Assembly: GCA_003566375.1 (NCBI GenBank)
Contig: PXDN01000107.1
Coordinates: 1 to 42,932 of the forward strand
Origin: Opitutia bacterium
GTDB taxonomy: Bacteria > Verrucomicrobiota > Verrucomicrobiia > Opitutales > T3Sed10-336
Length of the DNA: 42,932 bases
Reading direction: 5' to 3'
A program made the position numbers and the translations under genes. Positions 1 through 42,932 of the stretch are shown here, in pieces; position 1 is the first letter of the stretch, and each line of letters starts with the position of its first letter. The notes beneath the pieces were generated by a model. It searched no databases. It was not told the origin of the DNA and saw only the letters and a list, made by a program, of their open reading frames with translations.

Positions 1-6
1 CCTGCC

Positions 7-1353
7 ATGGACATGGATGACCGGATCGAGACGATTTCGCAACTGACCCGCCGCATCAAAACCACCTTGGAGGGCGGCTTTGCCGGGGTTTGGGTGCGGG
101 GAGAGATTTCAAATTTCCGGAGACAGAGCAGCGGTCACTCCTATTTCTCTCTCAAGGATTCCGGCAGCCAGTTGCCGGCGGTCCTCTTTCGGGGCGACTC
201 CCTCCGCCAAACCGTCCAGCCGCGCGACGGCATGCAGGTGGTGGCCTACGGCGACCTGAGCGTTTACGAACCGCGGGGTAATTACCAAATGATCGTGCGC
301 GTACTGATGGACGACGGGGCCGGCCGCTTGCAACAGGAGTTTGAACGCCTCAAGGCAAAGCTCGCCGCCGATGGACTTTTCGACCCCGGGCGCAAACGAG
401 CGCTTCCGGTCATGCCCCGCATCATCGGTTTCATCACCTCCCCCAGCGGGGCGGCGGTGCGGGATTTCATCCGCATCTTGGAACGGCGGCATTGGCGCGG
501 CCGCCTGATTATTCTCCCTGCCAGGGTTCAGGGCGCGGGCGCGGCGGAGGAGATGGCGGCGATGCTGCAAACCGCCGAACGCCTCGGCCTCTTCGACTTG
601 CTCGTCATCGGGCGGGGGGGCGGCAGCTTGGAAGATCTTTGGGCTTTCAACGAAGAGCTGCTGGTGCGGAAAGTCGCCGCCTGCGCGCTCCCGGTCATCT
701 CCGCCGTGGGACACGAAATCGATGTTTCCCTGGTCGATTTCGCCGCTGACCGCCGCGCGGAAACGCCGTCGGCGGCGGCCGAATTGATCAGCAGCGCCTT
801 CATCCGCTGCGGGGAACGCTGGGAAACGGCCCGCCGCGCTTTGCACACCCGCGCGGTCGATGGCTTGGCGGACAAGAAACGCCGGGTGGCGGATCAAGGT
901 GCCCGCCTCCGTCTCCTCTCCCCCCGGCAGCGGATCGAACGCCACTGGCTGCGGTTGGACGACTTGGCCAACCGCCTGCAAACCCGAGCGGCCGGGGAAG
1001 CCCGCGAACGGTCATCCCGCCTGCTGCGACTGCGGGCGGAACTTGAACGGCACGCTCCCGCCCAACGACTCAGTTGGCACCGCCAGCAAGTCGCCAACCT
1101 TCGCAGCCGTTTCGAACGGGCCTGCGCGGCGGTGCTCCGCGAAAAACGCGACCGCTGGACGCGCGGCCAACACGACCTCTCCACCCTCAGTCCCGACGCG
1201 GTTTTGCGCCGTGGGTTCGCCATGGTCCGCGACACGGAGGGCCGGATCATTTCCCGGCGGGTGGAAACCACGCCCGGCCAAACCTTGCTGACGACCTTCG
1301 CCGACGGAGACATCCGGGTTACCCGGGAAGACGACCGGCCGGCCACCCCATGA
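7..1353 (+). CDS. xseA: Exodeoxyribonuclease VII large subunit
   Basis: N-terminal OB fold (VWVRGEISNF..SGHSYFSLKD), ITSPSGAAVRD, GRGGGSLEDLWAFNEE, SAVGHEID..D.AAD.RAETPSAAAE, C-terminal LSPDAVLRRGF. Start could be 13. Confidence 0.97.
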   Translation: MDMDDRIETISQLTRRIKTTLEGGFAGVWVRGEISNFRRQSSGHSYFSLKDSGSQLPAVLFRGDSLRQTVQPRDGMQVVAYGDLSVYEPRGNYQMIVRVLMDDGAGRLQQEFERLKAKLAADGLFDPGRKRALPVMPRIIGFITSPSGAAVRDFIRILERRHWRGRLIILPARVQGAGAAEEMAAMLQTAERLGLFDLLVIGRGGGSLEDLWAFNEELLVRKVAACALPVISAVGHEIDVSLVDFAADRRAETPSAAAELISSAFIRCGERWETARRALHTRAVDGLADKKRRVADQGARLRLLSPRQRIERHWLRLDDLANRLQTRAAGEARERSSRLLRLRAELERHAPAQRLSWHRQQVANLRSRFERACAAVLREKRDRWTRGQHDLSTLSPDAVLRRGFAMVRDTEGRIISRRVETTPGQTLLTTFADGDIRVTREDDRPATP

Positions 1354-2951
1354 CCATTCGGCCCGCCAGTTCCATCCGCCGGAACGCCGCCGTGGCGATC
1401 TGGGCGGCGACCTGGCCGGTCGCCTGGCTCTCCCCGGGCTGGTTGCCGCTCTGGCCGGGACTGGTCGCCCTGATTACGGTTTTTCTGCTCCAACGGGTGC
1501 TGACCGGGTTGCTCGCGGGCGCCGCTTGCGGAGTTCTCCTTTTGCAAAACGGCAACCCCCTCACCGCCTTTGGGGCGTTTTTCACCGAACACCTCATTCC
1601 CTCGGTGCAAAGTGATTGGCGGGTCAGTGTGATTGTCTTCACGCTTCTGCTCGGCGGATTCGCCGCCTTGATCGAGCACGGAGGCGGCTTGCGCACCCTC
1701 TTTCAAAAGCTGGCCGGTGGCGCCGGACACGCCGCGCGACGGGTTCGTTGCGGAGTATTCGGGCTCGGCATGGTCTGTTTCTTCGACGGGTTGGCCAACA
1801 GCATGCTGGTCGGGCGATCGATGCGCCCCATGGCCGACCGGGCCGGCGTCTCCCGCGCCAAACTCGCCTATATCGTCGATTCCACCAGCTCCGCCGTCGC
1901 CTGCGTGGCCATGGTATCAACCTGGATCGCCTACCAGCTGACCATGATTGAGGAGGGCTTTCGGCAAGCCGGGCGGGATGAGGTCAACCCCTACGGCCTC
2001 TTCCTCCAATCGCTTCCCTACAATTTTTACTGCTGGTTCACCATCCTGCTGGTCAGCATCGTGGTGTGGCGGGACTGGAACCCCGGTCCCATGCGGGCGG
2101 CGGAAGCAACCGCCCGCGCCGCCCCCCTTCCGGACACCGGCGCCCCCGCCAGCGTCCCGGATGGTTCGCCCGCACGGGCATTGGTCCCCCTGGGCGTGTT
2201 GATTTTCGGGATACTGGGAGGCATGCTTTGGAGCGGTTCGGGGGGAAACCCGGATTGGTCTTGGGAAGGAATCTCGCGGGCTTTCGGCGCGGCGGATGCC
2301 GCCGCCGTGCTGGTGGTGGCGGCGGCATTCGCCTGCCTGACCGCCTTTTTTCTCAACCGCCGCGACGAACCGGGCTCCGAAGGGGCGGCGGATGTGTTTT
2401 TAAACGGGGTCACCTCCCTGTTCATTCCCGTCCTCATCCTCATCAGCGCCTGGGTTCTGGGCAGCGCCCAGCGGGAACTGGGGGCCGCCGCCTGGCTGGC
2501 CGACATGGCGGGCGATCATTTCCCGGCCGCGCTCCTTCCCGCCGCCGTTTTCATCGCGGCCATGACCGTGGCCTTCACCACCGGCACGTCGTGGGGAACC
2601 ATGGGCGTGCTCACGCCGCTGGCCATTCCCGTCGCCCTCGCCCTGGGCGGTGCCGGAGAGGAAACCGCGCTGGTGGCGGCGGTGATTGCGGCGGTATTTG
2701 GCGGTGCGGTTTTCGGCGACCATTGCTCGCCGCTGAGCGACACCACCATTGTCTCTTCCATTTCGTGCGGTTTGGAACCGATGGAACATGTCCGCACCCA
2801 GCTTCCTTATGCCTTGGTGGCGGCCGCCGTATCTTTGCTTTTTGGATACTTGCCGGTGGCGCTGGGCGCTCCGGTTTGGCTCGCCCTCGCGGCGGGCGTC
2901 GTGATCCTCTGGTTTTTGCCCCGCTGGTGGAAAACGGGCCCGGCCGGTTAA
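1350..2951 (+). CDS. Na+/H+ antiporter NhaC-family membrane protein
   Basis: Multi-TM protein with FFDGLAN, SRAKLAYIVDST, FTTGTSWGTMG, GAVFGDHCSPLSDTTIVSS and HVRTQLPYA, typical of the NhaC/IT superfamily. ATG at 1350 overlaps the xseA stop (ATGA); the ORF-track start at 1074 lies inside xseA. Confidence 0.9.
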   Translation: MTIRPASSIRRNAAVAIWAATWPVAWLSPGWLPLWPGLVALITVFLLQRVLTGLLAGAACGVLLLQNGNPLTAFGAFFTEHLIPSVQSDWRVSVIVFTLLLGGFAALIEHGGGLRTLFQKLAGGAGHAARRVRCGVFGLGMVCFFDGLANSMLVGRSMRPMADRAGVSRAKLAYIVDSTSSAVACVAMVSTWIAYQLTMIEEGFRQAGRDEVNPYGLFLQSLPYNFYCWFTILLVSIVVWRDWNPGPMRAAEATARAAPLPDTGAPASVPDGSPARALVPLGVLIFGILGGMLWSGSGGNPDWSWEGISRAFGAADAAAVLVVAAAFACLTAFFLNRRDEPGSEGAADVFLNGVTSLFIPVLILISAWVLGSAQRELGAAAWLADMAGDHFPAALLPAAVFIAAMTVAFTTGTSWGTMGVLTPLAIPVALALGGAGEETALVAAVIAAVFGGAVFGDHCSPLSDTTIVSSISCGLEPMEHVRTQLPYALVAAAVSLLFGYLPVALGAPVWLALAAGVVILWFLPRWWKTGPAG

Positions 2952-2952
2952 G

Positions 2953-3912
2953 TCAGCTCTCGTTTTTTTTGCTCAATCCGAAAAACGACAAAGCCCGGTC
3001 CCGGTCCCGCGCGATTTGCGCGCGCAACGCGTCCAATCCCCCGAATTTTTTTTCCGGCCGGAGAAAATCCAGCCATTCGGCGGTCAGGATGTCTCCGGGC
3101 CCCCAACCGCAGCCGCCGTTTGTATCCAGCAGATGGATTTCCAGCAACGGTTCCGCGGCGGAGTTTTCCACCGTCGGGCGGACCCCGTAATTGGCCACGC
3201 CCGGCCGGGCACCGGACACTCCCGGACCGCGCACCCGGACCGCGTAGACGCCTTTTCCCGGTTGCAGGCCGGGGGACCACGGAAGGTTGAGGGTTGGAAA
3301 ACCCAACTCCCGTCCCAGGCGTTTCCCCGCCGTCACCGCCCCCCGGCTGAAATAGGTGTGGCCGAGCAAGGTGTTGGCCGTCTTCACATCCCCGGCCGCC
3401 AAGCGCGCGCGGATGCGGGTGCTGCTGATCGCCTCGCCGTTGTGATGCAAACGGGGCACGCTCACCACACTGACGCCGAGGCGAACCCCTTCCCGGACCA
3501 GCAGGGCGACATCCCCCGCGCGCCCCCGGCCGAAACGCCAGTTTTCTCCCACGTAAACGGCGTTGAGTTTCGGCAAATGATGCAGGAGCAAAGGCAAAAA
3601 GCCCTCCGCGGTGGTGGCCGCATAGTCGCGGTCAAACGATTGTTGAATGAGAAAATCTATGCCCAGCTCACGCAAAACCCCGGCCTTCGTTTCCGGCGAC
3701 ATAATCTGCGGAGTCGGATTTTCCGGTCGGAACAAGACACTGGGGTGCGGCCAAAAGGTGAGTACCCCGCACCGCCCCCCGCTCCGGCGGGCGGAGTGAA
3801 TGGCGGCGTCGATCACGGTCTGGTGGCCGAGGTGAACCCCGTCGAACATCCCGATGGCCAGATGGAGTTCGCCGACCGGATCAATTTCCGAAAGTCCTTG
3901 GTGGATTTGCAT
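2953..3912 (-). CDS. ribF: Bifunctional riboflavin kinase / FAD synthetase
   Basis: IGMFDGVHLGHQ, VGENWRFG, ISSTRIR, GRELGFPTLNL, NYGVRPTV, EIHLLD, LRPEKKF. Start placed at MQIHQGL (3912). Confidence 0.96.
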   Translation of the reverse strand: MQIHQGLSEIDPVGELHLAIGMFDGVHLGHQTVIDAAIHSARRSGGRCGVLTFWPHPSVLFRPENPTPQIMSPETKAGVLRELGIDFLIQQSFDRDYAATTAEGFLPLLLHHLPKLNAVYVGENWRFGRGRAGDVALLVREGVRLGVSVVSVPRLHHNGEAISSTRIRARLAAGDVKTANTLLGHTYFSRGAVTAGKRLGRELGFPTLNLPWSPGLQPGKGVYAVRVRGPGVSGARPGVANYGVRPTVENSAAEPLLEIHLLDTNGGCGWGPGDILTAEWLDFLRPEKKFGGLDALRAQIARDRDRALSFFGLSKKNES

Positions 3913-4065
3913 GGTTTTCACAAGATACCGAACAACCACCCTGAGAAGTTTGGACCGGAGTGCAAAACCGGATTTATCCGCCGGGATTGCCAAAGGCGGT
4001 CACTTCGTACTTTCACCCCGCCCCTGTTTGCGCCAAGCTGGCGGAAATCTGCAAGACGCGATGCT

Positions 4066-6387
4066 GTGACCGGAATCGATTTCATTCAGGATTTGGCGGT
4101 GGTGATGGCGGCGGCCGGGCTGGTGGGCTGGTTGTTCCAGCGGCTTGGCATGTCCCTGTTTGCCGGATACATCGTGGCCGGCATGCTGATTGGGCCGCAC
4201 ACCCTGCCGGTCCCCTTGATTCAGGAGAGCGACCGGATTTCCGTCCTGGCCCAGCTCGGGTTGGTTTTCCTGATGTTTTCCATCGGCCTCGGCACCAATC
4301 TGCGCCGTTTGCGCCAGCTTGGCCTCGGGGTGGTCCTGGCCACGGCCGGAAGCGCCTTCCTCCTGTTCAACGGCTGGCGCCTTTTCGGGCACCTCATCGG
4401 TCTCGACAACACGGCCAGCCTGTTTCTGGCCGGGATGCTGCTGGCCTCCAGTTCCACCATCATTGGAAAACTTCTGCAGGAGCGCGGCCAAAGCCACCGC
4501 CGGTTCGGACGCCTGGCCCAGGGGGTAACGGTGATTGAGGACATGCTGGCCATCATCGCCCTGACCCTGCTGCTCTCCTACGCCGGGATCGAGGGCGCCG
4601 CCCCGGGCGGATTTTGGGAGACCACCGGCCTCTTTGGCGTGCTGGTGGTTTTCACCGGAATATCCGGGTTGTTGCTGGTCCCCCGACTGCTGAAAGTTTT
4701 GTCGCGACAGGCGGTGGAATTGCCGACTCTCGCGGTGACCGCGCTGCTGCTGGCGCTCGCCATTCTGGCCCACCTGGCGGGGTTTTCCCTGGCTTTGGGA
4801 GCCTTTCTGACCGGCGTGATTATCGCGGAAACCACCCAGCGGCAAAACCTCGAACGGGTTTTCGAGGGGATGCGGCACATTTTCACGGCGGTCTTTTTTG
4901 TCATCATCGGCCTCCTGATCGAACCGCACATGGTGGCCGAAGTCTGGTGGTTGATCGTGCCGGTGGCGCTGCTGGTGATTGCCAGCCGAATCCTGATCCT
5001 GCCCGCCTCCCTCATTTTGATCGGACACCCCCCGAGGGACGCGTTTCGCACCGGAATGCTGCTGACCCCGGTGGGCGAATTCGCCTTCATCATTTCCCAA
5101 GCCGGGATCGCGGCGACCGCCGCGCCCCCGGGTTTTTTCCCCTTGGCCGCGGGCGTCGCGCTGATCACCTGCCTGGTCAGCCCGTTTCTCTCCGCCCGCG
5201 CCGACCGCATCGCCGATGCGGTGGAACGTTGGCAACCACGCCCCCTGCTGAGACTGGTGGTCCTCTACCACGGCTGGCTGACCCGGGTCGGCCGGCGCCA
5301 GGACCACAACCTGTTTTGGCGTTTCAGCCGCAAACGGCTCGTGCAAATCGCGGTGGGAATTCTCTTCATAACCGGATTGTTGATTGTGGCCGTGCCTATG
5401 CAAAACGCCTTGGCCAACCTCGTGGGGGACGACTGGTTTTTCCGCAATGGCACCGTCGTGCTGGTCTGGATCGCCATCGGATTTGTGGCGTTGATTCCCT
5501 TGATCGCGGTCTGGCGGAACATCGCCGCCCTCGCCTTGATTTATGCCAACATGACTTCCCGCCGTTCAGGCCGGGATTCAGCCCTGCCGTTTTTGGTGGA
5601 AAACGGATTCAAATTCATGGCGGCCTTCGGCCTCGCTCTCTGGCTGGGGGCTTTTCTACCGCTCGGCGGAGGCGCCCTTTGGCTTCTGGCGGCGGTGCTG
5701 GCCGTGCTCGGATTGATCCTGTTTTTCTTTCGGAAACGGTTGATCTTTCTCCATGCCCGCTTCGAAGGGGAGCTGGGAAGCATGCTCGCCGAAAAAGAGA
5801 CGCCATCGGATGCCGACACCATTCCAGCCTGGTTGAGCGATCCGGGTGACTGGCACCTGCGGGTTGTTGATTGCGTGTTGCCCGAGGGGGCCTCGGCGGC
5901 CGGAAAAAGCATCGGAGAGCTGGCGCTGAGAAAACGCTTCAGCTGTTCCATCATGGCCATCGACCGCCACGGATTTGTCATGCCCAACCCACCCGCGGCC
6001 GCCCGGCTTTACCCGCGGGACCGCCTGCTGCTGCTCGGCACCGAAGAAGCGACCGAAACCGCCCGGATTTTTCTGGATCAGACGCTCACCCAGGGAGAAG
6101 ACCGGATCGACTTGGACGAAGTGAGCTTGGAAACCTTGGCCGTGCCCGCCGATTCGCCACGGGTCAACCGCACGTTCGCCGAACTCGCCCTCAACGGACG
6201 GACGGGGATTCTGGTGGCCGGCATTCGCCGCCCGGACGGAATCAAACTAAATCCATCCGGCGCCGATATCCTCCGGGCAGGCGACAAGCTGCTTGTTCTG
6301 GGAACCCCGTCGCAAATCCACGGCTTTGAGGATTGGCTGCACCCCGAACCGGTGGAATCCACCGAACAACCTCATTCCACTGGTTGA
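4066..6387 (+). CDS. CPA2-family cation:proton antiporter with extra TM segment and two C-terminal RCK_C (TrkA-C) domains
   Basis: FIQDLAVV..AGYIVAGMLIGP, LGLVFLMFSIGL, SSSTII, VIEDM, LGAFLTG, FFVIIG, GEFAFII; C-terminal GKSIGELALRKRFSCSIMAIDR and NRTFAELALNGRTGILVAGIRR..NPS...L..GD.LLVLG. Start inferred at GTG 4066; the upstream part of the 3016 ORF is antisense to ribF. Confidence 0.9.
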   Translation: MTGIDFIQDLAVVMAAAGLVGWLFQRLGMSLFAGYIVAGMLIGPHTLPVPLIQESDRISVLAQLGLVFLMFSIGLGTNLRRLRQLGLGVVLATAGSAFLLFNGWRLFGHLIGLDNTASLFLAGMLLASSSTIIGKLLQERGQSHRRFGRLAQGVTVIEDMLAIIALTLLLSYAGIEGAAPGGFWETTGLFGVLVVFTGISGLLLVPRLLKVLSRQAVELPTLAVTALLLALAILAHLAGFSLALGAFLTGVIIAETTQRQNLERVFEGMRHIFTAVFFVIIGLLIEPHMVAEVWWLIVPVALLVIASRILILPASLILIGHPPRDAFRTGMLLTPVGEFAFIISQAGIAATAAPPGFFPLAAGVALITCLVSPFLSARADRIADAVERWQPRPLLRLVVLYHGWLTRVGRRQDHNLFWRFSRKRLVQIAVGILFITGLLIVAVPMQNALANLVGDDWFFRNGTVVLVWIAIGFVALIPLIAVWRNIAALALIYANMTSRRSGRDSALPFLVENGFKFMAAFGLALWLGAFLPLGGGALWLLAAVLAVLGLILFFFRKRLIFLHARFEGELGSMLAEKETPSDADTIPAWLSDPGDWHLRVVDCVLPEGASAAGKSIGELALRKRFSCSIMAIDRHGFVMPNPPAAARLYPRDRLLLLGTEEATETARIFLDQTLTQGEDRIDLDEVSLETLAVPADSPRVNRTFAELALNGRTGILVAGIRRPDGIKLNPSGADILRAGDKLLVLGTPSQIHGFEDWLHPEPVESTEQPHSTG

Positions 6388-6399
6388 AACGCCAGTGCC

Positions 6400-7155
6400 T
6401 CACAGCGGGCAACCGGTCGCCAAAAACTCCCACGGCACGCCGAATTTGGCCGCCACCTCGCGGGCCAGGGCACACACGCCGGCCACTTCAGTTTGGTAGT
6501 GGCCGCACAGATATAAATTCAAGCCTTCCTCCTGCGCGGTGTTGAAAGCGTTTTGCTTCAGCTCGCCGGTAATCAAAGTGTCGATACCGGCCCGTTTCAA
6601 TTCGGGCAGCGCGCTTTGCCCGGAACCGGTCAGGATGCCGATCCGTTCGGGCTTTTCCGAACCGCACTCAATGGCGCGGAAGGAATGCGGGAAGCGGGCC
6701 CGCAGTCGGTTGGCCAAATCCTGACGGGTGATCGGCCCCTCCGCCACCATGCCGATGCGGTTGCCTTCGTATTCAAGAAACGCGTCCACCACCGGCAATT
6801 CGATTTTGCCGGCCAGAATGGCGTTGTTGCCGATCTCCGGATGCAGGTCGAGCGGGAGGTGCGAACCGTAAACAGCGAGATTCCCTTCGACCAGGATCCC
6901 GAGTTTCCGGCGCGTCACCCCGGTCATCGGCACCGGGGTCTCCCAAAACATGCCGTGGTGCACGATTAACAGGTCGATCCCTTTTTCCACCGCCATTTGA
7001 AAGGGAACCAGACCGGCGTCCACCGCCGCGCCGACACGGGTCACCCGGCCGTCATTTTCAAACTGCAAGCCATTCACGGCTCCGGGAAAATCTTTAATTT
7101 CACGGGTGCGCACCCGCTCGTCGCAAAACGACACAATGTCAGGAAGGTTGGCCAT
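6400..7155 (-). CDS. Nif3-like dinuclear metal centre protein (YbgI / DUF34 family)
   Basis: NGLQ, LLIVHHG, YGSHLPLDLHPEIGNN, TGSG, ITGE, GHYQTE. Start placed at MANLPD. Confidence 0.93.
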   Translation of the reverse strand: MANLPDIVSFCDERVRTREIKDFPGAVNGLQFENDGRVTRVGAAVDAGLVPFQMAVEKGIDLLIVHHGMFWETPVPMTGVTRRKLGILVEGNLAVYGSHLPLDLHPEIGNNAILAGKIELPVVDAFLEYEGNRIGMVAEGPITRQDLANRLRARFPHSFRAIECGSEKPERIGILTGSGQSALPELKRAGIDTLITGELKQNAFNTAQEEGLNLYLCGHYQTEVAGVCALAREVAAKFGVPWEFLATGCPL

Positions 7156-7258
7156 GGGAAAATGCAAACAGCGCGGGACGCGGCAAACAAGGAGAAAGCC
7201 GCTCACTTTTCAGAGCGCGTGCGGGAATTGCCCCAAGGACCGCCAACGCGCCTCCGAT

Positions 7259-7585
7259 TTACTCCGGCGGGCCGCCCAATCCTTCGAGCAGAGCCCGCAC
7301 GTCCGCCTCCGGCCCCTCATGGTGCTGCTCAACCGCAAGCCGAAGGGAAGTTTCCAACCACGGCCGGGCCTCCTTGTTCCGGCCCAGCCGCAAGAGGGCT
7401 TTCCCCACCAGAATCCGCGCCAGCATCCAATCATCCCGGCTGCGGGCGGCAACCGTGAGGTGTTCAACCGCTTCTTCCCAGGACTCCTCTTCAAACAACG
7501 CCTGTCCCAGGCTGAAGCGGAACAATGGGTTGCCCGGATTTTTCTCCACCCTGGAACGAAACTGATCTGATTTGCGCATGGTCAT
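7259..7585 (-). CDS. Small tetratricopeptide-repeat protein
   Basis: Two TPR-like units (NPLFRFSLGQALFEEESWEEAVEHL; ARILVGKALLRLGRNKEAR). Start at 7585 or 7579; GGAG lies 6 nt before the latter. Confidence 0.8.
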   Translation of the reverse strand: MTMRKSDQFRSRVEKNPGNPLFRFSLGQALFEEESWEEAVEHLTVAARSRDDWMLARILVGKALLRLGRNKEARPWLETSLRLAVEQHHEGPEADVRALLEGLGGPPE

Positions 7586-7601
7586 CTCCGGTAAAAAATC
7601 C

Positions 7602-8309
7602 TCAGGAAAGAAACAAGGCCACGCCGGTGGCGTTGTCGGACCCGCCGCGCTCGTTGGACAACTGAATCATCTTTTTCAAAAAGGATTCCGGATCATCCGC
7701 GGCAAAAATTTCTCCGCCCAACTCGTCCGGGGTGATGTGACGGGTCAGCCCGTCGGTGCACAGCAGCAGGCGGTCGCCCGGTGCCACCGGATAATAGTAG
7801 TGATCGATCTCCAGTTTGACAAATTGCCCAAGGCAACGGGTCAGGGTGTGTTCGAACCGCTCGGGAACCCGTGTGCCGGGACGGCGTCGGCGCAGTTCCT
7901 CAGCCTCGGTGTGATCGGTGGTTAGTTTTTCCCAAGAGTCGGCACGAAACCGATACAGGGCGCTGTCTCCGACATGGGCCACCACGCACGATTCCTTCAA
8001 CAAGAGCAGGACCGTCAGGGTGGTGCCCGAATCCCGGCCCGGGCCGAGTTCGCGGTTCAAACGGCACACCGCCCGGTGGGCTTCGGAGACCGCGAACACC
8101 AAATCGACCTGACTGCCCGCTTTGGAGGCCGCCTCCGCCTGTTCGCGAATCACCGAGACGGCAAGAGCGCTGGCCTCCTCTCCGGCCTCGAGCCCGCCCA
8201 GCCCGTCGGCCACGGCATAGAGGTGGCGGGAGTCATCCGCGTAAAACGCGTCTTCATTGTTGTGCCGGCGTTTTCCGACATCGCTGAGGCCGTGTGTGGT
8301 GATGGTCAT
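7602..8309 (-). CDS. PP2C-family (PPM) Ser/Thr protein phosphatase
   Basis: SDVGKRRHNNED, VADGLGG, SGTT, AHVGDS, LTTDH, LTRCLG, LLCTDGL, GGSDNAT. Start placed at MTITTHG. Confidence 0.93.
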   Translation of the reverse strand: MTITTHGLSDVGKRRHNNEDAFYADDSRHLYAVADGLGGLEAGEEASALAVSVIREQAEAASKAGSQVDLVFAVSEAHRAVCRLNRELGPGRDSGTTLTVLLLLKESCVVAHVGDSALYRFRADSWEKLTTDHTEAEELRRRRPGTRVPERFEHTLTRCLGQFVKLEIDHYYYPVAPGDRLLLCTDGLTRHITPDELGGEIFAADDPESFLKKMIQLSNERGGSDNATGVALFLS

Positions 8310-8493
8310 GGCAAAGATGGCTGCGCAGCCAAATGACCGCCAATTGCCGCCCGGCGTCAAGTAGGAAGCGTTTCCCCCAGTCCACCATCGGTCAGGTTAA
8401 GGCTTGATCCCCCGCACCCGACCCGTAGATTCTGAGATTCATATCATTCCTTCCCGAGTTCTCTTGTGTGGACTCCATTCCGTGATCGCCTTC

Positions 8494-9027
8494 ATGCGCG
8501 CTTCCCTTCCAGTCAAACGCCGTCTGCTCAGCACCGCCCTGATCGCCTTGGTTGCCGTCAGCCCCGCCTGCCGGGAAATCGTGGATAAAGAAGCCACCGA
8601 TAAAATGGAAAAAGCCCGTGAAGCCATGGAACGCGAGGAATGGGAATCGGCGGATGATTTTTTTTACGAGGTCTTGCTGCTGGATGAATCCCGGGGCGAC
8701 GCCTGGGTTGGACGGGCGATGAGCCTCACCCGGCTGGGAGAAAAGGAAGCCGCCCGCGAGCATTACGAAACCGCCCTGCGGCGCTTTTCCACCGAGTTGG
8801 AGGAAGAGCCCAACGATTTTGTGCGGTTGCGGAAAAAAATCCTCGTGCTGGTATTGCTCGACCGGATCGAGGAAGCCGAAGCCTTGGCGGAGGAAGCGGC
8901 CGCCGCCCCGGAAATCTGGGGTCGGGAGGCCGCGGATCTACCCGGCTTGGTGCAAACGTTGCGGGAAACGCACGCCGACATGATTTTAACCGCTTCCGAA
9001 CCGGAAACCCCCGCCGAAAACCCATGA
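8494..9027 (+). CDS. Acidic TPR-containing exported protein, possible lipoprotein
   Basis: Basic N-terminus and hydrophobic stretch ending VSPAC, then TPR-like helices (DAWVGRAMSLTRLGEKEAAREHYETAL). Stop overlaps the next start (ATGA). Confidence 0.7.
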   Translation: MRASLPVKRRLLSTALIALVAVSPACREIVDKEATDKMEKAREAMEREEWESADDFFYEVLLLDESRGDAWVGRAMSLTRLGEKEAAREHYETALRRFSTELEEEPNDFVRLRKKILVLVLLDRIEEAEALAEEAAAAPEIWGREAADLPGLVQTLRETHADMILTASEPETPAENP

Positions 9028-9347
9028 GCGAACCGAACGGCGATGGCTCCCTGCGGGGTTTTCATAAAGCGTATTTGCGCGGTTTGGGCCAGCGGCTGCC
9101 CGCCCGCGTGCATGTGGGCAAAAAGGGGATCATCGATTCCCTGGAACGCGAGGTGGACCAATGGCTGCTGAGGGAAGAGTTGGTTAAAATCAGTTTCAAC
9201 GCTTCCGCCAAAAACAATCCGCTGCCCGAAGATCTGGCCCGCCGCACGGGTGCCGCGGTGGCCGGGACGGTTGGCAAAACCGCCCTTCTGTACCGCCCCC
9301 ACCCGGAACCGGAGCGGCGGGTCATCCGCCTTCCCGAACGGGATTGA
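9024..9347 (+). CDS. yhbY: YhbY-family RNA-binding protein (CRM domain)
   Basis: KAYLRGLGQRLPARVHVGKKG, EELVKI, VGKTALLYRP. Confidence 0.88.
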   Translation: MSEPNGDGSLRGFHKAYLRGLGQRLPARVHVGKKGIIDSLEREVDQWLLREELVKISFNASAKNNPLPEDLARRTGAAVAGTVGKTALLYRPHPEPERRVIRLPERD

Positions 9348-9393
9348 CCCGAGCCCGAAAGCTGCCGGGCCACTCCATCCGCCCCCGCCCGTC

Positions 9394-10839
9394 TCAGAGC
9401 AGGCTTTCGTAATGCCGCAGGTAAGCGGCGGCGGCGTTATCCCAGGATAAATCGCGCGACATGCCGTTGCGGATGGCCCGCTCCATGGCCGGACGGTCGG
9501 CATACAAGTCCAGGGAACGGCTCAGCCCTTCCGCCAATCCCTCCGCCGTGGGGGGAAAGAGAATACCGGTGCCTTCTTCCGGATCGCGCCCGATGTCTGT
9601 CACGGTGTCGGCCAATCCCCCCACCCGGCTGACCAAAGGCACCGTGCCATAACGCATGCTGTACATCTGGTTCAGTCCGCACGGTTCGAAGGTGGATGGC
9701 ATGAGAAAGAAATCGGCTCCGGCTTCGATCAAATGACTGAGCGCCTCGTTCATGCCGGTGTTGACACTGATTTTGCCGGGGTGGGCGGCGGCCAGTTCCT
9801 TAAACCAGCGCTCATCCTCCTCGCCGCCACTCCCGAGCACAACCAGGCGGCAGTCGCGTTTGGCGAAAAAACCGCCGTTGGCGCGGATCAGCTCCAATCC
9901 TTTTTGAGGGGTGAAACGGCAAATCATGCCGTACACCGGACCCTTCCCCTTGGGTTTCAGGCCGGTTTGCTTGAGCAATTTCTCCTGGCAGCGGCTTTTG
10001 CCCGAAAGATCCTCCGGGCCGTAGGCGGCCGGCAGGTGCGGATCGTCGGCGGGATTCCACAACCCGGTGTCGATGCCGTTGACTTGGCAAAACAGATCTT
10101 CCTTGCGGGTTTTCAATACCCCTTCCAGCCCGCACCCGAATTCCGGGGTCAGGATTTCCTTACCGTATGTCGGGCTGACGGTGGTGACCGAATCGGAAAA
10201 CAAAATACCGGCCTTCAGGTAGTTGATCTGCCCGTAATACTCGAGCCCGTCCATCCCGCGCAACTCCTCCGGCAGGTTGGTCAGCGGAAACAACCGCATC
10301 GGAAAAATTCCCTGAAAAGCCAGGTTGTGGATGGTGAGCAAGGTGCGCCCGGCCAGCACCGCGGAACGCCGCCGCTCCTCGTAGCGCAGCAGCAGCGGGA
10401 TCATCGCCGTCTGCCAGTCATGGCAATGGACGATGTCGGCTTTCAGGCGGAGCTGGCTCAGCGCCTCCACCACCGCCTTGGCGAAAAAGAGAAACCGCTC
10501 GCCGTTGTCCTCATAATCCCGGCCGCCAACGCCGTAGGGATGCCGCCGGTCAAAAAACTCGTCACGGCAGACCAAATACAGGGTGAGATTTTTTTCCAAT
10601 CCGACTTCCAGCACCTCGCCGTGGTGGAACTGGTCGTCCATTTCGATGCCGAGGGTGATCGCCTTGCGGGCCTTCTCCCGCACGCGCGGATGCTCCAGCA
10701 CCGCCCGGTACCCGGGCAGGAAAACGGCCACCGGGTTCCCTTGGCGGGCCAGCGATTGCGAAAGGGCGGCGGCCGCGTCGGCCAATCCGCCCGTTTTGAC
10801 AAACGGAAACAACTCGCTTGCCGCGTGAACGATCTTCAT
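9394..10839 (-). CDS. glgA: Glycogen synthase (GT5)
   Basis: SELFPFVKTGGLAD, HCHDWQT, TIHNLAFQG, TTVSPTY, NGID, RFTPQKG, MPSTFEPCGLNQMYSMRYGT, GGLADTV. Start placed at MKIVHAAS. Confidence 0.97.
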   Translation of the reverse strand: MKIVHAASELFPFVKTGGLADAAAALSQSLARQGNPVAVFLPGYRAVLEHPRVREKARKAITLGIEMDDQFHHGEVLEVGLEKNLTLYLVCRDEFFDRRHPYGVGGRDYEDNGERFLFFAKAVVEALSQLRLKADIVHCHDWQTAMIPLLLRYEERRRSAVLAGRTLLTIHNLAFQGIFPMRLFPLTNLPEELRGMDGLEYYGQINYLKAGILFSDSVTTVSPTYGKEILTPEFGCGLEGVLKTRKEDLFCQVNGIDTGLWNPADDPHLPAAYGPEDLSGKSRCQEKLLKQTGLKPKGKGPVYGMICRFTPQKGLELIRANGGFFAKRDCRLVVLGSGGEEDERWFKELAAAHPGKISVNTGMNEALSHLIEAGADFFLMPSTFEPCGLNQMYSMRYGTVPLVSRVGGLADTVTDIGRDPEEGTGILFPPTAEGLAEGLSRSLDLYADRPAMERAIRNGMSRDLSWDNAAAAYLRHYESLL

Positions 10840-10907
10840 GGACAATGATCTTTGTTTGAGTTTCTCCAACCGGGCAAACTTAATTCCACGCCAACGCGTC
10901 CCCTTAT

Positions 10908-13223
10908 ATGAATTTGCGCAAACGCATCCTAGACCTTCTCCGCCAGCCTGATTACCTGCCGGCCACCCGCGACGAACTCGTCGCCAAAGTGGCCGGCAAA
11001 AAGAAATCCCTTGCCGGGGAAGCCGCCGAAGAAATCGAATCCATGCTGGCTTCCGGCCAGTTGGTCCGAATCAAGAAAAACCGGCTCTGCCTTCCGGTGG
11101 ACGCCGATCTGGTGAGCGGAAAAATCATTTTCCGCCAAAGCGGCGCGGCCATCCTAATCCCCGACCCGCCTCCCGACAGCACCGAATCCCCCGAAGCGGT
11201 GCGGATCCGCGCCGAGGACACGTGGGTGGCCATGCACGGCGACCGGGTGGTGGCCCGCTACAGCGACCCGCCTCAGCGCCAACGGCACCCCCGCAACAAA
11301 CGCGGCGGCGGCCGCGATGACGATTCCGCCCGGCACGCCCGCGTCATCCGCATCCTCGAACGCGCCCGCGACACCATCACCGGCACCTTGGAAAAATCGC
11401 GCCTGTTTCACTATGTCATCCCTGATGATCCCCGGATCATTCAAGACATCTACGTGCAAAACGCCCCCCGCTCCAAGGTTCGCCCCCGGCCCAAAGTCGG
11501 CGACAAGGTGGTGGTCAAACTCCACGAATGGAAACAGCGGCATATCAACCCCGAAGGGGAAATTGTTGAGATCCTCGGCAAAACCCACGAGCCGGGAGCG
11601 GAGCTGAAGGCCATTTTCCGCAAGTTCAACCTCGATCCGGAATTCCCCGAAGCGGTCGTCAAGGAGGTTGCCGCCTTCCCCGACAGCGTGCGCCGCAAGG
11701 ATCTGACCGGCCGCCTCGATCTCCGCAAGGTTTTCACCCTCACCATCGACCCGGACGACGCCAAGGATTTCGACGACGCCCTTTCCATTGAGCCGCTCGC
11801 CGGCGGCAATTTCCGCGTGGGCATCCACATCGCCGATGTCAGCGCCTACGTCAACCCCGACAGTCCCCTCGACAAGGAGGCGAAAAAGCGGGGCAACTCC
11901 ACCTACCTCGTCGGCACGGTCATCCCGATGCTCCCGCACAAACTTTCCAACGGACTTTGCAGCTTGGTGGAAAACGAGGACCGCTTGACCAAATCGGCTT
12001 TGCTGACCGTGACCCCGCAAGGCAAGGTCATCGAAGCCGAATACGCCAACAGTGTCATCCGCAGCTCCAAGCGGCTGACCTACCGCCAGGCTCACGCGTT
12101 TCTCAAAGAAAACGACTTCCGGGCCATCCGCCGCGTGCCGCTTCCCCCGGCCCACCAAACCGGATCGACCGGGCGCTCTCTGGAAGATTTGGACGACGTC
12201 GAACTCCGCCGCATCCAAGACACCGTGCGCCAGCTCTGGGTCATCGCAAGCAAAGTGAGGGAAAAGCGGATGAATACCGGCGCGCTCGATCTCGACATGC
12301 CCGAGACCAAAATTTTCGTCGATGAGGAGGGCTACGCCGACCGGCTCGAAATCATCGAATACGACGAGAGCCACCAGTTGATTGAGGAATTCATGCTGAT
12401 GGCCAACGAAGCCGTCGCCGCCGACCTCACCCGCGCCCGCATGCCCGCCATTTACCGGGTTCACGAAGAGCCAGACGGCAAAAAACTCGTCGAATACCGG
12501 GAATTTTTGGCCGACCACGGCATCCGCACCGGCGACCTCACCAACCGCAAGGAGATCAAAAAAGTCCTGCAAACCATCAAAACCCACCCGCAGGGCCACA
12601 TCCTGCGCATTCAGTTCCTGCGCTCCCTCCGACAGGCGAAATATTTGGCCGCCCCCAAGGGCCACTACGGCCTCAACAAGAAAAATTACACCCACTTCAC
12701 CTCGCCGATCCGCCGCTATTCCGACCTCGTGGTCCACCGGCTGCTGGAGACGTTTCTCGTCAAGCACCGCGGCGAAAAACCGCTCCCGGGCAAGAACCGC
12801 CACTACACCCAGGGGGAACTCAACAGCGTGGCCGAACACCTGAGCGTGACCGAGCAAAACTCGACCGAGGCCGAACGGGAACACGTGAAGCAAAAGTTGC
12901 TGGAATTCTTCGAACGGGAAATGGACAAGCCGGAGAAAACCCGTTTCCCGGCCATCATCACCGACGTGAAAAATCACGGCATGTTCATTGAGTTGAAAGA
13001 TTCGCAGGCTTTCGGCCTGATTCACATCTCGACCATGCGGGACGACCACTACCAAATCAACGCCGACGGCAACGCCCTGATCGGCCGCCGCACCAAGCGG
13101 AAGTACGAAAACGGCCAGCAAGTCGAAGTCGTCACCGAGCGGGTGGACCGTTTCAAACGCCAAATCGACTTCCGCCTCGTCGAACACCAAAACGACCGTC
13201 CGGGAAAAGGAAAAAAAAGGTAA
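10908..13223 (+). CDS. rnr: Ribonuclease R
   Basis: N-terminal HTH and cold-shock domains, TIDPDDAKDFDDALS, HIADVSAYV, LIEEFMLMAN, HFTSPIRRYSDLVVHR, C-terminal S1 domain and basic tail. Confidence 0.96.
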   Translation: MNLRKRILDLLRQPDYLPATRDELVAKVAGKKKSLAGEAAEEIESMLASGQLVRIKKNRLCLPVDADLVSGKIIFRQSGAAILIPDPPPDSTESPEAVRIRAEDTWVAMHGDRVVARYSDPPQRQRHPRNKRGGGRDDDSARHARVIRILERARDTITGTLEKSRLFHYVIPDDPRIIQDIYVQNAPRSKVRPRPKVGDKVVVKLHEWKQRHINPEGEIVEILGKTHEPGAELKAIFRKFNLDPEFPEAVVKEVAAFPDSVRRKDLTGRLDLRKVFTLTIDPDDAKDFDDALSIEPLAGGNFRVGIHIADVSAYVNPDSPLDKEAKKRGNSTYLVGTVIPMLPHKLSNGLCSLVENEDRLTKSALLTVTPQGKVIEAEYANSVIRSSKRLTYRQAHAFLKENDFRAIRRVPLPPAHQTGSTGRSLEDLDDVELRRIQDTVRQLWVIASKVREKRMNTGALDLDMPETKIFVDEEGYADRLEIIEYDESHQLIEEFMLMANEAVAADLTRARMPAIYRVHEEPDGKKLVEYREFLADHGIRTGDLTNRKEIKKVLQTIKTHPQGHILRIQFLRSLRQAKYLAAPKGHYGLNKKNYTHFTSPIRRYSDLVVHRLLETFLVKHRGEKPLPGKNRHYTQGELNSVAEHLSVTEQNSTEAEREHVKQKLLEFFEREMDKPEKTRFPAIITDVKNHGMFIELKDSQAFGLIHISTMRDDHYQINADGNALIGRRTKRKYENGQQVEVVTERVDRFKRQIDFRLVEHQNDRPGKGKKR

Positions 13224-13260
13224 ACGGGCGCGAAGGAACTCGTTTATCTTCAGATTTCAC

Positions 13261-13295
13261 TTTGCGCAAACCAACTAGTTGGATAAACTGGTTGA
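13261..13295 (+). promoter_or_regulatory. Candidate sigma70 promoter with overlapping palindromic operator for the TA operon
   Basis: TTGCGC (13262-13267) - 16 nt - TAAACT (13284-13289); perfect palindromes TTTGCGCAAA (13261-13270) and CCAACTAGTTGG (13271-13282). Confidence 0.6.
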
Positions 13296-13565
13296 ATGAA
13301 AAACCAGACAGTGCGCGAGACGGTCGGCCAAGCCGATGAAACGGTGGGGGCCTTCGAGGCGAAAACGCATCTCTCCCGGCTCCTCCGTGAGGTCTCCGGC
13401 GGCAAGCGCATCCTGATCACCCAACGGGGAAAGCCGGTCGCCCAGCTCGTCCCCCCGCCCGGAAACGAAGCGCGGCCCTTTCGCGGTGACATGAAGGGCA
13501 AGATTCGCATCGCCGAAGACTTCCGCGAGCCTCTGCCGGAGATCGAGGAATTCTTTTCTCCCTGA
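13296..13565 (+). CDS. Type II antitoxin, Phd/YefM family
   Basis: VGAFEAKTHLSRLLREV..G..ILITQRGKPVAQLVP N-terminal DNA-binding signature; C-terminal G.MKGKIRIAEDF.EPLPE; directly upstream of a PIN toxin. Confidence 0.92.
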   Translation: MKNQTVRETVGQADETVGAFEAKTHLSRLLREVSGGKRILITQRGKPVAQLVPPPGNEARPFRGDMKGKIRIAEDFREPLPEIEEFFSP

Positions 13566-13568
13566 ACG

Positions 13569-13955
13569 ATGCGGCTGCTCCTCGACACCCACGTTCTCTT
13601 GTGGTGGCAGGCCGACGATCCACGGCTGCCGCGCCGAATGGACAGACTGATCCTCGATCCAGCGAATGAGATTTTCTTTAGCAGCGTTTCCCTCTGGGAG
13701 ATGGCGATCAAGCGGAGTCTGGGTAAATTGGCATTTACCGGAACGCTATCCGGATTTGCGGATAAAATACGAACAAACCAAGGTTTCCTGCACCTTCCTC
13801 TGGAGGTCCCGCACTTGGAACGATTGGAGAGTCTTCCCCACCACCATCGCGACCCTTTCGACAGACTGCTCATCGCCCAGGCAATTGAGTTGAAAGCGGC
13901 GGCAATTACGAATGATCCCGCATGGAAGGGATACCGCGTGAGCCGTCGCTGGTAG
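13569..13955 (+). CDS. vapC: Type II toxin, VapC/PIN-domain ribonuclease
   Basis: MRLLLDTHVLLW, SSVSLWEMAIK, HHRDPFDRLLIAQA, ITND; the acidic PIN residues are present. Confidence 0.94.
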   Translation: MRLLLDTHVLLWWQADDPRLPRRMDRLILDPANEIFFSSVSLWEMAIKRSLGKLAFTGTLSGFADKIRTNQGFLHLPLEVPHLERLESLPHHHRDPFDRLLIAQAIELKAAAITNDPAWKGYRVSRRW

Positions 13956-14127
13956 ATACAGTTGGTTGGTGTTCGTCGGCGCAGTGCATCGTGACGGCGC
14001 CGCAACCCGCGCTTGGAGCGGCGGCGGAACGCAGGGTTGGCATCGCGCTCGATCCGATCCCCGTGCTTTCGACGGGAAAAAATGACTTTGACCCGGAAGT
14101 TTGCCGCAAACACTCTCTGACCTTTAG

Positions 14128-16371
<2,244 letters not shown>

Positions 16372-16394
16372 CCGGAGGTTCACCAAACATCACC

Positions 16395-17537
16395 ATGGCT
16401 GTCCCGCTCCTTGATTTAAACCAGCAAAACGGCGCTCTGGAAGAGGAACTCCAGGCCGCCTTCACCCGGGTTTTCCGCTCGGGATACTACATTTTGGGGT
16501 CCGAAGTGGAGGCATTCGAGGCCGAAGCCGCGCGGGCCATCGGGGCCAAACACGCCATCGGGGTTTCCTCCGGCACGGACGCGATTTTGCTGGCTTTAAT
16601 GGCGCTGGATATCGGACCGGGTGACGAGGTCATTTGCCCAACCTTCACCTTTTTCGCGACCGCCGGGTGCGTGGCGCGAACAGGCGCCAAACCGGTTTTC
16701 GTCGATTCCGAGCCGACCGGCTTCAATCTGGATCCGACCGCCTTGGAGAGCCGCATAACGTCGCGCACGAAAGCCATCATGCCGGTGCACCTGTTTGGCC
16801 AAACGGCCGACATGACCCCGGTCATGGAGGTTGCCGAACGGCATGGAATTCGGGTGATTGAAGACGCCGCCCAGGCCATCGGCGCGGAGGATCACGGGCG
16901 CGGAGCCGGCACCATCGGGTGCTTCGGCGCCTTCAGCTTTTTCCCGTCGAAAAATCTCGGCTGCCTGGGGGACGCCGGATTGCTGACCTGCCAAGACGGG
17001 AAACTGGCGGAAAAAGCCCGCGTGCTCCGGGTGCACGGCATGCAACCGAAATATTATCACAAATGGATCGGGGCCAATTTCCGCATCGACGCCCTGCAAG
17101 CCGCGTTTCTGCGGGTCAAACTGCCCCATCTCCCCGACTACCAAACCAAACGGGCTGAAAACGCCGGCCATTATCTGGCGGCACTCGCTCCCCTGGCCGA
17201 AGACGGACGGCTGATACTTCCCCGCGCCGCCGAGGGCAAAACCCACACGTGGAACCAGTTCACCTTGCGGGTGCCACCGGCCGGAAACGGAGAAAACCGC
17301 CGCGACGCCCTCAAGGCCCACTTGCTCGGGAAACAGATTGGGTGTGAGATTTATTACCCCCTGGCCCTGCACCAACAGGAGTGCTTCGCATCCGTGATCA
17401 CGCCGGAGGAACGGTATCCCCACGCCGAGACCCTTGCCCAAGAATGCCTGAGCATCCCCGTTTTTCCGGAATTATCGCCCGGACAGCGGGAGGAGGTTGT
17501 CTCCGCCATTCATGGATTTTTCCGGGATACTGATTGA
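16395..17537 (+). CDS. DegT/DnrJ/EryC1/StrS-family PLP-dependent sugar aminotransferase
   Basis: SSGTDA, PTFTFFAT, MPVHLFGQ, IEDAAQAIG, FSFFPSKNLG (PLP lysine), GDAG, NFRIDALQA, LSIP. Start placed at MAVPLL. Confidence 0.94.
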   Translation: MAVPLLDLNQQNGALEEELQAAFTRVFRSGYYILGSEVEAFEAEAARAIGAKHAIGVSSGTDAILLALMALDIGPGDEVICPTFTFFATAGCVARTGAKPVFVDSEPTGFNLDPTALESRITSRTKAIMPVHLFGQTADMTPVMEVAERHGIRVIEDAAQAIGAEDHGRGAGTIGCFGAFSFFPSKNLGCLGDAGLLTCQDGKLAEKARVLRVHGMQPKYYHKWIGANFRIDALQAAFLRVKLPHLPDYQTKRAENAGHYLAALAPLAEDGRLILPRAAEGKTHTWNQFTLRVPPAGNGENRRDALKAHLLGKQIGCEIYYPLALHQQECFASVITPEERYPHAETLAQECLSIPVFPELSPGQREEVVSAIHGFFRDTD

Positions 17538-17734
17538 AAAATGGGCGGGGGAACGGAATTTTTGTGCGAAAACAAGGTGTCTGGTCCATCCATGGAACCC
17601 GCTCGGCCTTGTGTGGTCAATTGTTGGCAGTTGTGAGAGAACAAGTTCCGCTCAAACCAACCCGAAGGAAAAAAACCGAAGAAAATTTCGAAAAATAGTT
17701 GACCGCCGTCTAAAAATGACCTCTATTATACCCA

Positions 17735-17828
17735 TATTCAATTTCCCCCGCTTAGCGGGGGTTTTGGGGTAACTAAGAAAGAAAGCAGCTGGCGGGTGGT
17801 TTAGGGGTAGGCCACCCGCCTTTCTTTT
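17735..17828 (+). ncRNA. Candidate small RNA (about 95 nt) of unknown family
   Basis: In a 450-bp intergenic gap: upstream TTGACC (17699-17704) and TATTAT (17724-17729) with a long 19-nt spacer, hairpin CCCCCGC-TTA-GCGGGGG (17745-17761), then a terminator hairpin. Boundaries approximate. Confidence 0.4.
17791..17828 (+). terminator. Intrinsic terminator
   Basis: GGCGGGTGGTTTA-GGGG-TAGGCCACCCGCC (13-bp stem with two G-U pairs) followed by TTTCTTTT. Confidence 0.75.
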
Positions 17829-17991
17829 GTACAAATCAAACGTCTGTATGGAGCAATCGACCACACCCACCTCATTTCCTCCATTGTGCGGACCGGGCAT
17901 GACAACCGCGCCATCCGGGCTCACCCAGAAGGAATGTCTCCACCTTTTTTAAGTTCGCCGCTTCCCTGAACCGCCATACCACAAGCCACCC

Positions 17992-19203
17992 ATGAAAATT
18001 CTCCGGCTCACCCCCTCATTCCGTTCTCCCTTGTGGCTGTCGCTCCTCGCGGTCGCCGCCTGCGCTTCCGCAACGCTCCCCGCGCGCGCCGGTTTTCCGT
18101 CCGCCGCCGACTACCCGGTCACCGGGCGGGCGGTGCCCGAATTGCGGGCATTGGAGGAACGCCTGGTGACATTCATGGCCCGCGAAGAAATTCCCGGAGG
18201 CGTTTTCGGTTTGAGCAACAAAGGAGAAATTCTCGCCCTGCGCGGCTACGGCTGGCGGGATGAAGCCCTTTCCCTGCCGATGCCCCCCGACGCGTTGATG
18301 CGGGTGGCCAGCATCACCAAACCGGTGGTGGCCGCCGCCGTGCGCGAACTGATCGCCGACGGGCGCTTTCAACCCGACACGCCCGCCTTCGACCTTGGCC
18401 AAGACGGCGGAGGCGTGCTGCCGGTCAACCCTTACCCACAACCCGGCGACGACCGGTTGGGCAACATCACCATCGCCCACCTCCTCGCCCACCGCGGAGG
18501 CTGGGACCGTTCGGAGGCGGGTGATTTGACCTACCGCGAAATCCAAATTGCCGAAGCCTTCGGCGCGCCCAGTCCCCCCGGACGGGAACGCACCCTGCAA
18601 TACATCCTCGGCCAACCCCTCCAATTCGATCCCGGAGAACGCCGGTCGTATTCAAACATCGGTTACCTCACTCTCGGTTTAATCGTGGAGTCGGTTACCG
18701 GCAGGGAACTGCTGGATTTCATTCACGAGCGGGTGCTCGGCCCGATGGGGGTTGGACGGGGGGACCATTTGGGCGGCCGCACGTTCCGGGCGCATGCCCA
18801 TCCCAGGGAACCGTTCTACCATCATCCCGGTATGGCTCCCAATGTCTTCGATCCCGCCGGCCCGCGCGTCAGCCGGGCCTACGGCGGCTGGGATCACGAG
18901 GCCCGCGTTGGCCAGGGGAGCCACATCACCACCGCCGCCACCCTGCTGCGGTTTCTGGAAAACCGGGTTGCGGGCGGTGATGACATCGGCCTTCCGCGCC
19001 CGAAATCGGTCGAACAGGATTGGGTGAGCAGCCACGGAGGTTCCCTTTCCGGAACCAATGCCCATGCCCGCCAAGGCGGCGACGGGGTGAGCTTTGTCAT
19101 CATCTTCAACCGAAGGCACGACGGAGGCCAAAACCTCGCCGCCCGCGCGCGCCAAATCATCGAGGAGTGGATGGAAGAAACGGAGTTCGCCGGAGACAAC
19201 TGA
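17992..19203 (+). CDS. Exported serine hydrolase, beta-lactamase class C / AmpC-like family
   Basis: Signal peptide (possible lipobox VAAC), SxxK (VASITK), LLAHRGG, YxN (YSNIGY), HGGSLSG. Substrate unknown. Confidence 0.9.
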   Translation: MKILRLTPSFRSPLWLSLLAVAACASATLPARAGFPSAADYPVTGRAVPELRALEERLVTFMAREEIPGGVFGLSNKGEILALRGYGWRDEALSLPMPPDALMRVASITKPVVAAAVRELIADGRFQPDTPAFDLGQDGGGVLPVNPYPQPGDDRLGNITIAHLLAHRGGWDRSEAGDLTYREIQIAEAFGAPSPPGRERTLQYILGQPLQFDPGERRSYSNIGYLTLGLIVESVTGRELLDFIHERVLGPMGVGRGDHLGGRTFRAHAHPREPFYHHPGMAPNVFDPAGPRVSRAYGGWDHEARVGQGSHITTAATLLRFLENRVAGGDDIGLPRPKSVEQDWVSSHGGSLSGTNAHARQGGDGVSFVIIFNRRHDGGQNLAARARQIIEEWMEETEFAGDN

Positions 19204-19258
19204 TTCCCGGCCAAGCCAAGGATTGCCCTGCCCCCGTTGGAAAAGATATAACACCACC

Positions 19259-19798
19259 ATGAAAACCGCTTTGGTGATTCTCGCGGATGGCTTTGAAGAG
19301 ATCGAAGCCGTCACTCCCGTCGATCTTTTGCGCCGGGCCGGCGTCGCCACCACCGTGGCCTCCCTCGGCCCCGACCTGCTGGTGACTGGCAAAAACCAAC
19401 TCCGTCTGAAGGCCGACGCCTTGCTGGACGAGGCCGCCGGCCAACCGCCCGATCTGCTGGTGCTGCCGGGAGGCCCCGGCGTGAAACACCTGCGCGCCGA
19501 CGCCCGCGTCCTCCGCATGGCGCGGGAGCAATACGACGCCGGCCGGTTGATCGGCGCCATTTGCGCCGCACCGCTTGTCCTGCTGGACGCCGGCATTTTA
19601 CCGGGCCGGCGCCACACCGCCCACCCCTCGACAGCGGCCGAATGGCCCGGAGACTTGTCGCCCGAACGCGTGGTGATCGACCTCCCCGTCATCACTTCCC
19701 GCGGAGCGGGCACGGCGGTCGATTTCGGGTTGGCCCTGCTGGAACACCTGCTCGGCAAGGAACCGGCGGAAGCCGTGAAATCCGCCGTTTGCGCCTGA
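19259..19798 (+). CDS. yajL: DJ-1/PfpI family protein (YajL/ThiJ clade)
   Basis: MKTALVILADGFEEIEAVTPVDLLRRAG, VLPGG, AICAAP (catalytic Cys), ITSRGAGTAVDFGL. Confidence 0.92.
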   Translation: MKTALVILADGFEEIEAVTPVDLLRRAGVATTVASLGPDLLVTGKNQLRLKADALLDEAAGQPPDLLVLPGGPGVKHLRADARVLRMAREQYDAGRLIGAICAAPLVLLDAGILPGRRHTAHPSTAAEWPGDLSPERVVIDLPVITSRGAGTAVDFGLALLEHLLGKEPAEAVKSAVCA

Positions 19799-19846
19799 CC
19801 ACTGCGTCCTCACCGACAACGTTCAACAAACCTCTTTTCCACCCGC

Positions 19847-21490
19847 ATGACAGCCTCCATCCGCACCTGGCTTTCCTCCTCACTGGTCCGCCATTTCCCT
19901 TCCACTCCCGCCGGTCGCAACCGCGCTCTGCGGATCGATACCGCCCGCAACGAGCGGTTCAGCTTCCAAGTCGTTTTTCGGTATCCGTCCGGTCCCGACA
20001 AGCCGCTGCCAAATCCGGTGCGGGTTTCCCTGAAAATCTCCCCACCGAAATTCTGGGAGGTTCGCGTCCGCCGGGTCGGTTACGTGCCGGTCCGCCACCG
20101 CAACTGGTTGGCCACGCGGGAGGAGTCCGACGGCTACGATTTGCTGCCCGGCTTTGTCCCCGATCCGCTTTTTGAGGAAACGGAGCTGCTCCTCCCCCCG
20201 GAAGAGACTCACGCTTTTTGGATCAGCGTGAAACCGCGCGGACGGGGGGCGCCCCCGGGGCCGCACACCCTGACCGTGGACTGCCTGGCCGGGGACCGGG
20301 TTCTGCGCACCCACACCGTCAACGTTGAGGTGGCCGATCTGCGCCTGGGCAAGCGAAAGGATTTCCGGGTGACGCACTGGTTTTACTGCGACGCCCTTTT
20401 GGAATTTTACCAGCTGCGGCCCTTTGAGGAACGGTTTTGGGAAATCCTCGAGCGCTACTTGAAGAACCTGGCCGACCACGGTCAGGACACCCTTTACGTG
20501 CCGCTGCTCACCCCGTCGCTCGACGGGATCAAGCGCCCCACCCAGTTGCTCCACGTCACCCCGCGCGGGCGTTCGTGGCGGTTGGGCTGGGACGCGGTCA
20601 AGCGGTTTGTCGAAACCGCCCGGCGGGCCGGCTTCACCCATTTCGAATGGCCGCACCTCTTCACCCAATGGGGCTGCGCCAACGCCGTGGCCGTCTACCG
20701 GGGGCACGGCGAAACGGAGGACCCGTTATGGCCCTTGGACGAATCGGCGGGCTCCCCGGTGTATCGCAAATTTTTGGACACCCTGCTGCCGGAGTTGCAT
20801 GCGTTTCTCCAACGGGAAAAATTGCTCACGCGCTCGTTCTTTCACCTTTCGGACGAACCCCGCCAGGAGCATTTGTCCAATTACCAGGCCGCCCGCGCCA
20901 TGGTGCGGGAGATCGCTCCCTGGATGAAGGTCATGGACGCGCTGTCCGACATCACCTTCGCGCGGGAAAAGGTCACTGACATGCCGGTGGCGGCGGTGAA
21001 TCACATCATGCCGTTTTTGGAGGAAAACCTTCCTTGCTGGGCCTACTACTGTTGCAGCCAGCGCGGCCCCCACCTCAACCGCCTGCTCGACACCCCCCTG
21101 CCCAAAATCCGCATGAACGGCTGGCTCTTCCACCGCTGGCCGCTCGGCGGCTTTTTGCATTGGGGAGCCAACTACTGGTTCCAGCGAAGCTCGCGTTCCC
21201 TGGCCGACCCCTTCACCACCTTGGACGCCGGGTCCTGGCCCAACTGGCCCGCCGGCGACCCGTTTCTCATTTATCCCGGACCGGACGGCCCCATCGACTC
21301 GATCCGCTGGGAAGTTTTTGGCGAAAGCCTGGCGGACATGGCCTTGCTGCAAACGGCGGGAGTGGCCGGAGACGACCCTCTCCTCGCCTCCCTGCGCAGC
21401 TTCGCCGACTTCCCTAAATCCGAAGATTGGATACAGCAGACCCGCCGCCGCCTTTTGCGTGCCCGCCCCGCCAAGTCGGGGAAACGGTGA
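19847..21490 (+). CDS. DUF4091-domain protein, GH123-like glycoside hydrolase
   Basis: ARNERFSFQV, PG..PDPL, AFWISV, HLSDEP acidic pair, WAYYCC, GFLHWGANYW, AGDPFLIYPG.DGPIDSIRWE...E...D (DUF4091-like C-terminus). No signal peptide seen. Confidence 0.78.
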   Translation: MTASIRTWLSSSLVRHFPSTPAGRNRALRIDTARNERFSFQVVFRYPSGPDKPLPNPVRVSLKISPPKFWEVRVRRVGYVPVRHRNWLATREESDGYDLLPGFVPDPLFEETELLLPPEETHAFWISVKPRGRGAPPGPHTLTVDCLAGDRVLRTHTVNVEVADLRLGKRKDFRVTHWFYCDALLEFYQLRPFEERFWEILERYLKNLADHGQDTLYVPLLTPSLDGIKRPTQLLHVTPRGRSWRLGWDAVKRFVETARRAGFTHFEWPHLFTQWGCANAVAVYRGHGETEDPLWPLDESAGSPVYRKFLDTLLPELHAFLQREKLLTRSFFHLSDEPRQEHLSNYQAARAMVREIAPWMKVMDALSDITFAREKVTDMPVAAVNHIMPFLEENLPCWAYYCCSQRGPHLNRLLDTPLPKIRMNGWLFHRWPLGGFLHWGANYWFQRSSRSLADPFTTLDAGSWPNWPAGDPFLIYPGPDGPIDSIRWEVFGESLADMALLQTAGVAGDDPLLASLRSFADFPKSEDWIQQTRRRLLRARPAKSGKR

Positions 21491-21508
21491 TCCCGCGTTT
21501 GGCAACAT

Positions 21509-23230
21509 TCAAAACAGACTCCATAACAATAACAGCAGCACCACGAGCACGATGGCGGTGACCTCCCGGCGGCGCAAAAAGGCTTCGCTGCGGCTCATTC
21601 CAGTATGAATCTTGGAAAGGAGTCCCCCCCCCTCGACGGAAACCGGATGGTTCGATTTCCGATGAGCGTATTCAGAAGCTGAAAGACCAACGGGACGTAT
21701 CCAACTCGCCAAAGAAGAAACCACTTCACCGGGTGGAATGGATAATACTCCATGATGGCGAGCCCAAGCCTGTAATCCAAGCAACAGCAAGACACCGGCC
21801 ACAACTGGCCAAGCAGCATCAACCCACGCGGCCAAAATGGGTTTCCCTTCGGGTTTGAGCCCAAACCACGCAATCATCAAAGGTGGCACAAGCAAGGCCA
21901 CTGCCACCGATACGGACCAGGGAAGCCATGGCGGCCGGGCGGGGGACGAAGCTTCACCGCCGCAAGTCGTTTCGTTCAATCGTCGGAAAACGAGCACCCC
22001 AAAACGCCCCATCAGCGCCACCGTTCCCACTGCCGAAACACCGAGCAACACCCCAAGTGCCAAAGAAGGCCCCGGAGGCAACACCATGACATATGCGGTT
22101 GACACCGCGGATTTGACTGTCGCTCCAGCGGTCAAAGGGGCTCCGGCAATGGCAAAAGCCGGCAGGGCCAAACCGACCAATAGCCAATGGCGGTGCTGGA
22201 CGGGCGAATGGTTGGATGCCAGCAAAGCGGTTCCGAGAAAAAGAGATCCTTTGGCCAAACCGTGATTACAAGCGTAGTAAAAGACGATTAAAATCACCGT
22301 GGTCCTCAATTCAGGGGCGCTGAAGCCGAGACCAACCACGGATAACATCACTCCCATTTGGCTCACACTGGAATAAGCCAACACCGTTTTCGGTGACTGT
22401 TGCGGTAATCCCAAGACCACCCCGAAAACAGCGGTGGCCATGCCCAAGCCAATCATTGTGGTCCCCCACCCGGCTCCTCCCACAGCCACCGGCAAAAACA
22501 AAATCCACCCGAGGAGACCGGCCTTGATCATGGTTCCGCTCAAAACCGCACTGGCGGGAGCCGGAGCCACCGGATGGGCCAATGGCAGCCAAAAATGCAG
22601 AGGAATAATTCCGGCTTTTACTCCAAAACCAGTTAAAACCAAACCCGTGATCCAGTTTCGATAAGGTGAATCGACAGCGGCCCCTCGCAGGTCGATGATG
22701 GAAAGACTTTCCGCATCAAAGGCGGCCAACAGAAACGCAACCAGAATCATGGCCTCGGCCATCACCGCCAGATAGAGATAGATCCTCCCAGCCCGGCGGG
22801 CTTCCGGGGTGGCTCTCTCCACCACCAGGCCGTAGGCCGAAAAGGTCATCAGGGCAAAAAAACTGTAGAACGTAATCACGTCCATGGCCAGGATCAGACC
22901 AAGGTTGCCGGTCAAAGCCAGGTGCCAAAAGAAGGTGAACCGTCGTTGCCCGCTCTCCACCCTCGCCAATGCGGCCGCCATCCAACCAGCCAAACACCAC
23001 AGCAAGGCGGAGAATGCGAGAAACGGCGCGGTGGTAGGCGTTAAGCCCAGTTGGCTCTCGAGCAAAACCCATTCCAAAACAACCGGCTCCCATCCGGTAT
23101 CCGCCAAAACCGAAAAGACCAAGGCCGGCAAGGGAACAAAGGGCATCAGTTGCCCAGAGACTTTTGGATGGCGAACGGCCAGAGCCGCGGCAAACAAAGG
23201 AAACAGGATCAGGAGGATAATCCACATCAT
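21509..23230 (-). CDS. mrpD: MrpD/HyfB-like proton-conducting membrane subunit (D3', paralogue of 27198-28934)
   Basis: KAGIIPLHFWLPLAHPVAPAPASAVLSGTMIKAG, LAYSSVSQMG, NHGLAKGSLFLG; start overlaps the upstream stop. Confidence 0.88.
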   Translation of the reverse strand: MMWIILLILFPLFAAALAVRHPKVSGQLMPFVPLPALVFSVLADTGWEPVVLEWVLLESQLGLTPTTAPFLAFSALLWCLAGWMAAALARVESGQRRFTFFWHLALTGNLGLILAMDVITFYSFFALMTFSAYGLVVERATPEARRAGRIYLYLAVMAEAMILVAFLLAAFDAESLSIIDLRGAAVDSPYRNWITGLVLTGFGVKAGIIPLHFWLPLAHPVAPAPASAVLSGTMIKAGLLGWILFLPVAVGGAGWGTTMIGLGMATAVFGVVLGLPQQSPKTVLAYSSVSQMGVMLSVVGLGFSAPELRTTVILIVFYYACNHGLAKGSLFLGTALLASNHSPVQHRHWLLVGLALPAFAIAGAPLTAGATVKSAVSTAYVMVLPPGPSLALGVLLGVSAVGTVALMGRFGVLVFRRLNETTCGGEASSPARPPWLPWSVSVAVALLVPPLMIAWFGLKPEGKPILAAWVDAAWPVVAGVLLLLGLQAWARHHGVLSIPPGEVVSSLASWIRPVGLSASEYAHRKSNHPVSVEGGGLLSKIHTGMSRSEAFLRRREVTAIVLVVLLLLLWSLF

Positions 23231-24726
23231 TTGGCATAGACCCTTTCCGTGATTTGCACCGCCAAATCAAGCGGACTGAATGGCGAGGCGGCAAAAAGCC
23301 CCACCGCCAGCGACAGTGCGGCCGTTACCAAAGCGGGGATGAGCAACAAGCGTGAGGTTTCGGCAAAACGAGCGACCTTTGCTGGAGCCCAGGGCTTGGC
23401 CGGTTTCCGAAACCACCCAATGTGTAGGATGGGCAGGAAATAGGCCGCGTTCAGCAGGGTGCTGGCCACCAAAACGCCGACCACCCATGTCTGCCCGGCG
23501 GACAGCGCCCCGGTTCCCAGATACCATTTACTTATAAAGCCCGCAGTGGGCGGCACCCCGATCATTCCAAAAGCCGCCACCGTGAAGGCGGCCATGGTCC
23601 ACGGCATTCTCCTCCCCACTCCGGCCAGCTCGTCAATATGGTGAATGCCCAGGGTTTCGGCAAAATTTCCCGCGCAAAAGAAGAGGGTGATTTTCATCAA
23701 ACCCTGGTGCACCAAATGGACCAAGCTCCCAATGGTCGCCACCGGACCGAAAATCGCCACGCCGAGCGCGATGTAGGAAACCTGGCTAATGGTGGAATAA
23801 GCCAGCCGGCGTTTCAAATCCCGCTGCGCGAGCGCGCGCGCCGAACCGTAAAGAATCGTTACCGCCGCCAAAACCGCCAACGGAGTCAACAACCCCGCCT
23901 CATTGGCAAAATGAACGCCGTAGACATCTTGCACCAAACGCAGGATCCCAAACGCCCCCGCCTTGACCACCGCCACGGCATGCAGCAAAGCACTGACCGG
24001 CGCGGGCGCGATCATGGCCACCGGCAACCAACCGTGCAGCGGCACCAGGGCGGCCTTCACCCCGAAAGCCAGCACGAACACGTAAAACAAAATGGTGAGC
24101 TGAACGCCGTTTTCCGCGGCCAATTCCCGGATCACGAGGATGTCACCGAAATCAAACGAGCCGGCCAGCGAGTGCAGCCAAACCACCCCCAGAAACAGGG
24201 CCGCCCCGCCGGGCATGGTGTAAAGCAAATAGGTGCGGCCGGCCGCCAGGGTTTTTTTGGTTCCCCGATGCACGACCAGCGGATAGGTCGTCAGGGTCAA
24301 AAACTCGTAGAAGATGAAAAATGTGATCAAGTTTCCCGCCAGGGCGATGCCGACGCTGGCGGTGACGCACAAACTGAAAAACCCAAAAAACCTTTTCCGG
24401 TTGGGCGACCCTTCCAAGTAGCCGATGGCATAAAGCGTGGTTAAAAACCAAAGCACGCTCGAAAGGGTGAGAAAAAAGAGCGAGAGCAGATCGACCCGCA
24501 GCAGAAAATCGAACCCCGGCAGAATTTGGTAGCGAACGTCGAACGAGTGATCGTGCCACACCACCCCGTAAAAGATGAAGGCGACCAGAGCCAGTTTTAT
24601 CAGGGCCGCGCCGATGTTGACCGCCTCGCGCAACCGCCGCGCCCGTTCGTCGATCAGGAATATAACCAGCCCGGCCACCAGCGAACTGGCGATGACCAAG
24701 ACCGGAAGCCAGCCACCGCCGCTCAC
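23227..24726 (-). CDS. mrpD: MrpD-family antiporter subunit (D2', paralogue of 28931-30433)
   Basis: FFIFYEFLT, KAALVPLHGWLPVAMIAPAPVSALLHAVAVVKAG, LKRRLAYSTISQ, HQGLMKITLFF, GFISKW. GTG start at 24726 (AGGAGG 7 nt upstream, GTGA overlap). Confidence 0.92.
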   Translation of the reverse strand: MSGGGWLPVLVIASSLVAGLVIFLIDERARRLREAVNIGAALIKLALVAFIFYGVVWHDHSFDVRYQILPGFDFLLRVDLLSLFFLTLSSVLWFLTTLYAIGYLEGSPNRKRFFGFFSLCVTASVGIALAGNLITFFIFYEFLTLTTYPLVVHRGTKKTLAAGRTYLLYTMPGGAALFLGVVWLHSLAGSFDFGDILVIRELAAENGVQLTILFYVFVLAFGVKAALVPLHGWLPVAMIAPAPVSALLHAVAVVKAGAFGILRLVQDVYGVHFANEAGLLTPLAVLAAVTILYGSARALAQRDLKRRLAYSTISQVSYIALGVAIFGPVATIGSLVHLVHQGLMKITLFFCAGNFAETLGIHHIDELAGVGRRMPWTMAAFTVAAFGMIGVPPTAGFISKWYLGTGALSAGQTWVVGVLVASTLLNAAYFLPILHIGWFRKPAKPWAPAKVARFAETSRLLLIPALVTAALSLAVGLFAASPFSPLDLAVQITERVYAK

Positions 24727-26177
24727 GGCGCGCCCTCCTCCGGATTCCATTCCATGCGGACTTCATCGGTTTGCCCGAGCAGTTGCATCGGTTCGCTGAC
24801 CCGCAGTCCCATCAGCACGGATGCGGCGGCCAAGGCCAGCACGGTGGCTTCCATCAATACCGGCGGCTTCCTTACCGTGGCGAAGCCGACTTTGGCTTGA
24901 AAGGCGTAAGATAAAATGAGAAACGCGTAGGCCGCGGTGAGCAAACTCCCGGCCAGCAGGACCGGAGCCCACCACCATTGGCCACTCTGCAAGGCCGCGC
25001 TCAGCAAAAGCCATTTCCCAATAAAGCCGCCGCTTGGAGGGAGACCAATCAAACTGACGCAGGCCAGGGTGATCGCCAGCGTTGTCAAAGGCAGGTGCCC
25101 GGCCAACCCGTGCATGTTTCGAAGTTTGTCACTGCCCAACGAATACACAATCACTCCCGCTCCCATCAGCAGCGCGGCCTTGGCGGTGGCGTGGGCCATG
25201 GCTTGGTAAATACCGCCGGTCCACGCGGCGGCGGCCCAGGAAGACCCGGCATACCCGGTGAGCAAAGGTATCAAAATCAAAAGGTACCCCATTTGGCTGA
25301 CGGTGGAATGGGCAATGATCAACTTCAACCTGCGTTCGCGCAGGGCATGGACGGCTCCCCACAAGATACCCGCCGCTCCCAATGCGCCGATGAAAGCGGC
25401 GGCGGCTTGGGTCGCCACGGTTGGCAACAAATCAAACCAAATGCGCACCACGGCAAAAAAAGGTCCCTTGACCACCAACCCCGAAAGCACTGCTCCCGCC
25501 GATCCAACCGCAATGGCGTGCACCGCCGGCAACCAGTAATGCAAAGGAAATACCGCCGCCTTCACCAACAAACCGAACAAAAGCAATACCGCCGCCCAAG
25601 AGGTCATGGCGGAAGGCTCCAGCAATTCCCGCAATTCACCCATGAATAACGTGCCGTAAACGGCATGCAACCAGGCAATCGCAAATAAAAAAAGCAGGCT
25701 GCCGGGCAGGCGGATGAGAAAATAGCGGCGGGCGAGCACCAAGGCCCGGCGGGAACCGGACAACACCACCATCCCCACCGCCGCCCCCCCCACCAATTCC
25801 ACGCCGATGAACATGGCCAGCAAATGCTCCGACAAAAAAATCGTGTTCAACCCGGTTAACAAAACCAGCCATGACGGCCAAAATCCTGGTGGAATCGGGC
25901 CATTGCCATGAGGCTGCCGGTGACCCTTGGCGTGCAGTGCGATCACCAGCCCCGTGCATGTTGTCGTTCCGATGAAAAGCGCGCTGAGACCATCCGCCTT
26001 CAGCAATCCCCACCACGCCATTTCCACCTCCCCGGATCGCAATATGCCTCTCGCCAGCGCGGCCGTGAAAACCGTGTTCGCAACTGTCGCGGCAATGGTT
26101 ATTTCGGCCGCCCGATGCCGCCACAAAACCACGGCCAGCAACCCCATCAACGGCCCCAAAATCAAAGCCGTGATCAT
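24723..26177 (-). CDS. mrpD: MrpD-family antiporter subunit (D1', paralogue of 30430-31962)
   Basis: FIGVELVG, KAAVFPLHYWLP.VH, LSGLVVKG, LKLIIAHSTVSQMGY, AHATAKA, GLPPSGGFIGKW. Confidence 0.9.
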   Translation of the reverse strand: MITALILGPLMGLLAVVLWRHRAAEITIAATVANTVFTAALARGILRSGEVEMAWWGLLKADGLSALFIGTTTCTGLVIALHAKGHRQPHGNGPIPPGFWPSWLVLLTGLNTIFLSEHLLAMFIGVELVGGAAVGMVVLSGSRRALVLARRYFLIRLPGSLLFLFAIAWLHAVYGTLFMGELRELLEPSAMTSWAAVLLLFGLLVKAAVFPLHYWLPAVHAIAVGSAGAVLSGLVVKGPFFAVVRIWFDLLPTVATQAAAAFIGALGAAGILWGAVHALRERRLKLIIAHSTVSQMGYLLILIPLLTGYAGSSWAAAAWTGGIYQAMAHATAKAALLMGAGVIVYSLGSDKLRNMHGLAGHLPLTTLAITLACVSLIGLPPSGGFIGKWLLLSAALQSGQWWWAPVLLAGSLLTAAYAFLILSYAFQAKVGFATVRKPPVLMEATVLALAAASVLMGLRVSEPMQLLGQTDEVRMEWNPEEGAP

Positions 26178-26608
26178 CAGGAGCCATCCTTCCCGCTTCC
26201 CGCATCGCCGTCACCCCGCGCCGCGCCAAACAATTTCCATCCCCAGACGGTCATTACAGCGATCCCCAACCATCCAACCGCGGCAATGGCAACCCCCTCA
26301 GCGTCCCAACGCCAGCCAAGCAACAGAACTATTGCCGCCGCCGCCATGAGATGCACTCCGGCCAAACGCCAACCCAACCGGTTGGCCAGCACCTCCAAAC
26401 CATACCCGGTGACGAACATAACGGAAGCCACCAACCCCACCAACTGTTGCCTCAGGGCGGGATCGGATTCTTGGGGATGGGTTCCCATCGCCCAAGTCCA
26501 TGCCACCGCCAGCACGCCCAGTGATAGCACAGAGGCCAGGCGAAACCCAAGCGGAAAGCTGAAACCGGAATTGGCGTCATTGGTTCGTTCGATCATGGCT
26601 GGTTGCAA
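26177..26608 (-). CDS. Hypothetical ~4-TM membrane protein, possibly a divergent MrpB (MnhB) domain
   Basis: Four hydrophobic segments; TGATG overlap with the downstream mrpD; faint similarity by eye to the MnhB half of 32254-33342. Start at 26608 (TTG) or 26596 (ATG). Confidence 0.6.
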   Translation of the reverse strand: MQPAMIERTNDANSGFSFPLGFRLASVLSLGVLAVAWTWAMGTHPQESDPALRQQLVGLVASVMFVTGYGLEVLANRLGWRLAGVHLMAAAAIVLLLGWRWDAEGVAIAAVGWLGIAVMTVWGWKLFGAARGDGDAGSGKDGS

Positions 26609-26687
26609 CCTGTTGTTGAAACAGCCTGCTTACAATATGCCGGCTTGGCAATGAAAGCCGAAGTTCCCAATGCTTTCCGGGAATGAC

Positions 26688-27158
26688 TCAGTGGCAACAG
26701 GTCTTGATCCTGGCCTCGAGTTCCCGCAAGTTGCCCTGCACGTCAAGCGATTGATCCAGAACATGAACGATCAAAGCATCATCGCCTACGGACAACGTGG
26801 CCGTGCCCGGCAGCAGGCTGATGCACCAGGCGAATAATGCTTTCTGGGCCTCGGAGGTGTCGGTCTTGAATTCAGTCACCGCCGGATTCAGTGGCATCGC
26901 CGGGCTGAATGCCCGCCGGGCAACATCCCAGCCACCGATTATGGCGTGGCGCAGGAACCACGGGACGAATGCCAGACAACCAGAGGGCCGTAACCGCCAG
27001 GACCCGCGTGGCAAGACGTAAAGACTGGTGATGGTGGCCAAAATCACTATCGCGGCCACCATTAAAGGTTCATCGAAATCAGCTGCGGAAACAATCGTCC
27101 ACAACAAAGTGAACGCCAATAACCGAAAAGAGATGGTTGCAAGAAATATTTTATTCAT
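26688..27158 (-). CDS. mrpE: Na+/H+ antiporter subunit E
   Basis: LLWTIVS, GGWDVARRAFSPAMPLNPAV, ISLLPGT, LIVHVLD. Start placed at MNKIFL with GAGG upstream. Confidence 0.9.
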   Translation of the reverse strand: MNKIFLATISFRLLAFTLLWTIVSAADFDEPLMVAAIVILATITSLYVLPRGSWRLRPSGCLAFVPWFLRHAIIGGWDVARRAFSPAMPLNPAVTEFKTDTSEAQKALFAWCISLLPGTATLSVGDDALIVHVLDQSLDVQGNLRELEARIKTCCH

Positions 27159-27197
27159 ACCCTCGATGCCAACAATTCTGCATGCTGCCCTCACCGG

Positions 27198-28934
27198 CTA
27201 ACCGCGCAAAGTGAAAATAAAAATCAACAAGGTGATGAAAAACGCGATGCCAACACTGTTCCAGTGCCCGAGATGGCGCTCGCCACTGTCGGCAAGAAGG
27301 GCGTTTTGTTCGATCCCCAGCAAACGGTGCAGGTTTTTTTCCACGTCAAACACCCTTCCGGCAAGCAAGGGCTGGATGCGGCCCCGCCACGTTCGCAGGA
27401 TTGCGCGGCCCAGCCATTCAAACAGCACCACCCCGTCGCCGGGCGGTATGACGGGTACCTTGCGGGCCGGCTTGGCGCGGCGGGCCCAATGCCAACCGAA
27501 CAACAACCCGGCGCCCAGCAGAATGGGCGCCGCCGCCGCAACAGCTTTTTCCAAATCCAAGGCGACTGGATAATCCGGCAACAGGCGCATGAACCAACCA
27601 CCGGTGCCGACCAGCAGGATACCCAGCAATGACAACCATGCCCCGGTCTGCCATGGCCTGCCGGGAACGGCTTGGGTCTCATGGGGCTTTTGGGCGCAAA
27701 GGTAAAGAAACCTTCCCAGCAAGAGCGTGGTGAAAAACGAGGACGCAACCAGCAGCGCGGGCAACCAGTCCGCCAGTCCGGAAGACGCCAGCGGCACCGC
27801 GTCCTTCAACGCGCCCTTGGTCAGGGCGCCTCCGGTCAACGGCAAACCGGCAATGCTCAACGCGGCCAGCGCCAACCCGGCCATAATCCATGGACGGGCG
27901 CGGATTCCGCCCGCCTGCGCCACCCCCACCCCAAGGAATAAAGCCCCCTTGGCGATACCATGATTCCAAGCATAGAGCGCGAGCGCCGGCAGCAGCCATT
28001 CAACCGGTGCGCCGGCGGCGTGGCAGAGCGCGAAAAACACCGTCAAAACCCCCATCTGGCTAATGCTGGAATAGGCGAGGTTGGTTTTGGCATCGGTTTG
28101 AAAGAGTCCGATGAGGACCGCGCCAAAAGTGGCGGCAAGCCCCAAAACCGCCAGAGGCAAAATCCACCCCGGCGCGCCCCCTTGCAGCACCGGGGAAAAG
28201 TGCAGCCAGCCCAACAAGCCGGCCTTTAACATGGACCCGCTGAGGATGGCGCTGGCGGGAGTCGGTGCCACCGGATGAGCCAGCGGCAACCAGAAATAGA
28301 GAGGCACGATTCCGACCTTCACACCAAAACCGGCTATGGCCAACGCATAAATGGGGGTGCGCCATTCGTCCTGCCAAACCCCCTCCGCCATCTCAGCCAA
28401 GTTGATCGAACCGGAAACCGAAACGGCGGCGTAAATGGCGGCGATCAGCAACAGCTCGCCAAAGATTGCCATGATTAAATAAATCTTCCCGGCGCGCAGC
28501 GCATTTGCGGAACGGCTGTGGATAACCAATCCATAGGCGGCAAAAGTCATCAGGGCAAACAGCGTGTAAAAGCCGGCCGCGTCCTCGGCCAATATCAGAC
28601 CGAGGTTTCCCGCCATCGATAACAGGAAAAAGCACCGGAAAGTGGCCACCCGGGGCTGCCCCGCGAGGTTGCCGGCGGCAAAAAAGCCTCCGGTTGTCCA
28701 GAGCACGGCCGCCAGTGCCAGCAAGATCCGACGGGGGGTATCGAGGCCAAACTCCACCACGAGCAATACGCCGTCAAAAGACTGCGGGCCCGGCGCGACC
28801 CAGCCAAAACCGAGCGCCAGCGCGGGCAAGCCCGCGCCCCCGCAAAGCAACGCGGTCACCCAGGGGCTCTCCGGCCGCCAGCGCGAAAAACCGGCCAGCA
28901 GCATGGGCAGCAATATGACCGAAACCCACATCAT
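27198..28934 (-). CDS. mrpD: MrpD/HyfB-like proton-conducting membrane subunit (D3)
   Basis: KVGIVPLYFWLPLAHPVAPTPASAILSGSMLKAG, LAYSSISQMG, NHGIAKGALFLG. Start at MMWVSV (ATGA overlap with upstream stop). Confidence 0.88.
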   Translation of the reverse strand: MMWVSVILLPMLLAGFSRWRPESPWVTALLCGGAGLPALALGFGWVAPGPQSFDGVLLVVEFGLDTPRRILLALAAVLWTTGGFFAAGNLAGQPRVATFRCFFLLSMAGNLGLILAEDAAGFYTLFALMTFAAYGLVIHSRSANALRAGKIYLIMAIFGELLLIAAIYAAVSVSGSINLAEMAEGVWQDEWRTPIYALAIAGFGVKVGIVPLYFWLPLAHPVAPTPASAILSGSMLKAGLLGWLHFSPVLQGGAPGWILPLAVLGLAATFGAVLIGLFQTDAKTNLAYSSISQMGVLTVFFALCHAAGAPVEWLLPALALYAWNHGIAKGALFLGVGVAQAGGIRARPWIMAGLALAALSIAGLPLTGGALTKGALKDAVPLASSGLADWLPALLVASSFFTTLLLGRFLYLCAQKPHETQAVPGRPWQTGAWLSLLGILLVGTGGWFMRLLPDYPVALDLEKAVAAAAPILLGAGLLFGWHWARRAKPARKVPVIPPGDGVVLFEWLGRAILRTWRGRIQPLLAGRVFDVEKNLHRLLGIEQNALLADSGERHLGHWNSVGIAFFITLLIFIFTLRG

Positions 28935-30433
28935 AACATGAAATAAACCCTTTCCACAATAAGCCGCGCCAGCGTCAGCGGACTCCACCAGCTGGCGGCA
29001 AACACCCCTACCAGGACCGACACCACGGCGGTGATCAGCGGCGGCCACAGCAGCATCCACGGTGCTTCAAGGCGCCGGTTGGGACGTTTGTCGGCCCAGC
29101 CGCCGACTGGTGGCGGGGCGAACCACGCGGCATGAATAATCGGCAAAAAATACACCGCGTTCAGCGCGCTGCTGCCCAGCAAAACCATCACCACCCACGG
29201 TTGTCCGCTGTCCAACGCGCCGATGCTCAAATACCATTTGCTGACAAAGCCGGCAATGGGAGGCAAACCGATCATCCCAAACGCGCCGATGGTGAAGGCC
29301 CCCATCGTCAGCGGCAGGCGGCGGCCAATTCCGTTAAGTTCACTGACCTTGCTCAGACCGGTGGTCTCGGCAATGTTGCCGGCGCAAAAGAACAGGGTGA
29401 TTTTCATGATCCCCTGGTGCACCAAATGGACGATGGCGCCCACGGAACTGAGCATCCCCGGCACCGCCGCGCCCAGCGCGATGTAGGAAAGTTGGCTGAC
29501 GGTGGAAAACGCCAGGCGTTTCTTCAAATCATCCTGCGCAATCGCGCGGATCGATCCATAGATAATCGTAAAAGCGGCGATAAAAGCCAGGGGGTTGAGC
29601 ACCGACAAAGCGGTTGCCAGTTCGATCCCGTAAACATCGTAGATCAGGCGGATGATCCCAAAAGCCCCCGCCTTGACCACCGCCACCGCGTGCAGCAGGG
29701 CGCTCACCGGCGCCGGCGCGACCATCGCCACCGGCAACCAACCGTGCAGGGGAAAGATCGCCGCCTTGGCCGCGAAACCGGCCAACAAGATGAAAAACAG
29801 GATTTTCAGCTCCAACGGGTGCGTTTCAACAAATCCGGCCAAATGAATGCCTTGGGCAAATTCCACCTCCCCGGCCAACACCGACAGGCCCACTATCCCG
29901 ACAAACAACACGGTCCCCCCGCCGATGGTGTAAAACAGGTAGTTGCGTCCGGCTTCCACCGCTTTTTGGGTGCCGCGGTGCACCACCAGCGGGTAGGTGG
30001 TCAGCGTCAAAAACTCATAGAAAACAAAAAAGGTTACCAGATTGCCCGACAAAGCGATGCCGGTGCTCGCCGTCACGCACATGCTGAAAAAGCCGAAAAA
30101 GCGGCGGCGGTTGGGGGACCCTTCGAGATAACCGATGGCATAGATGGTGGTGATCAACCAAAGAATGCTCGACAGGCCGGCGAACAACAGCGCGAGCGCA
30201 TCAATCCGCAGCATGAATTGCAAATCCACCGTAACCTGAAACGTAAACGCGTATTCCTGGCCACTGCGGTAACCGAAGTAAACCAGGATCAGCAGAAGCA
30301 ACTTGAGGACGGCCCCGAACAAATTCAGCGCGGTGCGGGTGCGAATCGAGGATTCGGACAGGAAGAAAATCAGCACCCCGGGAATGAGCGAGCTGCAGAC
30401 AATTAACAAAGGCAGCAAGACGTTCCAGTTCAT
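28931..30433 (-). CDS. mrpD: MrpD-family antiporter subunit (D2)
   Basis: FFVFYEFLT, KAAIFPLHGWLPVAMVAPAPVSALLHAVAVVKAG, DDLKKRLAFSTVSQ, HQGIMKITLFF, GFVSKW. Confidence 0.93.
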   Translation of the reverse strand: MNWNVLLPLLIVCSSLIPGVLIFFLSESSIRTRTALNLFGAVLKLLLLILVYFGYRSGQEYAFTFQVTVDLQFMLRIDALALLFAGLSSILWLITTIYAIGYLEGSPNRRRFFGFFSMCVTASTGIALSGNLVTFFVFYEFLTLTTYPLVVHRGTQKAVEAGRNYLFYTIGGGTVLFVGIVGLSVLAGEVEFAQGIHLAGFVETHPLELKILFFILLAGFAAKAAIFPLHGWLPVAMVAPAPVSALLHAVAVVKAGAFGIIRLIYDVYGIELATALSVLNPLAFIAAFTIIYGSIRAIAQDDLKKRLAFSTVSQLSYIALGAAVPGMLSSVGAIVHLVHQGIMKITLFFCAGNIAETTGLSKVSELNGIGRRLPLTMGAFTIGAFGMIGLPPIAGFVSKWYLSIGALDSGQPWVVMVLLGSSALNAVYFLPIIHAAWFAPPPVGGWADKRPNRRLEAPWMLLWPPLITAVVSVLVGVFAASWWSPLTLARLIVERVYFML

Positions 30434-31962
30434 GGAAGTTCCTCCCCTCCGCCGCTAATCATTTCCACGGCATTTCCAAAACCCGAGGTGCCCTCCAACA
30501 AACCGGTCACCCACTCCGCGGGCAGCGCCACCACGATCGCCGCAATGGCAAGCACCAGCGCGCAGGCCTGCAATCCGGGCGGAACCGGTCGTAACGGGGT
30601 CTCCTTGAGAGCGGGGGCAAAGGCAAGGCGCAGGATCATGAACACATAGCCGGCCGTCAACAAACTGCCGACCAGGATAAAAGGCACCCACCACCATTGG
30701 CCGCTGGCAAAAACCGCCTTCAGCAACATCCACTTGGCCAGGAAGCCGCCGCTCGGCGGCAGCCCGATCAAGCTGACCCCGGCAAGCCCGATCGCAAAGG
30801 TTGTCATCGGCAACCGTCCCACCATGTTCAACAGCGAATCCTTGTGGTCGTTCCCAACCGCAATCACCAGCACGCCGACGCCAAGGAAGAAGGCCGCCTT
30901 GGCAAAGCCGTGCGCCAGCACCTGGTAGATGGCGCCGGTCCAGGCGAACACGGTCCAGTCCGGCGTTTGTGCCATCCCCAGCGGCACCGTGATCAGGGGA
31001 AACAACAGAAAGAGGTAACCGATCTGGGCGACGGAAGAATGCGCGATCACCAACTTCAAACGCTGCTGGCGCAGCGCCTGAAACGAACCCCAAATCACCG
31101 CGACCGCCCCGAGCGCGCCAAGAACCTGCCCGGCCGCAAAGGTAAGCGAGACTCCAAACATTTCGACCCAGAGCCGCAGAATGATGAAAAACGTGCCTTT
31201 CAAAACCAGCGCCGAGAGGATGGCGCTGACCGGCGGCTCGGCCGATGAATGGGCCGGCGGCAGCCAAAAATGCAGCGGAAAGACCGCCGTCTTCACCATC
31301 AGCCCGGCCAGGATCAGGGCAAAGGCAATTTTCGCTGTCGGTCCCGTTTCCAAAGCCGCCGCCGCCAGCCCGATATCAAGCGCGCCCGTCGCGCCAAAAA
31401 TCAACGCCACTCCCATCAGGTAAGCCAGGGAGCCGACAATGGCGGCGAGCAGGTAGCGCAAACCGGCGACCATCGCCGGGTTTTTGCCGGACAACACCGC
31501 CAGGGCCACGGCGGCAATCCCAACCACCTCGATCACCACATAGAGGTTGAACAAATCCTCGGCCAGGTACATCCCATTCAAACCCGCCCACAACAACAGC
31601 CAGAGCGGCCAGAACATCGAAGCGCGGGCGGGATTTTCCACCACTTTGTCAAAATAGACCCGCGCGTAAAAACTCACCACGCCGCCGACCAGCCCGGTCA
31701 TCAAAATAAACACCGCTGAAAGGCCGTCGAGCTTCAGCCCAATCCCCAACGGCGGCGGCCAACCGCCAAGCGCATGCGACAACGAGCCTCCGCCGGCAAT
31801 CACCGCTCCGGCCAACACCGCGAGGGAGGTCGTCAGCCAGGCAAAAACCAACCCCGCCGGCCCCCGTGCCTTCGGCGGCAACAGAAACGTCACCACCCCC
31901 CCCGCAATCGGCAGGATCACCAACCAAGCGGGCAGGTTTTTCAGTAGCAAGAGCGCGGTCAC
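30430..31962 (-). CDS. mrpD: MrpD-family antiporter subunit (D1)
   Basis: HALGGWPPPLGI.LKLDGLS, DLFNLYVVIEV, KTAVFPLHFWLPPAH, AHGFAKA, GLPPSGGFLAKW. GTG start at 31962 (GGAGG 7 nt upstream, GTGA overlap with the mrpC stop). Confidence 0.92.
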   Translation of the reverse strand: MTALLLLKNLPAWLVILPIAGGVVTFLLPPKARGPAGLVFAWLTTSLAVLAGAVIAGGGSLSHALGGWPPPLGIGLKLDGLSAVFILMTGLVGGVVSFYARVYFDKVVENPARASMFWPLWLLLWAGLNGMYLAEDLFNLYVVIEVVGIAAVALAVLSGKNPAMVAGLRYLLAAIVGSLAYLMGVALIFGATGALDIGLAAAALETGPTAKIAFALILAGLMVKTAVFPLHFWLPPAHSSAEPPVSAILSALVLKGTFFIILRLWVEMFGVSLTFAAGQVLGALGAVAVIWGSFQALRQQRLKLVIAHSSVAQIGYLFLLFPLITVPLGMAQTPDWTVFAWTGAIYQVLAHGFAKAAFFLGVGVLVIAVGNDHKDSLLNMVGRLPMTTFAIGLAGVSLIGLPPSGGFLAKWMLLKAVFASGQWWWVPFILVGSLLTAGYVFMILRLAFAPALKETPLRPVPPGLQACALVLAIAAIVVALPAEWVTGLLEGTSGFGNAVEMISGGGEELP

Positions 31963-32267
31963 GCGTCGTCCTCCCCGCCAAAGCGGTCTTGCCCGCTTTG
32001 CAAACGTATCCGCCGCGCCAGGGCAAGGGCGAAGGCCGCCGCGCTGACGGCCACCACGATGCCGGTGATCACCATGGCATGCGGAACCGGGTCGGCGAAC
32101 TCCAGCGCGTCCCGCTCGGCTATGCTCACCAGGAGCAGGAAAACCCCGCCGCCCAGGATTTTGGTGGCGATGATTTTCTTGAAAAAGCGCTCGCACAGAA
32201 AAACCGCCGCCAGCCCAATGGCAAACAACCCCACCGCGACGATGGCATAGACTTCATGAGTTTCCAT
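31959..32267 (-). CDS. mrpC: Na+/H+ antiporter subunit C
   Basis: LFAIGL, KKIIA, ADPVPHAMVITGIVVAVS. Start METHEVY with AGGAGG upstream. Confidence 0.93.
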   Translation of the reverse strand: METHEVYAIVAVGLFAIGLAAVFLCERFFKKIIATKILGGGVFLLLVSIAERDALEFADPVPHAMVITGIVVAVSAAAFALALARRIRLQSGQDRFGGEDDA

Positions 32268-33342
32268 CCCGCCCGCCTCCTTTCCATCCAAGCTCCGGCG
32301 CCTGCGCCATACCGGTGAAATAGACAAAAAAACAGGTCAGGGTGAGCCCGATCGACAAGGTTGCGAAGGCTTCCACCCACAATATCAGCCAGCCCGCGTG
32401 GGCGGCCGGGTATTCAAGAAACGCCCGGTCCAGCACCATGAAGCCGATCCCGGCGAGGAGGAAAAAAGCAAACCCAATGGCCAAACCAAGTTTCCAGACC
32501 CACCGCGGCATCGCCTCAACAAAGTGCCACCCGGCCAGCTGCAACAAAATCCCCGCCGCGCCCAGCACAACCCCGGCCTGAAAGGCCCCGCCCGGATACG
32601 CCTTGCCCAGCCACAGCAAATATCCCGCGACCAGCACCATGACCGGCGCAAGCAAGCGCGCCAGCCGATCGATCAACAAATCCCGCTCGGTGGAGACCTC
32701 GCCGCGCCGAAAACCCTCAAAGCCACCGGCACAGAAGATCGCCAACATCGCGATCAGCAAAACCCCCACCTCCAGCCAAGTATCATAGCTGCGGAAGTTC
32801 AACAAAACCGCCGTCACCGGATGCTCCACCCCGGAACGTTCCAAGGCTTCGGCGGAGGCCGCGGTCAAGCCGCCGCCGACCGGCATTCCCCACACCGCCG
32901 TCAGCAGAAAACCGGCGAAAACACCCGTGCCCAATAAAACCATCGCCGTCTGCAGGGCCGGCTTTGAAAACACAACCCCCTCGGGCTTAGGCACGCCCCA
33001 GAATCGCTTCCCGCGCGGCTCAGGGCCGGAAGGCCCGCCGACCGGGGCTTGCGGAGAGTCTCCCCTTTCGGTTGATCCATCCATCACGGAACCGCCGCCG
33101 GAGGGTTCGAAATCCCGCAGCGAGTGGATCAGCAAAACGCCGAGCAGCCCCGCGCCAATGGCGGCCTCGGCCAAGGCCACGTCCGGTGCGGCCAACCGCG
33201 CCCATGCCAGCGCAAGGGTCAGACCGAAGGCGATAAACGTAACCGCGCTTTGATAAAGACCGCCCACCAGCACCGCGCGCAGGGCCAGCAGTAAAATCAG
33301 CACCGCCAACACACAGTCGAGGAGGAGATTGAGCACGCTCAT
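32254..33342 (-). CDS. mrpB: DUF4040 + MnhB fusion (Mrp subunit B, carrying the MrpA C-terminal part)
   Basis: APDVALAEAAIGAG (DUF4040), HPVTAVLLNFRSYDTWLEV, PGGAFQAG (MnhB), with a ~50-aa Gly/Pro-rich linker. Confidence 0.9.
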   Translation of the reverse strand: MSVLNLLLDCVLAVLILLLALRAVLVGGLYQSAVTFIAFGLTLALAWARLAAPDVALAEAAIGAGLLGVLLIHSLRDFEPSGGGSVMDGSTERGDSPQAPVGGPSGPEPRGKRFWGVPKPEGVVFSKPALQTAMVLLGTGVFAGFLLTAVWGMPVGGGLTAASAEALERSGVEHPVTAVLLNFRSYDTWLEVGVLLIAMLAIFCAGGFEGFRRGEVSTERDLLIDRLARLLAPVMVLVAGYLLWLGKAYPGGAFQAGVVLGAAGILLQLAGWHFVEAMPRWVWKLGLAIGFAFFLLAGIGFMVLDRAFLEYPAAHAGWLILWVEAFATLSIGLTLTCFFVYFTGMAQAPELGWKGGGRDGNS

Positions 33343-33668
33343 GGGGGATCATCTCCTTCCGATTTCGGTTCAACGGCCTTGCCGCCGCTTTTGTGGGTCA
33401 AATGAAAATGACCGATGGCATAGCAGCCGGTTGAACCCGCCAGCAGGGCCAACGCCCAGATTACGCCCAGCTTCAGCCCTTCCCAGACCACGGTGGTTTG
33501 AAAGACCAGCCCCAGTATCAGCAGCCCGAGCCCGAGGTTGTCAGCCTTGGTCAGCGCATGCAGCCTCGACCACAAGTCGGGAAAACGCAGCAACCCCACC
33601 GTGCCGGCCAGGATGAAAAAGCCGCCCGCCACCATAAAGACGACCGTTACCCAGTCGTTCCAGGCCAT
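33339..33668 (-). CDS. mrpG: Na+/H+ antiporter subunit G
   Basis: GTVGLLRFPDLWSRLHALTKADNLG. Confidence 0.94.
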   Translation of the reverse strand: MAWNDWVTVVFMVAGGFFILAGTVGLLRFPDLWSRLHALTKADNLGLGLLILGLVFQTTVVWEGLKLGVIWALALLAGSTGCYAIGHFHLTHKSGGKAVEPKSEGDDPP

Positions 33669-33949
33669 CAGTGCGCGCCTCCGCCTTTGTGCGCATCACG
33701 ATTCACGGCGGTGCGCAAGAAACAAACCACCACCATCACCGCCAGCAAGACAAACGCCAGAGAGACGTTGCGCAACGCGGGTTGTTGCAACAACTCCGCC
33801 AACACCAGCAGCGCCCCCACTCCGGTCGAGCCAAACAACTGGGCGGCCGTCAAACGGTCCGCAACCGAAGGCCCGCGCGCCAGCCGAACCATCGCCGCCG
33901 CAATGTTGAGCATCAAAAAACAAAGGAATGTTGCGTAGAAAAAATCCAT
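33668..33949 (-). CDS. mrpF: Na+/H+ antiporter subunit F
   Basis: RLARGPSVADRL; three TM segments; TGATG overlap with mrpG. Start placed at MDFFYAT. Confidence 0.9.
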   Translation of the reverse strand: MDFFYATFLCFLMLNIAAAMVRLARGPSVADRLTAAQLFGSTGVGALLVLAELLQQPALRNVSLAFVLLAVMVVVCFLRTAVNRDAHKGGGAH

Positions 33950-34178
33950 AACCACCAATCCGCTTGAAGCCACAACGATACCCGGCGGCAAATCCTTGCC
34001 ATGAGGATGCAAGGCAAGGCAGTCCATGCAAGCCGGAGGCTCCGATTTTCCGGCTCTATCCCCGGAACGGGGATTGAGGACACGGGTGGAATATTTTTGT
34101 GCGATACAAATGGCAATGGGGTTGGGAAACCGCTTCCGGCTTTAAGCCCCACCCAACACCGCGATGGAGCGGGGCGGT

Positions 34179-35432
34179 TCAATCCGTCTCCGGCCCGTCC
34201 TGGATCGCTTGCAACGCGCCGAGCAACCCGAGGGCGCTGTCCCGGCCGAGTTCATGGTAATCCGATTCGGTCCAGTCGGGGATGAAAGCGATTTCCAAAG
34301 TGAAGGCTTCCACCGCCCCCAGGGTTTTCCGCCCCCATTGGCGCACGTTGTTGGGATTGCGGGAGAGCCGGAATCCCAAATCGGGACGCGCCTCCCGAAA
34401 GGCCAGGAAATACGGTTGCTCCGCGCCATCTTCCCTCTCGTCCCAAATCTCATACTTCCCTCCCCGCATGGAATGGTAATCCACCACCACCGCCGCTTTC
34501 CCGCCGGTGTCTTTCGTAATCGCCTCGATCATCCGGCGCACCTGGGTGTGGGCCGGGTCATCGTGCCAATCCCGGTTCACGTTGACGCGGGGCGCTTCCG
34601 GAGCGGTACGCATGTACCCCGCCCAGCGCCCTTCCGGATTCACCTGGGGATAGACATGCACCACCGCCCGGCGGCGAATCTCGGCGGCGGCCGGGTCGCC
34701 GCTGATCAGAAAATTCACTTTCCCCTCCAGCACGTGATGGGCCGTCACCTCGCTGGCGTGCGTGCCGCTGGTCAAGACCACGTTCACCTTCTCCCCGTTG
34801 GCCACGGCGGAATCGGTGATGCGGAAACCGATCAAGGGCAGCCGGGGAATTTCACGCCCGAGATCGTCCCGGTAACCGCCGTTTTCCGTGCCGGGAGTGA
34901 AGTCGATGAGAAAATACCGGTTGGCGTCGGGCACCGGGGTGACCCACTCCGAGTCAAAGAGGGAGCGCGCGTGCTCCAAAGTGCGGGCCACCGGATAAGG
35001 CAGCGCGTAGGCGATGCGGACGGTGTCCTGTCCGAACGGTTCGTCGGCGGTGAAAACGTAATGTCCGTCAGCCCGTCCTCCGTTGCCGAAATAGGCAAAC
35101 GTTTCCCCGCCGTCCAAACTGTAAACATAGCGGTGGGCCGCCAAATGGGCGCGGGTGGCGTTCCCGGCAAGCTCCACCCGAAAGGTCGGCCGCTTCCCTT
35201 CCACTCCGTTGATGTCGAAATAAAACCAGCGCCCGCTCGACATCACGTCACGCCGTCCGAGGGTGATCACCGGCTCGTCGCTGTCGGCCTTTTCCACCGT
35301 GGTGGCTTCGATGTTGAGCGAACCGCTGTCAAAATCCTGGTTGAAGGAGATCGACGCGGCCACCGCCACATGCGCAAGGCAAACGGCCAGGGTCGGAATC
35401 AGCAGTCCTGGTTTTCTAATTTTAAGGTTCAT
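34179..35432 (-). CDS. Secreted M14-family zinc carboxypeptidase with CCP-like N-terminal domain
   Basis: Signal peptide (..AHVAVAA), FDSGSL, WFYF, IAYALPYP, zinc ligands GTHASE and DYHS, PQVNPEG, NVNRDW, FTLE. Confidence 0.85.
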   Translation of the reverse strand: MNLKIRKPGLLIPTLAVCLAHVAVAASISFNQDFDSGSLNIEATTVEKADSDEPVITLGRRDVMSSGRWFYFDINGVEGKRPTFRVELAGNATRAHLAAHRYVYSLDGGETFAYFGNGGRADGHYVFTADEPFGQDTVRIAYALPYPVARTLEHARSLFDSEWVTPVPDANRYFLIDFTPGTENGGYRDDLGREIPRLPLIGFRITDSAVANGEKVNVVLTSGTHASEVTAHHVLEGKVNFLISGDPAAAEIRRRAVVHVYPQVNPEGRWAGYMRTAPEAPRVNVNRDWHDDPAHTQVRRMIEAITKDTGGKAAVVVDYHSMRGGKYEIWDEREDGAEQPYFLAFREARPDLGFRLSRNPNNVRQWGRKTLGAVEAFTLEIAFIPDWTESDYHELGRDSALGLLGALQAIQDGPETD

Positions 35433-35605
35433 AAATTGTCAGGTTTGAATTCGGAAAGTTGGCGGAGTTGGGATGTGCCGAAACCGGAAAGAGATCATGG
35501 TTTTCGGTTTCGAGGATACCAACGAAGCCCGGCGGCGATGGCAAACTCCGATTGGAATTTGAGTTGAAATCGGCCGGTCGATGCCAAACCTTTTCGCAAC
35601 CACCC

Positions 35606-37234
35606 ATGAAACGCGCTTATCCGATTCTCTCCGCCGCCCTGCTCGGCGGCCTGTTGGCACTCACCGGTTGCGGCGGCCGCGAATCCGCCGTCGAGGCGGG
35701 CGACCGCGATCAGGTTCTCCACCTCTCCATCGGCGCCGAACCGGAGGGGCTCGATCCCCACCTCATCACCAGCGTGGCCGCCTCCGACGTGCTCCGCGTG
35801 CTGATGGAGGGGTTGGTCAGCCTGGATGCCCGCGACTTGTCGCCGGTGCCCGGGGCGGCTGAATCCTGGGAGGTTTCGGAGGATGGCCTCGTTTACACGT
35901 TTCACCTGCGGGAAGACGGGCGCTGGTCCAACGGTGATCCGGTCACGGCTGAGGATTTTCTCTTTTCTTACCGCCGCATGCTTTCTCCGCGGCTTGGCAG
36001 TCAATACGCCTACATGCTCTGGGTGGTGGAAAACGCCCGCGCCTACAACACCGGCGGGATTGACGACTTTTCCCAAGTCGGCTTTCAAGCTCCCGATGAA
36101 CGAACCCTGGTTGTCCGCCTGGCCCACCCGACTCCCTACTTTCTCTCCCTAATCACCCATGCCTCCTGGTATCCGGTTCATCCCGACACCATTCTCGCGC
36201 ACGGACGGATCGACGATCCGCACACGCCGTGGACGCGTCCGGGCCGGTTTGTGAGCAACGGCCCTTTCACCCTGACCGAATGGCGCACCCACCAGCACAT
36301 CGTGGCCCGGCCCAACCCTCATTACTGGGACCGGGAAACGGTCCGCTTGAACGAAGTCCGCCTGCACCCGATCGCCAGCCCCGACACCGAGGACCGCGCG
36401 TTCCGGTCCGGACAGATCCACATCACCAAAAACGCTCCGCCGGAGCGCATCACCGCCTACAAACGCGACCGCCCGGAAATCGTTCACTCCGCCCCGTATC
36501 TCGGCGTCTATTATTTCCGGTTCAATACCGAGCGGGAAGGCTTGAGCGATCCGCGGGTGCGGCGCGCCCTTTCGCTCGCCATCGACCGGGAGAGCCTGGT
36601 GCGCAATGTCCTGCACGGGCACATGGACCCGGCCTGGTTTTTCACCCCGCCCGACACCGCCGGCTACACCAGTGAATCCCGGGTGGAATTCGACCCGGAG
36701 GCCGCCCGCGAACTTCTCGCCGAGGCCGGGTTTCCCGGCGGGGAAGGATTCCCCCGTTTCGAGCTGTTGTTCAACACCCAGGACACCCACCGCCGCATCG
36801 CCGAAGCCCTGCAACAGATGTGGCGGGAACACCTCAACGTCCACATCACGCTGGTCAACCAGGAGTGGCAGGTCTATCTCGCCTCCGTGCGCGGGGGCAA
36901 CTACGACATCGGCCGCGCCGCCTGGATCGGGGATTATCACGACCCCAACACCTTTCTCGACATGTGGGTGACCGACGGCGGCAACAACAACACCGGCTGG
37001 TCCAACACCCGCTACGACGACCTGATCGAGGCGGCGGCCCGGGCGGACGGGCCGGAGGAGCGCCACGCCCTTTTCCAAGAGGCCGAGGCGATCCTGCTGG
37101 AGGAGTTGCCGGTGACTCCGGTTTATCACTACCGCTCCGCCTACCTGGTGAGCCCGAGCGTGCGCGGCTGGCAGGCCAACGTGCTCGACCACCAGCAGAT
37201 CAAACACATCTGGCTGGAACCCCTGGAGGAGTGA
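35606..37234 (+). CDS. oppA: Oligopeptide ABC transporter substrate-binding lipoprotein (SBP family 5)
   Basis: Lipobox LTGC, EPEGLDP, EGLV, PGAAESWEVSEDGLVYTFHLR..RWSNGDPVTAEDF, SNGPF, RVRRALSLAIDRE, WIGDYHDPNTFL. Start at MKRAYP. Confidence 0.93.
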   Translation: MKRAYPILSAALLGGLLALTGCGGRESAVEAGDRDQVLHLSIGAEPEGLDPHLITSVAASDVLRVLMEGLVSLDARDLSPVPGAAESWEVSEDGLVYTFHLREDGRWSNGDPVTAEDFLFSYRRMLSPRLGSQYAYMLWVVENARAYNTGGIDDFSQVGFQAPDERTLVVRLAHPTPYFLSLITHASWYPVHPDTILAHGRIDDPHTPWTRPGRFVSNGPFTLTEWRTHQHIVARPNPHYWDRETVRLNEVRLHPIASPDTEDRAFRSGQIHITKNAPPERITAYKRDRPEIVHSAPYLGVYYFRFNTEREGLSDPRVRRALSLAIDRESLVRNVLHGHMDPAWFFTPPDTAGYTSESRVEFDPEAARELLAEAGFPGGEGFPRFELLFNTQDTHRRIAEALQQMWREHLNVHITLVNQEWQVYLASVRGGNYDIGRAAWIGDYHDPNTFLDMWVTDGGNNNTGWSNTRYDDLIEAAARADGPEERHALFQEAEAILLEELPVTPVYHYRSAYLVSPSVRGWQANVLDHQQIKHIWLEPLEE

Positions 37235-37526
37235 CAGGCCCGTGGCATTCTTTTTCTCGCGTTTCCGACTCTGTCGGCTCATTGGATCAATTCAATAATC
37301 CAACCACCATCTGAAGCCATCCCCCTAATGACCCATCACCGTTTAGTTTACTATCAGTGATTCATGCGGCCTTTGAGGAAAGCGGAAATTCGGCGCTCCA
37401 AAGCAGCCGTCAGGCCCACCTCGGTTGAGGGGTGAATTGGACCGAACCGGATGCTGCCTCACGGAAGGCGGAAAAGAGGGCGACCGTTGATTCTGGTTTC
37501 GCTGAACAACCCATCCATTCTCCCAC

Positions 37527-37552
37527 AAAAAACGCCCGGTTTCGACCCGGCG
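37527..37552 (-). terminator. Candidate intrinsic terminator for the 40578-37762 unit
   Basis: Minus strand CGCCGGGT-CGAA-ACCGGGCG-TTTTTT (8-bp stem with one mismatch, U6 tail), about 210 nt after the 37762 stop. Confidence 0.55.
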
Positions 37553-37689
37553 CGCGTGTCGACAATTCCCCGGCCGCGGCAAAACGGTGTCGGCCACCAT
37601 GCATTCTTTCCGGTTGGCGTCAGCAAAGCGGTTGAGGCAGCTCCAATATCTTCATCAAGAAAGCCCGCTGCCGACGGGTTGGCGGAAAT

Positions 37690-37752
37690 CATCGGGTAAG
37701 ACCCAATGCCACGATACACACGGAGATCGTCGGGTAAAACCCGATGCGCCAC
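37690..37752 (-). repeat. Two tandem REP-like palindromes
   Basis: Minus strand GTGG-CG-CATCGGGT-TTT-ACCCGACG (37752-37728) and GTGG-CATTGGGT-CTT-ACCCGATG (37712-37690). Confidence 0.6.
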
Positions 37753-37761
37753 AAAGACCGC

Positions 37762-39201
37762 TCAGTCGCGCAAACTAAAACGGAAGAAGCGCCGGGGGTC
37801 GGACACGGTCCCGGGGTGGACAAACCGGAATTCGCCCGCCGACCCGGTTTCCACCTCGCCCAGAGGAGTCCAGGTGACAAGGTCCAATGACGTGAAGGCT
37901 TCGTAAATCCGGTCCGGCAAGCCGACCGCCCGCATTTCAAACTCCCCCTCCCCGTTCATTCCCATCTCCAGGATGGTGATGGCGGGATCGTCCTCCGCCC
38001 GCACATAGACCGTGACCCGCCCGTCGGCTTCGCCACCGAAGGGATCGGCCAGCAGGTAGGTGAACACGTCCGTGCCAGTGAAGCCGACTGGCGGAGCATA
38101 AGTCACCATCCCGTCCTCCAGCGACAGAACCGCCCCGGCCGCGGATGCGGTGTCGGGGAGTGAGAGATGCAGGGGATCCCCGTCCGGATCAAAATCGTTT
38201 AGCAGCAGCGTTTCCACCGCCACCGGCAACGGCGTGTCACGGGCCGCGCCCAGGAAATCGGGCCCGGCCACCGGCGGGTGATTGAACGGGATCACCTCAA
38301 TGGCTCGGATAGCGGCGGGGCCTTCCCCCGCGTCGCCGTCGGACAGCACAAAAACCACCGGTCGCACGCCTCCGGTCGGGAAACGCAGGGGATTGGCGAA
38401 GGTGACCGACCGGACCAAAGCCTCGACCGCCGCCAAAGTCGCGTTGGTGTTCAACTCGACCAATAACGGTTCCCCGTCCGTTCCCCCCGCGAAGATGCCG
38501 ATGGACGCCCCGTCAAACCAGACCTCGTCCCCGTCCTCCAGCGTGATGCCGGCCGGGCCGTTTGCCGCAATCCCCAAAACGTCTCCCGGAGCGGCCCCGC
38601 CGTTGATGGATACGCGAAGATACCCGCCCGCAAGCACGTCCGTGTCCGGATCCGCCACGGCGGCCGTCGGATCGATCACCACCACGCCCGCCCCCTCAAG
38701 GTAAACCAGGGGCTCCGGGTTCAACGTGACCGAGGGGGCCGCGGGCACGTGAACGGAAAACTCCCGCGCCACCGCGTCCCGCACCGGAATAAACGGAGGC
38801 TCTCCGGCAAAAATGGAAAACTCCCGCGTCACCGCGTCCGCCACGAAAAGAGGCAATTCCGGCGAACCGGCGAAAAGGGAAAATTCGCGGGTCACCGCGT
38901 CTGCCGCAACAGGGGGCACTTGGGGAGAACCGGCAAAGAGGGAAAACTCCCGCGCCACCGTGTCCGTCAATGCCAGCCGCGAACCAACCGGTCCGGCGAA
39001 GACCGAAAATTCACGTGTTGCGGCATCGTTCGCGGACACGGGTGAGGTATCCCCGAAAAAAAACGTGAATTCCCGAGCCAGCGCATCGGTCGCGTCTGCA
39101 GCCGCCGCGAATCCAACCGCCCGCGCCACCGCCACCCAAACGACAACCCGGGCAAAGCCCGGGAGGATGTGTGATCCGCGATTGACAACTGGGATTCTCA
39201 T
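37762..39201 (-). CDS. Exported surface protein: six REFS repeats, adhesin-type Ig-like domain, Big_9/cadherin-like domain, putative C-terminal sorting domain
   Basis: Atypical signal-like N-terminus; six DAx[AT]REF[ST]xFAG motifs (aa 39-153); YLEG...IDP...DPD...NAT...EALVRSVTFAN...LSDGD domain; NHPPVAGPD..LLLNDFDPDGDPL..YAPPVGFTGTDVFTY; C-terminal YEAFTSLDLVTW...RRFFR. Confidence 0.85.
   Translation of the reverse strand: MRIPVVNRGSHILPGFARVVVWVAVARAVGFAAAADATDALAREFTFFFGDTSPVSANDAATREFSVFAGPVGSRLALTDTVAREFSLFAGSPQVPPVAADAVTREFSLFAGSPELPLFVADAVTREFSIFAGEPPFIPVRDAVAREFSVHVPAAPSVTLNPEPLVYLEGAGVVVIDPTAAVADPDTDVLAGGYLRVSINGGAAPGDVLGIAANGPAGITLEDGDEVWFDGASIGIFAGGTDGEPLLVELNTNATLAAVEALVRSVTFANPLRFPTGGVRPVVFVLSDGDAGEGPAAIRAIEVIPFNHPPVAGPDFLGAARDTPLPVAVETLLLNDFDPDGDPLHLSLPDTASAAGAVLSLEDGMVTYAPPVGFTGTDVFTYLLADPFGGEADGRVTVYVRAEDDPAITILEMGMNGEGEFEMRAVGLPDRIYEAFTSLDLVTWTPLGEVETGSAGEFRFVHPGTVSDPRRFFRFSLRD
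38743..39087 (-). repeat. Coding tandem repeat, six units of 60-63 nt (20-21 aa)
   Basis: DALAREFTFFFG, DAATREFSVFAG, DTVAREFSLFAG, DAVTREFSLFAG, DAVTREFSIFAG, DAVAREFSVHVP, separated by 8-9 aa Pro-containing linkers. Confidence 0.95.
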
Positions 39202-39240
39202 TCGGGTGGCACCTTGCCGTGAAACAGGTTGTGCCTCTTC

Positions 39241-40578
39241 TCAATCCGGAAAACCGGCCAGCACCTGCACGGTGGAAAATCCGTCCGCGACGTCGATTTC
39301 CGCCGTCCAAGTGGAATCCTCGAAGGTTCCCCCCGCGTATTCGGCCAGGACCGTTTCATCGATCCCGGTCCGGCGGATCACGCGCACCGTCAACACACTG
39401 TCCAAGGGCACGTGCGAAGCTTCAATGAGCAAAGAGGCCGGTCCGGCGGAGGGCAGGGAAACATCCGTGTTGGGAAACGCAAGTTCGGCGCGCGGGTCCT
39501 CGGGAACGGTTTTCCCCCCAAGGCTGACCGAACGAATCATGGGCGTTTCCGGTTGGCGAAACAGCCGGGGTGTCTCCTCCGCCACGCCGAGGGAGTAGGC
39601 CGGGTTGCCAAGATCCACCAATTCATTCGTGAAAGTCTCCACGCGGATGCGTCCGACGGCTCCGTTGCCGCCGTTGCGGCCCGCAATACCAGTGCCGCCG
39701 GCGCCGCCAAGCGCCAAAAGCGTGCCGTTGCCCGAAATGTGGTCGGCCACGAGCCGGATTCCACCGCCGCTGCCGCCGCCCGCATAGGTTTGGGTCGTCC
39801 CGCCGCCGCTTGGGCTGCCGCCTCCATTGGCCCGCACTTGGCCGTTGAGGAGGATTGACTGGGAGGTGGCAATCAGAATGGCGCCGCCGCCCGCTCCTCC
39901 CCCGCGGCCGCGGTCGCCCATCGCCGAACCGGCTCCGCCTGATCCCCCGATGAGCGGGAAGACCCCCGGATTGCCGTAGGCGCTCCCCGGACTGCCGGCC
40001 CCGGCCCCGCCCGAGCTTCCCGCGGCACCCGGCGCGCCATGGCCAGCCCCGCTGCCGGCACCGCTGTCGCCTCCGGGGGAAGCCGAAGTGTAGGCGGGGC
40101 CTCCCGGCCCCATGCCGGCCGCGCCGGGGGTTTGCGCGTCGGACCCGCGCCCTCCCCGGAAACCGCCCGGCCCGGGCTCCGAGAAGCCGCGCAGGCCGTT
40201 GAAATCATGTCCCGGCGCGCCGTTCAAAGAGACGGTTCCATCAATGACCACGTCTCCCTGGGAAAGCCAGATCACCGGCGCGCGGGAAGGGTGGTTGAGA
40301 AAGGTGACGGTCACCCCGGACGGGATGTTGATGGAGGAAAATTTGAAGACCACCGCCCATTGCTCCGGATCATAGACCCCCGACCCGCTGCCCGGCGTGT
40401 CCCACGATCCGGTGGCGGCGAGGGAGAGGTCCACGACGATGTTTCCCGCGGGCTCGAAAGCCCCGTCGGATCCGTCGGAGGGAATGGTCAGCGCACCGGC
40501 GGGAGCGGCGGAAAGCAACAGGGGAAGCAGCAGCGGGAAGCAGAGACGAAGAGAGAATGATTTTATCATACTATTCAT
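39241..40578 (-). CDS. Secreted glycine-rich protein of unknown function with a C-terminal beta-rich domain
   Basis: Signal peptide (LRLCFPLLLPLLLSAAPAGA), PSDGSDGAF, FKFSSINIPSGVTVTF, alternating Gly-rich tracts and short strands (PGPGGFRGG, LIGGSGGAG, GGGAGGGAILI, GGGSGGGIRL, GAVGRIRVE). Start at 40578 or 40569. Confidence 0.85.
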   Translation of the reverse strand: MNSMIKSFSLRLCFPLLLPLLLSAAPAGALTIPSDGSDGAFEPAGNIVVDLSLAATGSWDTPGSGSGVYDPEQWAVVFKFSSINIPSGVTVTFLNHPSRAPVIWLSQGDVVIDGTVSLNGAPGHDFNGLRGFSEPGPGGFRGGRGSDAQTPGAAGMGPGGPAYTSASPGGDSGAGSGAGHGAPGAAGSSGGAGAGSPGSAYGNPGVFPLIGGSGGAGSAMGDRGRGGGAGGGAILIATSQSILLNGQVRANGGGSPSGGGTTQTYAGGGSGGGIRLVADHISGNGTLLALGGAGGTGIAGRNGGNGAVGRIRVETFTNELVDLGNPAYSLGVAEETPRLFRQPETPMIRSVSLGGKTVPEDPRAELAFPNTDVSLPSAGPASLLIEASHVPLDSVLTVRVIRRTGIDETVLAEYAGGTFEDSTWTAEIDVADGFSTVQVLAGFPD

Positions 40579-40699
40579 GGCGGACCCTTGTTTCAGATTA
40601 GATAAGCCGAAAGAGTTGCAAGGCAGGTTTGCGAGTGTATAACCCATTCAACATATCCAAACAGACAAGTCAAGCCGCGTAAAACCAGCGTGGGTTGCT

Positions 40700-41491
40700 C
40701 TAAAGAGCCGATGTGAACTCCGTTACCATGCGCGTGAACTCCCCCCGGTTTTCAATGTGTGGATTGTGTCGCCAGTTTTCCACGACGCGGATGTCGGCTT
40801 GGGGAAAGTGCCGCCGGATCAGGGGATGATGGCTTTCAGTCACGAAATCGGATTTGCCCCCAATTAAAAACAACACCGGTCCCTCGAAGGTTTCTCCTTC
40901 CTCCACCGGGGCCGCGCCGGTGGCCTCCAGATCGCGGGTCAACACCGGGAGATTGATCTGCCAGGAGAAGCCGCCCTCCTCCCGGCGATCGAGATTGGTG
41001 AGCAGGAATTGCCGCATGCCCCACGAGGGAATTTCCTTTTCCATCCAGGCCTCGGCCTCGGCGCGGGATTTCAGCCGGTCGAGGGGAAGCGCGTTCATGG
41101 CGCGGAATTCGTCATCGTGGCGCGGTTGGCGGCGGCCGGGGGCAATATCCACCACCACCAGCGCCCGCACCTGGTCCGGTTGGCGGCAGGCCAGGCGCAT
41201 GGCGAGCTTTCCGCCCATGCTGTGCCCCAGGAGAAGGGTTTGGCCGATTCCCGTTCGGTCCGACCATGCCCGCAAATCCGCCTCCATGGCGGCGTAGGTG
41301 TGCGGAGACGCGTGGGGAGACCGGCCGTGGTTGCGCAAATCCGGCGCCAGCACGTGAAAGGAGTCCGTCAACCCGCGGGCGGCGCCCGCCCAGTTGCGGG
41401 AGGAGCCCAGCAGCCCGTGCAAAACCACCAGCGGGGGACGGTCTTCGCCCCCGAAGTCGCGGTGAACCAATTCAACCGGTTCGATTTCCAT
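40700..41491 (-). CDS. Alpha/beta-hydrolase, YbfF/ABHD11-like esterase
   Basis: LHGLLGSSRNW, DLRNHGRSPH, nucleophile GHSMGG, VVDIAP, FLLTNL, GGKSDFV, HNPH. Start placed at MEIEPVE. Confidence 0.9.
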   Translation of the reverse strand: MEIEPVELVHRDFGGEDRPPLVVLHGLLGSSRNWAGAARGLTDSFHVLAPDLRNHGRSPHASPHTYAAMEADLRAWSDRTGIGQTLLLGHSMGGKLAMRLACRQPDQVRALVVVDIAPGRRQPRHDDEFRAMNALPLDRLKSRAEAEAWMEKEIPSWGMRQFLLTNLDRREEGGFSWQINLPVLTRDLEATGAAPVEEGETFEGPVLFLIGGKSDFVTESHHPLIRRHFPQADIRVVENWRHNPHIENRGEFTRMVTEFTSAL

Positions 41492-41548
41492 GCAAAGGAA
41501 ATACGACGAACGCCCCACCCCGTCCAGCCGCGATCTTTTGTAATCCGG

Positions 41549-41693
41549 CTTCAGACTTCAGACTTCAGGCCACAGGTTTCAGGTTCAGCCTTCAAGTTTC
41601 ATCCTTTTCCGCCTTCCGGTCTCAGGTTGGTCTCAGGTTTCCGGTTTCAGGTTTCAGGTTTCAAGTGCAGGTTTCATCCCTCATCCCTCATCC
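41549..41693. repeat. Degenerate 7-bp tandem repeat tract (TTTCAGG / CTTCAGA / CCTCATC)
   Basis: cttcaga cttcaga cttcagg ccacagg tttcagg ... tctcagg tttccgg tttcagg tttcagg tttcaag ... tttcatc cctcatc cctcatc. Confidence 0.85.
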
Positions 41694-42932
41694 TCCCCCT
41701 TCCCCTCCGCGTCGGAGCAGGCTTTTGAAAGCGCCGTTTTGGGCCGCGAGGTTGTCGAACGTTCCCTCCTCCACCAGCCGCCCTTTTGATAACACGACGA
41801 TACGGTCGGCGTTGCGGATGGTGCTCAACCGGTGGGCGATGGTGATGACGGTACGCCCCTTGGACAACCGCTCCAGCGCTTCCTGAATCAGCTTCTCGCT
41901 CTCGTAGTCGAGGGCCGAGGTGGCCTCGTCGAGAATCAATACGCGCGGGTCGCGCAGGATGGCGCGGGCGATGGAGATGCGCTGGCGCTGGCCGCCGGAG
42001 AGGTTCACGCCGCGCTCGCCGAGGGGCGTGCCGTATCCCTGCGGCATGGCGAGGATGAACTCTTCGGCGTTGGCCTGGCGGGCGGCCTCGCGAACTTCCT
42101 CCTCGGTGGCGTCGTGCCGGGCAAAGCGGATGTTGTCGAGCACCGAGCCCGAGAGCAACAGGCTCTCCTGCATCACCACGGCGGCCTGGCGGCGAAACCA
42201 CCGCATGTCGGTTTGCTCCTGCGGCAACCCGTCGAGGCAAATCATGCCTTCCACCGGCCGGTAGAGACCGAGCACCAGATTGGCGAGAGTGCTTTTCCCC
42301 GAACCGGAGGGGCCGACAAACGCCACGTGTTCCCCCGGCTGAATGGTCAGCGAAAAATCCTCGATCACCCGCTTGTCCGACCCGGGGTAACTCATGGAGA
42401 CGTTTTCAAACCGGATCTCTCCCCGCAACGGCACCGGACGGTTTTGCCCGTTCCACTCCTCCACGTAGGCCGAGTCCAGCAGCTCCTTCAGGCTGTTGTA
42501 GCTCTCCTGCCCCACGAAATACTGCTCGCTGATCTGGCCGAGCATCTGCATCGGCATGAGAATGATCGGGAGGGCCACCAGAAACGCGAACAGCGTGCCG
42601 ATGGTCAGGTTGTTGTGCAAAACCAGGATCGCCCCGCCGCCCACGATGACGAGGGAGAGGGTTTGCGTGCTCACGTGGATGAAGGTGCCCAGCACCGAGC
42701 TGAGGCTGTGCATGTGCACCCGCGAGGCCGCCAAATCGTAGCTGCTGACGTCGAGCTGGGTCTCCGCCTGCTTCTCCTCCCCGAAGCTGCGCACCAACCG
42801 CAGGGCGGTGATCAGCTCGTTGGCCGTTCCGGTCAGGTGCTCATGGGCGAGGCGGGCGCGGGTGTGGCTTTCGCGGATTTTGTTGAAAAAATGAAAATGC
42901 ACGAAGCCGTACAACGGCAGCATCAGGAGCAG
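41688..42932 (-). CDS. ABC exporter, fused permease/ATPase (MsbA-like); 5' end outside the window
   Basis: TM segments, Walker A GPSGSGKST, Q-loop VMQE, signature LSGGQRQR, Walker B LILDEATSALD, IAHRLSTI. The frame is open to the window edge. Confidence 0.95.
   Translation of the reverse strand: MLLMLPLYGFVHFHFFNKIRESHTRARLAHEHLTGTANELITALRLVRSFGEEKQAETQLDVSSYDLAASRVHMHSLSSVLGTFIHVSTQTLSLVIVGGGAILVLHNNLTIGTLFAFLVALPIILMPMQMLGQISEQYFVGQESYNSLKELLDSAYVEEWNGQNRPVPLRGEIRFENVSMSYPGSDKRVIEDFSLTIQPGEHVAFVGPSGSGKSTLANLVLGLYRPVEGMICLDGLPQEQTDMRWFRRQAAVVMQESLLLSGSVLDNIRFARHDATEEEVREAARQANAEEFILAMPQGYGTPLGERGVNLSGGQRQRISIARAILRDPRVLILDEATSALDYESEKLIQEALERLSKGRTVITIAHRLSTIRNADRIVVLSKGRLVEEGTFDNLAAQNGAFKSLLRRGGEGGG

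What the first reader, a model, noticed from the sequence alone, without database searches (positions are those of the whole stretch)
37762..40578. Best novel-system candidate: multivalent REFS-repeat scaffold paired with a secreted glycine-rich partner
Seen: two co-oriented exported-protein genes 39 nt apart. Gene 1 has a signal peptide, a Gly-rich body and a ~95-aa beta-rich C-terminal domain, but no anchor or sorting tail. Gene 2 has six short conserved motifs on Pro-containing linkers, two Ig/cadherin-like stalk domains and a putative sorting domain, but no catalytic or obvious ligand-binding domain. Each protein appears to lack what the other has. Established analogies: cohesin-dockerin scaffolding in cellulosomes and donor-strand complementation in chaperone-usher and type V pili. 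Inference: each REFS motif is a docking beta-strand that captures one copy of the Gly-rich protein, so up to six heads are displayed on an anchored stalk as a two-component surface adhesin or display system. I know of no description of this pairing but could not search.
Basis: partly seen in the sequence, partly recalled or inferred. Interest (0 to 1): 0.85.

Follow-up and report, generated by a model that had tools for sequence, protein, structure and literature searches.

The report
Beta-helix protein docks on repeat-motif scaffold
Two neighbouring secreted-protein genes form a widespread, undescribed pair in which short repeated peptide motifs on a cadherin-like stalk protein are predicted to dock copies of a conserved glycine-rich beta-helix protein.

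Summary
Both genes lie on the minus strand, 39 nt apart. Gene 1 (39241-40578) has a signal peptide, a Gly-rich right-handed beta-helix and a roughly 100-aa beta-sandwich. Gene 2 (37762-39201) has a signal peptide, six REFS motifs, tandem cadherin/Ig-like domains and a C-terminal module.

1. Co-occurrence: 71 of 80 gene-1 loci from many phyla carry a motif array on the same strand, at a median of 118 nt. In five large genomes, 6 of 6 arrays sit beside 6 of 6 full-length gene-1 copies. Three natural fusions exist.
2. Binding: the predicted complex scores 0.95 against a best control of 0.01. The motif strand lies against gene 1's C-terminal sandwich and conserved Gly-rich loops.
3. The repeat region does not fold confidently alone (pLDDT below 50).

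Gene 1's family is large (1671 representative clusters at E<=1e-30). It has no Pfam, NCBIfam or PDB relative, and four paper searches found no description.

Not shown: the number of heads per scaffold, anchoring, or biological role. My best reading is a new non-covalent scaffold-and-docking surface module. It works like cohesin-dockerin or donor-strand systems but is not homologous to them.

The parts
39241..40578 (-). Gene 1: secreted Gly-rich beta-helix protein, 445 aa (P0001). It is the constant 'head' or docking-receptor component.
   Evidence: ORF and translation. It is single copy in the genome. The family has 1671 representative clusters at E<=1e-30. There is no Pfam, NCBIfam or PHROGs hit.
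40492..40578 (-). Gene 1 signal-peptide region (aa 1-29).
   Evidence: The hydrophobic stretch ends in AGA just before the conserved mature N-terminus. pLDDT is below 50 for aa 1-28. This is read from the sequence; no predictor was run.
39559..40491 (-). Gene 1 right-handed beta-helix with Gly-rich turns (aa 30-340). It includes the invariant GPGGFRGG and YGN..PL segments.
   Evidence: AF2 model. VIA-align best hits are TPS-domain, ice-binding and bactofilin beta-helices, Z 7.6-9.8. Invariant columns are listed.
39244..39552 (-). Gene 1 C-terminal beta-sandwich (aa 343-445). This is the predicted motif-binding domain.
   Evidence: Strands at 347-442. Ig/CBM21-like matches at Z about 7-8. Interface residues are 344-379, 385-390 and 430-445.
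39202..39240 (-). 39-nt intergenic spacer.
   Evidence: Sequence.
37762..39201 (-). Gene 2: motif-array scaffold, 479 aa (P0002).
   Evidence: ORF and translation. Twelve orthologues share the architecture and carry 4-8 motifs.
39097..39201 (-). Gene 2 signal-peptide region (aa 1 to about 35).
   Evidence: A basic N-terminus is followed by a hydrophobic helix at aa 16-26 and then AAAA. This is read from the sequence only.
38737..39096 (-). Array of six docking motifs (aa 36-155), period 20-21 aa. Cores lie at nt 39052-39087, 38992-39027, 38929-38964, 38866-38901, 38803-38838 and 38743-38778.
   Evidence: Motif positions. 63-nt tandem repeat. pLDDT below 50 when folded alone. Motif 5 (aa 119-133) is docked in the predicted complex.
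38302..38736 (-). Gene 2 middle beta domain (aa 156-300). No family model matches it.
   Evidence: Confident AF2 fold. It is shared with the paralogue on contig C140.
38002..38301 (-). Gene 2 bacterial cadherin-like / Big_9 domain (aa 301-400).
   Evidence: Pfam PF17963 at 5.5e-16, PF17892 and PF17803, all above their cut-offs. Foldseek matches cadherin ectodomains.
37765..37989 (-). Gene 2 C-terminal beta-sandwich module ending RRFFRF (aa 405-479). It is a candidate sorting or anchoring module.
   Evidence: Confident fold. The same tail type closes 22 of 8280 ORFs of >=150 aa in the genome, against 3 in control windows. It also closes Verrucomicrobial partners in other loci.

Best explanation
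Genes 1 and 2 encode a conserved, secreted two-protein module.

Gene 2 is a scaffold. After its signal peptide it carries six copies of a roughly 12-residue linear motif (consensus [EDQ]-[AV]-[VI]-S-R-E-[VF]-S-[VLI]-F-[VN]-G; here D-A-V-T-R-E-F-S-L-F-A-G). The copies are spaced 20-21 residues apart on Pro-rich linkers. Cadherin/Ig-like domains and a lineage-typical C-terminal module follow.

Gene 1 is the constant partner. Each motif is proposed to dock one gene-1 molecule. The motif lies as a beta-strand antiparallel to the last strand (aa 433-441) of gene 1's C-terminal sandwich and alongside segment 372-375. The motif's flanks touch the invariant Gly-rich loops of the beta-helix (W74, F140, G157, Y201-G202).

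The result would be a non-covalent, multivalent assembly: several beta-helix 'heads' on one stalk that is probably held at the cell surface.

Shown by computation: the gene linkage, the fusions, the motif and one predicted interface.
Inferred: occupancy of all six motifs, anchoring through the C-terminal module, and the biological role (adhesion or surface display).
For: Gene linkage:
- 52 of 80 loci holding a gene-1 relative have an adjacent co-oriented ORF with three or more motifs.
- Of the remaining 28 loci, 15 have one or two motifs in the adjacent ORF.
- A motif-array HMM hits 71 of 80 loci. All 71 hits are on gene 1's strand (49 downstream, 20 upstream, 2 overlapping). The median gap is 118 nt, and it is <=600 nt in 67 of 71.
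- Of the nine loci without a hit, only L034 has ample flank on both sides.
- BLASTP clustering places the partner in 65 of 80 loci.
- The loci span Verrucomicrobiota, Planctomycetota, Hydrogenedentota, Armatimonadota, Acidobacteriota, Nitrospira, Desulfobacterales, Lentisphaerae and Eisenbacteria.

Reciprocal test in five large genomes: 6 of 6 array-bearing ORFs lie 50-408 nt from a gene-1 relative, and 6 of 6 full-length gene-1 loci have an array.

Own genome: there is one gene-1 copy and one array.

Fusions: L033/P0122, P0123 and P0124 carry the gene-1 module followed 18-30 residues later by one or two motifs.

Predicted complex:
- Score 0.95, best of 3 controls 0.01.
- The mark was reached by 58 of 80 solved complexes and 2 of 110 mismatched pairs. 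These counts hold only roughly, because my own alignments were used.
- Runs agree in at least 85% of contacts. Partner pLDDT is at least 56.
- No solved relative exists that could be remembered.
- The contact span on gene 2 (aa 119-133) coincides with the conserved span of the motif (-4 to +7, from 250 instances).

Conservation: beta-helix residues in the interface are enriched for conservation, 9 of 15 at >=80% against 88 of 298 elsewhere (p=0.017).

The array alone has pLDDT below 50.

Partner bodies are adhesin-type domains only: Ig, cadherin, FN3, LamG, CARDB, PKD.
Against: - No experiment exists. Binding rests on one structure predictor's confidence.
- Only motif 5 was docked; motif 4, in the same peptide, stayed free. 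Simultaneous occupancy is therefore untested, and 8-residue linkers may be too short for independent 45-kDa heads.
- Conservation enrichment in the C-terminal domain is weak: 8 of 45 against 4 of 58, p=0.08.
- Motif-variant versus gene-1 covariation showed no enrichment at the interface: 5 of 25 and 4 of 25 top columns against 58 of 362 overall.
- Gene 1 is 40-67% identical across phyla. That is more like an enzyme or a machine part than a fast-evolving adhesin head.
- One locus (L034) has flanks but no array. Some loci (L066, L067) hold tandem gene-1 copies with weak or no arrays.
- DSSP sees short strands at each motif in the low-confidence monomer model, so self-association of the array is not excluded.
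Confidence: 0.6

Rival explanations
1. Templated fibre or oligomer. The motif array is not a passive display rack. It is a 'string' whose fixed 19-21-residue period lines up beta-helix subunits so that they pack against each other into an ordered rod or sheet. The assembled beta-helix oligomer is the functional structure, and the partner's body is optional.
For: - Spacing is tightly constrained although the linker sequence is free. Of 249 successive motif distances, 73 are 20, 32 are 19 and 24 are 21 residues.
- Some partners are little more than a signal peptide plus the array (L063, 131-aa frame; L014, 231 aa).
- Gene 1 is highly conserved, as expected for a self-packing subunit.
- The fold class (TPS-like, bactofilin-like, ice-binding-like beta-helix) includes polymer-forming proteins.
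Against:
- The fused forms carry only one or two motifs.
- Some long partners place motifs in pairs 118 residues apart rather than in one continuous array.
Confidence: 0.15
2. Enzyme or maturation factor and its substrate. Gene 1 recognises the motif only transiently, in order to cleave, modify, fold or export the neighbouring protein. It is not a stable subunit.
For: - Conservation is enzyme-like, with invariant polar residues (H96, R141, Y201, R310, R312, E314, D361, D372).
- The motif contacts the most conserved loops (S98, F140, Y201-N203).
- The substrate-like partner varies hugely while the motif stays constant.
Against: - No catalytic family or fold was detected.
- Natural fusions keep the motif permanently tethered next to the module.
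- Tandem arrays of up to eight sites are unusual for a processing signal.
- The motif's Ser is replaced by Gly or Ala in some lineages, which argues against a Ser-based covalent chemistry.
Confidence: 0.15
3. The repeats are a self-contained structural element, such as a beta-meander or solenoid, or the first strands of the Ig-like domains. In that case the genes are neighbours for another reason, such as co-regulation or a shared export route.
For: - DSSP strands appear at every motif in the monomer model.
- The sixth motif abuts the confidently folded domain.
- In long partners, motifs flank each roughly 100-aa domain.
Against: - pLDDT is 28-45 across the array.
- The linkers are Pro-rich.
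- The predicted heteromeric interface is very confident, with controls at 0.01.
- The array always sits at the end of the partner that is encoded next to gene 1.
- Fusions exist with a single motif.
Confidence: 0.07

Closest known systems
Cohesin-dockerin scaffolding of cellulosomes (recalled knowledge)
   Same: A secreted scaffold with tandem docking sites recruits several copies of a partner non-covalently. The scaffold carries a separate module for cell-surface attachment. The genes are often neighbours.
   Different: No homology was found: neither gene hits cohesin or dockerin models. The docking site here is a roughly 12-residue linear motif, not a 150-aa domain. The recruited protein is one constant beta-helix protein, not a set of enzymes. 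Some Planctomycete partners end in dockerin-like Asp-rich tails, but that is at the other end of the protein.
Donor-strand complementation/exchange in chaperone-usher and type V pili, and TapA-TasA strand complementation (recalled; PMC10151520 seen in the listing only)
   Same: A short peptide strand from one protein is predicted to insert at the edge of an Ig-like sandwich of another protein, antiparallel to its C-terminal strand.
   Different: The neighbourhoods hold no PapD-like chaperone, usher or pilin family. The donor strands are arrayed in tandem on one protein rather than one per subunit. It was not shown that gene 1's sandwich lacks a strand.
Two-partner-secretion TPS domains (HpmA 4w8q, HxuA, EtpA, FHA, HMW1)
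   Same: These are the best structural matches of gene 1's beta-helix: Z 9.8 (rmsd 3.0 A, 139 aligned) down to 8.2. Both are N-terminal, secreted, right-handed beta-helices.
   Different: Z is only slightly above the 7-8 background quoted by the tool. There is no sequence match to the TPS family. None of the 15 largest neighbour clusters was checked as or found to be a TpsB/Omp85 gene; only six ORFs from five clusters were scanned. Gene 1 has its own C-terminal sandwich and a motif partner.
Giant RTX or ice-binding adhesins with an Ig-like stalk and a beta-helix tip (e.g. the Marinomonas primoryensis adhesin; recalled)
   Same: The overall design is an Ig/cadherin-like extender carrying a beta-helix at its far end. 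Ice-binding beta-helices and an Ig domain of that adhesin appear among the fold matches (Z 6.9-8.4).
   Different: In those adhesins everything is one polypeptide exported by a type I system. Here the stalk and the beta-helix are separate gene products joined by docking motifs, and several heads may sit on one stalk.

Membership tests
Bacterial cadherin-like / Big_9 domain proteins (gene 2 body) | Match to PF17963 / PF17892 / PF17803 above the gathering score | tested here: met
   59.7, 47.1 and 47.3 bits against cut-offs of 23.6, 26.5 and 25.1, at aa 301-400. Foldseek matches cadherin ectodomains at E about 1e-8.
Cohesin-dockerin system | Cohesin domains on the scaffold and a Ca-binding dockerin on the recruited protein | tested here: not met
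   The Pfam scan of both proteins at E<=1 lists neither.
Chaperone-usher / donor-strand pili | PapD-like chaperone and usher genes in the locus; a pilin with an incomplete Ig fold | tested here: not met
   The window neighbours are an alpha/beta hydrolase, an ABC exporter, SBP_bac_5 and an M14-like protein. The conserved neighbour clusters scanned across the 80 loci are kinases or two-component regulators; two further scanned clusters had no family hit. Whether the sandwich is incomplete was not testable.
Two-partner secretion exoprotein (TpsA) | TPS (haemagglutination activity) domain by sequence, and a TpsB Omp85 transporter gene nearby | tested here: not met
   No Pfam hit for gene 1. No TpsB/Omp85 gene was seen among the window neighbours or the neighbour clusters scanned.
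Two-partner secretion exoprotein (TpsA) | TPS-type beta-helix fold | tested here: inconclusive
   Best Z 9.8 to HpmA, with 139 residues aligned at 3.0 A. This is little above background and may reflect a generic beta-helix.
Ice-binding protein (DUF3494) family | Sequence match to the family; beta-helix with an alongside helix | tested here: inconclusive
   No Pfam hit. Fold Z is 7.6-8.4.
Known C-terminal sorting signals (PEP-CTERM, T9SS CTD, LPXTG) | Match to the NCBIfam or Pfam models for these tails | tested here: not met
   No such hit for either protein at E<=1. Gene 2's tail is a different, unnamed RFYR-type module.
Chlamydial polymorphic membrane proteins (GGA[ILV]/FxxN repeats; recalled) | Chlam_PMP repeat model and an autotransporter barrel | tested here: not met
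   Gene 1 contains GGGAILIA-type turns, but it has no Pfam hit and no barrel.
New pair proposed here (gene-1 family plus SRE[VF]S motif array) | A gene-1-family protein encoded next to, or fused with, a tandem array of the motif | tested here: met
   In the window the genes are adjacent with a 39-nt gap. The pattern holds in 71 of 80 loci and in 6 of 6 pairs in five genomes.

The most novel reading that the evidence does not exclude
A previously undescribed extracellular assembly system found across many phyla. A string of docking strands with a fixed period of about 20 residues templates an ordered oligomer or fibre of a conserved Gly-rich beta-helix subunit by strand insertion. This would be a new class of bacterial surface appendage, used by PVC bacteria and others and attached to interchangeable adhesin bodies.
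Probability: 0.25. Interest if true: 0.85.

Novelty: new variant of a known kind. Interest (0 to 1): 0.72.

Why it matters
Gene 1's family is large: 3923 representative clusters at E<=1e-10. It spans at least nine phyla or lineages. It has no Pfam or NCBIfam model and no solved relative.

Pairing it with a defined linear motif turns two groups of 'hypothetical proteins' into a testable protein-protein recognition system. It also helps explain how PVC-group and other diderm bacteria, whose surface-protein biology is poorly known, build modular surface structures.

A roughly 12-residue tag that is bound with high specificity by a secreted 45-kDa module could also serve as a protein-engineering tool.

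The RFYR-type C-terminal module, seen on about 20 proteins of this genome, may mark an uncharacterised sorting route.

Tried and rejected
- Foldseek of the gene-1 model against the PDB gave no match at E<=0.001. A profile search of PDB sequences gave only a VgrG chain at E 0.24.
- The ESM Atlas returned only unnamed 'hypothetical protein' clusters. PHROGs gave nothing for either protein.
- The covariation test (mutual information between the partner's majority motif variant and gene-1 columns, 53 pairs) showed no interface enrichment. It is dominated by phylogeny and entropy, so it is inconclusive.
- The promoter and terminator scan was uninformative: 0 promoter-like sites, and 4 terminator-like sites against 6.0 expected.
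- No RNA holder was listed for the stretch. Only DNA contig runs labelled soda-lake or sediment metagenome were listed.
- Four paper searches (motif strings; donor strand/Verrucomicrobia/beta-helix; surface protein/short linear motif; scaffoldin/docking) returned nothing on this pair. I saw only the listings (titles and abstract starts) and read no paper. Supplements are closed and were not consulted.
- A Thr/Ser-Gln ester or isopeptide lock between the motif and gene 1's Q438 was considered. I set it aside because the motif's Ser is Gly or Ala in some lineages.
- A Ser/Thr kinase-TPR gene (19 of 80 loci) and an FG-GAP histidine kinase plus LuxR regulator (6-8 loci) are not in this window. They were not pursued as components.
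- Modelling two or more heads on one array, and folding a fused form, could not be done because the caps for complex prediction (1) and structure prediction (2) were used.


Full report
**What is there.** The finding's coordinates are correct, and both genes are on the minus strand.
- Gene 1 (39241-40578, 445 aa) starts with a hydrophobic signal-like segment. The strongly conserved mature N-terminus IPSDGSDGAF follows, then a Gly-rich body and a C-terminal beta-rich domain.
- Gene 2 (37762-39201, 479 aa) begins 39 nt after gene 1's stop.
- Gene 2 carries six copies of D-A-V-[TA]-R-E-F-[ST]-x-F, with the Arg at aa 43, 63, 84, 105, 126 and 146. At the DNA level this is a 63-nt tandem repeat.
- Pfam finds Big_9/Cadherin_5/Cadherin_4 at aa 301-400 of gene 2 and nothing in gene 1. 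NCBIfam and PHROGs add nothing.
- The neighbours are unrelated: an alpha/beta hydrolase, an ABC exporter, a family-5 solute-binding protein, an M14-like protein and an Mrp antiporter cluster. The unit is therefore a stand-alone gene pair.

**Gene 1's family.**
- The word-indexed search found 1729 relatives at E<=0.001 among 8000 candidates. Nearly all are 400-460 aa and unnamed. Where named, they come from Opitutales, Hydrogenedentes, Phycisphaerae, Eisenbacteria and Verrucomicrobiales.
- An exhaustive profile search of 1.84 billion cluster representatives gave 7969 hits at E<=0.001, 3923 at <=1e-10 and 1671 at <=1e-30.
- Sixteen diverse members are 44-67% identical to gene 1. They share invariant segments such as GPGGFRGG, YGN..PLIGGSGG and GRIRVE.
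- The AF2 model (mean pLDDT 75.1, pTM 0.77) shows a beta-helix followed by a sandwich at aa 347-442.
- Foldseek finds no PDB match at E<=0.001.
- The Foldseek-independent search gives TPS domains (HpmA Z 9.8, HxuA 9.7, EtpA 9.4, FHA 8.5), ice-binding proteins (up to 8.4) and bactofilin (7.9) for the helix, and Ig/CBM21-like folds (Z about 7-8) for the sandwich. That identifies a right-handed beta-helix but no specific family.
- No PDB sequence relative exists, and the ESM Atlas shows only unnamed clusters.

**Co-occurrence.** I fetched 80 loci encoding gene-1 relatives from species-representative genomes.
- A simple motif expression (R-E-hydrophobic-small-hydrophobic, three or more times per ORF) hits 52 of 80 loci. 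Each hit is an ORF on gene 1's strand.
- Of the other 28 loci, 15 have one or two good motifs in the adjacent ORF.
- Among 6730 other ORFs in these loci, four had three or more motifs. Three of them were true neighbours that my crude window mis-binned. One (L036) is a second array gene 3.7 kb away.
- An HMM built from eight arrays hits 71 of 80 loci. All hits are co-oriented: 49 downstream, 20 upstream, 2 overlapping. The median distance to the gene-1 envelope is 118 nt, and it is <=600 nt in 67 of 71.
- The nine misses break down as follows. L008, L009 and L028 end at gene 1, and L039 and L050 have under 800 nt downstream. L030 and L064 start at gene 1. L033 is a fusion. Only L034 has ample flanks on both sides.
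- When the partner is downstream, the array is at its N-terminus. When the partner is upstream, the array is at its extreme C-terminus. The array is therefore always encoded next to gene 1.
- BLASTP clustering independently joins the partners of 65 of 80 loci.

**Reciprocal test and own genome.**
- In five large genomes, the array HMM found six array-bearing ORFs and the gene-1 profile found six full-length loci. One of these loci, in G005, is in two pieces. Each array lies 50-408 nt from a gene-1 locus.
- The only other gene-1 profile hits there are weak partial matches to the Gly-rich part of two giant ORFs.
- The window's own genome has one gene-1 copy and one array. Of 32293 ORFs of >=60 aa, one has six motifs, one has three scattered matches and eight have two.
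- Five orthologue pairs of genes 1 and 2 report identical longest-contig lengths. This suggests that the same adjacency holds in close relatives.

**Fusions.** Three proteins carry both parts in one frame.
- L033/P0122 has the gene-1 module, about 30 residues of linker, one motif, and then Ig-like/LRR domains. It runs off the contig.
- P0123 (1827 aa) has a signal peptide, the gene-1 module and one motif, followed by TSP3, FG-GAP and Big_5 domains.
- P0124 (1426 aa) has the gene-1 module in the middle, followed by two motifs separated by FN3-like domains.

**The motif.** From 250 instances the consensus is [EDQ][AV][VI]-S-R-E-[VF]-S-[VLI]-F-[VN]-G with Pro-rich flanks. Spacing is 20 (73 cases), 19 (32), 21 (24) or 118 (24) residues. 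Orthologues of gene 2 have four to eight copies.

**Binding.**
- Co-folding mature gene 1 (aa 30-445, 16-row alignment) with gene 2 aa 93-136 (two motifs, 13-row alignment) gave a score of 0.95 in three runs.
- The best of three controls scored 0.01. The tool states that this mark was reached by 58 of 80 solved complexes and 2 of 110 mismatched pairs. Those counts hold only roughly because my own alignments were used.
- The runs agree in at least 85% of contacts, and partner pLDDT is at least 56.
- Motif 5 (aa 119-133) docks. The pair list runs 440-123, 439-125, 438-127, 437-128, 436-129, 434-131 and 433-132, which means antiparallel pairing with gene 1's last strand. There are further contacts to 372-375 and 361-366, and to beta-helix residues 74, 98, 140, 156-158 and 201-210.
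- The contact span equals the conserved span of the motif.
- Interface residues in the beta-helix part are enriched for conservation (9 of 15 against 88 of 298, p=0.017). The enrichment in the sandwich is weak (8 of 45 against 4 of 58, p=0.08).
- Covariation gave no signal.
- Because no solved relative exists, the pass is unlikely to come from memory. It remains a model's confidence, not a measurement.

**Gene 2's other parts.**
- The AF2 model (mean pLDDT 74.5) leaves aa 1-146 below 50 and folds aa 150-479 confidently into three beta domains.
- Foldseek matches tandem cadherin/Ig ectodomains at E about 1e-8, with low TM because of domain hinges.
- The C-terminal module has no family model. 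However, an RFYR-type tail closes 22 of 8280 ORFs of >=150 aa in this genome against 3 in control windows. It also closes Verrucomicrobial partners elsewhere, whereas Planctomycete partners end in Asp-rich dockerin-like tails. That pattern fits a lineage-specific sorting or anchoring module, but this is inference.
- Partner bodies in other loci are Ig, cadherin, FN3, LamG, CARDB, PKD and LVIVD domains, with no enzymes in the 10 of 53 partner ORFs I scanned.
- A paralogue of gene 2's body lies at the end of contig C140. No motifs are visible in the part that is present.

**Interpretation.** Gene 2 is a multivalent scaffold whose linear motifs dock gene-1 molecules by beta-strand augmentation. 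I add three points.
- The receptor is gene 1's C-terminal sandwich together with the invariant Gly-rich loops.
- The pair is ancient and widespread.
- The constant component is gene 1, and the variable one is the scaffold's body.

The tightly fixed 19-21-residue spacing, the existence of body-less arrays and the strong conservation of gene 1 leave room for a bolder reading: the array templates an ordered oligomer or fibre. An enzyme-substrate relation is the main mechanistic rival.

**Comparison with known systems.** The system works like cohesin-dockerin scaffolding and like donor-strand complementation (both recalled from established knowledge). It fails the membership tests for both, and for TPS exoproteins.

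**Literature.** Four full-text searches found no description.

**Verdict.** The finding is real and non-random. It is conserved and computationally coherent, and it is not described in the sources I could search. The biological role and the stoichiometry remain to be measured.

Noticed in passing
window 37765-37989 (-); own genome contigs C64, C84, C105, C109, C114, C140, C149, C175, C219, C274, C280, C289, C331, C350, C391, C418 and others: A C-terminal beta-sandwich module of about 75 aa, ending in an RFYR[VLF]-type tail, closes 22 of 8280 ORFs of >=150 aa in this genome (3 in control windows). Most of these are large secreted-looking proteins. No Pfam or NCBIfam model matched it in gene 2. 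It may mark an uncharacterised sorting or anchoring route in Verrucomicrobiota.
   Followed up: partly
L011:1545-4163(-), L014:7986-10508(+) and others: A Ser/Thr protein kinase with TPR repeats lies within 6 kb of the gene pair in 19 of 80 loci. It is absent from this window. This may be chance in kinase-rich Planctomycetes, or it may be a regulator.
   Followed up: no
L019:1541-4683(+), L017, L052, L070, L073: An FG-GAP-repeat histidine kinase and a LuxR-type response regulator sit next to the pair in 6-8 Verrucomicrobial loci. They are a possible dedicated regulator.
   Followed up: no
L003 (own genome C140:7535-8998, -): A paralogue of gene 2's body (33% identity over aa 86-452), cut by the contig end. 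It has the same middle domain, cadherin-like domain and RFYRL tail, but no REFS motif in the visible part.
   Followed up: partly
G005:C2:1865600-1867971 (-): The second gene-1 copy in this genome is matched in two pieces in different frames, about 1.1 kb apart. It still lies next to a second motif-array gene. It may be an insertion, a frameshift or a variant architecture.
   Followed up: no
L066, L067, L041, L058: Some loci hold tandem duplicates of gene 1 (two to several copies) with weak or single motifs nearby.
   Followed up: no
window 21509-33342 (-): A run of minus-strand ORFs includes Mrp/NADH-quinone-oxidoreductase-type antiporter subunits (Proton_antipo_M, MnhB/MbhD). It appears unrelated to the finding.
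   Followed up: no
window 37700-40700: The only public runs listed as holding this stretch are DNA contig sets labelled soda lake metagenome (word shares 0.53 and 0.34), plus small shares in sediment metagenomes. The best holder may be the window's own source sample.
   Followed up: no
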